The notes under the pieces: model-generated
The model's input: only the letters and a program-made list of their open reading frames with translations
Databases searched by the model: none
What the model was told of the DNA's origin: nothing
NCBI RefSeq assembly: GCF_024502345.1
Contig: NZ_JALDNN010000001.1
Length of the DNA stretch: 64,000 nt
Strand: one strand, 5' to 3'
Source of the DNA: Escherichia coli
GTDB taxonomy: Bacteria > Pseudomonadota > Gammaproteobacteria > Enterobacterales > Enterobacteriaceae
Shown: positions 1 through 64,000 of the stretch, piece by piece
Position numbering within the stretch: the first letter of the stretch is position 1
How the letters are laid out: the number at the start of each line of letters is the position of its first letter
Program-made: the position numbers and the translations under genes

Positions 1-919
1 TTTGCGCTGGAAGCAGTGAGAACGCGCTACCTGTGCCCATATCCAGACCAACCACTTTACCGGTGTATTTCACATCATCGCCGTAAATATCGGTGGTGAT
101 AGTGACCGGCTGACCGATACGCATATTGGCAATCTGCGTCTCTTTAAAGTTGGCATCCACCCACATATTGATGGCTGGAACGACCGCCATCAGCGGCGTC
201 GTTGGGCTAATTTGCGCCCCAGGCTGTACCGCGCGGCGGGAGACATAACCGGTCATCGGACTGACAATACGAGTACGCTCCAGCGCCAGCCAGGCGTTAC
301 GTACTTCGGTGGCAGCCTGTTGCACGGCAGGCTGATCTTCCAGTTTAGTCCCCAGAATCATCGCCTGATTGGCATTGTATTGTTGAATCGCGACGTCCAG
401 TTGCGCCTGGGCACTGGTAACGGCGTCGCGGGCGTGTTGCAGCTCTTCGCGACCAATCAGGTTGGCATTGCCCAGCGGCACACGGCGGTTGTAGTCGCTT
501 TGTGCTTTCGCGAGGGCGATTTTTTGCACCTCAATATTCGCCTGCAACTGTTTGCTGTTAATCATCAGCTGGTGGGTTTGGCGAACGCTGGAAGCCAGTG
601 CAGTTTTGGCTTTTTCAAACGCCTGGCGAGCATCTGTCGGGTCGAGAGTGACCAGCACGTCGCCTTCTTTTACAAAATCGGTGTTATCGGCCCAGACTTT
701 CGTCACGCTGCCAGACACCTGAGACATAATTTGAATTTGATTCCCTGCCACGTATGCGTCATCGGTTTCTTCGAAGTGACGCAGTACCAAAAACCAATAA
801 ATCCCTATCGCTACGGCAATAATTATAAAGAGCAAGGTGAGAAGGAGGAGCAGACGCTTACGTTTGCCGCTCTTCTTTACCGGTTGCTGCGGGGTTTGAG
901 TCTCCGCATTTGCGCTCAT
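1..919 (-). CDS. emrA: Multidrug efflux periplasmic adaptor EmrA, N-terminal part; gene continues beyond window start
   Basis: Reverse-strand ATG at 917-919 translates MSANAETQTPQQPVKKSGKR...; no stop before the window edge. Not in ORF track because it is partial. Confidence 0.85.
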   Translation of the reverse strand, partial: MSANAETQTPQQPVKKSGKRKRLLLLLTLLFIIIAVAIGIYWFLVLRHFEETDDAYVAGNQIQIMSQVSGSVTKVWADNTDFVKEGDVLVTLDPTDARQAFEKAKTALASSVRQTHQLMINSKQLQANIEVQKIALAKAQSDYNRRVPLGNANLIGREELQHARDAVTSAQAQLDVAIQQYNANQAMILGTKLEDQPAVQQAATEVRNAWLALERTRIVSPMTGYVSRRAVQPGAQISPTTPLMAVVPAINMWVDANFKETQIANMRIGQPVTITTDIYGDDVKYTGKVVGLDMGTGSAFSLLPAQ

Positions 920-1045
920 ATTGTTCTCCACGATCTTCTTAACTCATCGGCTGAGCCGACCTGCTTGCCAAAAAGGCCAGCATGTTGCGATGCTGGCCAG
1001 TCATTTTTTCTTTTATAAATCTGGATTTTTGAGCGAGATGACGCG

Positions 1046-1576
1046 TTAGCTCATCGCTTCGAGAACCACACCGTCTTGTTCCATCTGGTCGAGACGGGAG
1101 AGCAATTTGCGGGTGATTTGCTCGAGCTGATCTTTTTCTGTTGTGCTGAGCGCGGACCAGAGTTGATGCAGGCAGTTATGCTGCGGTGGTAAAACCTCGC
1201 GCAAAAACTCGTGACCTTTTTCCGTTAATTGCAGATGCAGGCAGCGGCGATCGTTATCGCTTTCACGACGTTCGATCCAACCGCGTTTTTCCAGTTCATC
1301 GGCAATACGCGTCGCGTTGGTACGGGATGATCCAAGAGCACAACTTAATTCAGAAGGCTGAATACTGTGGTTTTCCTGAGACTCCAGCGTAATCAACGCC
1401 ATAAACAACGTCTCGTTAATCCCCTGAGCCTTCAGCATTTTATTGCGGTTCTCCAGCAGCTTGCTTTGCATGTGCATGCAAAGACGAGTCAGAAGGATCT
1501 CCTGATAAGGAAAATCTTCGTGGCGGCTGGCGCGAAATTTTAGCATTTGTTCAATGGGCGTAAACGAACTATCCAT
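1046..1576 (-). CDS. mprA: MarR-family repressor of emrAB (MprA/EmrR)
   Basis: 176 aa [35 protein letters not shown]..., recognised as MprA; sits directly upstream of emrA. Confidence 0.95.
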
Positions 1577-1666
1577 TTGGGTATGACCTCATTAATTTCA
1601 GCCGATATAGTAACGACAGTGACAAATAAAGTAAATGTATTGTTTTAGAAAAATGATTCTTGTGGG

Positions 1667-2002
1667 TTATATAATCGCCATCACTTTCCAGGCGAGCCCA
1701 TAGGCCAGCGCACTAAGCAGTGTTGGGATGATAATGCTGCGTGTTTTATAGAAACTGGCACCCAGTACCGCGAAGCCGACCAGCGTGGGCACGAAACGGC
1801 GTGTATCGTGCATCACTTCTGGTGCGGTAGAGACAACCAGCAGAGCGCATATCGAGGCGATGCCAATGGTGTCGAGCAAAATACCTACCGCGCCACGTTT
1901 GGTTGGGCGGGCATTACCCACACGCAGGCGCAGCGGCAAATAGCGGAAGCAATAATTCGCCGCGCCAACCAGTAACCCAAGCAGCAGAACCTCATAGCTC
2001 AT
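1667..2002 (-). CDS. ygaH: Branched-chain amino acid exporter small subunit (AzlD-like)
   Basis: 111 aa hydrophobic ORF; overlaps ygaZ stop; conserved ygaZH position. Confidence 0.9.
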
Positions 2003-2729
2003 CGGGCGCTCCTTGCCAGAATGCCTGGATTAACGCAGTGAGGCAGCCACAGACAATGCCTGCCAGAATGGCGACGGGAATAGAAAATAGCGTTACGCCT
2101 GCAAGGGCACCAACTAACGCTGCGGTAACGCAAAGAGATTGTTTGCGCTGGAAAGAGGCGAGCAGGAAACTCATAAAGAGTGCCGGAAGCATAAAACCTA
2201 ATGCTGCTTCAACGGCGGGATAACCTTGCAGCAAGCCGCTGCCGGAGAATGCCCCTATTACCGTACCAAATACCCACGATGACCATGAACTGAAGGCAAT
2301 GCCGATCATCCAGTTCTCGCTCCAGCGGCGATTATTGCGTACCAGTTTTGCGGTGGCGGCGGCAAAAACCTCATCCGTCAGGCCAAACGCCCATAGCGCG
2401 GTTTTCGATTTTTGCAGACGCTGAATAATACGGCTACGCAGTGACGGGCCATACAAAACATGGCGAACATCCATTGCCATGACGGTCAGTGCAGCAACCC
2501 ACAAACTACTCCCTGCTGCCAGCATCGCGGTAATGACGAACTGGCTCGCGCCTGCATAAATGATGCAGGAGAAAAAAACGCTTTCGAGAGGAGAGAATCC
2601 CAGACGGGTCGCATTCAGACCGAACGCAAAGGCCACCGGAATATAACTAATAACAATCGGTAAACTGTCTTTGCATCCTTCCATGAAGGTCGCCGAACCA
2701 GGAGCAGGCTGTGGAGTAGGGCTTTCCAT
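1992..2729 (-). CDS. ygaZ: Branched-chain amino acid exporter large subunit (AzlC-like)
   Basis: 245 aa membrane ORF overlapping ygaH by 11 bp. Confidence 0.9.
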
Positions 2730-2852
2730 AGAGTGTACGCTTAACGATTGTTAATATTATAAATAGACTGAATGAATATCTTAACCTTATCAGACTGATG
2801 GGCTTCTTAACACCCTTATAAGTGTAAAGCCACGAAAACGGTTGCTGATTGC

Positions 2853-4037
2853 TTAATTTGCGGCTTCCTGACGATGAAAACCTCGCCACCAGACCAGTAA
2901 GTTAACCAGGGCAATCGTCGCGCCAGCCAGACAAACGCCAGCCCAACCGCCATGTTGCCAGGCTGAGGCTGAAATTAGCGAACCGGCGGCACCGCCAATA
3001 AAGTAGCTGGTCATGTAACCTGCGGTCAGGCGATTACGCGCATCAGGATGTATTCGATAAATTACCGTCTGGTTAGTGATATGCACGCCCTGTACGGTGA
3101 GGTCCAGCACCAGAATGCCGATAATCAACGCCAGTACGGAAGTGTGACCAAACCAGATTGCCAGCCATGAAAGTAACAGCAGAAGCAGACCGAATGTTGT
3201 GGTGTGGTGCGATTTGCCCTTGTCGGCAAAACCGCCCGCCGGACGAGCGCCCAACGCTCCGGCAGCTCCCGCAAGTCCAAACAGACCAATTACGCCATCG
3301 CTGTAGTTAAAAGGTGGAGCGGCAAGCAAAAAGGCCATCGAGGTCCAGAGAATGCTGAAGTTGGCAAAAGTCAGGCAGCCCAGCAATGCGCGGGTGCGCA
3401 GGATCTTATCGTTGATAAACATGCTGAAAACGGAACCCAACAACTGTGGGTAGTTGAGGTGGGTTTCTGATTTCATTTGTGGCAGACCACGCCATAATGC
3501 TAGCGCCATCAGAGCCATTAACACCGAGGCAACCCAAAAGACGGTGCGCCAGCCGCCGAGGTTTGCCAGTAACCCGGCAACGGTTCGTGCCAGCAATATC
3601 CCCAACAGCAGACCGCTCATAATGGTGCCAACCACTTTGCCGCATTTATCCGGTGAAGCCAGCGTCGCTGCCAGCGGAACCAGAATTTGTGCCACGACTG
3701 AGAATAAACCGGTTAATGCCGTACCGAGGATCATCATCGCCAGTGACTGACTGCTGGCAGTGATTAACATACCGCCCGCTGCCAGTAAGGTCATCGAGAC
3801 AATCAGGCGGCGGCGTTCAAACATATCACCGAGGGGAACAAGAAACAGTAGACCTGCGGCATAGCCCAACTGCGCGGCGGTAACAATAAAGCCCGCCGAA
3901 CTGGCGGAGAGGGAAAAGTTACGCGCAATAGTGTCGAGCAGCGGTTGGGCGTAATAGTTGCTGGCGACCGCCAGACCGGTGGCGATCGACATCAGCACGA
4001 TCAGCGCCGGGCTAAGCTCATGAGTGGGTTTAGTCAT
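2853..4037 (-). CDS. ygaY: MFS transporter, apparently intact
   Basis: 394 aa ORF with multiple hydrophobic segments; position between proX and ygaZ matches ygaY. Confidence 0.8.
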   Translation of the reverse strand: MTKPTHELSPALIVLMSIATGLAVASNYYAQPLLDTIARNFSLSASSAGFIVTAAQLGYAAGLLFLVPLGDMFERRRLIVSMTLLAAGGMLITASSQSLAMMILGTALTGLFSVVAQILVPLAATLASPDKCGKVVGTIMSGLLLGILLARTVAGLLANLGGWRTVFWVASVLMALMALALWRGLPQMKSETHLNYPQLLGSVFSMFINDKILRTRALLGCLTFANFSILWTSMAFLLAAPPFNYSDGVIGLFGLAGAAGALGARPAGGFADKGKSHHTTTFGLLLLLLSWLAIWFGHTSVLALIIGILVLDLTVQGVHITNQTVIYRIHPDARNRLTAGYMTSYFIGGAAGSLISASAWQHGGWAGVCLAGATIALVNLLVWWRGFHRQEAAN

Positions 4038-4227
4038 TATTTTTGTTTATCAGGTGATGATTAAGCTGGAAATCAATAATAGCGGATGTTTATGAATGGG
4101 GGCGAAAGATAGCTTGTTGAAATGTGCGGTGTGGTTTGTAGGCATGATAAGACGCGCCAGCGTCGCATCAGGCATTGTGTACAGAGCGGCGGATGCGGCG
4201 AAAACGCCTTATCCGCCCGAATAAAAA

Positions 4228-5220
4228 TTACTTATGCGCTGCCAGCGCCTCATTCACCCAGCCATCGAACTGCTGCTGGTGGGCTTTGATCCAGCCATCA
4301 ACGTGGCCCTGAATATCGCCTTCTGAGGCTTTGCCGTCATGCATAATGGCGTTCTGGGCGTTAATATCTGCCACTGGCAACTGCATAATGGCAAACAGTT
4401 TCGCTGCTGCCGGGTTTTTCTCGGCCCAGGCTTTATTGGCAACGATATGCATGGTGCTGACCGGGAAGCCGTAATTCGCGCCATTCGGCAGTTTGGTATC
4501 GGCATTTTTATCGCCCGGCAGTGCAGAGAACGGCACCTGCAACCAGACCACATCTTTCCCTGGCTTCAGCTCATTACTCACCCAGTACGGCGTCCAGGTG
4601 TAGTAAAACACCGGTTTGCCCTCTTTGTAGCGACTGATGGTGTCAGCCATCATCGCTGCGTAGTTCCCCTGATTATGCGTCACGGTGTTGGTCAGTTCAT
4701 ACGCAGCAAGCTGGTGGTTGATCGCACCTTCGCAGCCCCAGCCTGGGTTACAACCGGTTAAATCCGCTTTGCCATCACCGTTGGTATCGAACAGTTTGGC
4801 GATCTTCGGATCTTTCAGTTGTGCGATGTTGGTGATTTTGTACTGGTCGGCGGTTTTCTTATCGATCAGGTAACCCTGTGCCGCGCCGTTAACAAATACT
4901 CCTTCACGATAAAATTTCTTATCGCCACCGGCAGCTTCGTACATGTTGTCATGCAGTGGCGTCCAGTTCACGGCGGTGAAGGTTGCATCGCCGGAAGCAA
5001 GCGAGGTGTAGCCAACGTTGTAATCTACTTCGCTGGGTTTGTTGACGGTATAGCCTAATTTCTCCAGCGCACGGCTGACCAGCAGCGTCTGGAAGGTTTC
5101 TTCGGTGATGGTGCTTTGAACTGGATTAACAGTAATGCCTTTGCCCGGCAGATCGGCAGCAAAAGTTTGTGTAGAGATAAGCGTGGCAAACGCTGTCGCA
5201 AAAAGTACGCTATGTCGCAT
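4228..5220 (-). CDS. proX: Glycine betaine/proline ABC transporter periplasmic binding protein
   Basis: Track ORF 4228-5268; internal Met (residue 17, [21 protein letters not shown] signal peptide) gives the 330 aa ProX length. Confidence 0.93.
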
Positions 5221-5276
5221 TGTTATTCCTTTTTTTGGCAGGGTGATATGCCCGGCGTCACCGGGCAAGTGCAGAG

Positions 5277-6341
5277 TTACTTAATGAATGGGCGGGTCAG
5301 CAGACCGACAGGGCCAGTGGTGTACCAGCGACGGTTGCCGCGACTGCGTGAGTCGCGCCCAACGGCCTGCGTCAGGCGATCGAGGATAATGGCGAGGATC
5401 ACAATCCCGACGCCGCCAACGGTGGCAAGCCCCATATCCAGACGACCGATACCGCGAAGTACCATCTGACCCAGCCCGCCGACGGCAATCATCGAGGCGA
5501 TGACCACCATAGAAAGGGCCAGCATCAGCGTCTGGTTAACGCCCGCCATAATGGTCGGCATCGCCAGCGGTAACTGAACTTTGAACAGCATCTGGCGCGG
5601 GCTGGCACCGAATGAGCGCGAGGCTTCAATCAGATCCGCCGGAACCTGGTTAATCCCCAGAATGGTCAGACGGATAATCGGCGGCAGAGCAAAGATGATC
5701 GTCACCACCACGCCCGGCACGTTACCGATACCAAATAGCATGACGATTGGCACCAGATAAACAAACGCTGGAGTGGTCTGCATGGCATCAAGCAGTGGAC
5801 GAATAATTTTCGCCGCTCGCGGACTTCTCGCCAGCCAGATCCCCAACGGCAAACCGATGACGATACAGAACAGCAGGGCGGTTAACACCAGCGCCAGAGT
5901 CACCATTGCCTGCGACCAGGCACCGATTGCGCCGATGGCAATCAGCGAAACCAGCGTCGCCACACCCATTCCGACCCCGGAAATCTGCCAGGCGATGAGA
6001 GCGAAAACGATAATCGCCACCGGTGCGGGCATACCCAGCAGCAATTGCTGGAAACCGTTGAGGATATAATCAACCGGAACGCGCACGCCCTGGAAGACGG
6101 GACGGAAATGGGTAACGACCCAGTCGATCCCTTCAGTGACCCAACTGTCGAGCGGGATCAGCGTTTTATGGAACGGATCGAGAATATTAAAATGCTCGAC
6201 GTTTGGCGCAGGCGTACTGGTCAGCCAGTCAGCATCACCGCCGTCAGTCGGTGCAGTCGTCGGTGTACCCCAGGCGTCTGCGGATTGCGCGGCACTGTCC
6301 GCCGCTGGCGTGGTATCCCACGGATTATTTTGATCAGCCAT
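5277..6341 (-). CDS. proW: Glycine betaine/proline ABC transporter permease
   Basis: 354 aa membrane ORF; proVWX operon order. Confidence 0.95.
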
Positions 6342-7536
6342 TATTTACCCCCTCACGATCTAAAGCGCGCAGCAGCATTCCTTTCGAAATGATGCCGACA
6401 TACTGTTGGTCCTCGTCGACCACGGGCACTGCACAGGGTGCCTGTCCGACATGAGAGAGCAACTCGCTAAGAGGCGTTTGTGCATCGACTGCTAACGGCG
6501 CATCAATCAGCGCCGCATCAAGACCTTGCTGCTGCGTTAACGCGGTTTTAAGCGAATCGATGGAGACTGCGCCGACAAACTTATTACCGCGTTCGATAAC
6601 GTAGCCATATTCACGATCTTCATCCTGCAATAATTTCAGTGCCGAACGTGGGCCGAAGCCAGGAGTTTTACGAATTAAGCCGTTCGGTGTACGACGGGCA
6701 ATATCTTTCGCACTGAATACCTGACTAATATCGACGCCACGGAAGAAGGTACGGACATAATCATTCGCCGGATTATTGAGAATTTCATCCGGTGTGCCGA
6801 CTTGTACCACTTCACCATTTTGCATAATGGCAATTCGGTCGCCAATACGCATGGCTTCATCGAGATCGTGGGAAATAAAGACAATGGTGCGCTGATGTTT
6901 CGCCTGTAATTTTACCAGTTCATCCTGCATCTCGGTGCGAATTAATGGATCGAGCGCCGAGAAGGCTTCGTCCATTAATAATATATCCGGATTAATCGCT
7001 AACGCGCGGGCTAATCCCACACGTTGACGCATCCCGCCAGAGAGTTCATCCGGGTAGCTGTGGGCATAATTTTCCAGCCCGACCTGACGCAGTGCATCAA
7101 GGGCTTTTTCCCGGCGTTCTTCGGCATTAATTCCGGCCAATTCCATACCGAACGCAGTATTGTCCAGCACGGTCATATGCGGCATTAAGGCAAAGGACTG
7201 GAAGACCATCGCAATCTTTTTTCTGCGCACCTCACGGAGTTCGGCGTCGGATATTTTGGCAATATCCACACCATCAATCAGCACTTGCCCGCGGGTGGGT
7301 TCAATCAGGCGATTGAGAAGGCGTACCATTGTGGATTTACCCGAACCGGATAATCCCATGATGACAAATATCTCGCCTTCTTCAATGGCCAGACTGGCGT
7401 CTTTTACGCCAAGCGATAGCCCAGTTTTTTCCAGAATTTGTTCTTTTGAAAGTCCTTGTTCGATATATTTGAAAGCTCGCTGTGGATGCTCACCAAATAT
7501 TTTATAAAGATTTTTAATTTCTAATTTAATTGCCAT
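6334..7536 (-). CDS. proV: Glycine betaine/proline ABC transporter ATPase
   Basis: 400 aa; Walker [13 protein letters not shown] signature LSGGMRQR, C-terminal CBS region. Confidence 0.95.
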
Positions 7537-7760
7537 GCAATAGAAAGATTCCTGTTATTTGTTTATGTCGATACATTACCCAATGGAAATAGTCACTTTT
7601 TTCTACCCTAACATACTGAGAATCTGAGGCAACCCCTGAGGGCAAATGTGGCATGAATATTGATGTGAGCAAATCGCCGGAATTTCCCATGATATAAGGG
7701 CTGAGAGCAAATCGAGAAAAGTTGATATTTTTTGTCAAAGATAGCGAAAAAACGCCTGAA
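7537..7760 (-). promoter_or_regulatory. proU (proVWX) promoter region, AT-rich, osmoregulated
   Basis: AT-rich intergenic DNA immediately upstream of proV; assignment from established knowledge of proU, promoter elements not mapped by me. Confidence 0.5.
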
Positions 7761-7891
7761 TATTGTGGTTTCAGGCGAATAATGCAACAGAGTATCAGTG
7801 TAGATCACCACAAAATATTTGCGTGATAAAAAGCTATTTGGCGGGAATTATTTCCCTGTCGCGGGTAGTGATATTTTTGAAAATAACACCC

Positions 7892-8860
<969 letters not shown>

Positions 8861-9281
8861 TTAAAGTGCACAGGAGACGCAGCCTTCAATTTCAGTGCCT
8901 TACAGCGCCATCTGACGCAGGCGAATGTAATAGAGCGTTTTGATACCTTTGCGCCAGGCGTAAATCTGCGCTTTGTTGATATCGCGAGTGGTGGCGGTAT
9001 CGGGGAAAAACAGCGTCAGCGACAAACCCTGATCGACATGGCGAGTCGCTTCCGCGTAGGTGTCGATGATCTTTTCTGCGCCGATTTCGTAAGCATCCTG
9101 ATACAGCGCCAGATTTTCGTTAGTCATAAACGGGGCAGGGTAGTAAACGCGTCCTGTTTTGCCCTCTTTGCGTATCTCTACTTTCGCCACAATCGGATGA
9201 ATACTCGACGTAGCATGTGATGTAGCCCCCTGAAACACCGGACAGTAGCTGTATCTCCAGATAAGAGATAGGCTTGAATAT

Positions 9282-9677
9282 ATGTCTAACACTAACGCCA
9301 ATTTTGAGATGACCGGGATCCTGTTAGGGCAAGAAGTCCGTAAACGTAAAACTCCTCAGGAGAAGATCGCCATTATCCAGCAGACGATGGAGCCGGGTAT
9401 GAATGTCTCCCATGTCGCCCGCCTGCATGGTATCCAGCCCAGCCTGCTGTTTAAGTGGAAGAAGCAATATCAGGAAGGCAGCCTCACCGCCGTTGCGGCT
9501 GGAGAGGAAGTCGTTCCTGCTTCTGAGCTTACTGCTGCTCTGAAGCAGGTCCGGGAGCTTCAGCGCCTTCTGGGCAAGAAAACGATGGAAGTTGAGATCC
9601 TGAAAGAAGCCGTGGAGTACGGTCAGTCGCGAAAATGGATAGCGCACGCGCCCTTGTTGCCAAAGGACGGGGAATAG
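9282..9677 (+). CDS. IS3-family transposase OrfA (HTH), InsC-like
   Basis: 131 aa; ...[43 protein letters not shown]... resembles IS2 InsC. Confidence 0.85.
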
Positions 9678-10516
9678 CCATGGTCAGCCGGACCATGGGC
9701 GTGTCGCGTGCGCAACTGTCACTGCGGATTAACCGTTCTGCCGACTGGCAGGACAGGCGCTGTAACCGGCGTAATGAAGAAGCAGACGCAGAAATACTGT
9801 CGGCTATCCTCAACATTATCAGCGATATGCCGAGTTATGGTTATCGACGCGTGTGGGGCATCCTGCGCAAGCAACGTCGCACAGAGGGACAGCCACCTGT
9901 GAATGCCAAACGGCTTTACAGGATAATGAGCGAGCATAACCTGTTGTTGTTGCATCACAAACCAGAGCGACCGAAGCGTGAACATAAGGGCAAGATAGCG
10001 GTGGCAGAAAGCGATATGCGCTGGTGTTCAGATGGCTTCGAGTTCGGCTGCGACAACGGCGAAAAACTGCGGGTAACGTTCGCGCTGGACTGCTGCGACC
10101 GTGAGGCCATAGACTGGGCAGCAAGCACGGGAGGCTATGACAGTTCGACCGTGCAGGATGTGATGCTGAGGTCGGTGGAAAAGCGCTTCGGCGACAGGTT
10201 GCCCGACACAGCGGTGCAGTGGCTGACGGATAACGGTTCAGCGTATACCGCGTATGAAACGCGGAGGTTCGCGAGAGAGCTGAATCTGGAGCCCTGCACA
10301 ACAGCGGTGAGCAGCCCGCAGAGTAATGGCATGGCCGAACGGTTCGTGAAAACGATGAAAGAAGACTATATCGCGTTCATGCCAAAACCGGATGTGAGAA
10401 CAGCACTGCGAAACCTTGCAGTAGCGTTCACGCATTACAATGAAAACCACCCGCACAGCGCGCTGGGATATCACTCCCCGAGGGAATACCGGCGGCAGCG
10501 GACATCGTTAACTTAA
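9635..10516 (+). CDS. IS3-family transposase OrfB (DDE integrase core), InsD-like; probably expressed as OrfAB by frameshift
   Basis: 293 aa; ...[30 protein letters not shown]...WLTDNGSAY... resembles IS2 InsD; overlaps orfA in a different frame. Confidence 0.85.
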
Positions 10517-12329
10517 GATACAAAAGCTGTTCGGAGATGGAGGGTCAAGATCATACTCGACGTAGCATGGTTGATATAAGAGATAGAACCGGTTGGCGGC
10601 ACCGCCTGAAGATTCTGGTTGTAAATGCCGTAGCGCATCACGTCGTCGCGCAGTTGCGCCCACATCTCACGGGTAGGTAACGTAATACCGCTGCGGGCAA
10701 ACAGTTCGCCAACTTTCGCCGTTTTCGGCTGCCAGTTACCTTGCAGATATTGGCTAAAATATTCACCACTGGCATAACGTGACTGTTTGAACCCGGCGAA
10801 GGTTTCACCGCGTTCGCGCGCCAGCAACATCGAGGTACGCAGTGCGTGCCAGGTGATGGCATAGAAATAGAGATTGGTGAAATCCAGTGCTTCCGGCGAA
10901 CCATAAGCGATGCCTTCTCGCGCCAGATAGCCGTGTAAATTCATCTGCCCCAGTCCGATGGCGTGTGAGGCGGCATTTCCGGCTTCGATGGACGGCACGC
11001 TGCGGATATGACTCATATCTGACACCGCCGTTAAACCGCGCACGGCAGTCTCTACCGTGCGGGCAAAATCGGGGGAATCCATGGTGTGCGCAATATTCAA
11101 CGAACCTAAATTGCAGGAAATATCATGGCCTGTACGGGCATAGTCGAGATTCTCGTCATACTCTGAGGCGCTGTTAACCTGCAAAATTTCTGAGCAGAGA
11201 TTACTCATATTTATGCGCCCGGCGATAGGGTTAGCACGGTTTACCGTGTCTTCATACATGATGTAGGGATAGCCGGACTCAAACTGGATTTCTGCCAGTC
11301 GCTGGAAGAAATCACGGGCGTTGAGGTATTTTTTGCGAATGCGTTCATCGGCAACCAGTTCGTCATAGTGTTGGCTGATGGCCACATCGGCAAACGGCTT
11401 GCCATAAACTCGCTCTACGTCATAAGGCGAAAACAGCGCCATCTGCGCATTCTCTTTTGCCAGATGGAAAGTGATATCCGGGATCACCACGCCCAGCGAC
11501 AGTGTTTTAATGCGGATTTTCTCGTCGGCATTTTCCCGTTTCGTATCGAGAAAACGCAGAATATCGGGATGATGGGCATGTAAATAGACTGCACCAGCCC
11601 CCTGACGAGCGCCGAGCTGGTTGGCATAGGAAAATGCGTCTTCCAGCATTTTCATCACCGGAATCACGCCAGAAGATTGATTTTCAATACGTTTAATTGG
11701 CGCGCCCGCTTCCCGCAGATTCGACAGCAAAAATGCCACGCCGCCGCCGCGTTTCGACAGTTGCAGTGCGGAATTTACCGCCCGGCCAATCGACTCCATA
11801 TTGTCTTCAATACGCAGCAAAAAACAGGAAACCAGTTCGCCGCGCTGCTGCTTACCACAGTTGAGGAATGTCGGTGTTGCAGGCTGAAAGCGTCCTGACA
11901 GCATCTCATCGGTCAGTTGCGTCGCCAGTGTTTCATCGCCTTGTGCCAGCGTTAGCGCCACCATCGTGACTCGATCGGCAAAATCTTCCAGATAACGCTT
12001 ACCGTCGAATGTCTTCAACGTATAGCTGGTGTAAAACTTCCATGCTCCGAGGAATGTCTGAAAACGAAAACCGCTGGCGTGTGCGTGGGCAAACAGCGTA
12101 ATGACAAAATCGCGAGAGTAGCGGTTGAGGACGTTTTCATCATAGTAACCTTCGTTGACCAGCCAGTTCAGGCGCTGCTGCTGGCTACTGAAGGTCACAC
12201 TGTTCGGACGCACATGTGTCGCCATAAAGGCGTCAACGGCCTGGCGATCTTTATCGAACTGAATGCGACCTGCGCTATCGTAAAGGTTAAGCATCGCATT
12301 CAGCGCGTGGTAATCCATCGTTTCCTGCG

Positions 12330-12740
12330 TCAGGCGTTCTGCGGTTGTCGTTGCCAAAATTCGGTTACTCCTTTACGAACGTTTTCGATATCGCTTTGCG
12401 TACCCATGAGTTCAAAGCGGTACAGCCACGGCACGCCGCATTTCCGGGCTATCACATCTCCGGCGCGGCCATACGCCTCACCAAAGTTGCGATTACCCGA
12501 AGCAATAACGCCGCGAAGCAACGCCCGGTTGTGCTCGTCGTTTAAAAAGCGAATTACCTGTCGTGGCACCGCGCCAGCCGTACCGCCGCCGCCGTAAGAG
12601 GGCACGATCAGGATGTAAGGCTCGTCTACCTGAATCCGTTCCCGCTCATTGAGCGGGATGCGCACCGCGGGCAGACCTAAACGTTCGATAAAACGCTGCG
12701 TGTTTTCGGAGCTGCTGGAGAAGTAGACGAGCTGGCTCAT
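12330..12740 (-). CDS. nrdI: Flavodoxin-like NrdI
   Basis: 136 aa [24 protein letters not shown]... Confidence 0.93.
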
Positions 12741-12982
12741 GCACTGGCCGCGTGTGGCGCTGGATGCAGACGGTTAATCATGTCCGGACGGAAACCAGAC
12801 CAGCTAAGATCGCCAGCAATCACTACCGGCAACTGACGAAAGCCCTGAGCACGCAACGCTTCTGCCGCTTCAGGAACGCGATCGACATTAATCATTTCAA
12901 AATCAAAGCCCCGGTTTTCCATCGCCCGTTTGGTGGCGTGGCACTGAACGCAATCGTTACGAGTGTAAATAGTAATGCGCAT
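12737..12982 (-). CDS. nrdH: Glutaredoxin-like NrdH
   Basis: 81 aa ORF with CVQC redox motif ([18 protein letters not shown]). Confidence 0.93.
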
Positions 12983-13083
12983 GATTCGTATTTCCGTTTA
13001 AAATGAAGATACGGCGCGATGATACGCGTCGGGTTGTCTCTCTGTTGATACAGAGATACTAGATGTAGTTGAAAAAAGATTCA

Positions 13084-13103
13084 ACCACACAATATATAGC
13101 AAA
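13084..13103 (-). promoter_or_regulatory. Putative NrdR box in nrdHIEF promoter
   Basis: CACACAATATATAGCAAATA ~100 bp upstream of nrdH resembles the NrdR-box palindrome (acaCwAtATaTwGtgt); inference. Confidence 0.4.
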
Positions 13104-13229
13104 TAGTGGTCGAAAGTACCCTGGGTATGAGCGTGACGGGGTAGGGGGATTTTTGTGATTCACCAGGCAAAAAGAAACCCCGAAGACAGGCTTCGGGGTC
13201 AAAGACGCGTATTTATTATCATTTTTGCA

Positions 13230-13559
13230 CTACGATTTGCGCATGCTTAACAGTGCGCCGATAAAAATACCTACCGCAGCTGCTGTACCCACGCTACACC
13301 AGGGTCTTTCACGAACAAAAGAATCCGCGCAGCCAACGGCATCGCGTGCGGCTTGCTGGACGCGAGTACGACCATGCATTCGCGCCCTGGTTTCTTTCAG
13401 CAATGCCTGAGCTTTACTGCGTGCGGCTTCAGCTTCCCCTTTGGCGTCGCTGCCCCAGGACTTCAATACAGATTCGAGGCTGTCAGCTAATTGATTGACA
13501 TCATTCTGGATATCCTGCACGCCATCATCAACGTCGTTGCGGTTCGGTCGGTTAAACAT
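13230..13559 (-). CDS. ygaM: ElaB/YqjD-family membrane-anchored stress protein
   Basis: Track ORF 113 aa; start at MFNRPNRNDV gives 109 aa; C-terminal transmembrane helix. Confidence 0.85.
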   Translation of the reverse strand: MFNRPNRNDVDDGVQDIQNDVNQLADSLESVLKSWGSDAKGEAEAARSKAQALLKETRARMHGRTRVQQAARDAVGCADSFVRERPWCSVGTAAAVGIFIGALLSMRKS

Positions 13560-13710
13560 ATGATCCCCCATTAGAATTCGATGTAATTTTCAGTGTAGAC
13601 CATAATTTTCTTAACTGAGGTTCATCGCGGCTTTATGGACTTTTCTGAAAGCGTTGTGAATGCGCAATCAGGTAAGGTAGGCCCGCGGTTGATAATAACG
13701 AGGATCAAAT

Positions 13711-14055
13711 ATGTATTTACGACCAGACGAGGTGGCGCGCGTACTTGAAAAAGTCGGTTTTACTGTCGATGTGGTAACCCAGAAAGCGTATGGTTACCGC
13801 CGTGGGGAAAATTATGTCTATGTTAATCGCGAAGCGCGAATGGGACGTACCGCTCTGGTAATTCATCCAACATTAAAAGAACGCAGTTCGACACTGGCTG
13901 AACCCGCTTCCGATATTAAAACTTGCGATCATTACCAGCAATTTCCGCTCTATTTAGCAGGCGAGCGACACGAGCATTACGGTATCCCGCATGGCTTTAG
14001 TTCGCGTGTTGCGCTTGAACGTTATTTGAATGGTTTATTTGGCGAAGCCAGTTAA
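13711..14055 (+). CDS. ygaC: DUF2002 family protein
   Basis: 114 aa [24 protein letters not shown]... Confidence 0.9.
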
Positions 14056-14091
14056 AGACGCGACTGGCGATGCCAGTCGCGAAAAGAAGAG

Positions 14092-14541
14092 TCAGGCTTT
14101 TACCTGCTGGTAACGGCTGACTTTAAACAGTCGGCGGCAATAATCGAGGAAGTAGCCATAAACCGCCCCCATCAACATCGAAACAACGATGTTTGAACTG
14201 ACCGCCGCCATAATCTGATGCCAGTCTGCGCCCACCACTAACAAGATCGCCACATACACCGGTGACTGGAACGTCACATAAGCCAGGATATCCGCCAGAT
14301 TTTTTATCCAGCCCGACGGGCTAACTTTGCGTGCCGCGCGCATAAACAGATCACGGTACATACCGTATGGCCATGCAATTAAGATGTTCACCGGAATCGC
14401 TACCAATCTGGAATAAAAAGACTGTTCGAAGCTCATTCCGGAGAGGAAAACTTCAATACACATGTTCACGACAGAACAGTAAACAACCATCGCGAACGTA
14501 TCTGCAACTGCATGACGCAAGCGTGACTGCGGTGAGAACAT
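14092..14541 (-). CDS. alaE: L-alanine exporter
   Basis: 149 aa membrane [24 protein letters not shown]... Confidence 0.92.
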
Positions 14542-15208
14542 GCTAATGCTCCTTAATAAAAGCGTAATGGGATGTTAATGGAGATGAAAACAGTGGATCT
14601 CATTGCCATCTGCATTTTCGCATAGCGTATATCGCTGGCTATGACTAATCAATTAGTGAAAAATTTTTATTTAGTCAGTTTTTGTAGATAAAATATTCCG
14701 TAACGGCTCGTTTTTTGTACATTGTGGATTTTTACATGCCGATATGATTTATTTTCAATTAAATCAATTAGATATGACCTTTCCTTTAATTTCACTAATG
14801 AAAGTTTGGGGGTGAGGTAACGCTATAAGCGTAGAGAATTCGGTGTATGTCGTGACCGTGTCATTTACAGTATTTTTTATGCCAGAAAATGTACATTAAC
14901 AGCAGAAAGCACCAGTGAGGGGTGTTTTCTTTTATTCTGTTATATTGCATTTTTATTCACTTCGGTTTTGTCAGGCTTGCGGAATTAGCGAGCAGAGAGC
15001 GCCGTTCTGTTCACCAATAATCTAAATTACTCATCAAAATGGCTAATATATAATCTTGAAATTATTCTGAGAGTTTCAGAAAATAACAGCTGAAATAATC
15101 TCGCGCAGGACTGTAAATAGATTAAATTTTGTGGAAATATAATAAGTGATCGCTTACACTACGCGACGAAATACTTTTTTGTTTTGGCGTTAAAAGGTTT
15201 TCTTTATT

Positions 15209-15613
15209 ATGTCCGTAATGTTACAAAGTTTAAATAACATTCGCACTCTCCGTGCGATGGCTCGCGAATTCTCCATTGACGTTCTTGAAGAAATGCTCGA
15301 AAAATTCAGGGTTGTCACTAAAGAAAGACGTGAAGAAGAAGAACAGCAGCAGCGTGAACTGGCTGAGCGTCAGGAAAAAATTAGCACTTGGCTGGAGCTG
15401 ATGAAGGCTGACGGAATTAACCCGGAAGAGTTATTAGGTAATAGCTCTGCTGCTGCACCACGCGCTGGTAAAAAACGCCAGCCGCGTCCGGCGAAATATA
15501 AATTCACCGATGTTAACGGTGAAACTAAAACCTGGACCGGTCAGGGCCGTACACCGAAGCCAATTGCTCAGGCGCTGGCAGAAGGTAAATCTCTCGACGA
15601 TTTCCTGATCTAA
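15209..15613 (+). CDS. stpA: H-NS paralog, DNA-binding protein StpA
   Basis: 134 aa [36 protein letters not shown]..., recognised as StpA; preceded by a ~670-bp AT-rich leader. Confidence 0.96.
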
Positions 15614-15659
15614 TTACGGAGGCCGGATGTCGCTGCTAGGGCGCGTCCGGCGTCGCTTC

Positions 15660-16184
15660 TCAAGCTCGTTGGTTCCACGGCATCTTATCTAACAACCTTG
15701 CCATTCCACAAAAACCGCTGATTCCTGCAAACAGTAACCCGGCACCAACAAAGCCACTTAATAAGAAGAAACCGCTATTTACGGTATAACCCAGTACAAC
15801 GCCGATTAATATTAAACCACCCGCAGCGATCTGCACCTGGCGCATTAACGGCAAGGGTTGAGATTTATTTACCGCTACTGGCAATCCAGCTCTTTTCCAG
15901 CCATCAATCCCATCTTCGAGTAAAAATATTTCTGCGGGGGCGGCAATCGCTGCTAATTTATCGGCGTTATTACTGGTGCGTTTACCTGCCTGGCAGTGGA
16001 ATATAATTTGCTCGCGACGTAATTTAGGTGGAAGACCTGACTGTTCCAGCACGGATAATGGAGCCAGATCTGCTTCAGGAATATGTTCACGAAGATATTC
16101 ATCAGCGTCACGAATATCGATTAACTTTGCGCCGCGTGCGATTAATTCTTGTGCATCATGCGGCGAAATGGTTGTCAAAGCCAT
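15660..16184 (-). CDS. ygaP: Rhodanese-domain inner membrane protein
   Basis: 174 aa; rhodanese active-site Cys region plus C-terminal transmembrane segments. Confidence 0.9.
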
Positions 16185-16193
16185 AGTGACTCC

Positions 16194-16493
16194 TTACGGA
16201 CAATAGACATTTTTCAGGGTGGCGATAATGGCATTTACCGCCTCATTTTTAATGGAATATAGAATGCGTTGGGCATCCCGTTGGCTGTCGATAAGCCCTT
16301 CGTCCCGCATACGAGCGAGATGCTGTGATGTCGCAGAGGCACTCAGTCCGGTAATGCGCGTCAGCTCTCCCGCCCTAGTGCCGGGGGAACCGCTAAGCAT
16401 GCACAGAATCAGCAATCGTTTAGGATGGCTCATTGCTTTCAATAAGGCCACTGCCTGTTCGGCACTGGCCTGTAATTGCGCGAGTTCAGTCAT
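16194..16493 (-). CDS. ygaV: ArsR-family transcriptional repressor
   Basis: 99 aa ORF with ArsR-type HTH; upstream of ygaP. Confidence 0.9.
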   Translation of the reverse strand: MTELAQLQASAEQAVALLKAMSHPKRLLILCMLSGSPGTRAGELTRITGLSASATSQHLARMRDEGLIDSQRDAQRILYSIKNEAVNAIIATLKNVYCP

Positions 16494-16675
16494 ATTTATT
16501 TAAGTATTTTCTAAATTAAGTAAACTCTAAACTAAAAATGCAACATATACCAGCCTCAGCAGCGTAAATGAGAGTAAAAGCGTAAGCTGAAACTGGCAGG
16601 CTCCGCTAAAATTACTACGCTTAAGAGATAAAATCTCTTTTTAAACAATGAGTAATTTTCTTATAGGGAGTACAT

Positions 16676-16834
16676 ATGGGTTTCTGGAGAATCGTCATCA
16701 CCATCATTCTGCCGCCGCTCGGCGTGCTGCTCGGTAAAGGGTTCGGTTGGGCGTTCATTATTAATATTCTGCTGACACTGCTTGGGTATATCCCCGGTTT
16801 GATTCACGCGTTCTGGGTGCAAACCCGCGATTAA
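16676..16834 (+). CDS. yqaE: Small membrane protein, Pmp3/YqaE family (52 aa)
   Basis: ATG at 16676 after GGGAG RBS; translates MGFWRIVITIILPPLGVLLGKGFGWAFIINILLTLLGYIPGLIHAFWVQTRD. Below the ORF-track size cutoff. Confidence 0.85.
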   Translation: MGFWRIVITIILPPLGVLLGKGFGWAFIINILLTLLGYIPGLIHAFWVQTRD

Positions 16835-16917
16835 ACCTGTGCTCACCCCCGCGGCGTTAACGCGCCGCGTTCCTCTGCTACACTTTCTGAGTGTTTCCGT
16901 TAACGAATGAGGTAGCT

Positions 16918-17367
16918 ATGGGTCTGTTCAATTTTGTGAAAGATGCCGGAGAAAAACTCTGGGACGCGGTTACAGGTCAGCACGATAAAGACGATCAGGC
17001 GAAGAAGGTGCAGGAGCATCTGAGCAAAACCGGTATACCTGATGCCGATAAAGTGAACATTCAAATTGCCGACGGCAAAGCGACGGTCACTGGTGACGGC
17101 CTGAGTCAGGAGGCGAAGGAGAAAATCCTTGTTGCGGTGGGGAATATTTCCGGTATTGCCAGTGTTGATGATCAGGTGAAAACGGCGACACCAGCCACTG
17201 CCAGCCAGTTTTATACCGTTAAGTCTGGCGACACTCTGAGTGCCATTTCCAAACAGGTCTACGGTAACGCTAATCTGTACAATAAAATCTTCGAAGCGAA
17301 TAAACCGATGCTAAAAAGCCCGGATAAAATTTATCCGGGGCAAGTGTTGCGTATTCCGGAAGAGTAG
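16918..17367 (+). CDS. kbp: BON/LysM-domain potassium-binding protein Kbp (YgaU)
   Basis: Track ORF 16891-17367; start at [15 protein letters not shown] gives 149 aa; C-terminal LysM-like [18 protein letters not shown]. Confidence 0.9.
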
Positions 17368-18030
17368 TTAATTGCCAGCCATCGCCTGCTGGATAATGGG
17401 AATTGGCGTCAGTAAATGCTGGCGCATTAACTCACTGGCGCGCGCGGTATCTCGCGCCAGTACCGCCGCAGTCAGGGTCTGGTGCTGATCGTGTTTATCC
17501 TCCAGCATTTCCACCGAAAGCACCGTTCGCCGCAGCCAGATAAATCGATAGCGCGCCGCCAGATCAAACAACCGTTCACGCATTTGCAGCAAATAGTGAG
17601 AACCACAGCCCGCCACAATTGCTGTATGAAACGCCTGATGACGCAGATCCCACTCATCAAGCATTTTCTCGCTGGCGTCACAGGCTTCCAGCTTACTGAG
17701 CAGATGCGCTTTTGCGAGAACGTCTGCCTCCCATTCATCGCCACCGCGGGCAATCGCCAGACTGACCAGCATCGCTTCCATATTGGCGCGGGCGTCGAAA
17801 ATATCGAGCAGCTCCTGCTCTGACATAGACGCCACCCGATACCCTTTTTGATTCACCACCGTGACCAGCCGTTCCGCCACCAGTTGAGAAAGTGCTTCCC
17901 GCAACGGCCCAACGCCAAGTGCATAACGCGATGTCAGCAAACTCATCCGTAATTTTTCATCCGGTTGAAAATTACCGCGAATAATATCGTTCTTCAGCCA
18001 GCGATAGCCATCCAGAGACGTAATGGTCAT
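17368..18030 (-). CDS. csiR: GntR-family regulator CsiR (GabC)
   Basis: Track ORF 226 aa; start at MTITSLDGYRWL gives 220 aa. Confidence 0.9.
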   Translation of the reverse strand: MTITSLDGYRWLKNDIIRGNFQPDEKLRMSLLTSRYALGVGPLREALSQLVAERLVTVVNQKGYRVASMSEQELLDIFDARANMEAMLVSLAIARGGDEWEADVLAKAHLLSKLEACDASEKMLDEWDLRHQAFHTAIVAGCGSHYLLQMRERLFDLAARYRFIWLRRTVLSVEMLEDKHDQHQTLTAAVLARDTARASELMRQHLLTPIPIIQQAMAGN

Positions 18031-18050
18031 GGTGTGACTCCTGATCATTA

Positions 18051-19451
18051 TCAGCGCGTATTATGAACGGGTGTTTTTTGCCACAATACCAGCTTTTTCC
18101 AGCGAGCCATAATTGGCACGGTACAGATAATCCCTATCGCTAATAAGCCGGTGGAGATCACTTCTAACTGTTGCGCCGGACGGAATAGCATCACTACCAA
18201 CACAAAGGTAATAAAGCCGATGACCAGCCAGGTGAGCCAAGGATAAAGCCACATTCGCAAGCGAATTTCGCTTCCTTCTGCTCGCAGAATTTTGCGCATC
18301 CGCAACTGTGAAACGGCGATGACTAAATAAACCAGCAGGGCGATAGCGCCGGAGCTGTCGATCAGAAATTTAAATACCTTCGCAGGCGCGTAATAGTTCA
18401 CCACCACCGTTAAGAATGCCGCGCCGGTGGAGAGTAACACCGCCACGTACGGGGTTTTACTGCGGTTGATTTTACCCATTACCGCAGGCGCATCTCCGCG
18501 ACGGCTTAAGGAGTAGAGCATCCTGGAAGCGGTATACAGAGCCGAGTTCAGGCAACTGGTTACGGAAAGTAATATCACGCAGTCCATGATCAATTTCGCA
18601 TGGGGAATATTGAGCAATTCCAGTACCGAGCGATAAGAACCGACGGCTTTTAGTCCGGGCATATTCCACGGAATTAATGCCACGACGACAAAAATAGAAC
18701 ATAAATAGAAGATAGAAATACGCCAGATAACCGAGTTGGTGGCGCGGACAATATGTTTTTCCGGCGTGTCGGATTCCGCGGCGGCAATGGTGACAATTTC
18801 TGCGCCCATAAACGAGAACATGGTGATCAACATCGCGCTTAATACCGCACCGAAGCCGTTGGGCATAAAGCCGCCGCTATCCCACAATCTTGAGATCCCG
18901 CTCACGTCGGCATACGGGTAAAAACCGCTAATTGCGACTGCACCAAGGAAAATAAAGGCCAGGATAGCGATGACTTTGCACAGCGCCAGCCAGAACTCAA
19001 ATTCGCCGTAGTTTTTAACGCTTAATAAATTACTGCCAGTTAAGGCAAGGGTAATGACGAGGGAAAATAACCAGATGGGAATGCCTGGAACCCACGAGTG
19101 CAGGATCATGGCGGCGATGTTGGCTTCCAGCGGGATAACCAGTACCCAAAACCACCAGTACAACCAGCCGATGGTATAACCCGCCCAACGACCAATAGCT
19201 TTATCGGCATAGGTGGAAAACGAACCGGTATCGGGCGTGGCAACCGCCATTTCCGCCAACATCCGCATAATCATAACCACCAGTAGCCCGGCGAACAGAT
19301 AGGCCAGTAATACCGCCGGGCCCGCTTCGGCGATGGCGACGCTGGAACCGACAAACAGACTTGCGCCGATAACACCGGCAATAGACAACATGGTGACGTG
19401 GCGTGATTTCAGCCCGCCGCCTAACTCATGTGGTTGCGATGATTGCCCCAT
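18051..19451 (-). CDS. gabP: GABA permease (APC family)
   Basis: Track ORF 487 aa; internal start MGQSSQPHELGGGLKSRHVTMLSIAG gives 466 aa. Confidence 0.93.
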   Translation of the reverse strand: MGQSSQPHELGGGLKSRHVTMLSIAGVIGASLFVGSSVAIAEAGPAVLLAYLFAGLLVVMIMRMLAEMAVATPDTGSFSTYADKAIGRWAGYTIGWLYWWFWVLVIPLEANIAAMILHSWVPGIPIWLFSLVITLALTGSNLLSVKNYGEFEFWLALCKVIAILAFIFLGAVAISGFYPYADVSGISRLWDSGGFMPNGFGAVLSAMLITMFSFMGAEIVTIAAAESDTPEKHIVRATNSVIWRISIFYLCSIFVVVALIPWNMPGLKAVGSYRSVLELLNIPHAKLIMDCVILLSVTSCLNSALYTASRMLYSLSRRGDAPAVMGKINRSKTPYVAVLLSTGAAFLTVVVNYYAPAKVFKFLIDSSGAIALLVYLVIAVSQLRMRKILRAEGSEIRLRMWLYPWLTWLVIGFITFVLVVMLFRPAQQLEVISTGLLAIGIICTVPIMARWKKLVLWQKTPVHNTR

Positions 19452-19540
19452 CCTGAATCCTCTCGAAAGTGTGTCACTTGGGAGAGCGCCCCGACATTTC
19501 CCGCGTCGGGTCACGCGTTTAATTGTTATTGATTCTTTTT

Positions 19541-19950
19541 GCCGGAGAGCGGCTCCGCCTTATCCGGCCGACATAGATTTATTCCTGTTCACGTACAGAT
19601 TGTCGGATGCGGCGTAAACGCCTTATCCGACCTGGATCCCCGTAGGCCGGACAAGACGCGCAGCGTCGCCTCCGGCATGGGTGCGCCGATTGTCGGATGC
19701 GGCGCAAACGCCTTATCCGACCTACATTTCCGTAGGCCGGACAAGACGCGTAAGCGTCGCCTCCGGCATGGTGCGCCGAATGTCGGATGCGGCGTTAACG
19801 CCTTATCCAACCTACACTCTCGTAGGCCGGACAAGACGCGCAGCGTCGCCTCCGGCATGGTGCGCCGATTGTCGGATGCGGCGTTAACGCCTTATCCGAC
19901 CTACACTCTCGTAGGCCGGACAAGACGCGCAGCGTCGCCTCCGGCATGGG
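19541..19950. repeat. REP/BIME array, ~4.5 tandem units of ~90 bp
   Basis: Units TGTCGGATGCGGCG.AAACGCCTTATCCGACCT...CGTAGGCCGGACAAGACGCG.AGCGTCGCCTCCGGCATGG recur at 19601, 19691, 19781, 19870; palindromic REP consensus; gabP-gabT intergenic. Confidence 0.85.
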
Positions 19951-19957
19951 GGCGGTG

Positions 19958-21238
19958 CTACTGCTTCGCCTCAGCAAAACACTGGCCGATGATCTCCAGA
20001 CCCTGACGGATCTGAGCGTCTTCAATGGTGAGCGGTACAAGGATGCGCAGCACGTTGTAATACGGGCCGCAGGAGAGAAGAATCAGGCCCTTATCGCGGG
20101 CGCGCGCCACGATCTCGGCGGTGAGTTTTGCGTCCGGTTTGCTGTGATCGCCATCTTCAAACAGCTCGATGGCGATCATCGCCCCCAGACCGCGTACGTC
20201 GCCGATCTCCGTGTGTTTTTCGGCGATCGCCAGCAATCCGTCTTTCAGCTTCTGCCCCAGATCGTTGGCTTTCTGCAGCAGATTTTCCTGCTCGAACACC
20301 TTCAACACTTCCAGCGCCGCCACGCAGGCAATCGGATTACCGGCATAGGTGCCGCCCAGCCCGCCTGGAGCGACGGCATCCATCACTTCCGCGCGCCCGG
20401 TGACGCCCGCCAGCGGGAAACCGCCTGCGATCGATTTCGCAAACGTGGTGAGATCCGGCGCCACGCCCATTTGCTCCATCGCAAACAGCGTGCCGGTACG
20501 CCCTGCGCCGCTCTGCACTTCATCGGCAATCAGCATGATCCCGTGCTCGTCACACAGCGTGCGTAAACGCTGCATAAAAGCAGGCGTCGCGGCGTAGAAA
20601 CCGCCTTCGCCCTGAACCGGCTCAATCACGATGGCGGCGATATCTTCCGGCGCAGCGTCATTTTTAAAAATTCGGTGAATGCTAGCGATAGCGTCATCTT
20701 CACTGATGCCGTGCAGCGGGCAAGGATAAAGCGCGCGATAAACGTGCCCAGGCATCAGCCCCATGCCCGCAGAGTACGGATTCACCTTGCCGGTCAGCGC
20801 CAGCGTGTAATGCGTGCGCCCGTGGTACGCGCCGCTAAAGGCGATAGTTCCGCTACGTTTGGTGGCGGCGCGGGCGATTTTCACCGCGTTTTCCACCGCT
20901 TCGGAACCGGTCGTAACCAGCAGCGTTTTCTTGGCGAAATCGCCTGGCACCTTCTGATTCATAATCTCGCACAGCTCCAGATACGGCTCGTAGGCCAGCA
21001 CCTGGAAGCAGGTGTGCGACAGTTTTTTCAACTGCGCTTCCACTGCCGCAACCACTTTCGGATGCAGGTGCCCGGTATTGAGCACCGCAATGCCGCCCGC
21101 GAAATCAAGATACTCACGGCCTTCAACGTCCCACACCCGGCAGTTTTCCGCGCGATCAGCGAAAATGGGGTGAATTTGCCCAACGCCACGAGGAATTGCC
21201 TGACTGCGGCGCTGCATTAACTCTTTATTGCTGCTCAT
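19958..21238 (-). CDS. gabT: 4-aminobutyrate aminotransferase
   Basis: 426 aa ORF MSSNKELMQRRSQAIPRGVGQIHPIFADRAEN... Confidence 0.96.
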   Translation of the reverse strand: MSSNKELMQRRSQAIPRGVGQIHPIFADRAENCRVWDVEGREYLDFAGGIAVLNTGHLHPKVVAAVEAQLKKLSHTCFQVLAYEPYLELCEIMNQKVPGDFAKKTLLVTTGSEAVENAVKIARAATKRSGTIAFSGAYHGRTHYTLALTGKVNPYSAGMGLMPGHVYRALYPCPLHGISEDDAIASIHRIFKNDAAPEDIAAIVIEPVQGEGGFYAATPAFMQRLRTLCDEHGIMLIADEVQSGAGRTGTLFAMEQMGVAPDLTTFAKSIAGGFPLAGVTGRAEVMDAVAPGGLGGTYAGNPIACVAALEVLKVFEQENLLQKANDLGQKLKDGLLAIAEKHTEIGDVRGLGAMIAIELFEDGDHSKPDAKLTAEIVARARDKGLILLSCGPYYNVLRILVPLTIEDAQIRQGLEIIGQCFAEAKQ

Positions 21239-21251
21239 TCGCGTTCTCCAG

Positions 21252-22700
21252 TTAAAGACCGATGCACATATATTTGATTTCTAAGTAATCTTCGATGCCA
21301 TACTTCGAACCTTCACGACCCAGACCCGAGGCTTTAATGCCGCCGAACGGGGCCACTTCATTGGAAATAATCCCGGTATTGATGCCGACGATGCCGTACT
21401 CCAGCGCCTCGCCCACGCGGAAGACGCGACTTAAATCACGGGCATAGAAATAGGCGGCAAGGCCAAACTCGGTGTCATTGGCTTGCGCGATCACATCGGC
21501 TTCATCTTTAAAACGGAACAGCGGGGCGAGGGGGCCGAAGGTCTCTTCTTTCGACACTTTGGCGTTGGCCGGCACGTCCACCAGAATGGTGGGCTGGAAG
21601 AAGTTACCGCCGCGTTCGTGTGCTTTACCACCGCAAACCACGCGTGCGCCTTTCTCCAGCGCATCGGCAATATGCTCTTCTACTTTTGCTACTGCTTTTT
21701 CATCAATCAGCGGCCCGATAGTGACGCCTTTCTCCAGCCCGTCACCGATGTGCAGTTTGCTCACCGCCTGCTGCAATTTTTCGGCAAAGCGGTCATACAC
21801 GCCGTCCTGCACGTATAAACGGTTGGCGCAGACGCAGGTTTGCCCGGCGTTGCGGAATTTCGAGGCCAGTGCGCCTTCCACGGCTTTATCGAGATCGGCA
21901 TCGTCAAAGACGATAAACGGCGCGTTGCCGCCCAGCTCCAGCGACACTTTTTTGATGTCTTTCGCGCACTGTTCCATTAACTGGCGGCCAATTCCGGTCG
22001 AACCGGTAAACGACAGCTTGCGCACCAGCGGATTGCTGGTCAGTTCGTTACCCACCGCGCCCGCCGAACCGGTGACCACGTTAAATACACCAGCCGGAAT
22101 GCCCGCGCGGATCGCCAGTTCTGCCAGCGCCAGCGCAGAGAACGGCGTCTGACTGGCGGGCTTCAGCACCATCGTGCAGCCTGCCGCCAGCGCCGGACCG
22201 GCTTTGCGGGTAATCATCGCCGCCGGGAAGTTCCACGGCGTGATAGCCGCGGTGACGCCAATCGGCTGCTTGATAACAATCAGGCGTTTATCGGCCTGAT
22301 GACCGGGAATGGTGTCGCCATAAATACGTTTGCCTTCTTCGGCAAACCACTCAATAAAGGAGGCGGCGTAGCTGATTTCGCCTTTCGCTTCTGCCAGTGG
22401 TTTGCCCTGTTCGAGGGTCATCAGGCGCGCTAAATCGTCCTGATGCTCCATCATCAAATTGAACCAGTTGCGCAGAATGTTGGCGCGTTCTTTGGCGGTG
22501 AGCGCACGCCAGGCGGGCAGGGCGCGGTTGGCGGCGTCGATAGCAGCGCGGGTTTCATCAGCGCCCATTTTGGGTACGCTACCCAGCTTGTCGCCGTTCG
22601 CCGGATTGGTGACGTCGATGACCTCGCCATTGTTGGCGTCCAGCCATTCCCCGTTAATCAACGCCTGCTGGCGGAATAAGTTACTGTCGTTAAGTTTCAT
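21252..22700 (-). CDS. gabD: Succinate-semialdehyde dehydrogenase (NADP+)
   Basis: 482 aa aldehyde dehydrogenase family ORF. Confidence 0.96.
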   Translation of the reverse strand: MKLNDSNLFRQQALINGEWLDANNGEVIDVTNPANGDKLGSVPKMGADETRAAIDAANRALPAWRALTAKERANILRNWFNLMMEHQDDLARLMTLEQGKPLAEAKGEISYAASFIEWFAEEGKRIYGDTIPGHQADKRLIVIKQPIGVTAAITPWNFPAAMITRKAGPALAAGCTMVLKPASQTPFSALALAELAIRAGIPAGVFNVVTGSAGAVGNELTSNPLVRKLSFTGSTGIGRQLMEQCAKDIKKVSLELGGNAPFIVFDDADLDKAVEGALASKFRNAGQTCVCANRLYVQDGVYDRFAEKLQQAVSKLHIGDGLEKGVTIGPLIDEKAVAKVEEHIADALEKGARVVCGGKAHERGGNFFQPTILVDVPANAKVSKEETFGPLAPLFRFKDEADVIAQANDTEFGLAAYFYARDLSRVFRVGEALEYGIVGINTGIISNEVAPFGGIKASGLGREGSKYGIEDYLEIKYMCIGL

Positions 22701-22722
22701 CGCTACATCCTGTTTTCAAAGG

Positions 22723-23991
22723 TTATTGATTAAATGCGGCGTGTAAGGCATCCACACTACGTGCCGCTCGCAGCGTGCGTCCGGGGTTACTCTGGCTTGC
22801 CAACAGCGTTTGTACCTTGCTGACAATATGCGCACCAATAGGAATTGCTGATGTCGCTGCCGGGGAGGGCGCATTGCAGGTGTGGATCGTGCGCGGGGTG
22901 GTGACAAACAGAAAATCGTCAATCAGCTTGCCGTCCGGCGATACCGCCTGCGCCCGCACACCGGCGGGCCAGGGCTGGAGATCGCTTAACGAAAGCCGGG
23001 GACAATACTTTTGCACCAGCCGCAGATAGCCGCTTTTGCACAGCGAGTTTTTCATCTCGCCCAGTCCTGAGCGTAGATGGTTTTGCAGCACCCGGCGAAT
23101 CCCCGACGAGCCCAAAATCTCCAGCGTGTCGCTAAATGAGAAGTCGCGCTTGCGATAGCCTTCGCGTTTGAACGCCAGCACTGCGTTTGGCCCAACGGTG
23201 ACGCTACCGTCGATCATGCGGGTGAGATGAACGCCTAAAAACGGCATTGCCGGGTCGGGGATGGGGTAAATCAGGTGGTTAACAATCTGGTTATGCTCCG
23301 GCGCCAGGCGGAAATACTCGCCACGGAACGGGCAGATAATAAAGCCCGGTTCGAGGCCGAGCATTTTCACCAGCCGGTCAGCCATCAGCCCGGAACAGCT
23401 AATCAGCGTTGACGCTTCGTATTCGCCACCCTGATGGGTACGTATCACCACGCCGTTTTTATGCTCACTAAGGCCGCTGACTTCGGCGTTATAGATAATC
23501 TCGCCGCCTCTGGCCTGGAAGATTTTTGCCATCGCCGCCGTGACTTCGCGGTAGCTGACAATGCCGCTGGACGGCACAAAAATACCGCCAAGCCCGGTGA
23601 TATTCGGTTCGCGCTCGCGCAGTTCATCGGCGTTTAACCACTCGCGCTCGATACCGTTCGCGGCCGTGCGTTCCCATAAGGCGCGCATCCGTTCCATTTC
23701 GAGTTCAGACGTGGCGACCAGCATCTTGCCGCAGTTGTCGTAGCGAATGCCGTTTTGATCGCAAAAGGCTTTGGTGGCGCGGTTTCCCGCCAGGCAAAAC
23801 TGCGCCTTCAGACTGCCGGGCGTGTAATAAACCCCGGCATGGATCACGCCGCTGTTGTGGCCCGTCTGGTGACAGGCCGGGCCGGACTCTTTTTCCAGCA
23901 ACGCAATGCGGGCATCCGGGTAGACATCAATCAGTTGCATGGCGGTCGACATGCCGATGATGCCACCGCCAATAATCACAAAATCATACAT
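22723..23991 (-). CDS. lhgO: L-2-hydroxyglutarate dehydrogenase/oxidase (YgaF)
   Basis: 422 aa FAD-binding ORF; N-terminal MYDFVIIGGGIIGMSTA Rossmann motif. Confidence 0.93.
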   Translation of the reverse strand: MYDFVIIGGGIIGMSTAMQLIDVYPDARIALLEKESGPACHQTGHNSGVIHAGVYYTPGSLKAQFCLAGNRATKAFCDQNGIRYDNCGKMLVATSELEMERMRALWERTAANGIEREWLNADELREREPNITGLGGIFVPSSGIVSYREVTAAMAKIFQARGGEIIYNAEVSGLSEHKNGVVIRTHQGGEYEASTLISCSGLMADRLVKMLGLEPGFIICPFRGEYFRLAPEHNQIVNHLIYPIPDPAMPFLGVHLTRMIDGSVTVGPNAVLAFKREGYRKRDFSFSDTLEILGSSGIRRVLQNHLRSGLGEMKNSLCKSGYLRLVQKYCPRLSLSDLQPWPAGVRAQAVSPDGKLIDDFLFVTTPRTIHTCNAPSPAATSAIPIGAHIVSKVQTLLASQSNPGRTLRAARSVDALHAAFNQ

Positions 23992-24009
23992 CCGCTCAAT
24001 TCCTTTGCG

Positions 24010-25101
<1,092 letters not shown>

Positions 25102-25323
25102 CTATTGTGATCAAAAACAACAAATTAGTAACATTTAACGTAGGGTATTAAGGCAAAGTGAGACAGGAAATGAATAACTAAAGCAACAGGTTAGGGGGGA
25201 ATTACCATCAGAGAACAGATTATCTGGTCGATAAAAAACGGTAAATGGCTTCACTGCAAAATGACCGTCAGTAAACTAAACATATTATCTGCCCCGTTTT
25301 AGCGGGGCAGATATAACATTAAA

Positions 25324-27012
25324 TTACAAATAGAGATAGTTCAGCGGTTCTCCTGTTTTCCCTAAAAGAAGAGCGCTACGCCCAGGAATATTGATATTTA
25401 GAGTTCCGCCTCTAAGCATAAATGCTTTACCAGGGGGGATAATTTTTCGGGTATTATTAATAATAATGTTAACGCTATTACTCCCCATGTTTTTATATTT
25501 TCCAGGTTGCAATTTGTTAGGCCAGGCACCTTCAACTTCTTCGTTTCCTTTATTTATTATAACTAGTCCATCATGAGGAGAGTGATTAATGTTCACCGAA
25601 TCCCCACGACTAAAGGCCAGAACGTTTTTAGTTGCAAATACACCCTCAAATGCGCTCCATATTCCTGCTTTATCTATATATAATGCGTGGAATTCATTGT
25701 AGAGCTGCTGATAGGTAGAGCAACCTTTATTAAGCCACGCCTCACCGCCGACACGCGTCGACCCATCATAATTTTTAATTTCAGTCGTTGATTTTAATAC
25801 TTGGCCATCCCAGTAAACTAAAGGCCTGCTGAACGGGAGAGCGGCCATATATGCCATTGCTAATTGTTCATCTTGTTGATGGTTAAATAGAAAGTCATTG
25901 AAAAGATTGCCATTGTTAGGAAAAACGTGGTTAATGTTAATCAATATCCGTCTTTTTGATGGGATGCTTGAGATTGTTGAACCCGGTTTTGATGCAAGGG
26001 TTTGGAGATCGCCACCAAATGAAAAAGCTTTTATCGTCTTCATGAGCAATGAAAAATCAATGGCGCTTAAATCATCTCTTTCATAAAGCAGCGATGACAT
26101 TTGTTGTTCATCCAACTGACAAGTTACCAGATATTCCATGTAATTCATAACGGCTTTTTCATGATATTTTGGGTTAAATAAGTTAGTATTGTGTAATCGC
26201 TCATTATAATTTTTAAGCGGTGGGGTTATTGATCTTTCTATTTGTTCATGTTTTGAGTGTTTTGCCGCATCATAACGTAAACCTCGTACGCCATATTTTC
26301 GCATTTCACGAACGTATTGATTTTGCAGCATAATAACCTGGTCACTTTTGGGGGTTGTTTTAGGCATTCCATTTAAACGCTTTTCTTTTAATGCATGGAG
26401 GTTTTCCCATTCATCCTTAGAAATATTATCTTTACTTGCTTCGAAGTCTTTTGCAGTGAGATGTATATCTTCTGGATGGATTTGTTTACGTTCTTTTGTT
26501 ACTGGATCTATAGTAAATGGAATCAAAACCTGACCTTGCCAATAGCCAGGGATACCACCTTCTATATCTTTACTGATCTTCGCTCGTATATCAGCAGAGG
26601 GATAATCCAGGTCATTTTTACCACTACCCCCGATTCCCATAAAGTTAAAGGTATAATCAGGAATGATATCGATACCAAATTTTTTAGCATCTTTAACCAA
26701 TGCGATAAAATCCTGCAAATCTCCCATTGGATTATGGATGGTACAAAGATCTTCGGGTTGATAAGCGTGAAACCAGTAACCTTTTTCTTCTTCGGGAGTT
26801 TCTGGTCCGTCGGCGCGGAAAGTTGTCACTGGAGGGATTTGTATATACCCATAATGGCAACGTGCAAACTCAGACATATTTTCCCTGATTTGCTGGTAGG
26901 TGGCATTAAAAGCATGAAGAATCGCTTCGCCAGGTTTTTTGGGGGTGATGATTTCACATTGTGATTTCTGAACAGCAGTAAGGGATTTACGCTCAAGTGT
27001 TTGCCGTAGATG
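25324..27012 (-). pseudogene. ygaQ: YgaQ-like glycoside-hydrolase-family protein, N-terminally truncated by IS3
   Basis: 517 aa ORF (25324-26877) with no upstream partner; coding region abuts IS3 left end at 27013. Confidence 0.7.
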
Positions 27013-27068
27013 TGATCTTACCCAGCAATAGTGGACACGCGGCTAAGTGAGTAAACTCTCAGTCAGAG

Positions 27069-27377
27069 GTGACTCACATGACAAAAACAGTATCAACCAG
27101 TAAAAAACCCCGTAAACAGCATTCGCCTGAATTTCGCAGTGAAGCCCTGAAGCTTGCTGAACGCATCGGTGTTACTGCCGCAGCCCGTGAACTCAGCCTG
27201 TATGAATCACAGCTCTACAACTGGCGCAGTAAACAGCAAAATCAGCAGACGTCTTCTGAACGTGAACTGGAGATGTCTACCGAGATTGCACGTCTCAAAC
27301 GCCAGCTGGCAGAACGGGATGAAGAGCTGGCTATCCTCCAAAAGGCCGCGACATACTTCGCGAAGCGCCTGAAATGA
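27069..27377 (+). CDS. insE: IS3 transposase OrfA (InsE)
   Basis: ...[53 protein letters not shown]...; probable true start at the second Met. Confidence 0.9.
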
Positions 27378-28240
27378 AGTATGTCTTTATTGAAAAACAT
27401 CAGGCTGAGTTCAGCATCAAAGCAATGTGCCGCGTGCTCCGGGTGGCCCGCAGCGGCTGGTATACGTGGTGTCAGCGGCGGACAAGGATAAGCACGCGTC
27501 AGCAGTTCCGCCAACACTGCGACAGCGTTGTCCTCGCGGCTTTTACCCGGTCAAAACAGCGTTACGGTGCCCCACGCCTGACGGATGAACTGCGTGCTCA
27601 GGGTTACCCCTTTAACGTAAAAACCGTGGCGGCAAGCCTGCGCCGTCAGGGACTGAGGGCAAAGGCCTCCCGGAAGTTCAGCCCGGTCAGCTACCGCGCA
27701 CACGGCCTGCCTGTGTCAGAAAATCTGTTGGAGCAGGATTTTTACGCCAGTGGCCCGAACCAGAAGTGGGCAGGAGACATCACGTACTTACGTACAGATG
27801 AAGGCTGGCTGTATCTGGCAGTGGTCATTGACCTGTGGTCACGTGCCGTTATTGGCTGGTCAATGTCGCCACGCATGACGGCGCAACTGGCCTGCGATGC
27901 CCTGCAGATGGCGCTGTGGCGGCGTAAGAGGCCCCGGAACGTTATCGTTCACACGGACCGTGGAGGCCAGTACTGTTCAGCAGATTATCAGGCGCAACTG
28001 AAGCGGCATAATCTGCGTGGAAGTATGAGCGCAAAAGGTTGCTGCTACGATAATGCCTGCGTGGAAAGCTTCTTTCATTCGCTGAAAGTGGAATGTATCC
28101 ATGGAGAACACTTTATCAGCCGGGAAATAATGCGGGCAACGGTGTTTAATTATATCGAATGTGATTACAATCGGTGGCGGCGGCACAGTTGGTGTGGCGG
28201 CCTCAGTCCGGAACAATTTGAAAACCAGAACCTCGCTTAG
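27374..28240 (+). CDS. insF: IS3 transposase OrfB (InsF), DDE
   Basis: 288 aa [35 protein letters not shown]... Confidence 0.9.
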
Positions 28241-28324
28241 GCCTGTGTCCATATTACGTGGGTAGGATCATAATGCTTTGGTTGCTGGCGTATCTGACAG
28301 CTTCTTCGGCGTGAAGGTCGTTGT

Positions 28325-29381
28325 GGCTTTGTTGAATAAATCAGATTTCGGGTAAGTCTCCCCCGTAGCGGGTTGTGTTTTCAGGCAATACGCACGCTTT
28401 CAGGCATACCTGCTTTCGTCATTTTGTTCAGCGCTCGTACCAGGGCCATAGCCTCTGCAACCTGACCATCGTAGTCACGCAGTGTCAGTGAACCCCCGAA
28501 CAGCTGTTTTACCCGGTACATCGCCGTTTCCGCTATCGAGCGACGGTTGTAATCTGTTGTCCATTTCCACCGCGCATTACTCCCGGTCATTCGCTGATTA
28601 GCCACTGCACGGTTACGGTCTGCATATTCACCGGGCCAGTAACCCGCACCTTTTCGGGGAGGGATAAGCGCGCTGATTTTCTTACGCCGCAGTTCATCGT
28701 GACATAGCCGGGTATCGTAAGCGCCATCGGCGGCGGCTGACCTGATTTTCCGGTGGGTTTGCCGGATTAACCCGGGGAAGGCCTCTGAGTCCGTAACGTT
28801 GTTCAGCGACAGGTCAGCGCAGATGATTTCATGTGTTTTACTGTCAACGGCGAGATGCAGCTTACGCCAGATACGGCGGCGTTCCTGGCCATGCTTTTTG
28901 ACTTTCCACTCGCCTTCACCGAAGACCTTCAGCCCGGTGGAATCAATTACCAGGTGTGCGATTTCACCCCGGGTGGGCGTTTTGAAACTGACATTAACCG
29001 ACTTTGCCCGCCTGCTGACACAGCTGTAATCCGGGCAGCGTAGCGGAACGTTCATCAGAGAAAAAATGGAATCAATAAAGCCCTGCGCAGCGCGCAGGGT
29101 CAGCCTGAATACGCGTTTAATGACCAGCACAGTCGTGATGGCAAGGTCAGAATAGCGCTGAGGTCTGCCTCGTGAAGAAGGTGTTGCTGACTCATACCAG
29201 GCCTGAATAGCTTCATCATCCAGCCAGAAAGTTATGGAGCCACGGTTGATGAGGGCTTTATTGTAGGTGGGCCAGTTGGTGATTTTGAACTTTTGCTTTG
29301 CCACGGAACGGTCTGCGTTGTCGGGAAGATACGTGATCTGATCCTTCAACTCAGCAAAAGTTCGATTTATTCAACAAAGCC
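28325..29381 (-). mobile_element. IS903-family element, complete (1057 bp)
   Basis: 18-bp terminal inverted repeats GGCTTTGTTGAATAAATC at both ends; flanking 9-mers differ (GGTCGTTGT vs TGTCCCCAT). Confidence 0.93.
28381..29349 (-). CDS. IS903-family DDE transposase
   Basis: 322 aa track ORF; YREK-type signature (YNRRSIAETAMYRVKQ); true start may be an internal GTG. Confidence 0.9.
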   Translation of the reverse strand: MKDQITYLPDNADRSVAKQKFKITNWPTYNKALINRGSITFWLDDEAIQAWYESATPSSRGRPQRYSDLAITTVLVIKRVFRLTLRAAQGFIDSIFSLMNVPLRCPDYSCVSRRAKSVNVSFKTPTRGEIAHLVIDSTGLKVFGEGEWKVKKHGQERRRIWRKLHLAVDSKTHEIICADLSLNNVTDSEAFPGLIRQTHRKIRSAAADGAYDTRLCHDELRRKKISALIPPRKGAGYWPGEYADRNRAVANQRMTGSNARWKWTTDYNRRSIAETAMYRVKQLFGGSLTLRDYDGQVAEAMALVRALNKMTKAGMPESVRIA

Positions 29382-29480
29382 TGTCCCCATTTGTAAATGG
29401 CTATGCTTAGTCCACATAGGTTAATGGTGTGATTATTAATTCTTTAACTAAATCAAGATAGTTAATGCATCATGGGAGAG

Positions 29481-29900
29481 TTATGCGGCAATAACTTTGC
29501 ATTTTTGAGACGAAACATAGTCACTCCACCATTGCATGAGAACCACCCGTTCAGTGAGATACTCTGCACGATTGTAGGCTGCAATTATTTCATCTTTCTT
29601 CGAGTGGGCAAGGGCGGCTTCTAAGACATCAGTCCTAAACTTGCCAGACTCCTCAGCAGCCGTTCTAGCAATGGATCGCATACCGTGAGCTACAAGCTCA
29701 CCTCCGAAACCCATACGGATTATGGCCGCATTAGCTGTTTGTTCATGCATGTGATTGAGTGGAGCTTTGATACTGGGGAACACCCACTCTCTATGCCCGC
29801 TGATGACTTTCATTAAATCCAAAACTCGCAAAGCTTCTTTGCTCAGTGGAACTTTGTGAGGCTTCTTCATTTTCATAAACTCCGCCGGGATGTTCCACAT
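29481..29900 (-). pseudogene. Tyrosine integrase, 3' fragment (C-terminal ~139 aa)
   Basis: Aligns with the C-terminus of the intact integrase at 45621-46862 (...HGMRSIARTAA...ALAHSKKDEIIAAYNRAEYLTERVVLMQWWSDYV); no upstream integrase-coding sequence; AT-rich. Confidence 0.75.
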
Positions 29901-30062
29901 GCCAGTTTCAATATCAATAGCCGCCTTTCGACGGTGTAGTGGGGAGAGTATTGCTTACAAACGTAATGAAATTGTTTGAGTAGCTAGGCTACTGCATAGG
30001 ATTATTTTGTTCTGTTAATATATCCGTTAATATAGATAGATTGATCCAATTGAGTTTAAGGA

Positions 30063-31772
30063 ATGAGTATGTTTCAGATATCAGCTGGAGTGTTCTTTGA
30101 TTTAGATAAAATAGAAAAACACGATGGCGCATTTGTTTTTTATTCAAATGTTGATGTGTCTTTCTCGGTGGAAAACACCTCCCCTCTTTTTAAAGCAAAT
30201 AAAATAAGTCATGATGGTATAAACTGTTATGTGGTAAACTATACTCTCCTGACCGAAAAACCAGAACGAATTGAAGCTGGAGTCGTAGTTAGGGCTGGTG
30301 ATGAGGATTATAGGCAACAATTTATTTTATTATGGGAATTCTATTTTGATTGTGTGGCTAGAGTAGAAAAAGAATCGGTTAAAAAAATATGTGCATTATC
30401 AAATTTTAATAAACATCACTCAAAAATTGCGCTTGAAGTTGCCCCATATTTAGTGGAGATTAACCGAAGAGTTTCATTTGATGATGTCTCTGGGTTTTCT
30501 GCTTTTATTAAAGATGTAGTGAATCTAAATAGATCTGCCTTTAAATCTTTAATGGCAGCGTTAAAAATAATTAGTGATTCAAAAGAATCATTGTCAACCA
30601 ACTTTGACCTGACTTATTCCATGTTAGTCTATGCCTTGGAGTCTTTGTCTCAAAGAAATGATAACTATAAGTCTGATTGGGATGACTACGATCAAAAAAC
30701 CAGAGGTGAATTAGAGTCTGTATTTGAGCATATGCCTGGTGAGGATGTTTGTAAAATTAAATCAATACTTATTGAAGGCAAACAATTCAGATTACAAAAA
30801 AGGTTCAAAGATTTTATACTGAAAAATCTTGAAGAAAATTATTTCAATGAAACAGAGAGATATCCAATCCGCTATAGCTTCCTTAGTAGAGCTTTAGATA
30901 ATTTATACAAAATCAGGTCTTCTTTTGTCCATGAGCTTAAGCCACTTGATGCAATGATCTCGAAAGCCTACAATCCTGTTGGTGATTGTCTGGTTCTTTT
31001 TGGCGAACCTCACTTCAGTTACTCTGGATTGCTTCGACTTCTTCGCCATGTGATAATAAATTTTTGCCGTAAAAACTACAGTCAAAAAAGAGAGTATGTT
31101 AATTGGGTGATGGAAACATCGGGTGTAATGGTTGCAGAGATATCTGCACAATATTGGCTCTGGAATGCAGACGGATTTACAGCTAAAAGTATAGCGAAGT
31201 GGTTTAGTGAATACCTAAATATGTTAAATTTAGGCGAAGTCACTGATTTGCAGTCTATCATGGACAAAATTGAGATAATCTATGACCAATCCAAAAAAGA
31301 ATATAAAAATGGGTTGTTGTATTTTTATTTCTTATATAACTTAATGCATAATGGAAATAAGGGTGAATGGCTTGAGTTTGCGAACAAGCGAAGTTCTATA
31401 CTTGTTTGTGATATATATTGGTATTCATGCTCTCCATATTTATATAAATCATTTACTAATGTTTCAAATGGTATTGCTGATATAAAAACATTGAGAAACT
31501 TTTTGTCTTGTTTTAACGAATATGATAAAAATAAATTTAAGCCAAATCGTTTAAATCTCCCTGCAATGACCGAAGTAATTATGTTGGCTTGCGCAGCAAA
31601 TTCATTCTTCAGAATTGGAATGTATCAAGACTATGTTTTAATGGGCAATAGAGCGATGAGAGAAATTGCTTCAGTAAAAGATGTATTTTATTATATAAAA
31701 GAACGATTAAGTAATTCACAACTTATTGAATTGGACGAGTGCTTGAGATTGTATAGAAAAAAAGGGGGCTAA
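30063..31772 (+). CDS. Hypothetical protein, 569 aa, AT-rich, no family recognised
   Basis: Single long ORF with strong AT bias; GAGT-containing RBS-like sequence before the ATG; bracketed by integrase 3' remnants and inverted IS903 copies. Confidence 0.75.
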   Translation: MSMFQISAGVFFDLDKIEKHDGAFVFYSNVDVSFSVENTSPLFKANKISHDGINCYVVNYTLLTEKPERIEAGVVVRAGDEDYRQQFILLWEFYFDCVARVEKESVKKICALSNFNKHHSKIALEVAPYLVEINRRVSFDDVSGFSAFIKDVVNLNRSAFKSLMAALKIISDSKESLSTNFDLTYSMLVYALESLSQRNDNYKSDWDDYDQKTRGELESVFEHMPGEDVCKIKSILIEGKQFRLQKRFKDFILKNLEENYFNETERYPIRYSFLSRALDNLYKIRSSFVHELKPLDAMISKAYNPVGDCLVLFGEPHFSYSGLLRLLRHVIINFCRKNYSQKREYVNWVMETSGVMVAEISAQYWLWNADGFTAKSIAKWFSEYLNMLNLGEVTDLQSIMDKIEIIYDQSKKEYKNGLLYFYFLYNLMHNGNKGEWLEFANKRSSILVCDIYWYSCSPYLYKSFTNVSNGIADIKTLRNFLSCFNEYDKNKFKPNRLNLPAMTEVIMLACAANSFFRIGMYQDYVLMGNRAMREIASVKDVFYYIKERLSNSQLIELDECLRLYRKKGG

Positions 31773-31932
31773 CCCCTTTTATTTTTAACGTATTCTCCCC
31801 ACCAATCCATCAATTCAATTCGCTGCACGAGATAAGTAGAACGATTGTATGCTTTTCTAACTTCATTTTTATCACTGTGGGCTAAGGCAGACTCGATAAC
31901 ATCAGGATTTAATCCAGCTTCATTCATGGCTG
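31769..31932 (-). pseudogene. Tyrosine integrase, 3' remnant (~50 codons), truncated by IS903
   Basis: Reverse strand translates ...AMNEAGLNPDVIESALAHSDKNEVRKAYNRSTYLVQRIELMDWWGEYVKNKRG*; abuts IS903 end at 31933. Confidence 0.55.
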
Positions 31933-32673
31933 GGCTTTGTTGAATAAATCGAACTTTTGCTGAGTTGAAGGATCAGATCACGTATCTTCCCGACAACGCA
32001 GACCGTTCCGTGGCAAAGCAAAAGTTCAAAATCACCAACTGGCCCACCTACAATAAAGCCCTCATCAACCGTGGCTCCATAACTTTCTGGCTGGATGATG
32101 AAGCTATTCAGGCCTGGTATGAGTCAGCAACACCTTCTTCACGAGGCAGACCTCAGCGCTATTCTGACCTTGCCATCACGACTGTGCTGGTCATTAAACG
32201 CGTATTCAGGCTGACCCTGCGCGCTGCGCAGGGCTTTATTGATTCCATTTTTTCTCTGATGAACGTTCCGCTACGCTGCCCGGATTACAGCTGTGTCAGC
32301 AGGCGGGCAAAGTCGGTTAATGTCAGTTTCAAAACGCCCACCCGGGGTGAAATCGCACACCTGGTAATTGATTCCACCGGGCTGAAGGTCTTCGGTGAAG
32401 GCGAGTGGAAAGTCAAAAAGCATGGCCAGGAACGCCGCCGTATCTGGCGTAAGCTGCATCTCGCCGTTGACAGTAAAACACATGAAATCATCTGCGCTGA
32501 CCTGTCGCTGAACAACGTTACGGACTCAGAGGCCTTCCCCGGGTTAATCCGGCAAACCCACCGGAAAATCAGGTCAGCCGCCGCCGATGGCGCTTACGAT
32601 ACCCGGCTATGTCACGATGAACTGCGGCGTAAGAAAATCAGCGCGCTTATCCCTCCCCGAAAAGGTGCGGGTT
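31933..32673 (+). mobile_element. IS903-family element, truncated second copy (~741 bp), inverted relative to copy 1
   Basis: Starts with GGCTTTGTTGAATAAATCGAACTTTTGCTGAG; identical to copy 1 up to ...AAAGGTGCGGGTT, then diverges into the yfjP-like fragment. Confidence 0.9.
31965..32673 (+). pseudogene. IS903-family transposase, C-terminally truncated
   Basis: First ~236 codons identical to the copy-1 transposase; track ORF continues in unrelated out-of-frame sequence. Confidence 0.8.
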
Positions 32674-33094
32674 GCATCACACCGTTCCAGAACTGCTCGT
32701 CCACCGACAGCGCACGGTCATCAGCTTTGATGACCCACAGCACCAGGTCAAGCTCTGGCAGCATACGCCGGTACAGGGCGCGGTATTCATGGTCCCGTTG
32801 TCCGTTCTCTCCCACGCCCGGTAAATCAACAATCACCAGACTGTGACGACCACTGCGCAGCCGGAAGCGCAGTATGTCGCGGGTGCAGGCGTTCACATCA
32901 CTGACGGCGGAGACTTCCCCCCGAAAGAGTTCGTTACAGAGCGACGACTTACCGGCACCACTCTTGCCCATGATGCCAATCACCGGCTCGTAGTGGGTCA
33001 GATTCTGAATACGTTCAAGAATAAGCTGGCGAAGCGTATCGGGAAGCGACGCCAGCGGTTTTTCCAGGGCCTGAAGGCCATCAGTTTTATTCAT
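32674..33094 (-). pseudogene. yfjP: YfjP/YkfA/YeeP-family GTPase, N-terminal fragment
   Basis: MNKTDGLQALEKPLASLPDTLRQLILERIQNLTHYEPVIGIMGKSGAGKSSLCNELF... (P-loop GKSGAGKS); cut short at the IS903 junction. Confidence 0.75.
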
Positions 33095-33726
33095 ACAGGG
33101 TTCTCAGCGTGAAAAACAAAAATCCCCGCGCTCCGGTCAGGGAGGCGGGGGATTCACGGAGATAATATCTATCTGAATTTATTTAGAATATAAGCAGGCT
33201 CATGTAACTGTAGCAGTGTCAACTTTACATCACAGCTCATGTTGGCTGGTGGTATTTTGCCAATAGTAGACATTTACGCCTAGGTTTAGATATCGAAATT
33301 AGTACACCAATATAGATACAGCAAAGAGGGAACTGATTTGTCTGCGCGAGACTAGAACCGTTGCCCCCTGTGGTTCGATGGATTGCAGGAAAATCATTTC
33401 CGGTGCTGAAGAGAGCCTCCGATACAACCTGAGAATATTTTAAGAACATCAAAATGAATGACGTAATTTACTCAAAGGCGATTGCCTAATATGTCATGAT
33501 ATTAGTAGCATTTAATTGCGTGAAAGTTTGTATATTCTTTTGAATTTATCTCAAAGCTAAAACCTCGTCAAAAATACACAAAAGGGTTTTGAGAAACAAG
33601 AGCCTGATGCTGAATCTGCTACAGAGCTGGGTTCTGTTCTGTTAAACTTGCGGTTAAAAATTTCCAAGAAAACCTAGGATATGACATGAGTTCACTGCAC
33701 ACCAGTAGTAGCAGCAGGGCGGTCAC

Positions 33727-36540
33727 ATGCCAATGGAGAGCTGTACGCAAATGAACGCCGTAGAAATTGAACAAGCCATCACGGATCTTGCAGAGCAACC
33801 CTTTGATCCTATAGAGTTTCCTTATGCTTTTCTTGAAGCCTTTGGTAACAAGGAAACGACTGTCAAACGCTTGCGCGCCGGTGCATCAAACAAATCCGAC
33901 TTGGGCGGTGTTCTCCAGAGCAATAATATTCACATTCTGACCTGCGAAGCAGGGACTGTGACTCAGATGTTGGCCGCGCTCAAGGCTAGCCCTGCGACAA
34001 CTAAAGCCAAGGCGAAGTTCATCCTGGCTACAGATGGCAAAGATTTCGAAGCTGAAGACCTCGTTAGCGGTCAGACTGTCGCTTGCGCCTTTAAAGACTT
34101 CCCAGATCACTTCGGCTTTTTCTTGCCATTAGCAGGCATTAGCACAGTTCGTCAGATTTGTGAGAACTCCTTTGACATTCGGGCCACTAGCCGGCTGAAT
34201 CGTCTGTATGTCGAGTTGTTGAAAGATAACCCTACCTGGGGGACGGCGGAGCGACGTCATGACATGAACAAATTCATGACTCGGCTGATCTTTTGTTTTT
34301 TCGCTGAGGATACTGACATTTTCGTGGGTAAGGGACGCTTTACTGAAACCGTTGCGCAGATGAGTACAAGAGATTCGTCGAATACGCATGAAGTTATCGC
34401 TACCTTGTTTCGTGCCATGAACACCAGTAACAAAGATAGAGCCGCCGCTGGCATCCCGCGCTGGGCCAATGAGTTTCCTTATGTCAACGGACGCTTGTTC
34501 TCTGGGAGTAATGATGTACCACTGTTCAGTAAGATTGCACGGTCTTATTTGCTCCATGTGGGTAGCCTTGACTGGACCAAGATTAATCCGGATATCTTTG
34601 GCTCGATGATTCAGGCAATTGCCGAAGACGAAGAACGCGGAGAGCTGGGGATGCATTACACCAGCGTACCCAACATCTTAAAAGTTTTGAATCCACTATT
34701 TCTGGACGACCTGCGCGCAAAGCTGGATGAGGCGGGTGACAATCCGCGTATGTTGCTTAACCTGCGTAAGCGCATTTCCCACATCCGTGTGTTCGACCCA
34801 GCGTGCGGTTCTGGTAACTTTTTGGTTATCGCGTACAAGGAAATGCGTGCCATTGAGGCCGAAATCAACAAGCGGCGTAATGAGCCAGATCGCGCCTCGG
34901 ATATCCCACTTACCAACTTTCGCGGGATTGAACTAAGAGATTTCCCGGCAGAGATCGCCCGCCTTGCGCTTGTTATCGCTGAGTACCAATGTGATGTACT
35001 GTACCGTGGGCTGCGGTTGGCCTTGGCTGAGCTTCTTCCGTTACGCAACGAAAATTGGATTACCTGTGGCAATGCACTACGGCTCGACTGGTTAAGAATT
35101 TGCCCGCCGACAGGAACAGGTGTGAAATTACATGGCGATGACTTGTTTGGATCTCCGCTTGATCAGGCAGAGATCGACTTTGAGAATGAAGGCGGAGAGA
35201 CATACATTTGCGGTAACCCACCATACCTTGGTTCAAAGTGGCAGACGGATGAACATAAAGCTGATCTTGGCACAATCTTTTCTGGTCGCGTGAAAAATTG
35301 GAAATCGCTCGATTATGTTGCTGGCTGGTTCCTGAAAGCCGCTGACTATGGTAGCCAGACAAGTTCCCAGGCTGCTTTTGTTGCCACTAATTCAATCAGC
35401 CAAGGGCAGCAAGTGTCGATTCTGTGGCCGGAAATATTCAAGGCAGGACAAGAGATTAGTTTCGCTTACACGAGCTTTAAGTGGTCGAACCTCGCTACTC
35501 ACAACGCCGGGGTCACAGTTGTTATCATCGGAATTTCTAACTGTGTAGGAAAGTCGCGACGCCTCTTTTCGGCTGGAGGAGACAATGGTGCGACGACGTG
35601 TCGTGAGGTGGAGCGCATCAACGCCTATTTGATCGCTGGCCCTAACATCATTGTGGAGGGGGACAGTTGTCCAGCCGACAGTCTTGCAACGATGCAGTTC
35701 GGTAACCACCCGTACTATGGTGCATCACTGATCTTTTCGAGATCTGAAGCACAGCAGATGATGTCTGTCGATCCGCGTACGGCGCGTTTTATTCGCCCAC
35801 TATATGGCTCCCAAGAGTTCATTTCCGCTGTGCCACGAGCCTGTCTATGGATTAACGACGATGAGGCTGACGAAGCGGGGACGATTCCTCTGATAGCTGA
35901 GCGTATGAGCGCCGTAGCAAGTGCTAGACGTGCAAAAAAACAAGACAAGGCAGCCCAGAAACTGGCTAAGACTCCATATCGCTTTCGCGACCAGCAGACA
36001 TCTACGAATCATATTCTTGTGGTTCCTCGAGTCAGTTCAGAGAACCGTCCTTGCTTGCCGGTTGGATTACTTGACTCTGACTCTATCGTTCAAGATCAAG
36101 CATTCGCCCTTTACGACGCTCCTCTCTGGAACCTCGCCATCATAGCGAGTCGCCTGCATCTAGTTTGGATCGCCACGGTTTGTGGAAAGTTAGAGACACG
36201 CTACCGCTATTCAAACACCCTCGGCTGGAATACTTTCCCGCTCCCAACACTCACTGAGAAAAATAAGGCAGACCTCACGCGCTGTGCAGAGGATATTCTT
36301 CTGACTAGGGAGCATCACTTCCCTGCAACCATTGCAGACCTTTATGACCCCGAGAAGATGCCAGACGACCTGCGTATTGTGCACGAGCGTAATGACGAAG
36401 TGCTTGAGCGTATTTACATTGGGCGCCGCTTTAAGAATGACACAGAGCGGCTTGAGAAGCTGTTTGACCTTTATACTAAGATGGCCGCTTCAACTGCATC
36501 GGGCAAAAGCAATAAACGTAAAGTGGGAACCAATGCATGA
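33727..36540 (+). CDS. MmeI/PglX-like gamma-class N6-adenine DNA methyltransferase, 937 aa; no recognisable N-terminal PD-ExK motif
   Basis: Motif X-like HYTS, motif I VFDPACGSGNFLV, motif IV ICGNPPYLG; other blocks (RLIFCFFAEDTDIF, FPYVNGRLF, AFVATNSISQGQQVSILWP, LETRYRYSNTLGWNTFP) resemble the MmeI/PglX family from memory. Start could be Met-9 (33751). Confidence 0.85.
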   Translation: MPMESCTQMNAVEIEQAITDLAEQPFDPIEFPYAFLEAFGNKETTVKRLRAGASNKSDLGGVLQSNNIHILTCEAGTVTQMLAALKASPATTKAKAKFILATDGKDFEAEDLVSGQTVACAFKDFPDHFGFFLPLAGISTVRQICENSFDIRATSRLNRLYVELLKDNPTWGTAERRHDMNKFMTRLIFCFFAEDTDIFVGKGRFTETVAQMSTRDSSNTHEVIATLFRAMNTSNKDRAAAGIPRWANEFPYVNGRLFSGSNDVPLFSKIARSYLLHVGSLDWTKINPDIFGSMIQAIAEDEERGELGMHYTSVPNILKVLNPLFLDDLRAKLDEAGDNPRMLLNLRKRISHIRVFDPACGSGNFLVIAYKEMRAIEAEINKRRNEPDRASDIPLTNFRGIELRDFPAEIARLALVIAEYQCDVLYRGLRLALAELLPLRNENWITCGNALRLDWLRICPPTGTGVKLHGDDLFGSPLDQAEIDFENEGGETYICGNPPYLGSKWQTDEHKADLGTIFSGRVKNWKSLDYVAGWFLKAADYGSQTSSQAAFVATNSISQGQQVSILWPEIFKAGQEISFAYTSFKWSNLATHNAGVTVVIIGISNCVGKSRRLFSAGGDNGATTCREVERINAYLIAGPNIIVEGDSCPADSLATMQFGNHPYYGASLIFSRSEAQQMMSVDPRTARFIRPLYGSQEFISAVPRACLWINDDEADEAGTIPLIAERMSAVASARRAKKQDKAAQKLAKTPYRFRDQQTSTNHILVVPRVSSENRPCLPVGLLDSDSIVQDQAFALYDAPLWNLAIIASRLHLVWIATVCGKLETRYRYSNTLGWNTFPLPTLTEKNKADLTRCAEDILLTREHHFPATIADLYDPEKMPDDLRIVHERNDEVLERIYIGRRFKNDTERLEKLFDLYTKMAASTASGKSNKRKVGTNA

Positions 36541-38582
36541 GCAACAAGATTAGATCTGTACCGTCAGTTTCTGTTACCTACTCACGCAACGGAGCATCGA
36601 CCAAGGCTAATTCTCTTGGGATGCGTCCTATGCAAGAAAGGGCTTATGAGAAGCGCGGAGAACAATATCTTCTCATAAAGTCGCCGCCCGCCTCTGGCAA
36701 GAGTCGTGCGCTGATGTTCGTCGCACTCGATAAACTCGCAAACCAGGGGATCAAACAGGCAATCATTGTCGTGCCGGAAAAATCTATCGGCGCGAGCTTC
36801 AACGATGAACCGCTATCGCAGTTTGGATTCTGGGCTGATTGGCATGTTGAACCTAAGTGGAATCTGTGCAACGCCCCCGGTAACGACAACGGCGGCAAGG
36901 TAAAATCTTTCGGCTCTTTTCTTGAAAGTAGCGACAAGGTGCTTGTTTGTACACACGCAACCTTTCGCTTCGCGGTCGATGCCTACGGTGTAGAGGCGTT
37001 TGACGATCGCCTGATCGCCGTCGATGAATTTCACCATGTGTCCGCTAACCCGGATAACAAGCTTGGTCAGCATCTGGGACAGTTCATTGAGCGTGACAAG
37101 ACGCACATCGTGGCCATGACCGGCTCCTACTTCCGGGGAGATGCGGAAGCCGTTTTGGCTCCTCAGGATGAGTCTAGGTTCGATACCGTCACCTACACCT
37201 ACTACGAACAACTCAACGGTTACGAATACCTCAAACAGCTTGATATCGGATACTTCTTTTATAGTGGATCATACATTGATGACATCCTCAATGTCCTCGA
37301 TCCTGACAAGAAAACGATTATCCATATTCCCAACGTCAATTCGCGCGAGAGTACGAAGGATAAAATTAAGGAGGTGGAGCACATTCTGAGCGAGCTTGGC
37401 GATTGGCAAGGTGCGGATCCTACGACTGGTTTTCAGCTAGTCAAGCGCCCCGATGGCCATGTGTTGCGTATTGCTGACCTGGTGGACCCAGCCAGTCAAG
37501 GCAAGATTCAGGAAAGCCTCCGAGCTCCAGAAATGAAGACAGACCGTGACTATGTAGACATCATTATTGCACTTGGTATGGCGAAGGAAGGTTTCGACTG
37601 GATCTGGTGCGAACATGCGCTGACTGTTGGCTACCGTGCCAGCCTGACTGAGATCGTGCAGATTATCGGTCGCGCTACTCGCGACGCGCCGGGTAAAACC
37701 CGCGCGAGATTTACTAACTTGATCGCCGAGCCCGACGCTGTAGAGGGCGCAGTAACTGAGGCAGTCAACGATACCTTGAAAGCTATCGCGGCGAGCCTGT
37801 TGATGGAACAGGTACTGGCTCCGCGCTTCGAGTTCAAGCCCAAGAATCCTGAAATCGGTCCGACTCCAGGCTTTGATTATGGTGATGGAGGATATGACCC
37901 GGATAGCTGCAATTTTGGTGTTAATGAGCAGACAGGGACGTATCAAATCGAGATTAAGGGACTTGCCGAGCCTAGGAGCAAAGAGGCGGCACGTATCTGC
38001 CAGGAAGATTTAAACGAAGTGATCGCGGCCTTTGTGCAGGATAAGCCCGCCATCGAACGAGGCCTGTTCGATGAAGAGCTGATCCCTGAAGAGTTAACAC
38101 AGGTTCGTATGGGTAAGATCATCAAAGAAAAGTATCCTGAACTTGATGCTGAAGATCAGGAGGCTGTACGTCAGCATGCTATCGCCGCCCTTAACCTCAC
38201 GCAGCAGGCCAAGCGTCTTGCTACCGGTGAAAACGATGGGACGCTCAATACTGCTCTTATTGACGGAGTGCGTCGCTTTGCAATGGATGTGCGCGATTTA
38301 GACATAGACCTTATCGACCGCATCAATCCCTTTGGTGAAGCCTACGCTATCCTTGCTAAGACGATGAGTGAAGACAGTTTGAAGCAGGTCGCGGCGGCCA
38401 TCTCGGCCAAGCGTACTTCGATCACGCCTGAAGATGCCAAGGTGATCGCCAAGCGTGCCGCTGAATTCAAACGTGAACGTGGGCGCCTCCCATCGTTAAC
38501 TTCGCTGGATGCTTGGGAAAAACACCTTGCTGAAGGTGCAGCCGCGTTTATGCGTTTTAGGGCGGAGGGACGTTATGAGTAA
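36537..38582 (+). CDS. SF2 DExH-box helicase (ResIII-like), 681 aa, with ~270 aa C-terminal region of unknown function
   Basis: Motif I PPASGKS, motif II AVDEFHHV, motif III MTGS, motif VI QIIGRATRD; ATG overlaps the methyltransferase stop (ATGA). Confidence 0.85.
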   Translation: MSNKIRSVPSVSVTYSRNGASTKANSLGMRPMQERAYEKRGEQYLLIKSPPASGKSRALMFVALDKLANQGIKQAIIVVPEKSIGASFNDEPLSQFGFWADWHVEPKWNLCNAPGNDNGGKVKSFGSFLESSDKVLVCTHATFRFAVDAYGVEAFDDRLIAVDEFHHVSANPDNKLGQHLGQFIERDKTHIVAMTGSYFRGDAEAVLAPQDESRFDTVTYTYYEQLNGYEYLKQLDIGYFFYSGSYIDDILNVLDPDKKTIIHIPNVNSRESTKDKIKEVEHILSELGDWQGADPTTGFQLVKRPDGHVLRIADLVDPASQGKIQESLRAPEMKTDRDYVDIIIALGMAKEGFDWIWCEHALTVGYRASLTEIVQIIGRATRDAPGKTRARFTNLIAEPDAVEGAVTEAVNDTLKAIAASLLMEQVLAPRFEFKPKNPEIGPTPGFDYGDGGYDPDSCNFGVNEQTGTYQIEIKGLAEPRSKEAARICQEDLNEVIAAFVQDKPAIERGLFDEELIPEELTQVRMGKIIKEKYPELDAEDQEAVRQHAIAALNLTQQAKRLATGENDGTLNTALIDGVRRFAMDVRDLDIDLIDRINPFGEAYAILAKTMSEDSLKQVAAAISAKRTSITPEDAKVIAKRAAEFKRERGRLPSLTSLDAWEKHLAEGAAAFMRFRAEGRYE

Positions 38583-39753
38583 TTCTGATTTAGACGATTT
38601 GGCGGCAGAACTTGCTGAATTTGCACCACCGGAGAAGAAAAAAGGACGTCCAGCCAGCGAGGAACGCATCATCGCAGGTTTTGAGGAAATCCAGCGCTTC
38701 GCTGACCAACATGGACGTGCGCCGCAACACGGCGAAGAGCGTGAGATCTTTGAGCGCCTCTATGCAGTGCGGCTCGACCGGCTACGCAGTCTCCCAGACT
38801 GCCGTGCCTTGCTAGAGCCGCTGGATCATCAAGGCTTATTGGCTGGAGGGGGTGATGTAGCGGAGTCAGCGGACGAAATTATCGATATCGATAATTTGGC
38901 TGCCGAACTGACGGATGTTTCCAGCGAGGATGATATCACAGTCTTGCGTCATGTTCGTGCTAGCGCCGAAAAGCGTGCTGTACAAGGGATCGCGGATCGC
39001 AAGCCGTGCGAGGATTTTGATACATTCAAACCGCTATTTGAACAGGTGCGCAGTGATCTAAGTTCAGGGTTAAGAGTGACCCGACCTTTTGGACAGTATG
39101 CAACGATTGAAGTGGGCCATTGGTTCATCCTGGATGGTCAAACGGCTTATGTGGCTGAGGAAGGTGAAGAGTTCGATTCTCCACAGGGGAAGAAAGATGC
39201 TCGGCTGCGTGTCATTTATTCGAATGGTACAGAAAGTAACCTGCTTCGGCTGTCATTAGTTCGTGCTTTGTATAAAGACGAAACAGCACGTCGAATTACC
39301 GATCCAGACATGGGGCCTTTATTCAGCGATGCTCTAGAAGAGAGCGATCTAGAAAGTGGCACCATTTATGTATTGCGTTCGCTATCAGATAACCCTTATG
39401 TGGCCGAACATCGTGATGTTATTCACAAGATTGGTGTGACTGGCGGCAAGGTCGAGACTCGTATTGCTAATGCTGAACACGATTCCACCTATCTGTTGGC
39501 GAAGGTAGAGGTGGTCGCTTCATACAAACTCGCAGGTATCAACCGCACCCGGATGGAAAACCTGTTTCACAGGTTGTTTGCACCCGCAAGGCTTAACATT
39601 ACCATTAACGACCGTTTCGGCCATCCAGTACAGCCCGAGGAATGGTTTCTCGTTCCGTTATTCGTTATCGATGAGGCTGTTGCACGTATTAAGGATGGTA
39701 GCATCATTGGGTATGTTTATGACCCCATGTCTGCGAAACTGGTGAAGGCATAG
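38575..39753 (+). CDS. GIY-YIG-like / T5orf172-like domain protein, ~392 aa (tentative domain call)
   Basis: GGAGG RBS then ATG at 38575 overlapping helicase stop (ATGAGTAA); C-terminal region GTIYVLRS...YVAEHRDVIHKIGVTGGKVETRIAN resembles GIY...YIG-R; acidic N-terminus. Confidence 0.65.
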   Translation: MSNSDLDDLAAELAEFAPPEKKKGRPASEERIIAGFEEIQRFADQHGRAPQHGEEREIFERLYAVRLDRLRSLPDCRALLEPLDHQGLLAGGGDVAESADEIIDIDNLAAELTDVSSEDDITVLRHVRASAEKRAVQGIADRKPCEDFDTFKPLFEQVRSDLSSGLRVTRPFGQYATIEVGHWFILDGQTAYVAEEGEEFDSPQGKKDARLRVIYSNGTESNLLRLSLVRALYKDETARRITDPDMGPLFSDALEESDLESGTIYVLRSLSDNPYVAEHRDVIHKIGVTGGKVETRIANAEHDSTYLLAKVEVVASYKLAGINRTRMENLFHRLFAPARLNITINDRFGHPVQPEEWFLVPLFVIDEAVARIKDGSIIGYVYDPMSAKLVKA

Positions 39754-39868
39754 TGAAGTGACACACTGAATTTGGCCACCTGTTCTGAGGTGAGTATATC
39801 ACCTCAGAACAGCACAGGAATAAAAGATACTGATTTGAATGTACCTATACTTTGCGATGTGAGGATCA

Positions 39869-40660
39869 ATGAATAGTAACCTGACCAAGATATGTTACCG
39901 TGGTGAGACTGGTGAAAGTGATCTAAGAACGTTGATACTTGGTGAGATTCTATATATCTCACTACGAGATGTTTTAATCACGCTGAATAAAGAAAATAGA
40001 GAAATCAACGCTGATTACACAGTAAAATCGATGGCTGGAATAATCAGGGCGCAATTACAGGCTCTTGACCCTGATGAGTATATTACTACAGATGCTGAAA
40101 ATGGTGTTTTTGAAGGTCAGAAAGAGATCTTCGTCACCCAGCCAGGTTTGTATCGAGTCATGTCAAGTGACCGAAGCGCTGCCGGTAAGCGCTTTCAAAA
40201 ATGGTTATTTCATGAAGTCATACCATCATTGACTAAGCATGGTGTATACCCGCCTCCGCCAGAAGCGAAAGGTTCAGCCCTTGCACAAATGGCTGAGATA
40301 CTTGCTCAAAATTCGCGAGCACTTGCTGACGCAATCCATAAACACGAAAAACTGGCCGAAGATGTCTCACAGGTTAAAGGTAAAGTTGCCAACGTTGAAA
40401 GCCGTCTGGAACTGTTAGAATCAGGTCCTTCCACTGTAACTGAAGATATGCATACTCTTGATAGCCGTCTCGCTTATTTGGACATGAGCATGGAAGAAAA
40501 GCATACCACCGAGACATTAGCCTGGTGCGAGAATATTTCTGTTCAAAATAACAGGAAGGTGATTCGCAAGGACTGTAGGGAGAATTCGCTCTTTACAACG
40601 CAGACTATCGACGAAGCAATCGCTATCATGACTGAAAGTGGAAAAATCACACCAAATTGA
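39869..40660 (+). CDS. Bro-N domain protein (phage antirepressor-like), 263 aa
   Basis: ...GLYRVMSSDRSAAGKRFQKWLFHEVIPSLTKHG matches the Bro-N/Ant hallmark (F..W...EV.PSI); coiled-coil-like C-terminal half. Confidence 0.7.
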   Translation: MNSNLTKICYRGETGESDLRTLILGEILYISLRDVLITLNKENREINADYTVKSMAGIIRAQLQALDPDEYITTDAENGVFEGQKEIFVTQPGLYRVMSSDRSAAGKRFQKWLFHEVIPSLTKHGVYPPPPEAKGSALAQMAEILAQNSRALADAIHKHEKLAEDVSQVKGKVANVESRLELLESGPSTVTEDMHTLDSRLAYLDMSMEEKHTTETLAWCENISVQNNRKVIRKDCRENSLFTTQTIDEAIAIMTESGKITPN

Positions 40661-40748
40661 AGATCCTGGGGTTCAGATTATCTGCTGGCTATCTTATTGA
40701 GCTCTGACGTAAAATAGGCCTTCCCACAAAGAGAAGGCCATTGCCGAC

Positions 40749-41375
40749 TTACAGATCGATTTGGCTACAGCCGAAGTTACGGTCTCCTTCACCAAACACT
40801 TTGCTTTCGACTTTGGTGAGGTAATCCAGTCGGGTTAACAGCGCTTGGTAGTTATGCTGGAAGTCAGCATTATTGGTATCCAGCACGTACTTACAGTTGT
40901 CAGGAAAATGGACCAGACCAGGGTGATCATCCAGTTTCAGTCCCAGGGCGCTGTACCACGCTCCCGTAATCATCCCTCTCAGGTTATCGTGCTGATCGTA
41001 ATCCCCGAGGTGGTAGTAAGCGTCTTTGTTGAACAACAGGCAAATGTGGTAGTGGCATTTACCTGACTCAGAATACTCTTTCGCCCATATAATAAATAAA
41101 GGGCAACGGTAGATGCGTTTACCTTCACGCTCCTTACGGGTACGGTCAGCCTCCAGTTTAGCTCTGAGGGAATCACGCATTCGGGATATCACCCCTGGTT
41201 CAAGATTAGGGAAACAGCAGATATTGTCTCCGTTATCGACTATCTTCGGATAATGCAGATCGACACGTACCGCCGTTAACCTGGGGTAACGGTTAGTCAA
41301 ATAACATAATAATTTTTTAATCTTGATCTGATATTCGAGGATATGTACTCCATGAGTACCTTGATATGTTTTCAT
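40749..41375 (-). CDS. YagK/YfjJ-family protein (inovirus Gp2-like)
   Basis: 208 aa ORF with Cys/His-rich stretch (CHYHICLLFNKDAYYH); family assignment from memory of CP4-57/CP4-6 yfjJ/yagK. Confidence 0.6.
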   Translation of the reverse strand: MKTYQGTHGVHILEYQIKIKKLLCYLTNRYPRLTAVRVDLHYPKIVDNGDNICCFPNLEPGVISRMRDSLRAKLEADRTRKEREGKRIYRCPLFIIWAKEYSESGKCHYHICLLFNKDAYYHLGDYDQHDNLRGMITGAWYSALGLKLDDHPGLVHFPDNCKYVLDTNNADFQHNYQALLTRLDYLTKVESKVFGEGDRNFGCSQIDL

Positions 41376-41646
41376 AATATATATCTGTATTTGGTCCTAC
41401 GGTCTATAGCAGACCGTACAGGGATGCCATACAGGCAGGGCTATTCCTGGTCACTGTTGTCGGTATATACTGGTATCAGATCTTAGTACGGATATACTGA
41501 TCTGATTACTACTCTTACTGGTGAATACAGGTAGTAAGAGTACACAATGCCATTATATAATACCTATCCAACATCTAAATTTGAGACGAAGGTAGCCCCA
41601 GCCTGTGATGGCTGTTAAAAAGTTACTCTGCAATTAGCTTCTGGAA

Positions 41647-42216
41647 TTAACCGATGATTCCGTTATTCCAGTGCCGCTTCACAGTCGATAAACTGATACT
41701 CAATTTCTTTGCAATCTCAGCCTGAGTAAATCCACCTTTCTTAAGTATTGTGATATCACGTCGGTATTTGCTTCCCTCCTTTCGTCCTAATTTCTTCTTA
41801 ACATGTCGATATCGGCTTTTAGTTGATTTCAGATTGTGAATGTCAATCGTATCCTGACGAGCAATCAAAAAAGACAAGCAACTTTCAGCAGAAGGCTCTA
41901 TCCTTGAAGCTGGATGGTAGCTGTAGATAAAAATTTCTTTTTGAAGGCAAAAAAATAAAATATTCTGTAAGTCCTCCACAGTTCTGCCAAGACAGCTTAG
42001 ATCTGGAATGACAAGCGTGTCCTGCCGGTTCATTTCATGATGAATCAATTGTCTGAGTAAACGTTGCTCTGAAACAACCTCTTTAATATCTACCTGCTCG
42101 ATCACAACATGTTCAGGTAGAATATTAAATTTTTGGCATATCTCAGCAAGTGAGTGATGATCTGTAATGCTTTCTTGCTGTTCGCTACTGCATATGGTGT
42201 AAAAAAATGAACGCAT
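41647..42216 (-). CDS. Serine recombinase-like protein (resolvase/invertase fold), possibly catalytically altered
   Basis: From internal Met: MRSFFYTICSSEQQ (cf. YARVSTxxQ), LVIPDLSCLGRTVEDL (cf. DRLGR), C-terminal HTH GFTQAEIAKKLSISLSTVKRH. Track ORF extends to 42345. Confidence 0.6.
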   Translation of the reverse strand: MRSFFYTICSSEQQESITDHHSLAEICQKFNILPEHVVIEQVDIKEVVSEQRLLRQLIHHEMNRQDTLVIPDLSCLGRTVEDLQNILFFCLQKEIFIYSYHPASRIEPSAESCLSFLIARQDTIDIHNLKSTKSRYRHVKKKLGRKEGSKYRRDITILKKGGFTQAEIAKKLSISLSTVKRHWNNGIIG

Positions 42217-42371
42217 CTGATGCACTCCGGTGTCATAAATTATTCTTTGATACCTGAACAATGTCATTTTGTATAAAAAATAACCAAAAATAGAGCGTGA
42301 TTGCCAGCGATACTTTGAGTGGTAAAGTAGTATTTTACCTCTCATAATTGTTTGTCCTTCTTTGTTACCTC

Positions 42372-43085
42372 TTAGGTTCTGCTCTCCTGTGAGTATGGGT
42401 TTATAATGATGTCATCCGGTGCATTAACACGGTTGGAAACATTTGTTTTACGGATCACTGGCAGCATAACCACCATCTCATTGACATGGTAAATATCAAT
42501 CCAACAAACAACCGGATAAGGCATAACAATCCCCTTTCTTCTAAGAACTTCATTTATCCCGAATATAATTAATTGGGATGTTGACAAGAGTAGAGTCTGC
42601 CCGACATCAAAGTAATAATCCTCAAAGGTTGTTCTATGAATAAGAATAATGTTTGAATATCCCAAGACACTTTGATGCTTTACATTAAAATGTCGTTGAT
42701 TGTAAATGTAAATGGCTTTTTCCATATCGTAATTTTCCCTCAGCGAGGATAGCCTTTCACGTATAACTGTTTTTTCATCTTTCCCCATGAATTCATCATT
42801 AGCGTTCAGTTTAAAGTAATCTGTAATTGGGATTTTTAATGGACTCATGATGTTCGTTTTCCAGATTAACGAACAGTATTCTTCCAGAGTCACTTCTTTT
42901 TCACCTCGATTTCGAATAATTCTTTCATTTATAGTGAATCTTAGTAGATCGTTTTTTAGCTCCTTTATTAGCCATTGATAGCGAAGACATTGCTCGAATA
43001 TATGTACCGTCAACGCCACAGAGTCTGATATGACTGAGGAAAGAGATTTATTATTCATCCTGGCATAATGCTCAAGAGTTTCCAT
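42372..43085 (-). CDS. Hypothetical protein, 237 aa, AT-rich
   Basis: Long ORF with no recognised motifs; between resolvase-like gene and alpA. Confidence 0.55.
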   Translation of the reverse strand: METLEHYARMNNKSLSSVISDSVALTVHIFEQCLRYQWLIKELKNDLLRFTINERIIRNRGEKEVTLEEYCSLIWKTNIMSPLKIPITDYFKLNANDEFMGKDEKTVIRERLSSLRENYDMEKAIYIYNQRHFNVKHQSVLGYSNIILIHRTTFEDYYFDVGQTLLLSTSQLIIFGINEVLRRKGIVMPYPVVCWIDIYHVNEMVVMLPVIRKTNVSNRVNAPDDIIINPYSQESRT

Positions 43086-43245
43086 CTCAGATTCATTTTT
43101 GTGCGTAAAAGTGTATTTTTTATTGGAAATGTTTTTTACTCCTTATAATTAACATTGCTATTAATTAATCCTGTTTGTAAAGGAGAAGTTTATTAATAAG
43201 TAAAAGTCCGCCTGCATCAAGACACGATGAAAATGTCTTCCTTTC

Positions 43246-43458
43246 TTACTCTATTGCCCGGGTTCGTTGTAAAATCCATTCGTCTATTTCAGCCTCTATC
43301 CAGCCGACAGATTGCAGCCCCAGACGACGTTGTTTCGGGAACGTTGGGTCATAGCGTGGCGATTTCGGATTGATCCAGTCATAGATTGTTGAACGTGACA
43401 AGCCCGTTTTGTCAATTACTGTAGAAAGACGAAGTATTTTAACATTAGATTTGTTCAT
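43246..43458 (-). CDS. alpA: AlpA-family prophage regulatory protein (excisionase-like HTH)
   Basis: 70 aa: MNKSNVKILRLSTVIDKTGLSRSTIYDWINPKSPRYDPTFPKQRRLGLQSVGWIEAEIDEWI, characteristic AlpA sequence. Confidence 0.85.
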   Translation of the reverse strand: MNKSNVKILRLSTVIDKTGLSRSTIYDWINPKSPRYDPTFPKQRRLGLQSVGWIEAEIDEWILQRTRAIE

Positions 43459-43649
43459 AGCTGATTACCTCAAATCGAAGTGCTCTGGATGATGTGAGAT
43501 TAGCTTTAAGGCAGCCAATCTAAAATGTATGTGCCAAAAAAACTTTTTTTTACGAACGGGAAATAAATATCCTATTGAAATTTAATGATTTTATTTTTTT
43601 TCTGTCGGGTCCATCAGAACGGTGTGAATTCAGTTACAGCCTTCCGGTC

Positions 43650-44570
43650 CGGTAATGGGCCAGTTATATGTTGAGTGGCTGCGCTTCGATGACTTCTGTT
43701 TCAGTGGGCTGGTCTATCTCCGACGTGCTGTGGCAGGTAGCGGTTCAGCAGTAGCCATTATTCGTTCTGCTCCGTCAGTACCGCACCCAGCAGCCGCAAG
43801 ATGCTCTCTTCATTGGGAAGATACCTACCACTGTCAACGCCAAGATTGTTGGCCGTTTCGTCCGCATCCCCTATTGGTCATTAATGTTGTCCGCTTTCCG
43901 CCGTTTCATCTCTTTGTTCAGGCGCTCCAGCGTGTTTGTGGAGTGGGTTTTTCACTTGGTGTGCTTTCGGGAGGCCGAAGGACGCCAGCACGTCTGCCTC
44001 TGCTTCGTCCATCACCCCGGTGACCGCCGGGTTGCTTTTCTCCCATTGACCGGCAACCTTGCACAGGTGGCATGGGCGCTTTTCTCGTCGGTCTGCACGA
44101 ACACCTGTTGCAGCGCCGCACGGACCACCGACTGGTTTGCACGGCTGACGCGGCTCAGCACGTTGCGCATGAAGTGGACCCGGCAGCGCTGCCAGCTGGC
44201 GGAGAACATCTGCCTATCGCCGCCTTCAGGCTCAGCAGGAAGGTCAGCCAGGATGCCGTTTATCCATGCTTCCTGGATAACCGCGTTGAGCGCCTTCTCA
44301 GACAATCTGTGGGCCTCCAGGAAGGGCGGGAAGTACGTCCCTTTAAGCAGCTTCGGAATACGCAGGTCCACAGCGTGCCGAGCTGGCGGGGACTGACGGT
44401 CACGATAGCCGTTGTGGTAGGTTTCGCGCTCATCGCTGCGCTAGTGGGCTCCGCGTTGATGTGCTGAGTGACATCTGCTTCCATAATGCAGTTGAGCATA
44501 AATTCGGTGAGTTCACGCAGAAAATCCTCGCCGCCGAGTAGCATCAGGGTGTTGCTGAATGTCATGCTGT
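43650..44570 (-). pseudogene. IS256-family (mutator-type) transposase, frameshifted remnant
   Basis: Reverse-strand ORF pieces ...LRELTEFMLNCIMEADVTQHINAEP..., ...RLSEKALNAVIQEAWINGI..., ...VHFMRNVLSRVSRANQS... resemble IS256-family blocks in different frames; GC-rich. Confidence 0.55.
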
Positions 44571-44784
44571 TGTCATTCCGAATTTACACCACGCCCTAAG
44601 ACTCTACCTTATTTTCTTTGCAAAGCAGGCTGCTTGTGCAAGTTGTACATGTAGTTAACAGGCAGTAAGTATGGCAAACCATTATTTCATGTCTTCACAT
44701 CTGGTTCTTCATTCAGTTAAGTAGTAAAAATGAAAGGGATGTCAGAGCAAGAACAGATGACGTTGTGTAACTGACCAATGAAGG

Positions 44785-45558
44785 ATGATATGGAATATGC
44801 TTGATATTTTTTGCTCGGAATTTGAAGAAAAAAGAAACAAATTAAAGACCTACCTTGAAAGCTCGGGATTTCTTTATAGGCATTCTATCATCAAAAAAAT
44901 GTCTCTTTTGGATGGTATGGATGAAAGCCAGAATTTTGAGTTGTTGCAGGCGAAACAATATAATCGTGATGATATACAATGCTGGGAGTATATTAGCTCT
45001 AAGTGGACCGTCGTTCCTATTATGATGGGTTCGCAAAGCCTTAAACACTTTTTTACATGGAATTTTAAGGCCGCTGGGATATTTCAGCGATATGGAAAGG
45101 ATATGTGGGATATCAACAAGATAATTGCAGTTAAATCTTTATTGTTTGCTAGTTCAGTCTTAGGTAGTTGCCTTGGGGTTGCAGGCTATGGCCCGTTGCT
45201 GCCTTCGGAGCTTGCATTAGACAAAAAGAAGCTAACTAAGAAAAAACAGTCAGCAAGAATGGGAGGGATATCTAAGGCTGAATTATATCTCCCGATAAAA
45301 GAAGAGACGATAAGATTGCTCCACCAAAATGTTCCTGTGGATGGTAGATGGAAAAATAAAACGGTTGCAGCAAAGGCAATAGAGGCAGATTTAGTCATCT
45401 TTGTACAAAATTTGAAATCTCAAAACCAAAATCTGGATCTTAATGAAGAAGATATTATTACAGTCGTCAAACGTTGGGAACGCAATGATGAAAGAGTAAA
45501 GGCTGCATTTGAGGGAACGGTGAAGCAAAAAATCTCTGGCAAGAAGGGCTCGGGTTAG
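44785..45558 (+). CDS. Hypothetical protein, 257 aa, AT-rich, integrase-proximal
   Basis: Long ORF with no recognised motifs; AAGGA RBS favours the second ATG (44797); convergent with integrase. Confidence 0.65.
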   Translation: MIWNMLDIFCSEFEEKRNKLKTYLESSGFLYRHSIIKKMSLLDGMDESQNFELLQAKQYNRDDIQCWEYISSKWTVVPIMMGSQSLKHFFTWNFKAAGIFQRYGKDMWDINKIIAVKSLLFASSVLGSCLGVAGYGPLLPSELALDKKKLTKKKQSARMGGISKAELYLPIKEETIRLLHQNVPVDGRWKNKTVAAKAIEADLVIFVQNLKSQNQNLDLNEEDIITVVKRWERNDERVKAAFEGTVKQKISGKKGSG

Positions 45559-45587
45559 AACTTCTCATTATTTTTTCCAAAAATAAG

Positions 45588-45612
45588 AACCGCGCCTTTG
45601 AAGGCGCGGATT
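45588..45612 (-). terminator. Probable intrinsic terminator downstream of the integrase gene
   Basis: Hairpin CCGCGCCTT-TGAA-AAGGCGCGG followed (reverse strand) by a T-rich run. Confidence 0.5.
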
Positions 45613-45620
45613 AAGTAGAA

Positions 45621-46862
45621 TCAAACAACAAGTTTTAATGCACCGGCACTAGATTCTACCATGCTTCCTTTATCTGCTCTTTTAACAAAATCAGCCCACC
45701 ATTGCATCATCGGCCTACGTTGCTCAAGATAATCACTGCGGTTATAAGCGCGACGTACCTCATTTTTGTCTACATGAGCAAGTGCGGCTTCAATGACATC
45801 AGGAGGAAATCCTTGCTCATTGAGGGCTGTACTGGCGATAGAACGCAAACCATGTGAAACCAGCACTCCCCCTAAACCGGCACGCTTGAGTGCAGCATTC
45901 ACGGTTTGACTGTTCATCGGCTGAGTGGGCTTAATGCGGCTTGGAAAAATAAAATCTCGGCCACCACTGAGCGGCTTCATCATTTCCAGAATAGCCAGAG
46001 CCCCATCAGATAATGGAACGGTATGGTCCCGGTTCATTTTCATTCGGGCTGCTGGAATTTTCCATTCGTTAGCATCAAAATCGATCTCATTCCACCGAGC
46101 TTCTGCGGCTTCTGCGGGGCGGGTGATGGTGAGAAGTTGCCACATGAACAGACACCGCGTAGACAGGCTGATACTGGCCGTACGCATAGTTTGCATCAAC
46201 TGAGGCAACTGATCCGGACGAATACTGGGCATGTTCTTTTTCTGAGGTTTCTCGAAGGCTTTGCCAATATTAACACTGGGAACTGCATCAATCAGGCCCG
46301 TGTTTTGGGCATAAATCATGACTTCATTGATCCGTTGGCAAAGACGGCGGACAGTTTCCAGTGCTCCTCGGGCCTGAACGGGTTGAACGGCTTGAACCAG
46401 TGTATGGGCTTTAATATCTGTAACGCTTACGTTGCCAATTGCGGGAAATATATCTCTTTCAAGCGAACGCCAGATATCATCAGCATAGTCCTCGGTTACA
46501 CTGGCTTTCTTCACATTCCACCAACGCTCGGCAACTAACAAGAAAGTGTTGGTTTTGGCCTCCTGAGAATTTCTTATCTGTTCTTTTTGGTATTCCTGAG
46601 GATCGATTCCTTTTGCCAGTAATACTTTGGATTCAGCTCTGAGCTTACGAGCATCGGAAAGCGAGACAGCAGGATAGGAACCGAAGCTCTGTTTAGTTCG
46701 CTGTTTTGTCAGAGGTCGGTAATAACGGAATTGCCAGAGCTTACTGCCACTGGATTTGATTAGCAGCGTCAGTCCGTCACCATCATACAACTGATAATCG
46801 GCATCTTTAGATTTGGCTGCTTTGATTTCCGTATCCGTTAACGGCTTGGTTTTTCTTGCCAC
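45621..46862 (-). CDS. intA: P4/CP4-57-type tyrosine integrase (IntA-like)
   Basis: 413 aa: MARKTKPLTDTEIKAAKSKDADYQLYDGDGLTLLIKSSGSKLWQFRYY...; C-terminal catalytic region HGLRSIASTA...AHVDKNEVRRAYNRSDY; adjacent to ssrA 3' end. Confidence 0.93.
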   Translation of the reverse strand: MARKTKPLTDTEIKAAKSKDADYQLYDGDGLTLLIKSSGSKLWQFRYYRPLTKQRTKQSFGSYPAVSLSDARKLRAESKVLLAKGIDPQEYQKEQIRNSQEAKTNTFLLVAERWWNVKKASVTEDYADDIWRSLERDIFPAIGNVSVTDIKAHTLVQAVQPVQARGALETVRRLCQRINEVMIYAQNTGLIDAVPSVNIGKAFEKPQKKNMPSIRPDQLPQLMQTMRTASISLSTRCLFMWQLLTITRPAEAAEARWNEIDFDANEWKIPAARMKMNRDHTVPLSDGALAILEMMKPLSGGRDFIFPSRIKPTQPMNSQTVNAALKRAGLGGVLVSHGLRSIASTALNEQGFPPDVIEAALAHVDKNEVRRAYNRSDYLEQRRPMMQWWADFVKRADKGSMVESSAGALKLVV

Positions 46863-47044
46863 GGTGGAGTCTCCATGCTTTTAGGCCCAACAAAGACCAT
46901 AGATCTTTTCGTTGGGCCTATCAATGGGCCTAAAACAATTAGCTTAGGTAGGATCAAATCAGATAGCGCTGGACATAAAAAAGCCCGTAAGTCGTTGTGA
47001 CTACGGGTTTTTTGGTTTTTCTTGGATTGCTTTGGAATAAAATT

Positions 47045-47407
47045 TGGTGGAGCTGGCGGGAGTTGAACCCGCGTCCGAAATTCCTACATCCTCGGTACTA
47101 CATGCTTAGTCAGTCTTTACATTCGCTTGCCAGCTGCGGACGGACACGCCACTAACAAACTAGCCTGATTAAGTTTTAACGCTTCAACCCCAGGCAGGGC
47201 TTCCACGCGATCTCTTTTGGGTTTGACCTCTCTTGATCCCCGTCCTAAGAGCGGAGGCTAGGGAGAGAGGGCTCTAAGCAGGTTATTAAGCTGCTAAAGC
47301 GTAGTTTTCGTCGTTTGCGACTATTTTTTGCGGCTTTTTACGAGGCCAACCGCCCCTCGGCATGCACCTTGGGTTTCGCAAATCCCGTCGAATCCAGAAT
47401 CAGCCCC
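47045..47407 (-). ncRNA. ssrA: tmRNA (SsrA), 363 nt
   Basis: Reverse complement begins GGGGCTGATTCTGGATTCGACGGG and ends GGTTCAACTCCCGCCAGCTCCACCA; terminator-like hairpin follows at ~46975-47015. Confidence 0.97.
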
Positions 47408-47621
47408 AATGTGTAAAGGTAAGTATACCAGATTTATGAGCGCCATGACCAGCCTCAATGGCGTTATCGTTAAAGATTTAGCACCCATGTAGCCTGATTT
47501 TTATTCGATTAAGCAATGGAATGGCAACATTTGTGTCGGATGTGATAACCAATAAGATGTTCATTCGCGCCGCCGGAGAGGGAGGCGCGGTGAGGAACTG
47601 GTCAATAATTGGAGTGCAGGT

Positions 47622-48104
47622 TTAACGGTGGGCGTTTTTCATGATACGCGCTTTATCCACCTGCCATTCGCGCTCTTTGATATCTGAACGTTTATCGTGC
47701 TGTTTCTTACCTTTGGCGACGCCGATTTTCACTTTGCACCAGGCATTTTTCCAGTACAGGGAGAGCGCCACTACGGTATAGCCTTCTCGATTGACGCGAC
47801 CGTACAATGAGTCCAGTTCGCGCTGGTTGAGAAGTAACTTGCGGGTACGGGTAGGGTCGCACACCACATGCGTGGAGGCCACGGCCATTGGCGTGATGTT
47901 AGCGCCAAACAGAAATGCCTCTCCGTCACGCAGAAGGACGTAGCTGTCGCTGATATTGGCTTTTCCTGCGCGCAGGGATTTAACCTCCCAGCCTTGCAGG
48001 GCAAGTCCCGCTTCGAACTCTTCTTCGATAAAGTATTCGTGACGGGCGCGCTTGTTAAGCGCGATGGTCGCTGAACCAGGTTTATGTGCTTTTTTCTTCG
48101 TCAT
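47622..48104 (-). CDS. smpB: SsrA-binding protein
   Basis: 160 aa [37 protein letters not shown]... Confidence 0.96.
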
Positions 48105-48235
48105 AAGCGTCGTGAATCATCGGTAATCTGAAATCGAAAACACCCCATATCAATCCTGCGGGGGACAAGGCTCTATCTTAGCATGAACCCGATGTTACCC
48201 AGCGCCGGGATAGCGTTTTTTTTACAGCAGGATAA

Positions 48236-48712
48236 ATGATATTATTTGTTGGATTTTTGTTGATGGAAATTGTTATGCCTCAGATTAGCCGGACCGCACT
48301 GGTACCCTACAGCGCGGAGCAAATGTATCAGTTAGTGAATGACGTTCAGTCTTATCCTCAGTTTTTGCCGGGTTGTACCGGAAGTCGGATTCTGGAGTCC
48401 ACTCCTGGGCAGATGACTGCGGCGGTAGATGTCTCTAAGGCTGGGATCAGCAAAACGTTTACTACCCGCAACCAGTTGACCAGTAACCAAAGTATTCTTA
48501 TGAATCTGGTGGATGGGCCGTTCAAGAAATTGATTGGTGGATGGAAGTTTACGCCGCTGAGCCAGGAGGCGTGTCGTATCGAGTTTCATCTCGACTTTGA
48601 GTTTACCAATAAGTTGATTGAACTCGCCTTTGGTCGCGTGTTTAAAGAGCTGGCGTCTAATATGGTCCAGGCTTTTACGGTTCGTGCGAAAGAGGTTTAC
48701 AGTGCCAGGTAA
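48236..48712 (+). CDS. ratA: Ribosome association toxin RatA (SRPBCC fold)
   Basis: 158 aa ORF; conserved position next to smpB. Confidence 0.9.
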
Positions 48713-48992
48713 AATTGCCGTTGAGGTGGCTTATGCGCTACCTGAGAAGCAGTACCTGCAGCGAGTGACGCTGCAGAAGGGCGCGACGGTTGAAGAAGCT
48801 ATTCGCGCCAGTGGCTTGCTGGAATTGCGTACCGATATCGATTTAACTAAAAACAAAGTCGGCATTTACAGCCGTCCGGCAAAACTAAGCGATAGTGTGC
48901 ATGATGGCGATCGGGTGGAGATTTATCGCCCTCTCATTGCCGATCCGAAAGAGCTTCGCAGGCAACGAGCAGAAAAATCAGCGAATAAATAA
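48702..48992 (+). CDS. ratB: RatB (YfjF), 96 aa, GTG start
   Basis: In-frame GTG at 48702 gives [20 protein letters not shown]...; track ORF extended upstream to an out-of-context ATG. Confidence 0.85.
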
Positions 48993-49053
48993 CAGACAGA
49001 AAAAAGGTGCTCATTGAGCACCTTTTTTAACGTCTTTGAGAGCAACTTTATTA

Positions 49054-49395
49054 TTAGTTACCACTCAGCGCAGGTTTGTTATCAATATTGGTCAACACAC
49101 CGCTACTGTTAAAGGTTAGCGTCAGCGTTTGCTGCGTTACACCTTCATGACCTGGTTGCTGGCGGAAGACATAGAACCAGGTATTCGTACCAAATGGATC
49201 GGACATCAGCGGTGTACCCAATGCGTACGCAACTTGTTGTTGCGTCATGCCAACACGTATTTTGGATACGTCGTTAGCGGTCAGATAGTTCCCCTGGTTG
49301 ATGTCAGGACGGTAAACCACTCGCTCCAGAGTGGAACAGCCTGCGGTCAACATCAATAGTACTGCTGCTGCAGCAGTCAGCGTTTTACAGCGCAT
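49054..49395 (-). CDS. bamE: Outer membrane lipoprotein BamE (SmpA)
   Basis: 113 aa; lipobox LTAGC. Confidence 0.95.
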
Positions 49396-49543
49396 AGTGA
49401 TTTGATTCCTTTTCGGGCCCGAGCAGTACGTGGCTCATCTGTAATATGCCGATGATAATAGACCTTTCATCACTTTAAAACCTTTTGCTTTCCAGTCTTA
49501 CGGCGTTTTGCTGTTTACTCTGACCGTGAAGCAGGGAAAAAGT

Positions 49544-51205
49544 TTACGCCGCAAGCAGTTCTTTCGCATTCGCCAGTGTGTTACGTGTGACTTCACTGCC
49601 ACCAAGCAGGCGCGCCAGCTCTTGTAACCGCGCTTTTTTATCCAGAGATTGCATATGCGTTTCTGTCATCGCACCATCGGTTTCTTTGCTGACAAAATAG
49701 TGTTGATGACCACATCCCGCGACTTGTGGCAGGTGGGTAACACACATCACCTGAGTTGATTCGCCGAGTTGACGCAGCAGTTTGCCGACAACTGCCGCTG
49801 TTGGACCGCTAATCCCTACATCCACTTCATCAAAAATCAGTGCCGGGGTTTCCATTTTACGCGCCGTGATGACCTGAATTGCCAATGCGATGCGGGACAA
49901 TTCACCACCGGATGCGACTTTGGCAATAGGCTGCATTGGCTGACCTGGGTTGGTGGTTACCCGAAACTCAATACGATCGGCGCCGTCAGCGCCCAGGTGA
50001 TGCTCGTCAAATTTGACATCAATCGTAAACTGCCCATGCGGCATTGAGAGCGCATGCATACTGTCGGTGATCAGCTGTGCAAGTTCTTCTGCATAATGCT
50101 GGCGTTGCTGGTGTAATGCGCGCGCCGTTTCCAGTGCCTGCTGATGATGTTTCGTTACCGCCAGCGCGAGCGTTTCTTGTGAGTCGGCCTGATCGTCCAG
50201 TTGCTGCTGTTCTTCCAGTAGCGACTGGTAATACTGTGGCAATGTCTCAGGGCTGACGTGATGTTTACGTGCCAGCGAAATCTGTTTTGAGATGCGCTGT
50301 TCAAGTTCAAACAGTCGGTTGGGATCGAGATCCAGACGATCGCAGTAGTGGCGCAGTTCGTCGCTGGCTTCAACAATCTGGATGGTAGCTTCTTCCAGCA
50401 TATCAAGTACGCCGGACAGTTTGCTGTCCATGCCAATCAATTCGCTAACCAGTTGTTTAGCCGTGTAAAGCTGACTTTGCAGGTTTGCGTCTTCACCGTC
50501 GGCCATTAATGCCAATGCATTCTGGCTGGTGGTCAGCAATTGACCGCTGTTCGCCAGACGTTTGTACTCTTCGTCGATTTGCTCAAACTCTCCGGGCTGC
50601 GGATTAAATTCGTTAAGTTCTTTTAATTGGTATTGCAGCAGTTCCGCACGGGCAGCGCGTTCCTGACTTAACTGTTGATGATGCGCGAGGTCACGGCAGC
50701 TTTGATGCCACAACTGATAACGTGCGGTCATTTCCTGGAGTAGAGAGGTTTCATTGGCATAGCCATCAAGCAGGAACTTTTGGTGCTCGGGTTTGGTGAG
50801 TAACTGATGAGCGTGCTGACCATGGATCTGAATCAGCAACTGACCCAGTTCGCGCAGTTGTGACAGAGGAACAGCTGTACCGTTGATGAAACCACGGGAG
50901 CGACCATCGCTGCTGATCACGCGACGAAGCAAACATTCATGCCCGTCTTCAAGCTGGTTTTCTTCCAGCCAGCGCAGAGCCGCTGGCGTATCTTTCAGAG
51001 AAAAACGGGCGCACAGGTCAGCGCGAGCAGCGCCGGTACGCACCATGTCGGCTTCAGCGCGACCACCGAGACAAAGACCGAGGGCATCTATTGCAATAGA
51101 TTTACCCGCGCCGGTCTCGCCAGTTATTACGGTCATGCCGCTATGAAAATCAATCTCAAGCTCACGAACGATAGCAAAGTTGCTGATGGTCAGTTGTGCC
51201 AACAT
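49544..51205 (-). CDS. recN: DNA repair protein RecN (SMC-like ATPase)
   Basis: 553 aa; Walker A GETGAGKS. Confidence 0.96.
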
Positions 51206-51213
51206 AGTCGTTT

Positions 51214-51273
51214 TCCTGTATGAAAAACCATTACTGTTATTGTGTACAGTATAAACTGGTTTTATATACAGTA
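51214..51273 (-). promoter_or_regulatory. Three LexA (SOS) boxes in recN promoter
   Basis: CTGT-N8-ACAG-type motifs: TCCTGTATGAAAAACCATTA, TACTGTTATTGTGTACAGTA, AACTGGTTTTATATACAGTA. Confidence 0.75.
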
Positions 51274-51290
51274 AAGAGGCTGGCGTAAAA

Positions 51291-52169
51291 TTAGAATAAT
51301 TTTTTTGACCAGCCGAGCTTGGTGCTTAATGTATTGAAATAACTGTAATCTTTCGGATGAATCAGATTCAGATGGTAATCACAGCGACGAATCAGGACAT
51401 CTTCACCTTCCTGAATCGGCAGTGCTATCTGGCTGTCGCAACTGATTTCCAGGTCGTTACGGCGATGCGAAAAACGCAGACGGATCGTGCTGCTGCTGTT
51501 TATGACCAGTGGTCGTGCTGACAACGTATGCGGGAACATGGGCACCAGGGTAATCGCATCCAGAGAGGGGGTCAGAATAGGACCGCCTGCAGAGAGGGAA
51601 TAGGCGGTGGAGCCTGTTGGCGTCGAAATAATTAGTCCATCAGATCGCTGAGAAAACGCAAAGATCTCGTCGATATACACTTCGAACTCAATCATATGCG
51701 CCACTTTGCCTGGATGAAGCACCACTTCATTTATCGCGGTGCTGATGCGTTTCTGGCAATCTTGCTGACAGACTTGCGCTTCCAGCAAAAAACGTTTCTC
51801 GCTGATGTAGTGGCCTTCCAGCACATCGGCTAACTGTTGCTGGGCGTTATCGGGGTCAAGGTCAGTCAGGAAACCCAGGTTGCCACGGTTGATTCCAATA
51901 ACTTTAATATCGTAACGGGCGAGTGTGCGTGCCGCGCCCAGCATATTACCGTCGCCACCAACGACTACCGCGAGATCAGCTAGTTGCCCAATCTCCGCGA
52001 GCGTGCCAGTTTTCACATTCTTCAGTTGCAGTTCGTGAGCGATTTGTTGCTCAACGATGACCTCGTAACCTTTTGTGCACAGCCAGCGGTAGAGCATTTC
52101 ATGTGTTGTCAGTGCAGTGGGGTGCCGTGGGTGTCCCACAATGCCAATACACTTGAAATGATTATTCAT
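51291..52169 (-). CDS. nadK: NAD kinase
   Basis: 292 aa; GGDGN motif. Confidence 0.95.
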
Positions 52170-52258
52170 TTTTCCGAGGTCCTTGTTGCGAAGATTGATG
52201 ACAATGTGAGTGCTTCCCTTGAAACCCTGAAACTGATCCCCATAATAAGCGAAGTTAG

Positions 52259-52885
<627 letters not shown>

Positions 52886-52939
52886 TTTCTGTTTTCGTAA
52901 TAATTCACGGCCCTGCATGCGAATGCAGGGCCGTTTTCG

Positions 52940-54202
52940 TTACTCCGCCACACTCTCGCGCAGCGGTTTCACAGGAAAAACTTTTACCTGCTTAATCATA
53001 TTGTCCTGTACGTCGAGAATATCGATATCGTACTCGCCAATACGCACGCGGGTGCCTGCGACAGGGATCTCTTCCAGTGCCTCAAGAATGACGCCATTAA
53101 CCGTGCGGGCATCATCTTCCGGTAGATGCCAGTTAAAGGCTTTGTTGATTTCCCGCACGTTGGCAGTGCCATCAATAATCACCGAACCGTCGTTTTGCGG
53201 CGTGACTTCTTCGGCAAGTGTTGGCGACATCGACGTAGTGAAATCGCCGACAATCTCTTCCAGAATATCTTCAACCGTCACTAGCCCCTGAATGTCTCCA
53301 TACTCGTTGACGACCAGGCCGACTTTCTTTTTGTTGCGCTGAAACTTCACCAACTGCGTGCTGAGCGGCGTACCTTCCGGCACAAAATAGATCTCGTCCG
53401 CGGCGCGCAGCATGGTTTCTTTGGTGAACTCTTTTTTCTCCGACATCAACCGCCAGGCTTCACGTACTCGCAGCATACTGATGGCGTCGTCCAGCGAATC
53501 ACGGTAGAGCACGATGCGCCCGTGAGGTGAGTGGGAGAGTTGGCGCAGAATAGATTTCCAGTCATCGTTGATATCAATACCGATAATTTCACTGCGCGGC
53601 ACCATGATGTCATCAACGGTCATTTTTTCCAGATCGAGCACCGACAGCAGCATATCCTGATTGCGACGGGAAATTTGTGAGCGTGATTCGTGCACGATAG
53701 TGCGCAACTCTTCTTTGCTCAAAGAGCCGCTAACCACGATATCGGTTTTGATACCCATCATGCGCATCAGCATACGGGTGATAGCATTCAGCAACCAGAC
53801 CAGCGGCATCATCAAAATTTGCAGCGGAGCCAGCAGAAAACTACTCGGATAAGCGACTTTTTCCGGGTACAGCGCGGCAATGGTTTTCGGCAATACCTCA
53901 GCAAATACCAGTACGACAAAAGTCAGCACACCAGTCGCAATTGCCACGCCTGCATCACCGTACAAACGCATCCCAACAATAGTGCCGAGCGCGGAGGCAA
54001 GAATATTGACCAGGTTATTGCCGATTAACACCAGGCTTATCAGGCGGTCTGGCTTACGCAGCAATTTTTCGACGCGTTTGGCCGAGCGATTATCCTGTTT
54101 CGCCATATGTCGAAGACGATAGCGGTTGAGGGTCATCATTCCGGTTTCGGACCCGGAAAAATAGGCTGAAATGACCACCATGATGATCAGAATAATGATC
54201 AA
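52940..54202 (-). CDS. yfjD: CNNM/CorB-family inner membrane protein (DUF21 + CBS + CorC_HlyC)
   Basis: 420 aa ORF with N-terminal hydrophobic segments. Confidence 0.9.
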   Translation of the reverse strand: MIIILIIMVVISAYFSGSETGMMTLNRYRLRHMAKQDNRSAKRVEKLLRKPDRLISLVLIGNNLVNILASALGTIVGMRLYGDAGVAIATGVLTFVVLVFAEVLPKTIAALYPEKVAYPSSFLLAPLQILMMPLVWLLNAITRMLMRMMGIKTDIVVSGSLSKEELRTIVHESRSQISRRNQDMLLSVLDLEKMTVDDIMVPRSEIIGIDINDDWKSILRQLSHSPHGRIVLYRDSLDDAISMLRVREAWRLMSEKKEFTKETMLRAADEIYFVPEGTPLSTQLVKFQRNKKKVGLVVNEYGDIQGLVTVEDILEEIVGDFTTSMSPTLAEEVTPQNDGSVIIDGTANVREINKAFNWHLPEDDARTVNGVILEALEEIPVAGTRVRIGEYDIDILDVQDNMIKQVKVFPVKPLRESVAE

Positions 54203-54246
54203 CGTAGTAGTAGAAATGTGTTCCAGGGGAAACTCCTTTTCTGGGT

Positions 54247-55038
54247 TTAGCTGATTAACTGCTGGACAATTCGGCTGCCGAAGTAGGCCAGTGTCAGAAT
54301 GACTGCACCCGCAACGTTAAACCAGACGACGCGGCGTCCACGCCATCCTTCATGATAATGTCCCCACAGCAGCACAATATAGACAAACCACGCCACGATA
54401 GAGAGCACAGCCTTGTCGATATTTTCCATGCTAAATAAGTTGTGCATGTAGAACAGGCCAGTGCAAAGCGTGAGCGTTAGCAGCACCACGCCAATCTGCG
54501 TGATGTGGAACATTTTACGCTCGATACTCATCAATGGCGGCATTTCCTGGTTAAACGCCAGTTTCTTGTTCTTCAGTTGGTAATCAATCCACGCCAGTTG
54601 CAGCGCGTACAGGGCGGCGATAATTAGCGTGGCATAGGAAAAGAGCGATAAGCCAATGTGCACCAGCATCCCAGGCGTAGCTTCCAGATGGGTGATGTAT
54701 TCATTGGGCATGAAGGTTGCCAGCGCCAGGTTGATAAGCGCAAAGGCATAGACAATGGGTAGCAGCAACCAGCCACGATTGCGAGAAGCCACAATGGTCA
54801 TTACCGTACAGATCATCAAACTGACCAATGAACCAACGTTCAGCAGGCTGAGGTTTTGTCCGCTATCACCGTCGGGCAGGATGCGGGCTTCCAGAGCGAT
54901 TGCGTGGCAGACCAGCGCAATGACCGCAGAAATAATAGCCATGCGCCGCCAGCCGCCGTTTTTTTGCAGCAGACCGGGAACAATCAGCGCAAGACTGACG
55001 GAGTAGGCGACAAGCGCGAGCAGAGCAAAAACGGGCAT
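54247..55038 (-). CDS. ypjD: Inner membrane protein, cytochrome c assembly-like family
   Basis: Track ORF 288 aa; internal start MPVFALLALVAYS gives 263 aa. Confidence 0.85.
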   Translation of the reverse strand: MPVFALLALVAYSVSLALIVPGLLQKNGGWRRMAIISAVIALVCHAIALEARILPDGDSGQNLSLLNVGSLVSLMICTVMTIVASRNRGWLLLPIVYAFALINLALATFMPNEYITHLEATPGMLVHIGLSLFSYATLIIAALYALQLAWIDYQLKNKKLAFNQEMPPLMSIERKMFHITQIGVVLLTLTLCTGLFYMHNLFSMENIDKAVLSIVAWFVYIVLLWGHYHEGWRGRRVVWFNVAGAVILTLAYFGSRIVQQLIS

Positions 55039-55204
55039 AGTAATGTCGACAGTTTGAGCAATAAGAAAGAGAAGCAGTATAGCGTCAGGTGAACGCTGCT
55101 CCAACCGTTGCATAACAACAAAGACGCCTTCATGTTATACTGCGGCAAAATACTGATGATGTGTCGCGATTGCGGCCAACCGTTTCCACCCCAGGCGAGA
55201 GACA

Positions 55205-56566
55205 ATGTTTGATAATTTAACCGATCGTTTGTCGCGCACGCTGCGCAATATCAGTGGCCGTGGACGCCTCACTGAAGACAACGTAAAAGATACGCTGCGC
55301 GAAGTGCGCATGGCGCTGCTGGAGGCGGACGTCGCTCTGCCGGTAGTGCGTGAGTTTATCAATCGCGTAAAAGAGAAAGCGGTTGGTCATGAAGTTAATA
55401 AGAGCCTGACGCCGGGGCAGGAGTTCGTCAAAATCGTCCGTAACGAACTGGTTGCGGCGATGGGCGAAGAGAACCAGACCCTGAACCTGGCTGCGCAACC
55501 GCCTGCGGTCGTACTGATGGCGGGCCTGCAAGGTGCTGGTAAAACAACCAGCGTTGGTAAACTCGGTAAGTTCCTGCGCGAGAAGCACAAGAAGAAAGTG
55601 CTGGTGGTTTCTGCCGACGTTTATCGCCCGGCGGCAATCAAACAGCTTGAGACGCTGGCAGAGCAGGTGGGCGTTGATTTCTTCCCTTCTGATGTTGGTC
55701 AGAAGCCGGTAGATATCGTTAACGCGGCGCTGAAAGAAGCCAAACTGAAATTCTACGACGTGCTGCTGGTGGATACCGCTGGTCGTCTGCACGTTGACGA
55801 AGCGATGATGGACGAGATCAAACAAGTCCATGCGTCGATTAACCCGGTTGAAACCCTGTTTGTGGTTGACGCCATGACCGGTCAGGATGCGGCCAATACG
55901 GCAAAAGCATTCAATGAAGCGTTACCGCTTACCGGCGTAGTGTTGACCAAAGTGGACGGCGATGCCCGCGGCGGTGCGGCGCTCTCTATTCGTCACATCA
56001 CTGGCAAACCGATCAAGTTCCTCGGTGTTGGCGAGAAAACTGAGGCGCTGGAGCCGTTCCATCCGGACCGCATTGCGTCGCGTATTCTCGGCATGGGCGA
56101 CGTACTGTCGCTGATCGAAGATATCGAAAGCAAAGTTGACCGCGCGCAGGCAGAGAAATTAGCCAGCAAGCTAAAAAAAGGCGACGGCTTCGATCTCAAC
56201 GACTTTCTTGAGCAGCTGCGCCAGATGAAAAATATGGGCGGCATGGCTAGCCTGATGGGCAAGCTGCCGGGCATGGGGCAGATCCCGGATAACGTCAAGT
56301 CGCAGATGGACGATAAAGTGCTGGTGCGTATGGAAGCCATCATCAACTCGATGACGATGAAAGAACGCGCTAAGCCAGAAATCATCAAAGGTTCGCGTAA
56401 ACGCCGTATTGCTGCCGGTTGCGGTATGCAGGTGCAGGACGTTAACCGTCTTCTGAAACAGTTCGACGACATGCAGCGCATGATGAAGAAAATGAAGAAG
56501 GGCGGAATGGCGAAGATGATGAGAAGCATGAAAGGGATGATGCCACCGGGATTTCCTGGTCGCTAA
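55205..56566 (+). CDS. ffh: Signal recognition particle protein Ffh
   Basis: 453 aa; GTPase motif GLQGAGKTT; Met-rich C-terminus. Confidence 0.97.
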   Translation: MFDNLTDRLSRTLRNISGRGRLTEDNVKDTLREVRMALLEADVALPVVREFINRVKEKAVGHEVNKSLTPGQEFVKIVRNELVAAMGEENQTLNLAAQPPAVVLMAGLQGAGKTTSVGKLGKFLREKHKKKVLVVSADVYRPAAIKQLETLAEQVGVDFFPSDVGQKPVDIVNAALKEAKLKFYDVLLVDTAGRLHVDEAMMDEIKQVHASINPVETLFVVDAMTGQDAANTAKAFNEALPLTGVVLTKVDGDARGGAALSIRHITGKPIKFLGVGEKTEALEPFHPDRIASRILGMGDVLSLIEDIESKVDRAQAEKLASKLKKGDGFDLNDFLEQLRQMKNMGGMASLMGKLPGMGQIPDNVKSQMDDKVLVRMEAIINSMTMKERAKPEIIKGSRKRRIAAGCGMQVQDVNRLLKQFDDMQRMMKKMKKGGMAKMMRSMKGMMPPGFPGR

Positions 56567-56624
56567 ATGACCTTATGCGACAGAGTTATTAACTGCTGAT
56601 TGCATTTTCTCCAGAAATCAGTAA

Positions 56625-56951
<327 letters not shown>

Positions 56952-56969
56952 TCTGTCACGGTGGTCATG

Positions 56970-57518
56970 ATGAGCAAACAACTCACCGCGCAAGCACCTG
57001 TTGATCCCATCGTTTTGGGAAAAATGGGTTCGTCTTACGGTATTCGTGGGTGGCTCAGAGTGTTTTCTTCCACCGAAGACGCCGAAAGCATTTTTGACTA
57101 TCAGCCCTGGTTTATCCAGAAGGCGGGTCAGTGGCAGCAAGTCCAGCTGGAAAGCTGGAAGCACCACAATCAGGACATGATCATCAAGCTGAAAGGCGTT
57201 GACGATCGTGATGCGGCGAACCTGCTGACGAATTGTGAAATTGTCGTGGATTCATCGCAGCTGCCTCAGCTTGAAGAGGGTGACTACTACTGGAAAGACC
57301 TGATGGGCTGCCAGGTAGTAACCACTGAAGGCTACGATCTCGGTAAAGTCGTCGATATGATGGAAACCGGATCTAATGACGTTCTCGTCATTAAGGCAAA
57401 CCTGAAAGATGCGTTTGGTATCAAGGAACGTCTCGTACCGTTCCTCGATGGGCAGGTTATCAAGAAAGTCGATCTCACTACTCGTTCAATCGAAGTAGAT
57501 TGGGATCCTGGTTTTTAA
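56970..57518 (+). CDS. rimM: 16S rRNA processing protein RimM
   Basis: Start at [20 protein letters not shown] gives 182 aa. Confidence 0.93.
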
Positions 57519-57548
57519 ACCACCGGATAAACGGTAAAAGACGGCGCT

Positions 57549-58316
57549 ATGTGGATTGGCATAATTAGCCTGTTTCCTGAAATGTTCCGCGCAATTACCG
57601 ATTACGGGGTAACTGGCCGGGCAGTTAAAAATGGCCTGCTGAGCATCCAGAGCTGGAGTCCTCGCGATTTCACGCATGACCGGCACCGTACCGTGGACGA
57701 TCGTCCTTACGGCGGCGGACCGGGGATGTTAATGATGGTGCAACCCTTGCGGGACGCCATTCATGCAGCAAAAGCCGCGGCGGGTGAAGGCGCAAAGGTG
57801 ATTTATCTTTCACCACAGGGACGCAAGCTTGATCAAGCGGGCGTCAGCGAACTGGCAACGAATCAAAAATTGATTCTGGTGTGCGGTCGCTACGAAGGTA
57901 TAGATGAGCGCGTGATCCAAACCGAAATTGACGAAGAATGGTCAATCGGCGATTACGTTCTCAGTGGTGGTGAGTTACCAGCAATGACGCTGATTGACTC
58001 CGTTTCCCGGTTTATTCCGGGAGTACTGGGACATGAAGCCTCGGCAACGGAAGATTCCTTTGCTGAAGGATTGCTGGATTGCCCGCACTATACGCGGCCT
58101 GAGGTGTTAGAAGGGATGGAAGTTCCGCCAGTGTTACTGTCGGGCAACCATGCCGAGATACGTCGCTGGCGTTTGAAACAGTCGCTGGGCCGTACCTGGC
58201 TTAGAAGACCTGAACTTCTGGAAAACCTGGCTCTGACTGAAGAGCAAGCAAGGTTGCTGGCGGAGTTCAAAACGGAACACGCACAACAGCAACATAAACA
58301 TGATGGGATGGCGTAA
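57549..58316 (+). CDS. trmD: tRNA (guanine37-N1)-methyltransferase
   Basis: 255 aa [32 protein letters not shown]... Confidence 0.96.
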
Positions 58317-58354
58317 GCCCCCGAGATATCAGTTTACCCAGGATAAGAGATTAA

Positions 58355-58705
<351 letters not shown>

Positions 58706-58734
58706 GATTTCGCTTAAGCGACATCCTGTTAAGA

Positions 58735-58764
58735 AGGGCTGGCCAATTGGCTGGCCCTTTTTTT
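58735..58764 (+). terminator. Rho-independent terminator after rplS
   Basis: Hairpin GGGCTGGCC-AATT-GGCTGGCCC followed by TTTTTTT. Confidence 0.7.
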
Positions 58765-58781
58765 ATCTGTTTGCTCGTGTT

Positions 58782-59264
58782 TTAAGGGGTAGTAATCACC
58801 ACTGCTACGCGGCGGTTCTCGGCGCGGCCCTGGGCGGTCTTGTTACTGGCTATGGGATATTTTTTTCCTAAACCCTGTGTGGTGAGATTGCTGCGTGGAA
58901 TTTGTCCACCCATAGCCCATGCATCGGCCACGACATTCGCCCGTTTCAATGATAAGCCTTCGTTGTAACTGTCTTCACCATAGTTATCGGTGTGTCCATC
59001 CATACGGGCATGTGTTAGCCCTGTCGAGGCCAATTTGGCTGCCATGGTTTGGATCTGTTGCTGGCTTTCCGGGAGCAATTTGTAGTCATTTTTTGCGAAC
59101 AGAATGGCATCTGATAAGCCCAGCGACCAGTCGCCGGCGGATTCAGTAAATCCATAAGATTGCATAGCGGCGACTTGCTCAGGAGTAAACTTTCCCTGAG
59201 GGGACTGGCAGCCAGTCAGTATTAGTGAGGTGAAAATCAGGGGTGCTACCAGGTGCTTTATCAT
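58782..59264 (-). CDS. yfiB: OmpA-family outer membrane lipoprotein YfiB
   Basis: 160 aa; lipobox LTGC; OmpA-like C-terminal domain. Confidence 0.93.
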   Translation of the reverse strand: MIKHLVAPLIFTSLILTGCQSPQGKFTPEQVAAMQSYGFTESAGDWSLGLSDAILFAKNDYKLLPESQQQIQTMAAKLASTGLTHARMDGHTDNYGEDSYNEGLSLKRANVVADAWAMGGQIPRSNLTTQGLGKKYPIASNKTAQGRAENRRVAVVITTP

Positions 59265-59279
59265 ATCGATATATCCTTG

Positions 59280-60506
59280 TTATCTCACCAGCTTTTCGGC
59301 ACGCTGGTGTTTGGCCTGATACATATTGTGATCGGCAAGCTCTTGTAATTTTTCCGCAGAGGCGTGCGCAATGGTCATCGCGTAACCAATGCTTAATGTC
59401 ATAGTGGTCAGATGGCCATTATGAAGATCAAACGGGCGATTAAAGATTTGTGTCAGTGCTGAGCATATCTGCTGCACTTCAGATTCCGACTGTACATCAT
59501 AGAGCACCATAGCGAATTCATCGCCGCCCAGGCGGTATGCTTTATGTCGCAGCCCGCCAAATTCAGCTAACCGTTTTGCGATTTCAATCAAGACTCTATC
59601 GCCCGTCGCATGACCCCAGGTATCATTGATATATTTGAAATTATCGCCATCAAGAAATAGTAACGCCGACGTTTTTCGGGCATCGGAATTGTTCATCAAC
59701 GTATTGATGCCGCTACGAAACGCTGCGCGGTTAGCCAGCCCGGTTAATGGGTCATGTAGCGCGGTACGCAGAAGCTGCGCATTTTTGGCCTGTAAACGAA
59801 GCTGCCACTCTTCCATTTCATCCAGCAGACTGTTGAAGTCGAGAGCGAAGCGGTGAAACTCAGCGATACGTTCTTCCGAAACTCGTCGGGAAAAATTGCG
59901 GTTGGAACGCACATCATGTACGACATTGGTGATATTTTTCAGTGCTTCCACCAGGCCATTGTGCAAATGGCGGGTGAGGGTAATTGCGATGCCTGATGCC
60001 AGCAGAATACAACCGGTCAGTACGGCGAGCGAAAACCAGATAAAATGGCTGATTGAACTGTCGCGAGCGGTTAAGCGTACTTCGCCAATGGTTTCACCAT
60101 TGTGACGAATCGGCTGAATGATGGGGGCGGGGAAGAGCCAGTGGCTTATGAAATTGCTGAAAGTATCGCCTGGATCCTTACGGGTGTAATGCCAGGACGC
60201 CAGAATATTTTGCTGCTTATCACGTACTTCTGCAGTTGAAAATTGCCCTTGCTGGCCCAGCGCTGCCAGTGTTTCAGTTGCTGCAGGGCCATCGGCAAAA
60301 ACGACAGCTGCTTCCAGACTGTAAGTCATTGTTGCTGCTGTCAGTGCCAGGTTTTTTTGCGCGTACTGTTTCAGGGTCAGCACCGAGGTCACGGAAAGCA
60401 GCAACCAGATCAGCATCATAGTGATAAATATGCTGGTCATACTGATGTTGCGTAATGCTCTTTTAAACGTGGGGCGCTTATTAAGAGAATTATCGTTATC
60501 CATCAT
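59280..60506 (-). CDS. dgcN: Diguanylate cyclase DgcN (YfiN), HAMP-GGDEF
   Basis: 408 aa; GGDEF motif (RLGGDEF). Confidence 0.93.
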
Positions 60507-61014
60507 TTTTCTTCCGTGCGAGCATTAAGACATCCGGGTTGACCTTTACACCGCTACGCGATAAGGCATCCAGGTTTACGGCAAATCTGACGTCATTATT
60601 GTGGATGATCAGACAAAAGGCGCTACCAATAATGCACTCGGTATTTTGTTCGGCAATTAATAATAACGCCTTTGACGGATATTGTTCGGTTAATTCCATC
60701 TGGAATGTCGGTGACTCGTTGCCAAAATAAAAACCATTGCAGCCTGAAATCATCGCCTCTTGTTGAGTGTGAATGATGACAGGCAGATAAGGCAAAGATG
60801 TCGCGGCATTCTCTTGTAGGGCGGTACTAAAACGTGAAGATGAAAAGATACATAACTTTGGTGGCCCTGATAGCGCAGGCCAGCGGGTGTAACTGACAAT
60901 ACCGGAAACCATCATACGCACGTTTTTCGCAACGTCAGAAGGCTCCTGAGCGAGTATTGGTGCTCCCGTCAGCAGGAGAATCAGCAGTAAGAACAGTCGG
61001 TGAGAAAAACGCAT
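60496..61014 (-). CDS. yfiR: Periplasmic repressor of DgcN, YfiR
   Basis: 172 aa with signal peptide; overlaps dgcN start. Confidence 0.93.
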
Positions 61015-61163
61015 TCAGGGATCCCCACCATCTTCGCTCGAAATGCATCGATATTTTTTCAGAATGCTCATTAAAATATCATTATTTCATGCGGTCGTCA
61101 TCATTGTGAGAAATAAAACATAATGAGTAAAATCTTATGTTTAATTTATTTGTGGGGTTTTAA

Positions 61164-61529
61164 TTAATTTAATCGTATTGCGCTGGCATTTTCATCAGCC
61201 CCTTTTTGCCATACTTCATGCAGTTGGCTGGCATTTTCAACATTGTTGCAGCTGGCAGGAAAGCTTTTACCGGAAAGTCCTCGGGCATAAGTAAAATCGG
61301 TCTGGCAAGTTTTCTTTTGTCCTTCGGCATATCCTTTAAGGTATAGACCGCGATCCGCCTGTGAATCGCTAAATGCATCGTCATCTTTTATGGCGCTGCC
61401 CGATATCGCATCTTCCATACCAACATCATACCAGTCGGTGCTGGTCAAGGTTGGCGCGTGAGTATAAGGATCAATCTGGCATCCGCTAACCAGTAAAGCC
61501 AACAAGGGGGCGATAAACTTTTTCATCAT
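61164..61529 (-). CDS. yfiL: Lipoprotein YfiL
   Basis: Start at MMKKFIAPLLALLVSGCQ (lipobox VSGC) within the 134 aa track ORF. Confidence 0.8.
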   Translation of the reverse strand: MMKKFIAPLLALLVSGCQIDPYTHAPTLTSTDWYDVGMEDAISGSAIKDDDAFSDSQADRGLYLKGYAEGQKKTCQTDFTYARGLSGKSFPASCNNVENASQLHEVWQKGADENASAIRLN

Positions 61530-61574
61530 TTCTTTCTCCTTTTTCAAAGCATAGCGGATTGTTTTCAAAGGTGG

Positions 61575-61644
61575 TGTAAATTTATCTATACAGAATCAAG
61601 GGTTGAAAGCGCGAATAAATTGCTTATGTAAAGAAAAATGTACG
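61575..61644 (+). promoter_or_regulatory. aroF promoter region with TyrR boxes
   Basis: TGTAAATTTATCTATACA and TGTAAAGAAAAATGTACG match the TyrR-box pattern TGTAAA-N6-TTTACA to differing degrees. Confidence 0.6.
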
Positions 61645-61738
61645 AAATATGGATTGAAAACTTTACTTTATGTGTTATCGTTACGTCATCCTCGCTGAGG
61701 ATCAACTATCGCAAACGAGCATAAACAGGATCGCCATC

Positions 61739-62809
61739 ATGCAAAAAGACGCGCTGAATAACGTACATATTACCGACGAACAGGTTTTAATGACTCCGGC
61801 ACAACTGAAGGCCGCTTTTCCATTAAGCCTGCAACAAGAAGCCCAGATTGCTGACTCGCGTAAAACCATTTCAGATATTATCGCCGGGCGCGATCCTCGT
61901 CTGCTGGTAGTATGTGGTCCTTGTTCCATTCATGATCCGGAAACTGCTCTGGAATATGCTCGTCGATTTAAAGCCCTTGCCGCAGAGGTCAGCGATAGCC
62001 TCTATCTGGTAATGCGCGTCTATTTTGAAAAACCCCGTACCACTGTCGGCTGGAAAGGGTTAATTAACGATCCCCATATGGATGGCTCTTTTGATGTAGA
62101 AGCCGGGCTGCAGATCGCGCGTAAATTGCTGCTTGAGCTGGTGAATATGGGACTGCCACTGGCGACGGAAGCGTTAGATCCGAATAGCCCGCAATACCTG
62201 GGCGATCTGTTTAGCTGGTCAGCAATTGGTGCTCGTACAACGGAATCGCAAACTCACCGTGAAATGGCCTCCGGGCTTTCCATGCCGGTTGGTTTTAAAA
62301 ACGGCACCGACGGCAGTCTGGCAACAGCAATTAACGCTATGCGCGCCGCCGCCCAGCCGCACCGTTTTGTTGGCATTAACCAGGCAGGGCAGGTTGCGTT
62401 GCTACAAACTCAGGGGAATCCGGACGGGCATGTCATCCTGCGCGGTGGTAAAGCGCCGAACTATAGCCCTGCGGATGTTGCGCAATGTGAAAAAGAGATG
62501 GAACAGGCGGGACTGCGCCCGTCTCTGATGGTAGATTGCAGCCACGGTAATTCCAATAAAGATTATCGCCGTCAGCCTGCGGTGGCAGAATCCGTGGTTG
62601 CTCAAATCAAAGATGGCAATCGCTCAATTATTGGTCTGATGATCGAAAGTAATATCCACGAGGGCAATCAGTCTTCCGAGCAACCGCGCAGTGAAATGAA
62701 ATACGGTGTATCCGTAACCGATGCCTGCATTAGCTGGGAAATGACCGATGCCTTGCTGCGTGAAATTCATCAGGATCTGAACGGGCAGCTGACGGCTCGC
62801 GTGGCTTAA
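61739..62809 (+). CDS. aroF: DAHP synthase, Tyr-sensitive
   Basis: Start at [15 protein letters not shown] gives 356 aa. Confidence 0.95.
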
Positions 62810-62819
62810 GAGGTTTATT

Positions 62820-63941
62820 ATGGTTGCTGAATTGACCGCATTACGCGATCAAATTGATGAAGTCGATAAAGCGCTGCTGAATTTATTAGCGAAGCGTCTG
62901 GAACTGGTTGCTGAAGTGGGCGAGGTGAAAAGCCGCTTTGGACTGCCTATTTATGTTCCGGAGCGAGAGGCATCTATGTTGGCCTCGCGTCGTGCAGAGG
63001 CGGAAGCTCTGGGTGTACCGCCAGATCTGATTGAGGATGTTTTGCGTCGGGTGATGCGTGAATCTTACTCCAGTGAAAACGACAAAGGATTTAAAACACT
63101 TTGTCCGTCACTGCGTCCGGTGGTTATCGTCGGCGGTGGCGGTCAGATGGGACGCCTGTTCGAGAAGATGCTGACACTATCGGGTTATCAGGTGCGGATT
63201 CTGGAGCAACATGACTGGGATCGAGCGGCTGATATTGTTGTCGATGCCGGAATGGTGATTGTTAGTGTGCCAATCCACGTTACTGAGCAAGTTATCGGCA
63301 AATTACCGCCTTTACCGAAAGATTGTATTCTGGTTGATCTGGCATCAGTGAAAAATGGACCGTTACAGGCCATGCTGGCGGCGCACGATGGCCCGGTACT
63401 GGGGTTGCACCCGATGTTCGGCCCGGACAGCGGTAGCCTGGCAAAGCAAGTTGTGGTCTGGTGTGATGGACGTAAGCCGGAAGCATACCAATGGTTTCTG
63501 GAGCAAATTCAGGTCTGGGGCGCTCGGTTGCATCGTATTAGCGCTGTCGAGCACGATCAGAATATGGCGTTTATTCAGGCTCTGCGCCACTTTGCTACTT
63601 TTGCTTACGGGCTGCACCTGGCAGAAGAAAATGTTCAGCTTGAGCAACTTCTGGCGCTCTCTTCGCCGATTTACCGCCTTGAGCTGGCGATGGTCGGGCG
63701 ACTGTTTGCTCAGGATCCGCAGCTTTATGCCGACATCATTATGTCGTCAGAGCGTAATCTGGCGTTAATCAAACGTTACTATAAGCGTTTCGGCGAGGCG
63801 ATTGAGTTGCTGGAGCAGGGCGATAAGCAGGCGTTTATTGACAGTTTCCGCAAGGTGGAGCACTGGTTCGGCGATTACGCACAGCGTTTTCAGAGTGAAA
63901 GCCGCGTGTTATTGCGTCAGGCGAATGACAATCGCCAGTAA
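62820..63941 (+). CDS. tyrA: Chorismate mutase / prephenate dehydrogenase (T-protein)
   Basis: 373 aa [33 protein letters not shown]... Confidence 0.96.
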
Positions 63942-63948
63942 TAATCCA

Positions 63949-63981
63949 GTGCCGGATGATTCACATCATCCGGCACCTTTT
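63949..63981. terminator. Rho-independent terminator after tyrA, probably bidirectional
   Basis: Perfect 12-bp stem GTGCCGGATGAT-TCAC-ATCATCCGGCAC followed by CTTTTCATC. Confidence 0.8.
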
Positions 63982-64000
63982 CATCAGGTTGGATCAACAG

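Follow-up and report, generated by a model that had tools for sequence, protein, structure and literature searches.

The three-gene arrangement considered here, an MmeI-like DNA methyltransferase followed by a helicase and a GIY-YIG nuclease, has been described in three earlier works (Morgan et al. 2009, PMC2731913; PMC9973331; bioRxiv 10.1101/2021.05.05.442762). Morgan et al. set MmeI homologues that are flanked by a helicase gene and a GIY-YIG gene apart as a separate group (PMC2731913). In Vibrio crassostreae, yeeAB mediated resistance to one group of phages (bioRxiv 10.1101/2021.05.05.442762). In Bacillus subtilis, none of three phages tested was held off by dnmA-yeeB-yeeC, transformation was unaffected, and gaps were noted in YeeC (PMC9973331). 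B. subtilis DnmA has been proposed to be an orphan epigenetic regulator. Among single polypeptides, the type ISP enzymes LlaGI and LlaBIII are described as joining a nuclease, an SF2 translocase acting on double-stranded DNA, an adenine methyltransferase and a recognition domain, and as acting at asymmetric sites (PMC3553950). A sequence-only reading of the DNA studied here missed that the arrangement was already present in the three works named first.

We analysed a window of 64,000 nucleotides from Escherichia coli (contig NZ_JALDNN010000001.1, one strand, 5' to 3'), and the features located in it are collected in Table 1. The helicase was 48% identical to YeeB of B. subtilis (residues 11-628) and 43% identical to that of V. 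crassostreae (residues 11-677), the reference sequences being those of Fig. S5 of PMC9973331, with a few OCR errors; the B. subtilis protein is also found as P0277/P0283. In blastp, the nuclease matched YeeC of B. subtilis at 34% identity (E 3e-52) and of V. crassostreae at 32% (E 1e-48). By this homology, the helicase gene is the YeeB-type motor of the known DnmA/YeeA–YeeB–YeeC methylase–helicase–nuclease type of anti-phage operon, and the E. coli operon is read as a three-subunit, restriction-modification-like defence system in which restriction is predicted.

Table 1. Features of the methyltransferase–helicase–nuclease operon in the window (feature, position, strand, evidence)
DnmA/YeeA homologue: N6-adenine DNA methyltransferase of the MmeI family (type IIL/IIG-like), recognition domain fused	33751..36540	+	
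ATGA, helicase start and TGA stop of the upstream 937/929-aa methyltransferase ORF	36537..36540	+	
YeeB-family SF2 DEAD/DEAH helicase, 681 aa	36537..38582	+	ORF call; YeeB identity
Helicase motor core, residues 28-383, two RecA-like domains	36618..37685	+	motifs I, II, III, VI
Tail segment 1, residues 384-428, long helix (…VNDTLKAIAASLLMEQVLAP)	37686..37820	+	
Tail segment 2, residues 429-478, small beta sheet and variable loop	37821..37970	+	
Tail segment 3, residues 479-625, helical bundles and variable low-confidence linker 557-583	37971..38411	+	
Tail segment 4, residues 626-681, terminal helix-GRxP-helix module (…AKRAAEFKRERGRLPSLTSLDAWEKHLAEG…)	38412..38579	+	
GGAGGG, Shine-Dalgarno of the nuclease gene, inside the last helicase codons A-E-G	38564..38569	+	
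ATGAGTAA, nuclease ATG and helicase TAA, 8-nt overlap	38575..38582	+	
YeeC-family GIY-YIG (T5orf172/MUG113) nuclease, 392 aa	38575..39753	+	Pfam, YeeC identity
Nuclease N-terminal module, residues 22-72 (…IIAGFEEIQRFADQHGRAPQHGEEREIFERLYAVRL…)	38638..38790	+	hhalign, reciprocal HMMs

The order methyltransferase, helicase, nuclease, with all three genes co-directional, was found here and in all related loci with enough flanking sequence, in at least four phyla. The YeeA/YeeB/YeeC architecture is common: at least 573 matches were present in a one-genome-per-species collection, and the system occurred in 98 of 5,426 complete E. coli genomes. Helicases were 74-90% identical across Proteobacteria, Cyanobacteria, Verrucomicrobia and Planctomycetota. 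The operon lies on an integrase-bearing island adjoining the tmRNA gene ssrA, flanked by IS transposases, a BRO-N protein, yagK/L/M and the integrase, and no cargo gene separates the methyltransferase from the helicase.

PGAP starts the methyltransferase at 33751, while its reading frame could open at 33727. PADLOC assigned the protein to REase_MTase_IIG (PDLC03598, E 3.9e-284), and it aligned with the MmeI structure 5hr4 (E 4.2e-138) from query residue 88, or MmeI residue 108, onward. The N-terminal ~87 aa stayed unaligned to MmeI, which sets the protein apart from an MmeI-type single-chain endonuclease; judged by its sequence and this missing alignment, the methyltransferase appears to be without the catalytic D…ExK of an N-terminal PD-ExK domain. 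Its translation contains the motifs FDPACGSGNF and NPPY, and residues ~600-800 form a variable recognition domain. The nuclease, which PGAP names 'GIY-YIG nuclease family protein', matched MUG113 (7.5e-13) and T5orf172 (1.2e-10) of Pfam over residues 262-372. In the helicase, the Pfam DEAD/ResIII match spans residues 28-196, and the motifs GKS (54-56, motif I), DEFHH (163-167, II), MTGS (194-197, III) and QIIGRATRD (375-383, VI) are invariant across the family. The catalytic motifs of all three proteins are intact. Searches of all PDB sequences with the helicase and with its family profile returned nothing significant. PADLOC and NCBIfam models gave the helicase only marginal matches, to PbeA and dnd_restrict_1 over motifs V-VI, and no named defence-system model covered it. 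BREX, DISARM, Hma and MADS were rejected as identities of the operon, their partner genes being missing and the matches weak: the PglX and DrmMI models matched only weakly or partially, and the NCBIfam BREX models reached 21-26 bits against cut-offs of 400-900.

The helicase ORF that the sequence-only reading had placed at 36537-38582, with its ATGA and ATGAGTAA overlaps, was confirmed by ORF calls and by the PGAP starts: in an E. coli locus of 100% identity, RefSeq/PGAP annotates these three CDS with identical start positions. Co-expression by translational coupling, which that reading had deduced from both overlaps, is plausible, and the two junctions bear on it differently. The helicase and nuclease genes overlap in 78 of 78 related loci, with the identical 8-nt geometry in 66 of them, and the Shine-Dalgarno of the nuclease is kept as GGAGGG or GAGGGG. 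The ATGA geometry between methyltransferase and helicase, in contrast, recurs in only ~13 of 76 relatives, and ~48 of 76 have at least one other gene inserted there, so this junction is not conserved; in many relatives the inserted genes are other defence genes. A 4-nt ATGA overlap by itself is the commonest type of junction in bacterial operons. Promoter and terminator scans within the operon stayed at chance level, an Rfam search of the locus yielded no match, and nothing was found on the opposite strand. Nothing from these scans or from Rfam argues against a single transcript.

After motif VI, the helicase continues for ~298 aa (residues 384-681), slightly more than the ~270 aa first claimed for this tail, which is otherwise real. 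The claim that it is acidic and rich in helices was borne out by a net charge of -16 and a mostly helical AlphaFold model. An acidic tail of this kind fits protein docking, and autoinhibition or DNA mimicry fit it equally. Conservation is uneven along the four segments. The first is the best-conserved part of the tail, with 69% identity even to the eight most distant members, and its helix at 405-427 is present in both models. The second, whose strands at 430-435, 460-463 and 468-474 are seen in predicted models, falls to 36% identity to distant members, with indels; within it, DPDSCNFGVNEQTGTYQIEIK (the DPDS…IEIK string, residues 454-474, nucleotides 37896-37958) falls in the most variable and indel-rich part of the tail. 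In the third, the LDIDLIDRINPF…AYxILAK block (588-608) is highly conserved. The fourth, with a net charge of +3, resembles the pseudomurein-binding repeat PMBR.

The helicase as a whole is under strong purifying selection, tail included: dN/dS was ~0.04 and the tail was as conserved as the motor in one E. coli pair, to which this measure is confined, since for distant loci dS reached saturation and sequences compared without gaps did not stay in register. The tail occurs only in the YeeB helicase family, with ~834 homologues in all, and is carried by all full-length members seen except B. subtilis YeeB, which is short of the terminal module only and keeps the remaining tail. A fold search of the kind proposed with the sequence-only reading (HHpred or Foldseek) found no PDB fold for the tail, and its sole AFDB matches were the same helicases; the literature we found holds no functional characterisation of it. 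The tail is a conserved hallmark of the YeeB helicase family. Of the doubt that it might be a standard accessory region with no link to defence, the first half stands, the region being a standard family-wide part, yet the helicase family is tied to defence. The description of the tail as lacking any recognised motif was nearly right, except that its last ~30-50 residues match Pfam PMBR.

That match (PF09373) was weak in the full-length helicase (E 0.019) and reached E 5.1e-4 (20.4 bits) when the terminal segment was scanned alone; among 60 family terminal segments scanned alone, 41 gave E<=0.001, the best being 4.5e-8. PMBR (PF09373) and HNH_repeat (PF18780) are likewise short units of helix and turn, the turn reading G-[RK]-x-P. 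Such units are usually found in tandem, whereas here there is one unit per protein, split over two genes. The function for which PMBR is named cannot apply, because the hosts have no pseudomurein and the helicase is cytoplasmic. With one copy and another biological context, the relation, as read from sequence, is one of motif-level resemblance.

The nuclease N-terminus also gave weak HNH_repeat and PMBR matches, in a module that is highly conserved. When helicase residues 626-673 were aligned with nuclease residues 22-72 by hhalign, the probability was 89.3% (E 2.1e-6) over 48 columns at 15% identity; this value belongs to the more diverse alignments (89%), and narrow alignments gave 51%. Reciprocal HMM searches always landed on the helicase terminal and nuclease N-terminal modules, clearly above controls with the helicase HMM and marginally with the nuclease HMM (9.3 bits versus 5.2 bits on the methyltransferase). 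In the methyltransferase, the best scores for the module were 2.0 and 5.2 bits, which is background. The two stretches are probably homologous, as paralogous modules encoded ~25 codons apart across the gene overlap, a relationship that the alignments suggest and do not prove. B. subtilis YeeB (599 aa) is without exactly this module, ~41-55 aa, and its relatives (65-91% identical, ~640 aa) all retain it. The coincidence of module loss with an inactive locus in B. subtilis is a single-case correlation, based on three phages and on a locus in which YeeC has gaps too.

Of the functions suggested for this family-wide tail, that of an interaction module remains the best supported. The sequence-only reading had offered a specificity or interaction module; its second half is the one that we retain, and its first is contradicted by the swap of recognition domains given below. 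On balance, we favour the view that the protein is the YeeB-type motor of a YeeA–YeeB–YeeC system and that its tail serves as the assembly scaffold of a type I-like translocating restriction complex. In such a complex, the MmeI-like methyltransferase would recognise an asymmetric site and methylate one strand of host DNA. At an unmethylated foreign site, it would recruit or activate YeeB, which would then translocate on double-stranded DNA, fuelled by ATP, like type I HsdR and type ISP motors, and would bring the GIY-YIG nuclease YeeC into action to make the cut. The conserved helical bundles of the tail may dock the methyltransferase, pack on the motor, or both. The terminal module may pair with its paralogue at the nuclease N-terminus or share a binding site with it; the two modules across the gene overlap resemble units of a split tandem repeat, and the conserved translational coupling would aid matched amounts of helicase and nuclease.

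A more specific version is tentative. The C-terminal ~50 residues of YeeB and the N-terminal ~70 of YeeC could be the halves of a split tandem repeat of the PMBR/HNH_repeat-like helix-GRxP-helix kind. They would pair up, or else compete for a single site on the degenerate N-terminal domain of the methyltransferase, and their pairing would be the physical switch that tethers the GIY-YIG nuclease to the motor. If this were true, loss of the YeeB half would explain the inert B. subtilis system, and the operon would represent a new, modular way in which an MmeI-type methyltransferase is built into a restriction enzyme that depends on ATP.

The strongest competitor to the scaffold, which we regard as unlikely though still deserving weight, is that the tail regulates the helicase itself or helps it to handle DNA, as an autoinhibitory lid, an acidic DNA mimic or a processivity clamp or pin, and does not dock partners. 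Many SF2 motors have accessory domains of a regulatory or DNA-handling kind. The net charge of -16 beside a basic terminal module (+3) would suit this role; the first 45 tail residues, the best conserved, probably pack on RecA2, and the predicted full-length model has a pTM of 0.70, which suggests that the tail is placed in a defined way relative to the core. However, such a regulator leaves unexplained both the resemblance between the terminal module and the nuclease N-terminus and the strict coupling of helicase to nuclease, and no similarity was found between the tail and known SF2 accessory folds such as ratchet, winged-helix, OB or the HsdR helical domain.

That the locus is a decayed relic is improbable. 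Under this explanation, the methyltransferase, an orphan epigenetic regulator like the one proposed for DnmA, would be the sole component of consequence, and the helicase, its tail and the nuclease would be passengers, as the lack of phage protection and of any effect on transformation in B. subtilis (PMC9973331) and the position of the E. coli locus among IS elements might suggest. Passengers would hardly show a dN/dS of ~0.04 across the helicase, every catalytic motif intact, three genes that stay side by side in every related locus with sufficient flanking sequence, from at least four phyla, and a conserved coupling geometry; moreover, the C-terminal module is full-length here, unlike in B. 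subtilis, and Vibrio homologues restrict phage (bioRxiv 10.1101/2021.05.05.442762).

Still less probable is a role of the tail in DNA sequence specificity or target recognition, for which its large size would leave room. Between two E. coli variants, the recognition region of the methyltransferase (~600-800) was 34-54% identical and the tail 96-100%; across phyla, tails were 70-88% identical and methyltransferases only 61-76%. The tail does not co-vary with the recognition domain of the methyltransferase and is therefore not a specificity module, and enzymes of the MmeI family bear a recognition domain of their own (PMC2731913).

Least credible of all is a cryptic nuclease in the tail, by which the helicase itself would cut as type III Res, with its nuclease C-terminal to the motor, and type I HsdR do: the D…E-I-K string that had hinted at a PD-(D/E)xK site exists, and its E-I-K, as in catalytic ExK motifs, lies on a beta strand (468-474) of the predicted model, but conservation fails at D454, E472 and K474 (VEIG, VEMG, VRVG or VHVA stand in place of IEIK), the loop containing the D is deleted in distant members and fold searches of the tail yielded no nuclease fold, so that we rejected it on both conservation and fold.

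The discovery is a modest one, since both the system and its likely part in defence are already published. Annotation tools give it the wrong label, that of a type IIG enzyme encoded by one gene. What the present analysis adds is a narrower target for experiments: a non-catalytic tail under strong selection throughout the family, with a module that is mirrored at the nuclease N-terminus and missing from the one homologue reported inactive.

Compared with the YeeA–YeeB–YeeC systems of B. subtilis and V. crassostreae, the E. coli operon has the same three proteins in the same order, with YeeB 43-48% identical over nearly its full length, tail included, and YeeC 32-34% identical. The E. coli helicase differs from B. 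subtilis YeeB in retaining the terminal module of ~41-55 aa, and the E. coli system differs in its ssrA-adjacent integrase island and in the absence of a cargo gene between methyltransferase and helicase. Type III Res resembles YeeB in being an SF2 motor in which motif VI is followed by a functional region, and in working with a separate methyltransferase that bears specificity; in Res a PD-(D/E)xK nuclease follows the motor, whereas the YeeB tail is without one. Compared with type I enzymes, the motor here has no N-terminal PD-(D/E)xK domain such as that of HsdR, and there is neither a separate HsdS nor an HsdM: none of the operon ORFs is hsdS-like, a fused recognition domain is part of the sole, MmeI-like methyltransferase, and the nuclease, a GIY-YIG protein, is a polypeptide of its own. 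The C-terminal domains of HsdR have no detectable fold similarity to the YeeB tail.

Type ISP enzymes have the set of activities that is proposed for YeeA–YeeB–YeeC (PMC3553950). They differ in being one polypeptide with an Mrr-type nuclease, where the present system has three polypeptides and a GIY-YIG nuclease. MmeI (type IIL/IIG, PDB 5hr4) shares with YeeA a homologous methyltransferase, helical spacer and recognition domain (E 4e-138), and, like it, combines recognition and methylation in a single polypeptide that probably modifies one strand at an asymmetric site (PMC2731913). MmeI cuts at a fixed distance with its own N-terminal PD-ExK domain, independently of ATP, whereas in the E. coli system a GIY-YIG nuclease and a separate motor driven by ATP presumably take over the cutting.

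The helicase gene is coupled to both of its neighbours. Its ATG overlaps the TGA stop of the upstream 929/937-aa ORF in an ATGA at 36537-36540, and its TAA overlaps the ATG of the downstream 392-aa ORF in ATGAGTAA (38575-38582), which is preceded by GGAGGG (38564-38569). Thus, an ORF with start and stop overlaps at its two ends, as described in the sequence-only reading, was confirmed. In RefSeq, all three genes are annotated with identical starts in a 100%-identical locus of E. coli strain KCJ3K291. The methyltransferase ORF could begin at an ATG 8 codons earlier (33727) than annotated in RefSeq (33751). Upstream of its annotated ATG, the nuclease frame stays open for 22 codons (window 38509-38574), which include two further ATGs (38509, 38550). 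An overlap between the helicase and nuclease genes is present in 78/78 loci, and in 66 of these the 8-nt geometry is identical and a Shine-Dalgarno sequence is conserved within the final helicase codons; 38575 is therefore favoured as the true nuclease start. Scans for internal promoters and terminators in the operon gave chance-level results only, and an Rfam search of the region returned no family match. The SF2 motifs of the helicase are intact. Since the last of them, motif VI, ends at residue 383, the long tail that had been noted does exist (net charge -16), but it comprises ~298 residues rather than ~270.

Coordinates of the helicase, its tail and associated features
Feature	Position	Strand	Remark
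Helicase ORF	36537-38582	+	681 codons
Helicase SF2 motifs	residues 54-56; 163-167; 194-197; 375-383		GKS; DEFHH; MTGS; QIIGRATRD
Tail, first part	residues 384-428		most conserved; 69% identity to most distant members
Tail, variable parts	residues 429-478; 557-583		variable
Tail, conserved block	residues 584-625		LDIDLIDxINPF
Tail, end	residues 626-681		basic, +3
Divergent methyltransferase recognition domain	35550-36150 (residues ~600-800)		compared with L082:3025-5811 (Santai)
BRO-N domain gene	39869-40660	+	
P4-type integrase	45621-46862	-	
tmRNA gene ssrA	47045-47407	-	tag ANDENYALAA
569-aa ORF	30063-31772	+	
IS5-family transposase ORFs flanking the 569-aa ORF	28381-29349; 31965-32846	-; +	
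Cargo-slot examples (related loci)	L045:1095-2237; L024:4971-5978; L055:4936-5976; L022:3511-5223		

The operon is of a kind already described. Morgan et al. 2009 reported that a DEAD helicase (YeeB) and a GIY-YIG protein (YeeC) "invariably" flank MmeI homologues without the PD-ExK motif, B. subtilis YeeA being one, and speculated that the three form a type I-like enzyme with single-strand modification (PMC2731913). Fernandez et al. 2023, who introduced the name DnmA for YeeA, confirmed the synteny and did not find phage protection by the B. subtilis locus (PMC9973331). V. crassostreae yeeAB gives resistance to one phage group (Piel et al., bioRxiv 10.1101/2021.05.05.442762). In the window, the methyltransferase (gene 1) matched the PADLOC type IIG model (E 3.9e-284) and the MmeI structure 5hr4 (E 4.2e-138); as the latter alignment begins at query residue 88 (MmeI residue 108), the N-terminal ~87 residues are unaligned. 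The nuclease (gene 3) has a C-terminal MUG113/T5orf172 domain of the GIY-YIG superfamily. With the YeeB and YeeC sequences given in Fig. S5 of PMC9973331 as references, we found that the helicase is 48% identical to YeeB of B. subtilis (residues 11-628) and 43% to that of V. crassostreae (residues 11-677), and that the nuclease shares 34% and 32% identity with the respective YeeC proteins. Thus, the helicase is a YeeB orthologue within a known kind of operon, of which the E. coli operon is a further, experimentally uncharacterised member.

At least 573 relatives were recovered when genomes were scanned, one for each species. The best 80 of these are 74-90% identical and belong to Gamma-, Beta- and Alphaproteobacteria, Cyanobacteria, Verrucomicrobia, Planctomycetota and others. 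The order methyltransferase, helicase, nuclease holds in all loci having sufficient flank, and conservation is highest for the helicase (74-90% identity across loci; methyltransferase 61-76%, nuclease 52-78%). Among complete E. coli genomes, 98/5,426 carry the operon.

The tail is nearly as conserved as the motor (mean identity 76% and 80%, respectively) and is under selection: dN/dS between two E. coli variants was 0.040 in the tail, compared with 0.046 in the core and 0.048 in the terminal module, the GRxP-containing last ~50 residues. When the tail alone was compared with 1.84 billion representative proteins, 834 relatives were found at E<=0.001; the full-length ones among the matches listed were all helicases of ~680-720 aa. 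The AlphaFold tail model (74-sequence alignment; pLDDT 81, pTM 0.69) predicts a long helix followed first by a small sheet of three strands, which has a variable loop, and then by helical bundles. The full-length helicase model reached pLDDT 76.8 and pTM 0.70.

The terminal module probably has a counterpart in the nuclease. In a profile-profile comparison, helicase 616-681 matched nuclease 1-95 (probability 89.3%, E 2.1e-6), pairing residues 626-673 with 22-72; both share φxxFxxxxGRxP followed, after 5-7 residues, by [DE]xxExxφA. In reciprocal HMM searches, matches were confined to the two module segments, at 8-12 bits with the helicase profile (<=2 bits on reversed sequences and the methyltransferase) and more weakly with the nuclease profile (9.3 bits versus a 5.2-bit background match). 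About 25 codons, spanning the gene overlap, separate the modules. Pfam PMBR matched the terminal segment at E 0.019 in the full protein and 5e-4 in the segment alone, and was found at E<=0.001 in 41/60 family members (best 4.5e-8). YeeB of B. subtilis (P0277/P0283) has 598-599 aa and ends …FIWPKV, while its relatives (65-91% identity; P0284 and others) are all ~640 aa and extend with EEFFQTKGRRPDPKSDDPIERRMGEAV…. The ~41 missing residues are exactly the terminal GRxP module (corresponding to window 38460-38579). Thus, the sole homologue reported inactive lacks exactly this module, which is kept in the active Vibrio protein and in the E. coli protein. This is a single correlation, and the B. 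subtilis paper notes gaps in YeeC as well (PMC9973331).

We propose that the methyltransferase would recognise and mark an asymmetric site, and that the YeeB motor would be licensed at unmarked sites for type I/ISP-like dsDNA translocation, after which YeeC would cleave. The tail may act as an assembly scaffold, its terminal module either pairing with the N-terminal module of YeeC or using the same site. The main rival to this proposal is that the tail is an intramolecular regulator or a DNA-handling element. That the tail is a specificity module, as had been suggested, was rejected from a comparison between the window and E. coli O157:H16 Santai (~91% identity, among the matches listed; 75/98 of the E. 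coli genomes with a match are at 90-95%). The methyltransferases are ~98% identical to about residue 500 and only 34-54% at 600-800, in the recognition domain, whereas identity is 97% for the helicases (96-100% in 50-aa windows of the tail) and likewise 97% for the nucleases; the tail is therefore unchanged despite the recognition-domain swap. The suggestion of a tail nuclease, hinted at by DPDS…IEIK (residues 454-474), was rejected, as D454, E472 and K474 are not conserved (VEIG, VEMG, VRVG, IHVK or VHVA replace IEIK) and both the distant members and the Vibrio and Bacillus proteins have a deletion of the D-containing loop. The earlier interpretation is partly supported, with the interaction module favoured among its suggestions.

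At least two operon alleles occur in E. coli, differing almost solely in the methyltransferase recognition domain (97-98% identity elsewhere), which suggests a specificity swap through recombination. The window operon lies among IS3 and IS5 copies, in an island bounded downstream by a P4-type integrase adjoining ssrA, with BRO-N and yagK/L/M(-like) genes in between. Downstream of the identical operon in KCJ3K291 the neighbours differ (IS30, IS3, group II intron). In Santai, the nuclease gene is directly followed by an IS26–aac(6')-Ib-cr–blaOXA-1–catB3 resistance module (L082:9093-12024); the island thus accumulates resistance genes as well. The 569-aa ORF, in a stretch of low GC content (33-34% versus ~50% around it) between two IS5 copies, has no NCBIfam match and only a weak PADLOC ApeA match (E 7e-6); it may be a further mobile defence gene.

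The helicase-nuclease junction is interrupted in none of the related loci. The methyltransferase-helicase junction is variable: about 48/76 related loci (L002-L081) have a cargo slot there, on the same strand and 0.4-2.8 kb long, which is empty in the window (36537-36540). These slots hold >20 unrelated gene families, known or candidate defence genes among them, with matches to SoFic (E 4e-111), PDC-S05 (RhuM-like; 2e-148), PDC-S11 (3e-116) and a DUF262/HEC-05-like protein. The same is seen in type I hsd operons.

Follow-up and report, generated by a model that had tools for sequence, protein, structure and literature searches.

A YeeABC-type restriction-like triplet and an adjoining Bro-N gene are probably two independent modules in the cargo slot of an Escherichia coli island

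The closest described relatives of the locus analysed here are the members of the YeeA(DnmA)-YeeB-YeeC cluster, first described by Morgan et al. 2009 (PMC2731913) and found with the same architecture in a later study (PMC9973331). In Vibrio crassostreae, phage resistance is mediated by yeeAB (10.1101/2021.05.05.442762). The B. subtilis triplet displayed neither restriction nor anti-phage activity (PMC9973331), so that nuclease action of the third protein is unproven for the family. Outside this cluster, phage ICP1 encodes Gp88, a T5orf172 protein reported to be an origin-directed nuclease (Odn), and a Bro-N/KilAC gene adjoins its gene, gp88 (PMC8263062). YeeA is also named in the ARMADA/YprA paper, solely as a methyltransferase relative, and the system treated there is a different one.

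We analysed a stretch of 64,000 nucleotides of E. coli DNA (GCF_024502345.1 NZ_JALDNN010000001.1), hereafter the window, in which three overlapping genes with the same domain architecture are followed on the plus strand by a gene encoding a Bro-N protein. The explanation that we favour, with a probability of about 0.75, is that these are two independent modules, neighbours within the cargo slot of an integrative island of the CP4-57/CP4-6 type at ssrA.

Gene 1 (33727-36540, plus strand) is predicted to encode an MmeI-like N6-adenine DNA methyltransferase of the YeeA/DnmA kind, with a target-recognition domain and without a PD-ExK nuclease. It matches the PADLOC model REase_MTase_IIG PDLC03598 at 3.9e-284 and MmeI (5hr4) at 4.4e-138, the latter over query residues 96-458 and 493-935. 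The MmeI alignment begins at query residue 96 and MmeI residue 108, leaving residues 1-95 of gene 1 and 1-107 of MmeI unaligned. Gene 2 (36537-38582, plus strand), which shares its first 4 nt with the end of gene 1, encodes a YeeB-like SF2 DEAD/ResIII helicase, with Pfam matches to DEAD (8.9e-6) and ResIII (3.2e-5) and a PHROG match to DNA helicase (1.2e-10). Its stop in turn overlaps by 8 nt the start of gene 3 (38575-39753, plus strand; 392 aa), a YeeC-like gene for a predicted nuclease subunit. We place the gene 3 start at 38575; a longer start at 38509 is used neither in RefSeq nor by the homologues, which begin MSNSDLDDL. The start/stop codon overlaps of 4 nt and 8 nt indicate that genes 1-3 are translationally coupled. 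Judged by architecture and domains, the triplet is assigned to the YeeA(DnmA)-YeeB-YeeC type, and the E. coli island copy is apparently a compact, intact representative of the YeeABC-type system.

The protein encoded by gene 3 is laid out as a helical N-terminal region, a beta-rich middle and a C-terminal T5orf172/GIY-YIG domain. A preliminary description of this DNA had placed a GIY-YIG-like/T5orf172-like segment at the C-terminus, and significant Pfam matches of aa 262-372 to MUG113 (7.5e-13) and T5orf172 (1.2e-10), in the GIY-YIG clan, bear this out. Within the domain, G262-T-I-Y265, K285-I-G287, R296 and E355-E-W-F358 are invariant in 21 homologues, Y265, R296 and E355 being the candidates for the catalytic Tyr, Arg and Glu of a GIY-YIG nuclease. 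An AlphaFold model computed from a shallow 21-sequence alignment had a low pLDDT, 59.7, and Foldseek found nothing significant for it in the PDB; a likeness of the beta-rich middle to eIF5A or Tudor-like folds appeared among the non-significant PDB matches and was set aside. PDB sequence searches with gene 3, the helicase and the Bro-N protein returned nothing useful, and PADLOC and NCBIfam assign no family to gene 3 or to the Bro-N protein.

Homologues of gene 3 number more than 8000, with 80-98% identity within the top 120, and tblastn found no match to the gene among 50,697 phage records. This result speaks against the earlier view of gene 3 as a phage-derived module, as does its place in a cellular operon: on sequence evidence, a known restriction-like operon of cells has gene 3 as its conserved third subunit, with a predicted nuclease role.

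The distribution of the triplet and of the Bro-N gene separates the two. Eighty triplet loci were sampled from other species, 75 of them with at least 1 kb of downstream sequence. A methyltransferase and a helicase stand beside the gene 3 homologue in nearly all loci with enough flanking sequence, and the genes 3' of the triplet vary. Neither tblastn nor a six-frame family HMM search at E<=10 revealed a relative of the Bro-N protein at any of the 80. RhuM-family proteins encoded within other-species triplets were considered as distant Bro-N relatives, a kinship that would make a Bro-like partner recurrent; it was rejected on an hhalign probability of 0.2%.

Within E. coli, gene 3 is carried by 98 genomes, and an intact Bro-N gene follows it in only three of these; in about 95 the Bro-N gene has been destroyed or replaced. 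In ET565, homology stops at the gene 3 stop codon (39753), with other cargo beyond. Other E. coli breakpoints fall at 39758 (IS26), at 39818 and within the Bro-N gene, where it is cut by insertion sequences, and all three triplet genes are still annotated as intact in the strains inspected at the breakpoints. About 60 of the 98 carriers retain the same spacer and a 5' stub of the Bro-N gene, which implies that the genes were already paired in the ancestor of the commonest island variant. In about 72 E. coli genomes the Bro-N gene also occurs without the triplet.

These counts weigh on two related proposals. The preliminary description had suggested that gene 3 and the Bro-N gene could be the effector and the regulator or sensor of one system, a suggestion that the co-occurrence test contradicts in other species and in E. 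coli alike; its alternative, that the Bro-N gene is unrelated cargo, gains support from the E. coli genomes that carry the gene without the triplet. More generally, the helicase-containing restriction-like operons of E. coli islands, the window triplet included, might share the Bro-N protein as an accessory that serves in regulation, sensing or the control of establishment. The gene does directly follow, in the same orientation, both the triplet and a type III-like Mod/Res pair; the stretch between it and gene 3 shows no clear promoter or terminator, and ICP1 provides a precedent in which Bro-N and T5orf172 nuclease genes are neighbours (PMC8263062). Set against this, however, are the absence of a Bro-N relative from all the other-species triplet loci, its loss from most E. 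coli carriers with the triplet intact in the strains inspected, the many Bro-N genes that have no restriction genes nearby and a homology breakpoint that falls exactly between the modules, and we regard a shared role of this kind as improbable. Domain identities, operon structure, module boundaries and independent distributions, all of them observed, instead agree with two independent modules. The adjacency is an ordinary one: the Bro-N gene is a separate mobile accessory that adjoins the triplet in one E. coli island lineage only.

The boundary between the modules lies within the spacer that separates gene 3 from the Bro-N gene (39754-39868; exactly 115 bp). The first 65 bp (39754-39818, plus strand) belong to the 3' side of the triplet, which they accompany in E. 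coli (loci L001-L003); upstream of Bro-N copies elsewhere they are missing. Positions 39780-39812 form a perfect 14-bp stem with a 5-nt loop, from which a U-tract is absent, and the RNA fold of the whole spacer has a centroid energy of -26.2 kcal/mol (z = -2.9). The idea that the 65-bp hairpin segment is an IS66 end was dropped; the plasmid match concerned lies between transposase fragments and resembles the KCJ3K291 insertion-sequence junction.

The remainder of the spacer (39819-39868, plus strand) is the leader of the Bro-N gene, with -10-like hexamers at 39826-39831 (GATACT) and 39846-39851 (TATACT) and a Shine-Dalgarno sequence, GAGGA, at 39862-39866. Homology with Bro-N copies in other contexts begins at 39819, or at 39851-39853, and the upstream TATACTG is kept in four Bro-N loci (L005, L006, L008 and L097). 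The -10-like hexamers are visible by eye alone; across the 115 bp, no full sigma-70 consensus promoter and no intrinsic terminator were scored, and the scan totals equal the shuffled expectation. With neither a consensus promoter nor a canonical terminator in this interval, gene 3 and the Bro-N gene could be co-transcribed by read-through.

The Bro-N gene (gene 4; 39869-40660, plus strand) is a stand-alone gene for a protein of 263 aa that includes KRFQKWLFHEVIPSL. Its ORF coordinates, together with the Pfam and fold matches, uphold the original observation of a Bro-N protein gene 115 bp downstream of gene 3 on the same strand. Pfam detects Bro-N (PF02498; 2.6e-6) over aa 20-119 and the full length of the model, and the PHROGs matches are to 'anti-repressor Ant' families, the best at 2.8e-15. 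At E<=1e-3, the AlphaFold model (mean pLDDT 82) is matched in structure by 124 viral Bro-N/Ant proteins, and Foldseek found no significant match to it in the PDB. The model resolves into a Bro-N domain (aa 1-124), a long helix (137-184) and a small C-terminal domain (190-260) with an invariant W219. Among Pfam families, ANT/KilAC and enzymatic or effector domains were not found; beyond Bro-N, the matches were weak coiled-coil ones only. A literature search found no paper characterising this family of about 260 aa.

Such a gene could be a functionless, decaying prophage remnant. Insertion sequences frequently truncate the E. coli copies, and in a conserved upstream motif the window has GATACT where other copies have TATACT. 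Yet 77 E. coli genomes have a full-length copy, members of the family from Enterobacterales, Vibrionales and Alteromonadales are conserved from end to end at 40-95% identity, and the structure model is confident. In the five E. coli copies, moreover, synonymous codon differences exceed non-synonymous ones by about 3-4 to 1. Decay is very improbable on these grounds, and the Bro-N gene is intact and, as judged from its codon differences, under purifying selection.

The family occurs in a wide range of settings. In E. coli the Bro-N gene is found after the type III-like Mod/Res pair, after DprA and two unknown genes, and after insertion sequences, and in a Klebsiella island it lies between GTPase and integrase genes, with restriction genes absent. 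It is always co-oriented with the upstream cargo, which in two instances is a helicase-containing restriction-like operon. The more distant homologues are integron-array genes (cassettes) of Vibrio cholerae, an accessory gene between the early and lysis genes of a Pectobacterium P22-like prophage, and a gene that adjoins attP in phage LLS. In the window, the right border of the cargo region is formed by a minus-strand island backbone gene, YagK/YfjJ of the inovirus Gp2 family (40749-41375), identified from the RefSeq annotation of a 97.9% identical locus and a match to phrog_25019 (1.3e-61). A terminator-like hairpin with a T-run lies downstream of yagK on the same strand (40717-40739). That the Bro-N gene adjoins gene 3 reflects their place in the cargo slot of such an island, here CP4-57-like and located at ssrA.

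These settings also allow a reading in which the Bro-N gene is an accessory that shares the defence hotspot of the triplet but acts alone, against phages or in superinfection exclusion, or else in anti-defence or the manipulation of a helper. Its occurrence as a single gene in integron arrays, next to attP and within a prophage, its position beside restriction-like systems in CP4-like island cargo slots and the purifying selection acting on it all fit such a function. The protein, however, is matched in neither PADLOC nor NCBIfam and carries no detected enzymatic or effector domain, its sole informative similarity is to Ant-type regulators, and position by itself is weak evidence for defence; we consider the reading possible, if unlikely. 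A broader conjecture, which we hold to be rather doubtful, is that the family is a portable one-gene phage-interaction module, serving stand-alone defence or the manipulation of helper phages and prophages, that has been captured repeatedly. The capture sites proposed with it, with equal reserve, are Vibrio integron cassettes, attP-proximal sites for accessory genes in temperate phages and, in P4-like islands, the 3' border of the defence cargo.

Under the preferred explanation of two independent modules, module 1 (33727-39818) would be a restriction-modification-like operon of the YeeA(DnmA)-YeeB-YeeC type, ended by the strong hairpin. Its methyltransferase, having lost the N-terminal nuclease of MmeI, would recognise an asymmetric site and mark host DNA. 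For the cleavage of unmarked DNA it would instead enlist the SF2 helicase together with the GIY-YIG/T5orf172 protein, a cutting mechanism that we infer. Module 2 (39819-40660) would be a self-contained one-gene cassette, mobile among islands, prophages and integrons. Its protein would consist of a Bro-N DNA-binding domain, a long helix that probably serves dimerisation and, at the C-terminus, a small conserved domain. The activity we infer for it is most likely that of an Ant-like DNA- or repressor-binding factor, with phage or island regulation, and not the restriction operon, as its probable target.

Separating the modules avoids an over-reading, in that catalogues of defence systems should not count the Bro-N gene as a component of the triplet. 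Triplets occur naturally both with an intact Bro-N gene (2013C-4282 and ECC-1470, for example) and lacking one (KCJ3K291 and ET565), making a direct comparison feasible. The analysis also delimits a small Bro-N family, a single-gene cassette among islands, prophages and integrons, as a candidate for a cheap phage-phenotype screen.

As in the DnmA-YeeB-YeeC cluster, an MmeI-like methyltransferase without PD-ExK, an SF2 helicase and a T5orf172/GIY-YIG protein follow one another in identical order and on the same strand, within a mobile or defence island. Whereas the window triplet is an E. coli/proteobacterial one known from sequence, the B. subtilis copy is reported inactive, with YeeB and YeeC C-terminally deleted. 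With MmeI (Type IIL/IIG, PDB 5hr4), gene 1 shares homologous methyltransferase and target-recognition regions from residue 96 on. Unlike gene 1, MmeI has its own N-terminal PD-ExK nuclease and requires no helicase; in the window, cleavage is presumably passed to the separate helicase and GIY-YIG subunits. The combination of a methyltransferase, an SF2 (ResIII-type) ATPase and a nuclease, the last of these predicted here, recalls Type I, Type III and Type ISP systems, as do the passenger genes, one of the RhuM family among them, that other species have inside the triplet operon. The nuclease candidate of the window, unlike theirs, is a separate GIY-YIG/T5orf172 protein and not a motor-fused PD-(D/E)xK domain, and an HsdS-type specificity subunit is absent from the triplet.

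Gene 4, for its part, resembles Ant-type phage antirepressors and the ICP1 Bro-N/KilAC protein in its N-terminal Bro-N domain, in keeping with the 'anti-repressor Ant' families that head its PHROGs matches and with its viral fold matches. Ant-type antirepressors join Bro-N to ANT/KilAC, whereas the C-terminal 140 residues of gene 4 form a family-specific helix and small domain. The Bro-N fold is also shared with the BRO proteins of baculoviruses, iridoviruses and poxviruses, and one iridovirus BRO-like protein bears a GIY-YIG domain, an example of domain shuffling. These eukaryotic-virus combinations are single-protein fusions, whereas in the window the domains lie on separate, independently mobile genes.

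The methyltransferase gene (gene 1, 33727-36540), the helicase gene (gene 2, 36537-38582) and gene 3 (38575-39753) were called as plus-strand open reading frames (ORFs) that overlap successively by 4 and 8 nt, and the start of gene 3 at 38575 is also its start in RefSeq and in all homologues. The gene 1 product gives a full-length match to the PADLOC 'Type IIG' model (3.9e-284) and matches the solved enzyme MmeI (4.4e-138). Because the latter alignment starts only at query residue 96 and MmeI residue 108, the PD-ExK-bearing N-terminal part of MmeI is replaced in gene 1. Gene 2 encodes a DEAD/ResIII SF2 helicase. As the preliminary description had it, gene 3 ends in a GIY-YIG-like/T5orf172-like segment (Pfam MUG113, 7.5e-13, and T5orf172, 1.2e-10, residues 262-372) and is followed, 115 bp downstream on the same strand, by a gene with a Bro-N signature (gene 4, 39869-40660, 263 codons), which Pfam Bro-N matches over the full model length (2.6e-6, residues 20-119).

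MUG113 and T5orf172 both belong to the GIY-YIG clan. G262-T-I-Y265, K285-I-G287, R296 and E355-E-W-F358 are invariant in 21 gene 3 homologues, and gene 3 is the probable nuclease of the triplet. Its structure model, too weak (pLDDT 59.7) to speak for or against a nuclease fold, gave no significant Foldseek match. A beta-rich middle domain in this low-confidence model (residues ~175-245) has weak, non-significant and unreliable matches to SH3/Tudor-like barrels (eIF5A, UHRF1 tandem Tudor), and residues 36-54 match a 'homing endonuclease associated repeat' very weakly and unreliably. More than 8000 matches make this a very large family; the best 120, at 80-98% identity, belong to Enterobacterales, Pseudomonas, Alcaligenaceae, Stenotrophomonas and other groups. 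A tblastn search of 50,697 phage records found no relative of gene 3; since no sequenced phage encodes one, 'phage-derived module', as gene 3 had been called, is an unfit description.

PHROGs places gene 4 in 'anti-repressor Ant' families (best 2.8e-15). An AlphaFold model built from 41 homologues (mean pLDDT 82) comprises a Bro-N domain at residues 1-124, a long helix at 137-184 and, at the C-terminus, a small domain; 124 viral Bro-N/Ant proteins match it at E<=1e-3. The family is compact, its members are full length (119 clusters, ~260 aa, Gammaproteobacteria only) and distant ones show 40-50% identity; among five E. coli copies synonymous codon differences outnumber non-synonymous ones by about 3-4 to 1. 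The Bro-N gene appears functional yet autonomous; most simply, it would encode an Ant-like factor that binds DNA or a repressor, or be a stand-alone phage-interacting accessory gene.

Elsewhere, the Bro-N gene lies downstream of a type III-like Mod/Res pair, of DprA and two unknown genes, or of insertion sequences. In the same island slot, behind the GTPase gene, E. coli STEC17-190 (locus positions 3008-8808) has it at ~87% nucleotide identity, following a helicase-containing restriction-like pair unlike the triplet (a 707-aa methyltransferase and an 857-aa DEAD/DEAH helicase). A Klebsiella island holds a homologue between GTPase and integrase genes, with no restriction genes. Four V. cholerae homologues (~45% identity) belong to arrays of small genes that share one orientation, and before each of the four stands a repeat ending GCCCCTTAGGCGGGCGTTA, which we take to be the V. 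cholerae integron attC repeat; these arrays and repeats make them look like chromosomal integron cassettes. Of the other distant members (40-50% identity), one lies between the early and lysis genes of a Pectobacterium P22-like prophage, and another adjoins attP in LLS, a phage that integrates at tmRNA; the 50,697 phage records contain no other full-length homologue.

The window itself, which is E. coli DNA, carries a tmRNA gene (47045-47407, minus strand) adjoined by a P4-type integrase gene (45621-46862). The closest genome, strain 2013C-4282 (97.9% identity across 8 kb), is annotated with a CP4-57/CP4-6-like island at ssrA in the order intA, an HTH gene, yagM, yagL, yagK (inovirus Gp2 family), the Bro-N gene, the GIY-YIG, helicase and methyltransferase genes, insertion-sequence remnants, a GTPase gene and the usual antirestriction, RadC and CbtA block. 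This order places the gene 3/Bro-N pair in the variable cargo region of the island, with yagK as its right border. Further upstream in the window, a 569-aa ORF (30063-31772, plus strand) occupies a stretch of markedly low GC (33-34%) between oppositely oriented IS5-family transposase genes, one intact and one truncated (28381-29349, minus; 31965-32846, plus). It matches PADLOC Cas13-ApeA weakly (7.3e-6) and no family among NCBIfam models, and could represent, beside the triplet, a second defence cargo, of HEPN type. A 139-aa ORF (29481-29900, minus strand) that matches only the C-terminal third of a P4-type integrase model (9.3e-48) represents a second, truncated integrase, and its presence suggests that the island is tandem or rearranged.

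The preliminary description left two readings of the pair: an effector with its regulator or sensor, or a Bro-N gene that is unrelated cargo. The junction is compatible with the former insofar as no clear promoter or terminator separates the two genes. A hairpin at 39780-39812, with 14 perfectly paired bp and a 5-nt loop, lacks a U-tract and was not scored as an intrinsic terminator, and a promoter scan of the spacer found no full sigma-70 consensus. The Bro-N leader reads GATACT at 39826-39831 in the window, versus a conserved TATACTG in four other contexts, and also contains TATACT at 39846-39851. Transcription of the Bro-N gene may start at a weak promoter of its own or reach it by read-through. 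In E. coli the 65-bp stretch 39754-39818 accompanies the triplet; it is absent upstream of Bro-N copies elsewhere. This hairpin segment also occurs, with no triplet, on E. coli plasmid pYLMB10a (locus positions 4001-4065) flanked by a truncated IS66 tnpC gene and a further transposase fragment, probably as a scar carried by insertion-sequence activity. Triplets of other genera have different hairpins soon after the stop codon; in six loci (L011, L013, L014, L021, L023, L030) a CCCTGG...CCAGGG-type hairpin, unlike that of the window, lies just past gene 3.

Gene 3 is present in 98 of 5426 complete E. coli genomes, and an intact Bro-N gene follows it in only three (inspected: 2013C-4282, with intact triplet). 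The remaining class sizes are approximate, being extrapolated from 60 records taken at even spacing from the 172 that match the junction. The Bro-N gene is cut by an insertion sequence at 39964-39967 in ~43 genomes (UMNF18); the match ends at 39889 in ~14 (AW1.7, with an IS5 transposase gene downstream), at 39831 in ~3 and at 39818 in one seen (KCJ3K291, then a transposase fragment); a break falls at 39758 in ~26 (EC18, IS26); and homology ends at the stop codon, 39753, in ~6 (ET565, then a 1650-aa AAA protein). All three triplet genes are still annotated intact in UMNF18, KCJ3K291 and ET565; in EC18 and AW1.7 the triplet is also cut by insertion sequences on its upstream side. Approximately 72 E. 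coli genomes carry the Bro-N gene without the triplet, with homology to the window beginning at 39819, 39827 or 39851-39856.

A one-genome-per-species scan yielded 80 loci with gene 3 relatives (62-95% identity), 75 of them with 1 kb or more of sequence past gene 3. By tblastn, nearly all loci with enough flank have the helicase immediately before gene 3 and the methyltransferase beyond it on the upstream side; YagK matches in one locus and the Bro-N protein in none. All 13,577 stop-to-stop segments from the 80 loci were scanned with a Bro-N family HMM and with one of the N-terminal domain alone, and neither gave a match at E<=10. The genes 3' of gene 3 are heterogeneous: a TrlF-family AAA-like ATPase in seven loci, another ATPase of ABC type in eight, an ~80-aa ORF in five and unrelated genes in the rest.

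We therefore assign a probability of about 0.75 to two independent modules sharing one cargo slot, a YeeABC-type triplet and a single-gene Bro-N cassette. That the Bro-N protein is a true functional partner of the triplet is very improbable: the pairing is ancestral in the main E. coli island lineage, the gene is co-oriented with two different restriction-like operons, and phage ICP1 offers a precedent in which a Bro-N gene lies beside that of a T5orf172-domain protein, Gp88, reported to be an origin-directed nuclease (PMC8263062), but the Bro-N gene is absent from every other-species triplet locus, lost in ~95 of the 98 E. coli carriers and widespread on its own. The last three observations bear out the 'unrelated cargo' alternative and speak against the effector and regulator/sensor pairing.

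The other-species loci vary in further ways. The TrlF-family AAA-like ATPase (~889 aa; NCBIfam 586 bits, cutoff 350), also related to the anti-phage protein Ppl, starts 33-102 bp past the gene 3 homologue in seven species (L012, L029, L034, L037, L052, L054, L059); the ABC-type ATPase of the eight other loci is a different protein of ~870 aa. The conserved small ORF (73-86 aa; L014, L019, L033, L038, L039) lies 42-66 bp past gene 3, or 1.2 kb past it in L033. Approximately 34 of 47 assessable loci (among them L013, L015, L017, L019-L021, L027, L033, L037-L039, L042, L044, L046-L048 and L073) have 0.4-2.6 kb, in one locus 7 kb, of extra DNA between the methyltransferase and helicase genes, so the compact overlapping triplet of the window is the minority form. 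Among the diverse co-oriented passenger genes in this DNA are ones for a RhuM-family protein in eight loci (Pfam 1.5e-108), for an HxK/PLD-like protein of 348 aa in four (judged by eye), for an unknown protein of 445 aa in four and for one of 484 aa in two. Compared with window positions 33727-39753, the helicase is the most conserved (mostly 78-97% identity), followed by gene 3 (62-95%) and the methyltransferase (~57-85%), whose low conservation fits diversification of its target-recognition part.

Morgan et al. (2009) described MmeI homologues without the nuclease motif as 'invariably' flanked by a DEAD helicase and a conserved GIY-YIG-motif protein, with B. subtilis YeeA-YeeB-YeeC as type example, and speculated that the methyltransferase is responsible for specificity and for protecting the host, and the helicase and nuclease subunits for DNA cleavage (PMC2731913). 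Fernandez et al. found the DnmA-YeeB-YeeC order conserved across bacteria; the B. subtilis copy showed no DNA restriction and no protection from three phages (PMC9973331). A preprint by Piel et al. reports that, in Vibrio crassostreae, resistance to one phage subclade is mediated by yeeAB (10.1101/2021.05.05.442762). The window triplet has the same arrangement as the cluster of Morgan et al., namely an MmeI-like protein without the PD-ExK part, an SF2 helicase and a GIY-YIG protein. Its kind is already known, and the window copy is a new, predicted member of this YeeABC-type restriction-like system.

Follow-up and report, generated by a model that had tools for sequence, protein, structure and literature searches.

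The reverse-strand gene between alpA and yagL, in the 64,000-nucleotide stretch of Escherichia coli DNA analysed here (the window), belongs by sequence similarity to the YagM family (Pfam PF27701/UCP007319), which is named but uncharacterised. As part of the backbone of a known type of island it is unremarkable, a candidate regulator whose start has been misplaced. Its coding sequence most likely covers positions 42372..43130 and specifies 252 amino acids, and the 237-residue model that begins at 43085 is probably too short. On balance, we favour an explanation in which a 252-residue YagM, translated from an AUU start and equipped with a ribbon-helix-helix (RHH) head, exerts CopG-like control over the alpA-yagM-yagL-yagK module. 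The basis for this explanation is family membership, an extended coding sequence under selection, the assignment of the RHH fold, and conserved synteny.

The open reading frame listing gives a frame of 237 amino acids at 42372..43085 on the minus strand, and a first, sequence-only reading had described it as an AT-rich orphan gene of unassigned function. The frame exists as described, and its GC content is indeed low (0.36 versus 0.49 across the whole window). At this composition, the chance probability of an open frame of 256 codons is about 7e-9. A pN/pS of 0.2-0.3 against its relatives shows that the frame is coding. The orphan status, by contrast, did not survive the homology and structure searches that had been suggested as a check, which placed the protein in the YagM family and found a CopG-like RHH head. 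In BLASTP, the 237-residue protein shares 83% identity with residues 48-284 of E. coli K-12 YagM (b0279, CP4-6 cryptic prophage; E 3e-152), and the function is uncharacterised in both. E. coli KCJ3K291 has identical DNA (100%), for which RefSeq uses the names 'protein YagM', yagL, and yagK. A 237-residue protein with 99% identity to that of the window (P0042) bears the precomputed Pfam assignment PF27701 'UCP007319'. Searches with a YagM profile gave 338-173 bits over the family, with PF27701 on every match, and the similarity of the window protein to YagM extends over the full length. Scans of the 237-residue and K-12 proteins against Pfam, NCBIfam, PHROGs, and PADLOC returned no match, a Pfam scan of 27 family members gave noise only, and PHROGs contained no match to the window protein at E <= 0.1. 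The Pfam scans are empty because PF27701 postdates the Pfam version scanned. Identification as a known structural or regulatory prophage protein had been named as grounds for giving up the unassigned status. Formally this has occurred, as YagM is a named protein of the CP4-6 cryptic prophage, but only formally, as its function is putative. The literature on yagM consists of high-throughput mentions and its use as a Rho terminator substrate.

The family is small. We found 37 members among 1.84 billion protein representatives and three loci in a scan of 100,044 species genomes, for which a narrower alignment served as query. The 5' region of the window allele is present in only 6 of 5,426 complete E. 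coli genomes. Family members are 246-267 residues long, 252 being the commonest length, and the full-length ones begin with M-S/P-K-R/K-I-T-F.

The frame is open upstream of the ATG of the 237-residue model (43083..43085, minus strand) by 15 codons to an ATT; ahead of the Met, the frame translates as G V K N I S N K K Y T F T H K N E S E. This ATT (43130-43128) is the sole start-like codon in the stretch; ATG, GTG, or TTG codons upstream of codon 16 were not found in the yagM frame. We propose it as the initiation codon (43128..43130, minus strand) of a revised coding sequence at 42372..43130 on the minus strand, with 252 codons plus stop, in which the ATG at 43085 becomes codon 16. A Shine-Dalgarno sequence AAGGAG (43139..43144, minus strand), as read from the sequence, lies 8 nt upstream of the ATT. 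An in-frame stop codon TAA (43145-43143, minus strand) overlaps it and closes the yagM frame upstream. The product of 252 residues (I/M-SNKKYTFTH) has the length and N-terminus typical of the family (about 250 residues, M-S/P-K-R/K-x-T-F), which the 237-residue model lacks.

Comparison with related loci argues for the same start. The ATT is kept in five alleles, namely that of the window and Mixta (L007) and those of K. oxytoca (L003), Citrobacter (L008), C. freundii (L006), and L014, and all five are exactly 759 nt long when counted from the ATT. GGAG upstream of the ATT is invariant in alignment A2 and is also present in L014. Other relatives have an ATG at the same position: L009 reads AAT ATG TCC AGG where L003 reads AAT ATT TCC AGT, and the P0040 protein starts with MPSKKYTF. 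The five ATT alleles represent three deep lineages, and their synonymous divergence is near saturation (pS 0.6-0.7). Between these lineages, pN/pS is 0.18-0.40 for codons 2-15 and 0.20-0.31 for codons 40-252. Purifying selection on the upstream codons is the same as on the remainder of the gene. In sensitive blastn, similarity to K-12 yagM runs up to 43127, which is one codon into the gene as counted from the ATT. The next ATG in L014 is located 39 codons downstream of the ATT and inside the RHH region. The 5' end at 43085 is thus probably wrong, as the homologous and selected coding sequence continues to the ATT at 43130.

In the lineage of the window, translation most likely initiates at this conserved AUU behind AAGGAG. 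An AUU codon initiates at approximately 1-2% of the level of AUG and has been confirmed as a start in E. coli only for infC and pcnB (bioRxiv 10.1101/063800). As published AUU output is only a few percent of the ATG level, the YagM protein should be scarce. Similar to infC and pcnB, yagM has its ATT behind a good Shine-Dalgarno sequence, implying a low output that is expected to respond to IF3. Unlike in these two genes, the start of yagM is deduced from comparison, some relatives use ATG, and no autoregulatory logic is known. Two other routes were considered and rejected: an upstream mini-ORF with a +1 shift on an A-run (window and L003) and termination-reinitiation at the TAA inside GGAGTAA (L014). 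The ATT is conserved among the ATT alleles, but neither of these features is.

The K-12 protein differs at this end. With 284 residues, it carries a lineage-specific N-terminal extension of 33 residues from an upstream ATG (5' end at 7626-7727 of the K-12 locus, L002), and K-12 yagM has ATA at the family start position where the window allele has ATT. Most family members are without this extension.

The recovered N-terminus completes a CopG-like RHH domain, which profile and structure methods place at residues 1-45 (42996..43130, minus strand). With hmmsearch, positions 1-39 of the family profile align with residues 1-38 of CopG of pMV158 at an E value of 0.13 against the whole PDB. With hhalign, the same pair gives a probability of 92% and a pairwise E value of 5.7e-7. 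An AlphaFold2 model of YagM (pLDDT 86.7) shows an extended N-terminus followed by helices 13-25 and 30-76, residues 1-12 being coil in this monomer model. The revised protein has the strand-helix-turn-helix of about 45 residues at its N-terminus by which RHH proteins are recognised. It also has the Ser/Thr at the N-terminus of helix B that anchors the phosphate backbone. This residue is S31, which is invariant in alignment A1, nearly invariant in A3 (xSRSxVIS; KSLSSVIS in the window), and aligned to LSKSAMIS of CopG. Also invariant or nearly so are W90, E119, R146, G157, F174, and P224, and D175 is invariant in the smaller alignments only. The 15 recovered codons encode the predicted β-strand of the RHH domain. 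The remainder is a C-terminal α/β domain (residues ~78-252; 42375..42899, minus strand) without a close match in solved or viral model structures, and a BFVD structure search gave no match to YagM at E <= 0.001. The sequence-only reading had seen no recognisable domain; this is true for Pfam, NCBIfam, PHROGs, and PADLOC but not for profile and structure methods, which detect the RHH head.

CopG (RepA of pMV158) is a 45-residue RHH repressor of copG-repB, and its MKKRLTITLS..LSKSAMIS aligns end to end with the MSKRITF..ISRSsVIS of the YagM family. Unlike CopG, YagM has 252 residues, with a long helix and an extra domain of about 170 residues. The gene arrangement is likewise comparable, as yagM precedes a rolling-circle Rep-like gene with a HUH motif and has the same orientation. 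Unlike in copG-repB, yagL separates yagM from the Rep-like gene, the element is integrated as an island instead of being a plasmid, and repression by YagM is putative.

The position given earlier, between alpA (43246..43458, minus strand; Pfam Phage_AlpA, E 1.4e-21) and a resolvase-like gene (41647..42345, minus strand), was found to be correct. The latter is yagL, which encodes a resolvase-like N-terminal part plus a HTH, with weak matches to Pfam Resolvase and HTH_7 and a match to the NCBIfam Mpi-type invertase (E 3e-11). It is followed by yagK (40749..41375, minus strand), the YagK/YfjJ gene with the RefSeq name 'inovirus Gp2 family'. YagK matches PF11726 (E 1e-65) and weakly PF23343 REP_ORF2-G2P, and carries HUH-like CHYHI and YLTK motifs. 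Searches of PDB sequences gave no match for YagK and noise only for YagL.

We compared the contexts of yagM in the window, K-12, K. oxytoca, three Citrobacter, Mixta, Aeromonas, and several metagenome contigs, with identities down to 24-34%; the co-occurrence counts rest on about 11 contexts and are not a census. The usual order is int - x - alpA - yagM - yagL - yagK, which is also that of the window gene beside its tyrosine integrase. A P4-type (tyrosine) integrase and a YagK/YfjJ gene accompany yagM in all 11 contexts, and an AlpA-type gene precedes it in nearly all. A yagL homologue follows in 9 of the 11; it is absent in L010/L011 and was not detectable in the rearranged Aeromonas locus L013. 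The idea that yagM forms a unit with the resolvase-like gene is therefore right as to the neighbour but too narrow, because the integrase and YagK are always present and AlpA-type genes nearly always. In L010, the gap between alpA and yagM is only 45 nt, which fits co-transcription. In K-12 CP4-57, at the same ssrA site, alpA-yfjI-yfjJ is found instead of alpA-yagM-yagL-yagK. The slot between alpA and the Gp2-family gene is thus modular.

The yagL frame itself deserves a remark. Its 232-residue ORF, which is also the K-12 annotation, probably has its true start at M44 (42216), giving 189 residues; homologues elsewhere are called at 189-194 residues, and tblastn similarity covers only those 189. 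In the serine-recombinase motif, YTICSSEQQ, the Ser is retained and the Arg of 'RVS' is replaced by Ile. Hence, YagL may be catalytically degenerate and act solely as a HTH regulator. RefSeq labels for YagL vary between ECF sigma factor, recombinase, and wHTH regulator.

The module belongs to an island. The tmRNA gene ssrA (47045..47407, minus strand; ARAGORN; Rfam RF00023, 295.8 bits) marks the integration site, since a P4-type integrase (45621..46862, minus strand; RefSeq 'intA integrase') abuts the tmRNA gene and smpB. The placement of yagM in the regulatory part of an island was thereby confirmed. Positions 40712-47626 are a mosaic of two K-12 cryptic elements. The ssrA-intA part is 87.7% identical in DNA to CP4-57, and alpA is ~70% identical to the CP4-57 alpA. 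The yagM-yagL-yagK DNA (40712 to 43127) is 93% identical to CP4-6, and this similarity stops exactly at the yagM start codon (43127). The downstream neighbours are the same as in CP4-6, with amino acid identities of 99.5% for yagL and 93% for yagK, whereas the upstream modules differ (yagN-ykgV-intF in K-12, alpA-intA at ssrA in the window).

The best reading of these data is that YagM may be a scarce regulator or accessory factor of the alpA-yagMLK module that binds DNA in a sequence-specific manner. The chains would pair their N-terminal strands into a β-ribbon that reads the major groove of DNA, and the protein would dimerise through the RHH domain and the long helix (residues 30-76) and bind specific DNA. 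The folded α/β domain of ~170 residues after the long helix probably serves oligomerisation or the binding of a partner or signal. CopG represses the promoter from which copG and repB are co-transcribed (PMC2724298). By analogy with copG-repB, YagM would bind operator repeats within the module and control the expression of its downstream neighbours, yagL and the Rep-like (HUH-type) yagK, and probably its own, while the AUU start would keep its level low. A search for operators in the alpA-yagM spacer yielded AT-rich repeats that are not conserved in distant loci.

The spacer between yagL and yagK (41376..41646, minus strand) is a conserved non-coding region with 89% mean identity over six loci. 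A non-coding spacer of ~270-310 bp precedes yagK in every locus, and among the six loci it is better conserved than the yagM coding sequence. Within it lie a promoter-like TTTAGA-16-TATAAT site, an inverted repeat with perfectly matching arms of 10 nt (41510-41542), and two more hairpins. Its predicted RNA has a fold z-score of -3.9, and neither a Rfam match nor covariation or compensatory changes were found. The region is a candidate promoter and may act as an operator, a leader RNA, or an origin or nick site with hairpins.

This conserved region of 270 bp would fit a role of YagM as an accessory at an origin or nick site, which we consider unlikely but worth serious attention. YagM would then bind beside the origin or nick site at which the HUH-like YagK acts once the island has excised, and would help to load or position YagK there, or limit copy number by occupying origin repeats. 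TraY and NikA are RHH accessory proteins of HUH relaxases and thus provide a precedent. The likeness of YagM to such proteins (e.g., TraM) is limited to the fold; oriT, relaxase, or transfer genes were not identified in the window island. Moreover, between K-12 and the window, the RHH domain is the most variable region of YagM but the yagK leader hardly differs, which speaks against the leader as the specific target of YagM. CP4-57 contains a YagK paralogue, YfjJ, that works in the absence of YagM, and the role presumes replication or transfer of the island, which is still hypothetical for these islands.

A more elaborate picture, rather improbable as a whole, treats the YagM family as the specificity-determining switch of integrase/AlpA/Gp2-Rep islands with defence cargo. 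In this picture, the RHH head would hold the module promoter or origin, and the C-terminal domain would sense a signal for release, such as a helper-phage or host protein. The YagM level would be kept deliberately low through the conserved, IF3-responsive AUU start. Alleles that keep ATG-16 could additionally make a 237-residue isoform without the strand as a built-in dominant-negative partner.

Alternatively, yagM of the window might be a decaying remnant that has lost its start by an ATG>ATT change. RefSeq PGAP gives pseudogene status to the identical DNA ('protein YagM, incomplete, missing N-terminus'), and a conventional start codon is lacking upstream of codon 16. In addition, a very strong Rho-dependent terminator, among the strongest of this type, silences yagM in K-12 (PMC12133298), and the island has a mosaic structure and contains IS debris close by. 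This debris lies at 43655-44600 in the regulatory region of the island, between alpA and a 257-residue ORF, where overlapping ORFs on both strands are frameshifted transposase fragments in RefSeq (L001 10261-11065). Decay, however, would have produced frameshifts or stops and a pN/pS near 1. Instead, the five ATT alleles all keep the frame of 252 codons, the ATT, and the GGAG at pS 0.6-0.7, and pN/pS is 0.2-0.3 along the full length, including codons 2-15. We therefore regard a pseudogene as improbable.

It is still less probable that the functional product is the protein of 237 residues from the ATG at 43085. Such a form would lack the predicted DNA-reading strand and might act as a partner or modulator of YagL/YagK, or as a dominant-negative isoform beside a rare full-length form. 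Its ATG is canonical, gene callers choose it in the E. coli, K. oxytoca, and C. freundii alleles (P0042, P0045, P0046), and the Met is retained in four of the five ATT alleles. Against it, the ATG has no properly spaced Shine-Dalgarno sequence, as a GAG directly abuts it, and the Met is replaced by Leu in L014, K-12, and P0040. Furthermore, the codons upstream of it are under purifying selection and match the N-terminus of the family.

Finally, we consider very unlikely a toxin-antitoxin or anti-phage defence component with an antitoxin-like RHH head fused to an effector or sensor domain, as PADLOC gave no match, yagM belongs to the conserved backbone and not to the variable cargo, its neighbours are AlpA, YagL, and YagK, no adjacent cognate or toxin-like gene as required for a type II antitoxin and present with RHH antitoxins and copy-number controllers (ParD, TacA, FitA, PrpA) was found in any context examined, the C-terminal part is a stably folded domain in the model and not a short toxin-wrapping tail, and overexpressed K-12 yagM was recovered as a hit in an ASKA-library screen and is thus not obviously toxic (PMC8228696).

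The CopG-like regulator that we favour is of value mainly for annotation. A family of island genes that includes a K-12 y-gene can be described as encoding proteins that combine a CopG-like RHH part with a C-terminal domain matching no solved structure. One lineage of yagM is systematically mis-called as a protein of 237 or 213 residues or as a pseudogene, because gene finders ignore ATT starts. If confirmed, a conserved natural AUU start would be added to the two confirmed in E. coli. YagM binding sites and the yagK leader would also offer a testable handle on the control of a Rep-like gene in islands of the CP4-6/CP4-57 type, which often carry anti-phage cargo.

In the window, such cargo is probably represented by an anti-phage cluster at 33727-39753 on the plus strand. 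It comprises a MmeI-family type IIL restriction-modification enzyme (937 residues, all five MmeI Pfam domains), a DEAD/ResIII helicase (681 residues) whose gene overlaps the MmeI-family gene, and a T5orf172/MUG113 (GIY-YIG-like) protein of 414 residues. Other loci carry a DNA methylase with large proteins, a type I RM system, or Fic at the same place. A protein of 263 residues with a Bro-N domain (39869-40660, plus strand) is encoded convergently with yagK, and a Bro-N gene of 263 residues occupies the same position beside yagK in the distant locus L016. The 257-residue ORF at 44785-45558 (plus strand) is flanked by the integrase and alpA and runs in the opposite direction to them, taking the place that yfjH has in CP4-57. 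It is without a Pfam domain and matches PHROG 19089 (E 1e-19), and homologues with 38-100% identity occur at the same place in L001, L003, L006, L007, L008, L012, and L017.

Follow-up and report, generated by a model that had tools for sequence, protein, structure and literature searches.

An ISEae1-like IS256-family fossil in a CP4-57-like island at ssrA of Escherichia coli

Introduction

How much of an insertion sequence (IS) is left in a GC-rich block that interrupts an AT-rich genomic island of Escherichia coli, and how did it reach its present state? The block lies in a stretch of 64,000 nt of contig NZ_JALDNN010000001.1 (assembly GCF_024502345.1), which we call the window. An initial annotation, made from the sequence alone, had described positions 43650-44570 as the debris of an IS256-family transposase gene with multiple frameshifts. 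We are highly confident that one ISEae1-like element of the IS256 family inserted here and decayed in place to leave the block (43604-44608), and that it sits between genes in a CP4-57-like island at ssrA.

Identity and extent of the element

Several matches identify the debris as coming from a Mutator/IS256-type transposase. First, the minus-strand ORF at 44012-44371 matches the Pfam family Transposase_mut (PF00872; E = 3.5e-17; 62.8 bits, with a cut-off of 21). (This ORF holds the block that the initial annotation quoted, VHFMRNVLSRVSRANQS; its translation includes SASWQRCRVHFMRNVLSRVSRANQSVV.) Second, the conceptual protein of a longer allele, from strain 2013C-4282, scores 322 bits against NCBIfam NF033543 ("IS256 family transposase"; the cut-off is 150) and is about 91% identical to transposases annotated as "IS256-like element ISEae1 family" on plasmids of Enterobacter, Klebsiella, and E. 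coli. Third, tblastn with an intact ISEae1-family transposase as the query places amino acids 3-45 at 44574-44446 (frame -2), 46-110 at 44446-44252 (frame -1), and 224-400 at 44254-43670 (frame -1). Stops and poorly matching stretches within the last of these alignments imply additional frame changes there. As the initial annotation had it, blocks of the family are spread over minus-strand ORFs of different frames: the ORFs at 44260-44565, 44012-44371, and 43881-44015 lie in three distinct frames. Its picture of GC-rich debris in an AT-rich island also stands, with 56.8% GC in the remnant vs. 39.6% in the surrounding island.

The limits of the element are set by two imperfect terminal inverted repeats. 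Terminal repeats in the IS256 family carry a subterminal TGTAAA motif (PMC7780238). The left inverted repeat (44576-44608, minus strand) is 97% identical to that of ISEae1, and its TGTAAA is intact. The right inverted repeat (43604-43640, minus strand) is degenerate: GTCGGGTCCATCAGAACGGTGTGAATTCAGTTACAG aligns to the right end of ISEae1, GTCGAGTCCGTCAAGGTGGTGTAAATTCAGTTACAG, but 7 of 36 positions differ from the reference, and TGTAAA is mutated to TGTGAA. A generic inverted-repeat search missed these repeats, whose degeneracy and offset are too great for it; they are recognized only by alignment to intact copies. The transposase is encoded on the minus strand. In total, the remnant measures 1005 nt, vs. 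1372 nt for the intact reference. The range given in the initial annotation covers the coding debris, but the true ends are about 45 nt farther out on each side.

Four-way and affine-gap pairwise alignments show the remnant to be collinear, end to end, with intact ISEae1 copies. Our intact references were L004, which is annotated as "IS256-like element ISEae1 family," and L005, which is annotated only as "IS256 family transposase." Nucleotide identity to a 1372-nt ISEae1-family copy is 87.3% over 942 aligned nt, and ranges from 76% to 97% by segment. By the ISfinder convention, roughly 95% or more nucleotide identity defines one IS. Since 87% is well under that, the remnant is not ISEae1 itself. 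Judging from these alignments, it is a member of the IS256 family by descent only, and it is best named ISEae1-like.

Directly outside the two ends are putative target-site duplications, TTTTTTTCT on the side of the right repeat (43595-43603) and TTATTTTCT on the side of the left repeat (44609-44617). Members of the IS256 family make target duplications of 8-9 bp. The two flanks match at 8 of 9 bases, in T-rich DNA, which is suggestive of a 9-bp duplication. The unoccupied target would read TTTTATTTTTTTTCTTTGCAAAG. We looked for an empty site in three ways: a distant-mode search with the joined flanks found no adjacent flanks in 5426 complete E. coli genomes; a gapped pattern for the exact junction found none in one genome per GTDB species; and a pattern for the right flank found four metagenome contigs, all of which are occupied. 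With no empty site in these searches, the boundaries and the proposed target duplication rest on the inverted repeats and the 8-of-9 match.

Genomic context

On one side of the remnant is a gene for an AlpA-family regulator (alpA-like; 43246-43458, minus strand). On the other side is a plus-strand ORF of 257 amino acids (44785-45558; WP_016246229.1, "hypothetical protein"), which has no Pfam family and is conserved in all carriers of the island. Next, toward ssrA, is intA (45621-46862). The gene beside intA is ssrA itself (the tmRNA, with the tag ANDENYALAA; 47045-47407, minus strand), and this direct adjacency identifies a CP4-57-type ssrA island. The order in the island is intA, the 257-aa ORF, the remnant, the AlpA-family regulator, YagM-, YagL-, and YagK-like genes, and then the genes for BRO-N, GIY-YIG/T5orf172, the DEAD-box helicase, and the MmeI-like enzyme.

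Some other features of the region are worth describing. In both KCJ3K291 and 873.10, homology to the window ends within ssrA, at about 47077-47089, which is about 33-45 nt from its 3' end. In KCJ3K291, another integrase module comes next, as would be expected if islands had integrated in tandem at the same attachment site. In a search for direct repeats across the window, the 3' end of ssrA turned up only once. The cargo at 33727-39753 looks like a defense cluster: it encodes an MmeI-like fused methyltransferase/restriction enzyme (937 amino acids, with all five Pfam domains of MmeI), a DEAD/ResIII (DEAD-box) helicase (681 amino acids), and a GIY-YIG/T5orf172 protein (414 amino acids). After it comes a BRO-N protein (39869-40660). 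Elsewhere in the window, 19573-19949 contains four tandem units of about 90 nt with palindromes of the type GCCGGATGCGGCG...CGCCTTATCCG, and there is a related copy at 4159-4218. These look like intergenic repeats of the REP/BIME type.

Lesions in the transposase gene

To describe the damage, we follow the minus-strand gene from its 5' end, with small lesions placed by alignment to intact ISEae1. At 44575/44576, 78 nt are missing, which removes the leader, the ribosome-binding site, the ATG, and the next codon. (A deletion of 71 of these 78 nt is common to the allele of 2013C-4282, where the ATG survives.) The alignments and tblastn identify 44252-44575 as N-terminal debris, corresponding to amino acids 3-110. 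This segment contains a -1 nt frameshift at 44446/44447, a TAG nonsense codon at 44441-44443, a -2 nt frameshift at 44389/44390, and a +2 nt frameshift at 44371-44372. At 44251/44252, 284 nt are missing and amino acids 111-205 are gone. A 28-nt island of transposase sequence (44224-44251, amino acids 206-214) separates this deletion from another at 44223/44224, where the loss of 57 nt removes amino acids 215-233.

Debris corresponding to amino acids 234-344 follows at 43899-44223, with -1 nt frameshifts at 44214/44215 and 44064/44065 and a +1 nt frameshift at 43952. The gene is then interrupted at 43832-43898 by 67 nt of foreign sequence, which replaces 7 nt of the IS. Beyond it, 43641-43831 holds the C-terminal codons (about amino acids 345-401) and a short 3' untranslated stretch, as identified by tblastn and by alignment to L004, L005, and the 2013C-4282 allele. 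This last segment has a -1 nt frameshift in a C-run (43817/43818), a TAA nonsense codon that replaces E369 (43758-43760), and a -5 nt frameshift (43732/43733). The totals are deletions of 78, 284, 57, and 5 nt, seven indels of 1-2 nt, and two nonsense codons. The term "multiply frameshifted" in the initial annotation understated the damage, most of which is due to the three large deletions. Together these remove 419 nt of the 1372-nt element.

To locate the catalytic residues, we relied on the structure of the ISCth4 transposase (6xg8), which aligns to the reference transposase over 355 residues (E = 1.7e-48). The active site of ISCth4 is formed by D175, D241, and E348, with a CxxH motif at C262 and H265 (PMC7780238). 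The corresponding residues in the reference are D161, D227, and E333, with CxxH at C248-H251. In the window, the deletions of 284 nt and 57 nt removed D161 and D227, respectively, and the start codon is lost as well. E333 (in the motif STNTLERLNKE) and the CxxH block (RCRVHFMRNVLSRV..., the VHFMRNVL motif of the initial annotation) are retained in the debris at 43899-44223. An active element would have the DDE triad and CxxH in one frame. Here the triad is broken, so the element is inactive, and at least nine further lesions break the frame. The gene was rightly judged to be non-functional. The remnant now has no function: its transposase cannot be made, and the genomes that carry it have no intact copy as a source.

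A scar of an IS21-family element

The foreign sequence that interrupts the gene shows that the block is not IS256-derived throughout. Its interior is otherwise collinear with ISEae1, but 67 nt at 43832-43898 (minus strand) come from an element of the IS21 family (ISEc62-like): they are its extreme right end, with the TGTCAACGCC tip on the outside and the stop codon of istB at the inner limit. Many E. coli records give a megablast match to a segment of about 90 nt (43821-43910), and in them it falls at the istB-proximal end of an IS21-like element. The scar aligns, from the TGTCAACGCC tip, to a copy of the "ISEc62 family" on plasmid pETEC_73 of E. coli E24377A. The opposite end of that plasmid element has the inverted tip, TGTCAGCGCC, and a TCCAC duplication flanks the element, which confirms the tip of the scar. 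The scar is also present in the ST536 allele (L006, from a mussel isolate), where 85 nt match the ends of IS21-like elements in over 100 records at 95.4% identity. The scar is absent from the longer allele (locus L002 of strain 2013C-4282, and contig L010).

The insert has a terminal sequence with a TG tip, as IS21-family elements do, but it does not have istA and istB between two ends: only 67-79 nt are left, and homology ends at the istB stop codon. On this comparison, it is a scar and not an element. The inner junction of the scar falls within a microhomology, CGCCGTTTCATC (43899-43910). This sequence resembles both CGCCATTTCATC of IS21 and CGCCGTTTCACC of the IS256-family element, and the latter was originally 7 nt past the insertion point. 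The geometry fits the loss of a body of about 2 kb from the IS21 element by recombination between short repeats, as we infer it.

The scar in the window also differs from the one in the ST536 allele by a clustered change (43860-43870 vs. 3261-3277 of L006): within 17 nt there are a net loss of 6 nt and about six substitutions. Since it is the ST536 form that agrees with the IS21 references, the form in the window is derived. The change may be a complex indel. In every RefSeq record that carries it, the 67-nt solo end is unannotated.

Decay and allelic history

Among 5426 complete E. coli genomes, just six contain most of the remnant. The form in the window is found at 100% identity in E. coli KCJ3K291 and at 98.7-99.9% identity in four other complete E. 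coli chromosomes. In the complete chromosomes, RefSeq annotates two "transposase" pseudogenes, which are described as frameshifted and incomplete.

The substitutions in the remnant indicate that it has decayed neutrally. There are 58 substitutions that are private to the window's copy (about five of them are alignment artifacts in the scar), and they are spread evenly over the codon positions (19, 19, and 18 at the first, second, and third positions). Furthermore, 34 of the private substitutions are GC-to-AT and 13 are AT-to-GC. In the two intact copies, private substitutions are concentrated at third positions (4/6/20 and 4/2/36), and the differences between L004 and L005 are distributed as 9/9/78. 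The even spread and the bias toward AT imply that the sequence has been without coding constraint for a long time.

How are the two alleles related? In strain 2013C-4282, the longer allele occupies the same site, and its frameshifted gene of 1210 bp is annotated as "IS256 family transposase." The insertion point and flanks of the longer allele (L002 and L010) are identical to those in the window, and so is the 33-nt left inverted repeat (100% identity). The last 129 nt at the 3' end are 96% identical between the two alleles, while they are only 76-84% identical to the plasmid copies of ISEae1. The alleles also have in common a 71-nt deletion in the leader, between GATGG repeats. The common site, flanks, left repeat, 3' end, and leader deletion point to one ancestral insertion. 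(A 64-nt insertion in the longer allele, CAATAAAACAGTCCAGGAAAACATCCCCCCCCCATTACAGTCTTATATCATTGG, at about 4675-4765 of L002 and also in L010, is absent from intact ISEae1; it falls in a region that the window's copy has lost.)

The interiors of the two alleles (43733-44575) do not fit as simply. They are 82-93% identical, which is no closer than either one is to the plasmid copies of ISEae1. Just 13 sites group the two alleles together, and 11 of these are in 43608-43725. Also, the changes that are private to the 2013C-4282 allele are biased toward third positions (5/5/17). Given this mosaic, a history of one insertion and then divergence needs an added step, which is probably gene conversion. 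The simplest reading, plausible but unproven, is that a different ISEae1-like copy, itself functional, converted the interior of one allele.

Alternatively, related IS256-family elements could have inserted twice, independently, at one spot, once to give the short allele and once to give the long one. The modest identity of the interiors, with almost no sites there that group the alleles, is what two insertions would predict. However, they would not account for the identical insertion point and flanking bases, the identical left repeats, the near-identity of the 3' ends, or the common leader deletion. Since gene conversion is also the more economical account of the mosaic, we consider independent insertions to be very unlikely.

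From the single-insertion reading, the following order of events can be inferred. The IS would have inserted by copy-out/paste-in transposition, giving a 9-bp duplication. A slippage deletion between the GATGG repeats would then have removed most of the 5' leader, before the two alleles split. In the window's lineage, an IS21-like element would have landed right after the KRR codons, and recombination between two copies of CGCCnTTTCA would have deleted nearly all of it, along with 7 nt of the host IS. Later deletions and point mutations would have built up neutrally, with the bias from GC to AT.

Could the remnant still move or encode a protein?

In principle, the remnant could be a non-autonomous element that is still mobile, akin to a MITE, if an ISEae1-like transposase were supplied in trans (for example, from a plasmid). 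It still has an inverted repeat at each end, of which the left is nearly unchanged with its TGTAAA intact, and elements of the ISEae1 family circulate on plasmids of E. coli and Enterobacter. But each of the five genomes with the window's form has exactly one copy, and all observed copies of the remnant are at one site. Also, the differences in the right repeat include one within the TGTAAA motif, and nothing else in the 64-kb window is ISEae1-like. We think that continued mobility is highly improbable.

We also considered whether any of three plus-strand ORFs (43655-44023, 43884-44396, and 44072-44467) might be a real gene that lies over the dead transposase. These ORFs are 122-170 amino acids long, and the longest open stretch, at 213 codons, is reached by just 13 of 500 mononucleotide shuffles. 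However, none of the three has a significant match in Pfam, and RefSeq calls none of them. The first of them runs across the IS21 scar; the second begins within the scar and crosses both of the large deletion junctions; and the third spans three small indels as well as these two junctions. Because they span junctions that were made by decay, these ORFs cannot predate the decay. Long antisense frames are also to be expected: owing to a GC content of 79% at third positions, the antisense strand of intact ISEae1 copies has open frames of 214 and 208 codons. (In the frame in question, the first base lies under the third position of the sense codon, and most of the ORF at 44072-44467 is in that frame.) A promoter scan of 43200-44900 found no promoter-like site, a scan of the same region for terminators found terminator-like sites at the rate expected by chance, and an Rfam scan of 38000-50000 found ssrA and sub-threshold chance matches, with nothing in the remnant. 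A real gene here is extremely unlikely. The plus-strand ORFs are artifacts, as had been proposed when they were first listed.

Finally, that the frameshifts are errors of sequencing or assembly and the strain's transposase is intact has a negligible probability: indel errors do arise in homopolymers, and a C-run has indeed lost 1 nt here, but 419 nt are absent and 67 nt of foreign IS21 sequence are present. Moreover, the same lesions recur, identically, in three metagenome contigs and in five complete genomes that were assembled independently, which excludes the explanation. The initial annotation had proposed alignment to IS256-family references, with recovery of an intact frame after error correction as the outcome that would count against decay. 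The alignments to intact ISEae1 copies defined the ends (43604 and 44608) and allowed the lesions to be counted. No intact frame can be recovered, because the missing 419 of 1372 nt include two of the three catalytic residues.

Discussion

The remnant can be compared to several known elements. ISEae1 itself, of the IS256 family, is found on plasmids of Enterobacter, Klebsiella, and E. coli that carry blaIMI (PMC10100371). The remnant resembles ISEae1 in having the left repeat, leader, single transposase gene, and right repeat in the same order, with TGTAAA in the left repeat. It differs in its length (1005 vs. 1372 nt) and in having lost its start codon and two catalytic aspartates. Unlike the plasmid copies, it bears an IS21 scar, is chromosomal, and is present in a single copy.

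ISCth4 and IS256 have experimentally characterized transposases of the copy-out/paste-in type. The ancestral protein of the remnant has the spacing D-66-D-106-E, with CxxH 21 residues after the second aspartate, which is identical or nearly so to the spacing in the ISCth4 transposase. The relationship is distant, though, and the window's copy retains only the glutamate and CxxH of the active site. (The transposases of ISCth4 and IS256 are themselves just 26% identical; PMC7780238.) As for the IS21-family element of the "ISEc62 family" on pETEC_73, the scar corresponds to its outermost 67 nt on the istB side and lacks istA, istB, and the second end.

Another E. coli element of the IS256 family, IS1414, carries the gene for the EAST1 toxin (astA) inside its transposase gene. 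The window has no astA-like ORF. We rejected a link to astA after a tblastn search with an EAST1 peptide gave hits at the level of chance, the best of them with E = 0.66 (window) and E = 0.31 (longer allele).

More speculatively, incoming active ISEae1-like copies might have overwritten the interior of the fossil in at least one lineage of the island, so that the dead IS served as a target for recombination. We regard this as possible but rather doubtful. If true, a dead chromosomal IS would record past traffic of plasmids or ISs. A weaker variant is that the remnant has been kept in every known copy of the island since its ends might give regulatory signals to alpA or to the gene for the 257-aa protein.

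Overall, the remnant is an ordinary IS fossil of a kind that is already known, and RefSeq already labels its transposase as a pseudogene. Its significance is very small, as decayed ISs are commonplace in genomic islands. The practical value is in annotation: the element can be given ends at 43604-44608 and described as ISEae1-like, the IS21 scar is so far unannotated, and the plus-strand ORFs should not be counted as genes. This ssrA island is rare (6 of 5426 complete E. coli genomes), and the fossil, which occurs in two allelic states and in all known copies of this part of the island, could serve to mark its lineages.

Follow-up and report, generated by a model that had tools for sequence, protein, structure and literature searches.

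In the PICMI satellites of Vibrionaceae, genes are arranged in the order int, iolg, alpA, DUF3987 primase and defence gene (PMC10803314). The gene adjoining int, termed iolg or icg, falls into 13 families, and a requirement for excision has been shown only for PICMI115 (PMC10803314). The CP4-57 island of Escherichia coli K-12 holds in its integrase-adjacent slot the gene yfjH (b2623), for which we found no functional study in the literature beyond screen and array listings. In vitro, K-12 yfjH is preferentially transcribed by the sigma-S holoenzyme (PMC3141248). Here we describe a relative of this gene in a 64,000-nucleotide stretch of E. coli DNA (assembly GCF_024502345.1, contig NZ_JALDNN010000001.1), which we call the window. 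The initial annotation had described it as an AT-rich orphan occupying a variable cargo slot. The gene very likely belongs to the YfjH family (PHROG 19089), as a diverged representative, and to the backbone of the island. The best explanation of the evidence as a whole, to which we assign a probability of roughly 40%, is a YfjH-family backbone protein of AlpA-controlled islands that acts on the AlpA/integrase switch of its island.

The initial annotation had seen no recognisable motif in the protein, and searches agree: Pfam, NCBIfam and PADLOC return no family match for the protein itself (in PADLOC-DB v2, 0 families at E<=10). The designation as an orphan did not survive the homology searches. 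BLASTP aligns 201 aa of the protein with K-12 YfjH at 29% identity (E=3e-21), and the phrog_19089 profile matches residues 82-251 of the window protein (E=1.3e-19) and is also matched by 94 of 103 family relatives. An exhaustive HMMER search recovered 116 cluster representatives at E<=1e-3 among 1.84 billion; these relatives are mostly 230-320 aa long, and the matches span query residues ~148-246. The members with a named source belong to Escherichia, Salmonella, Klebsiella, Proteus, Serratia and Yersinia, and every one of them is annotated as "hypothetical protein"; scanning genomes extended the list to Citrobacter and Mixta. A word-indexed protein search with the family profile yielded no additional relatives, and a genome search with a narrowed family alignment found matches in 2 species-representative genomes only. 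Scanning the 103 relatives against Pfam at E<=1 produced scattered single matches (TraY, HTH_Tnp_1, TPR), none of which recurred.

The open reading frame at 44785-45558 on the plus strand is uninterrupted and measures 257 aa when counted from its first ATG, which is the length initially given. The gene likely begins at the second in-frame ATG, at 44797, and would then encode 253 aa plus stop (44797..45558, +), with the ATG at 44785 as the alternative. The start at 44797 is the one used by PGAP and by all close homologues, and it is preceded at a distance of 11 nt by the Shine-Dalgarno sequence AAGGA (44781..44785, +), which overlaps the first ATG. Comparison with the orthologues of Klebsiella oxytoca, Citrobacter sp. 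and Salmonella Java (69-75% amino acid identity) gives a dN/dS of ~0.22. Together with the AlphaFold2 pLDDT of 93, this demonstrates that the reading frame is a genuine gene under purifying selection and not a chance ORF. The description of the gene as AT-rich is correct (GC 0.385, compared with 0.50 in the core genome), but the contrast with GC-richer surroundings holds only for the integrase gene intA (0.473) and the upstream insertion sequence remnant (0.557); the neighbouring backbone genes are equally AT-rich, with a GC of 0.36 in the yagM-like and 0.376 in the yagL-like gene. The region immediately upstream (44667..44796, +) is native sequence retained with the gene, ~83-84% identical to that of Klebsiella oxytoca and Citrobacter. 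A weak candidate promoter spotted there by eye, TTCACA-N17-TTAAGT at ~44704-44732, is conserved in K. oxytoca. A small upstream ORF (44731-44775) was rejected, its frame not being conserved in K. oxytoca.

AlphaFold2 supplied with the 103 relatives predicts a structure of 12 helices and no strands with a mean pLDDT of 93.3 and a pTM of 0.73; the prediction from only 4 sequences was unusable (pLDDT 51). Based on this model, the proteins of the YfjH family are predicted to be two-domain and all-helical. The 103 members vary in their N-terminal half, which is acidic (median pI 5.2), and share a conserved, basic stretch of ~100 aa at the C-terminus, with a median pI of 9.7 and a 10th-90th percentile range of 8.9-10.1. 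The residues G156, G157, L174, W185, A191, F202 and W227 are nearly invariant, and the window protein possesses this C-terminal core. The homology and structure searches suggested in the initial annotation thus gave a clear relationship to YfjH and PHROG 19089 on the one hand, and no match of the protein or its predicted fold in PDB and BFVD on the other; sequence-profile searches of the PDB recovered only noise at E>=0.007 (designed helical proteins, haemagglutinin coiled coils). YfjH-like genes encode a confidently predicted fold without a known relative. Traits of Xis/AlpA/TorI-type excisionases (RDFs) are absent: the protein has 253 aa, is predicted to be all-helical and has no Phage_AlpA or Xis match in Pfam, and the island has an AlpA of its own. 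Two observations speak against a regulator: Pfam finds no recurrent helix-turn-helix or other DNA-binding motif in the 103 members, and the basic nature of the C-terminal domain is circumstantial evidence only.

The window gene sits between a P4-type integrase gene and a divergent alpA (43246..43458, -), which encodes a protein of 70 aa (PF05930) 71% identical to K-12 AlpA. The remaining backbone of the alpA operon (40749..43085, -) consists of a yagM-like gene (42372-43085), a yagL-like gene (41647-42345) and yagK (40749-41375), the product of which is a YagK_YfjJ_C / inovirus Gp2-like Rep. Neither the PGAP annotation of near-identical islands nor Pfam scans showed any of the P4 core genes (psu, delta, sid, alpha primase). 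We fetched the loci of family members ranging from 75% identity down to E~1e-3, and 7 of the 8 informative contexts have the family gene and alpA in divergent orientation. The divergent pair is seen in K-12, E. coli 0H25, K. oxytoca, Salmonella Java and Wilhelmsburg, and in metagenomic loci. Downstream of alpA lie yagM/yagL-like genes or a DUF3987 gene (YfjI), followed by a YagK_YfjJ_C Rep gene, and the other flank of the family gene is usually taken by a P4-type integrase. The order of the backbone is therefore int, yfjH-like, alpA, yfjI or yagM/yagL, yfjJ/yagK and cargo. Wherever alpA adjoins int divergently in the fetched loci, the family gene is present. We found no prior annotation of this fixed divergent pairing of YfjH-like genes with alpA, which recurs in islands carrying restriction, Abp, Rnl and other defence cargo.

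Three kinds of variant were observed. In three loci, three extra genes separate the family gene from int; in one locus the family gene lies directly behind int, co-directional with it and not divergent from alpA; and CP4-6-type islands carry the unrelated yagN in place of the family gene. The existence of related islands that do without the family, and the single co-directional member, speak against reading the family as a switch.

Adjoining alpA at 43459..43598 (no strand assigned), we found a conserved control region with the blocks GAGATTAGC, GTGCCAAAAAAAC-T8-ACGA and ATTGAAA. Across subfamilies the pattern of blocks is GAGATTAGC, GT(G/A)CCAAAAAAAC-T-run-ACA/ACGA and ATTGA(A/T)A, and the architecture of the ~120 bp adjoining alpA is conserved in all of them. 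In most relatives, the start codon of the YfjH-like gene follows directly after this region. The N-terminal extension of the annotated K-12 YfjH is encoded by the conserved non-coding control block, which implies that the annotated K-12 start would lie 27 codons too far upstream.

The initial annotation regarded the position immediately inside the integrase as a variable cargo slot, and the corresponding explanation is that the gene is a stand-alone anti-phage gene. Several features agree with this: the gene is AT-rich and belongs to an island that does hold defence genes, few genomes carry its allele (6 of the 5426 complete ones of E. coli, compared with 364 for the K-12 allele), and the int-adjacent gene varies among E. 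coli ssrA islands. When the slot was compared across ssrA islands, as had been suggested, 3 of the 6 sampled in E. coli (FDAARGOS_943, O104:H4 and SC477) were without a family member and had other unannotated genes adjoining intA; run over the fetched loci, the family HMM likewise found no member in these three or in a CP4-6-like island. This difference between slots reflects replacement of a whole module. In CP4-57, by comparison, the same slot holds the homologue yfjH in the same orientation. The cargo explanation is further opposed by the failure of the protein to match PADLOC families, by the lack of any tblastn match in phage and plasmid collections, and by the retention of the gene as a partner of alpA in Escherichia, Salmonella, Klebsiella and Citrobacter, with further members in Serratia, Yersinia and Proteus.

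The cargo of these islands is located elsewhere, beyond yagK/yfjJ. In the window, the cargo region (33727..40660, +) lies beyond yagK and comprises an MmeI-like type IIG restriction-modification enzyme (33727-36540, +; 937 aa, PADLOC REase_MTase_IIG at E=4e-284, all five MmeI Pfam domains), a DEAD-box helicase (36537-38582, +), a T5orf172/GIY-YIG nuclease (38509-39753, +) and a BRO-N protein (39869-40660, +). The equivalent distal position holds a DndB-family protein and a methylase at one related locus, a type I restriction subunit and FtsK-like genes at another, a DNA methylase and large proteins in K. oxytoca, an nSTAND-like ATPase in Salmonella and AbpAB in K-12. The variable, defence-bearing region is distal to yagK/yfjJ, and the YfjH-like gene is on the conserved side. 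Stand-alone anti-phage cargo is the least supported explanation and, in our view, very unlikely. Against its own reading the initial annotation had set the case of a conserved backbone gene with a known non-defence role; the gene is a conserved backbone gene, and it has no known role. Taken alone, the window gene represents a K-12 y-gene in a rare and diverged form, and not a new defence gene.

Amino acid identities between islands indicate to which part of the backbone the gene belongs. The window and K-12 share 92% identity in Int, 29% in the YfjH-like protein, 71% in AlpA and 44% in Rep, and the window and Salmonella Java share 32%, 69%, 78% and 76%, respectively. For K-12 and 0H25 the values are 95% (Int), 59% (YfjH-like), 90% (AlpA) and 44% (Rep). 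Over 28 pairs from eight islands, the identity of the YfjH-like protein has a Spearman correlation of 0.55 with that of AlpA and of -0.07 with that of Int; the pairs are not independent, and these coefficients are descriptive. Since its identity follows that of AlpA and not that of Int, the YfjH-like gene is part of the alpA module, a piece of backbone and not swappable cargo. The alpA module has been recombined onto different integrases, and the YfjH-like gene is the fastest-diverging member of the module and of the backbone.

These comparisons also bear on the possibility that the protein is a cofactor of excision or recombination acting together with IntA and AlpA, in the manner of PICMI iolg/icg, and not a transcriptional regulator. 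The gene shares its position between int and alpA with PICMI iolg, an equally diverse gene that likewise lacks annotation and on which excision depends (PMC10803314). In one locus the family gene directly follows int on the same strand, and att or arm DNA could be the target of the basic C-terminal domain. The explanation is weakened by the sequence of the family, which does not track that of the integrase; members of the same subfamily lie beside integrases only 32% identical to each other. The gene is, moreover, usually convergent with int and not co-transcribed with it, and in three loci other genes intervene. We consider such a cofactor unlikely, although it is the main rival of the regulator.

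The integrase gene of the window island (45621..46862, -) encodes an intA-type tyrosine integrase of the P4 family (413 aa, 92% identical to K-12 IntA) with the domains Arm-DNA-bind_3, Phage_int_M and Phage_integrase. It is adjoined by ssrA, the tmRNA gene (47045..47407, -), which serves as the attachment site of the island, and smpB is located at 47622-48104 (-). A search of the window for a far-end ssrA att repeat, in which as many as 3 of 29 nt were allowed to differ, recovered none. As initially described, the YfjH-like gene and the integrase gene are convergent, with 62 bp between their stop codons. The gap was also said to hold a shared terminator region, and it does contain a GC-rich hairpin with an 8-bp stem (45590..45609, -). 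However, a proper U-tract is present only on the intA (minus) strand, the plus strand continuing with AUUAAGUAGAAU. As the U-run exists in the intA direction only, the hairpin is best read as the intrinsic terminator of intA, and for the YfjH-like gene it would be a weak one at best. An Rfam scan returned the tmRNA alone, plus a sub-threshold STnc50/STnc40 match across the terminator region.

The spacer between alpA and the YfjH-like gene has been invaded by an insertion sequence in the window island. A decayed element of the IS256 family (about 43599..44666, -; ~1.07 kb), recognised in the PGAP annotation of near-identical genomes, occupies the spacer as a secondary insertion and separates the YfjH-like gene from alpA and the conserved control region. 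Its break-points were set by comparison with the IS-free loci of Klebsiella and Citrobacter; the spacer of the window subfamily, which comprises Klebsiella, Citrobacter and Salmonella loci, measures 446 bp when IS-free. The remnant is found in the same spacer in all six matching E. coli genomes, and Salmonella Java has a different insertion sequence there. By splitting the gene from alpA, the insertion may have disturbed the native regulation of the window gene.

In its strongest form this would mean that the gene of the window strain is a transcriptionally stranded passenger, cut off from its promoter by the IS256 insertion and heading to decay. The control region now lies beyond the ~1.07-kb remnant, the transposase of which reads away from the gene; a consensus promoter scan of the 200 bp upstream found nothing at the scan threshold; and truncated copies are common among the Salmonella members of the same 90% cluster. 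Decay is nonetheless not apparent in the reading frame itself, which is unbroken in each of the seven E. coli copies as well as in Mixta, and the 130 bp preceding the gene are well conserved with the IS-free relatives, such that a proximal promoter may exist. We consider a stranded passenger quite unlikely, and it would in any case be compatible with any of the functional hypotheses (regulator, cofactor, counter-defence or cargo).

With regard to function, we infer that the role of the YfjH-like protein is in the AlpA/integrase switch of its own island, and not that of cargo. A protein with such a role would be expected to show the divergent pairing with alpA across the control region, the combination of a basic domain with a variable acidic one, the co-variation with AlpA and the independence from the integrase. 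The version that we prefer, tentatively, is a regulator of the alpA operon, although in this specific form we hold it to be somewhat unlikely. By binding either the conserved control region of alpA or AlpA, the conserved basic domain at the C-terminus would keep the alpA operon off. The fast-evolving N-terminal domain could set the specificity or sense a signal, for example a phage protein. The logic of this putative switch would be analogous to that of cI/Cro or of the SaPI Stl/Str pair.

Rapid divergence of the family could have another cause. The YfjH-like gene is the fastest-evolving gene of the backbone, with 29% identity where AlpA retains 71%, as an arms race would yield, and the protein might be an accessory counter-defence or host-modulating factor that neutralises, for instance, an abortive-infection toxin for the benefit of the island. 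In line with this, K-12 yfjH is reported among the prophage-encoded blockers of the retron-Sen2 toxin RcaT on overexpression (bioRxiv 10.1101/2020.06.22.160242; repeated in PMC11951105). For yfjH, this amounts to a single match in an overexpression screen, and some of the blockers in that screen only affect induction or mating (bioRxiv 10.1101/2020.06.22.160242). Counter-defence would also leave the strict pairing with alpA and the shared control region unexplained, and we regard it as decidedly unlikely. As a hint to the function of K-12 YfjH, the blocking of RcaT points elsewhere than to a switch, and as such it speaks against the switch reading.

The switch reading can be extended further. 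YfjH proteins might be the master switch of a large class of AlpA-controlled, defence-carrying islands of Enterobacterales, including CP4-57, with C-terminal domains that restrain the alpA control region (or AlpA) and hyper-variable N-terminal sensor domains triggered by different phages; YfjH would then represent, in Gram-negative bacteria and with a new fold, the equivalent of SaPI Stl. We consider this broad form improbable. If the pair of YfjH-like gene and alpA is indeed the on/off switch of the island, YfjH is directly testable through alpA transcription, excision frequency and binding to the 140-bp control region.

Comparison with the systems described above and with other switches places the gene as follows. 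K-12 YfjH occupies the same intA-alpA slot at ssrA, is likewise convergent to intA and divergent from alpA, and shares the conserved C-terminal motif (GG...W...W). It differs in length (291-318 aa, compared with 253 aa in the window protein) and in its N-terminal ~60 residues, which cannot be aligned. The islands differ as well: unlike CP4-57, the window island is otherwise CP4-6-like, with yagK/L/M-type and not yfjI/yfjJ-like genes, and has the IS256 remnant before alpA. In CP4-6, the island type with the matching yagK/L/M backbone, the space between the alpA-like gene (ykgV/alpA-like) and the integrase gene intF is filled by yagN. YagN resembles the window protein in this position, but it has 146 aa, is encoded co-directionally with the alpA-like gene and has no sequence similarity to the window protein.

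Among switches, lambda cI and SaPI Stl resemble the window gene in their divergence from the gene of a small AlpA/Xis-like regulator, with a short control region shared between the two, in their high diversity between related elements, and in combining one conserved with one variable domain. Unlike in these repressors, no HTH or known DNA-binding fold was detected in the window protein, and the conserved domain is the C-terminal one. The PICMI gene iolg/icg, likened to the window gene by position and gene order, also lies between int and alpA, follows the same backbone logic and is highly diverse. However, iolg overlaps int and runs in the same direction; the window gene is convergent, its stop codon lying 62 bp from that of the integrase gene. 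By analogy, we take PICMI iolg/icg to be the closest functional precedent for the YfjH-like gene.

A decayed IS256-family element occupies window positions 43599-44666, inside the spacer between alpA and the divergent yfjH-like gene, and each of the six E. coli genomes that match has the remnant in the same spacer. The Salmonella Java locus carries an unrelated IS (DDE_Tnp_1; L012 6942-7634) that is also inside the alpA/yfjH-like spacer. These are two independent insertions into one regulatory spacer. In the subfamily of the window's yfjH-like gene, found in Klebsiella, Citrobacter and Salmonella, the distance from alpA to the gene is 446 bp (L011 7555-8000; L026; window 44600-44796). It is shorter elsewhere: most other subfamilies have 114-136 bp, and one (L017) has 184 bp. 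No conserved ORF and no Rfam match lie in the additional ~300 bp, which may serve as a long 5' UTR.

A probable misannotation concerns the 5' end of K-12 yfjH (NC_000913.3 locus L004, 4021-4101). The annotated K-12 protein has 318 aa, including a 27-codon N-terminal extension that lies in the conserved non-coding alpA control region. All of the homologues align with K-12 YfjH from Met28, which gives a protein of 291 aa, as against a PHROG profile length of 292. The true start of K-12 YfjH is probably 27 codons downstream of the annotated one.

The 90%-identity cluster of the yfjH-like protein comprises 137 members, mainly from Salmonella enterica, Typhimurium among them. Many are truncated, one 151-aa form occurring on 109 contigs, and the gene seems to undergo frequent pseudogenisation in Salmonella. 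Part of the island also occurs in Mixta tenebrionis BIT-26 (NZ_VHQI01000005.1), where positions 137-6514 of locus L025 match window 40712-47082. The match takes in the IS remnant, encodes a 100% identical yfjH-like protein and stops 38 nt inside ssrA; no intact tmRNA gene adjoining the matching stretch was found within this locus. This stretch, 98.35% identical over 6.4 kb, points either to the island having recently passed between genera or to an assembly that is contaminated or misassigned.

Between the yfjH-like gene and the convergent intA, the hairpin region is spanned by a sub-threshold match (window 45554-45620, + strand) to Rfam RF02059, the Salmonella STnc50/STnc40 sRNA family, with a score of 26 bits, where the gathering score is 55, and E=0.3. 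Elsewhere in the window, a REP/BIME-like palindromic unit of ~90 nt is present in four tandem copies at 19573-19949, with a single related copy at 4159-4218. Such units are ordinary content of E. coli intergenic regions.

The cargo block of the island (window 33727-40660) encodes a 937-aa MmeI-like type IIG restriction-modification enzyme (PADLOC match, E=4e-284). Alongside it lie genes for a DEAD-box helicase, a T5orf172/GIY-YIG nuclease and a BRO-N protein. Since the helicase and the nuclease have no PADLOC match, the trio they form with the type IIG enzyme may be an uncatalogued variant. In the ssrA island of E. coli O104:H4 2011C-3493 (L023 3037-6783), the integrase-convergent gene encodes a 1248-aa hypothetical protein without a Pfam or PADLOC match. 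In E. coli 873.10, a P2-like prophage (L001 22623-41021) lies past intA on the outer side, where the window has ssrA; this arrangement suggests that elements occupy the ssrA site in tandem in that strain.
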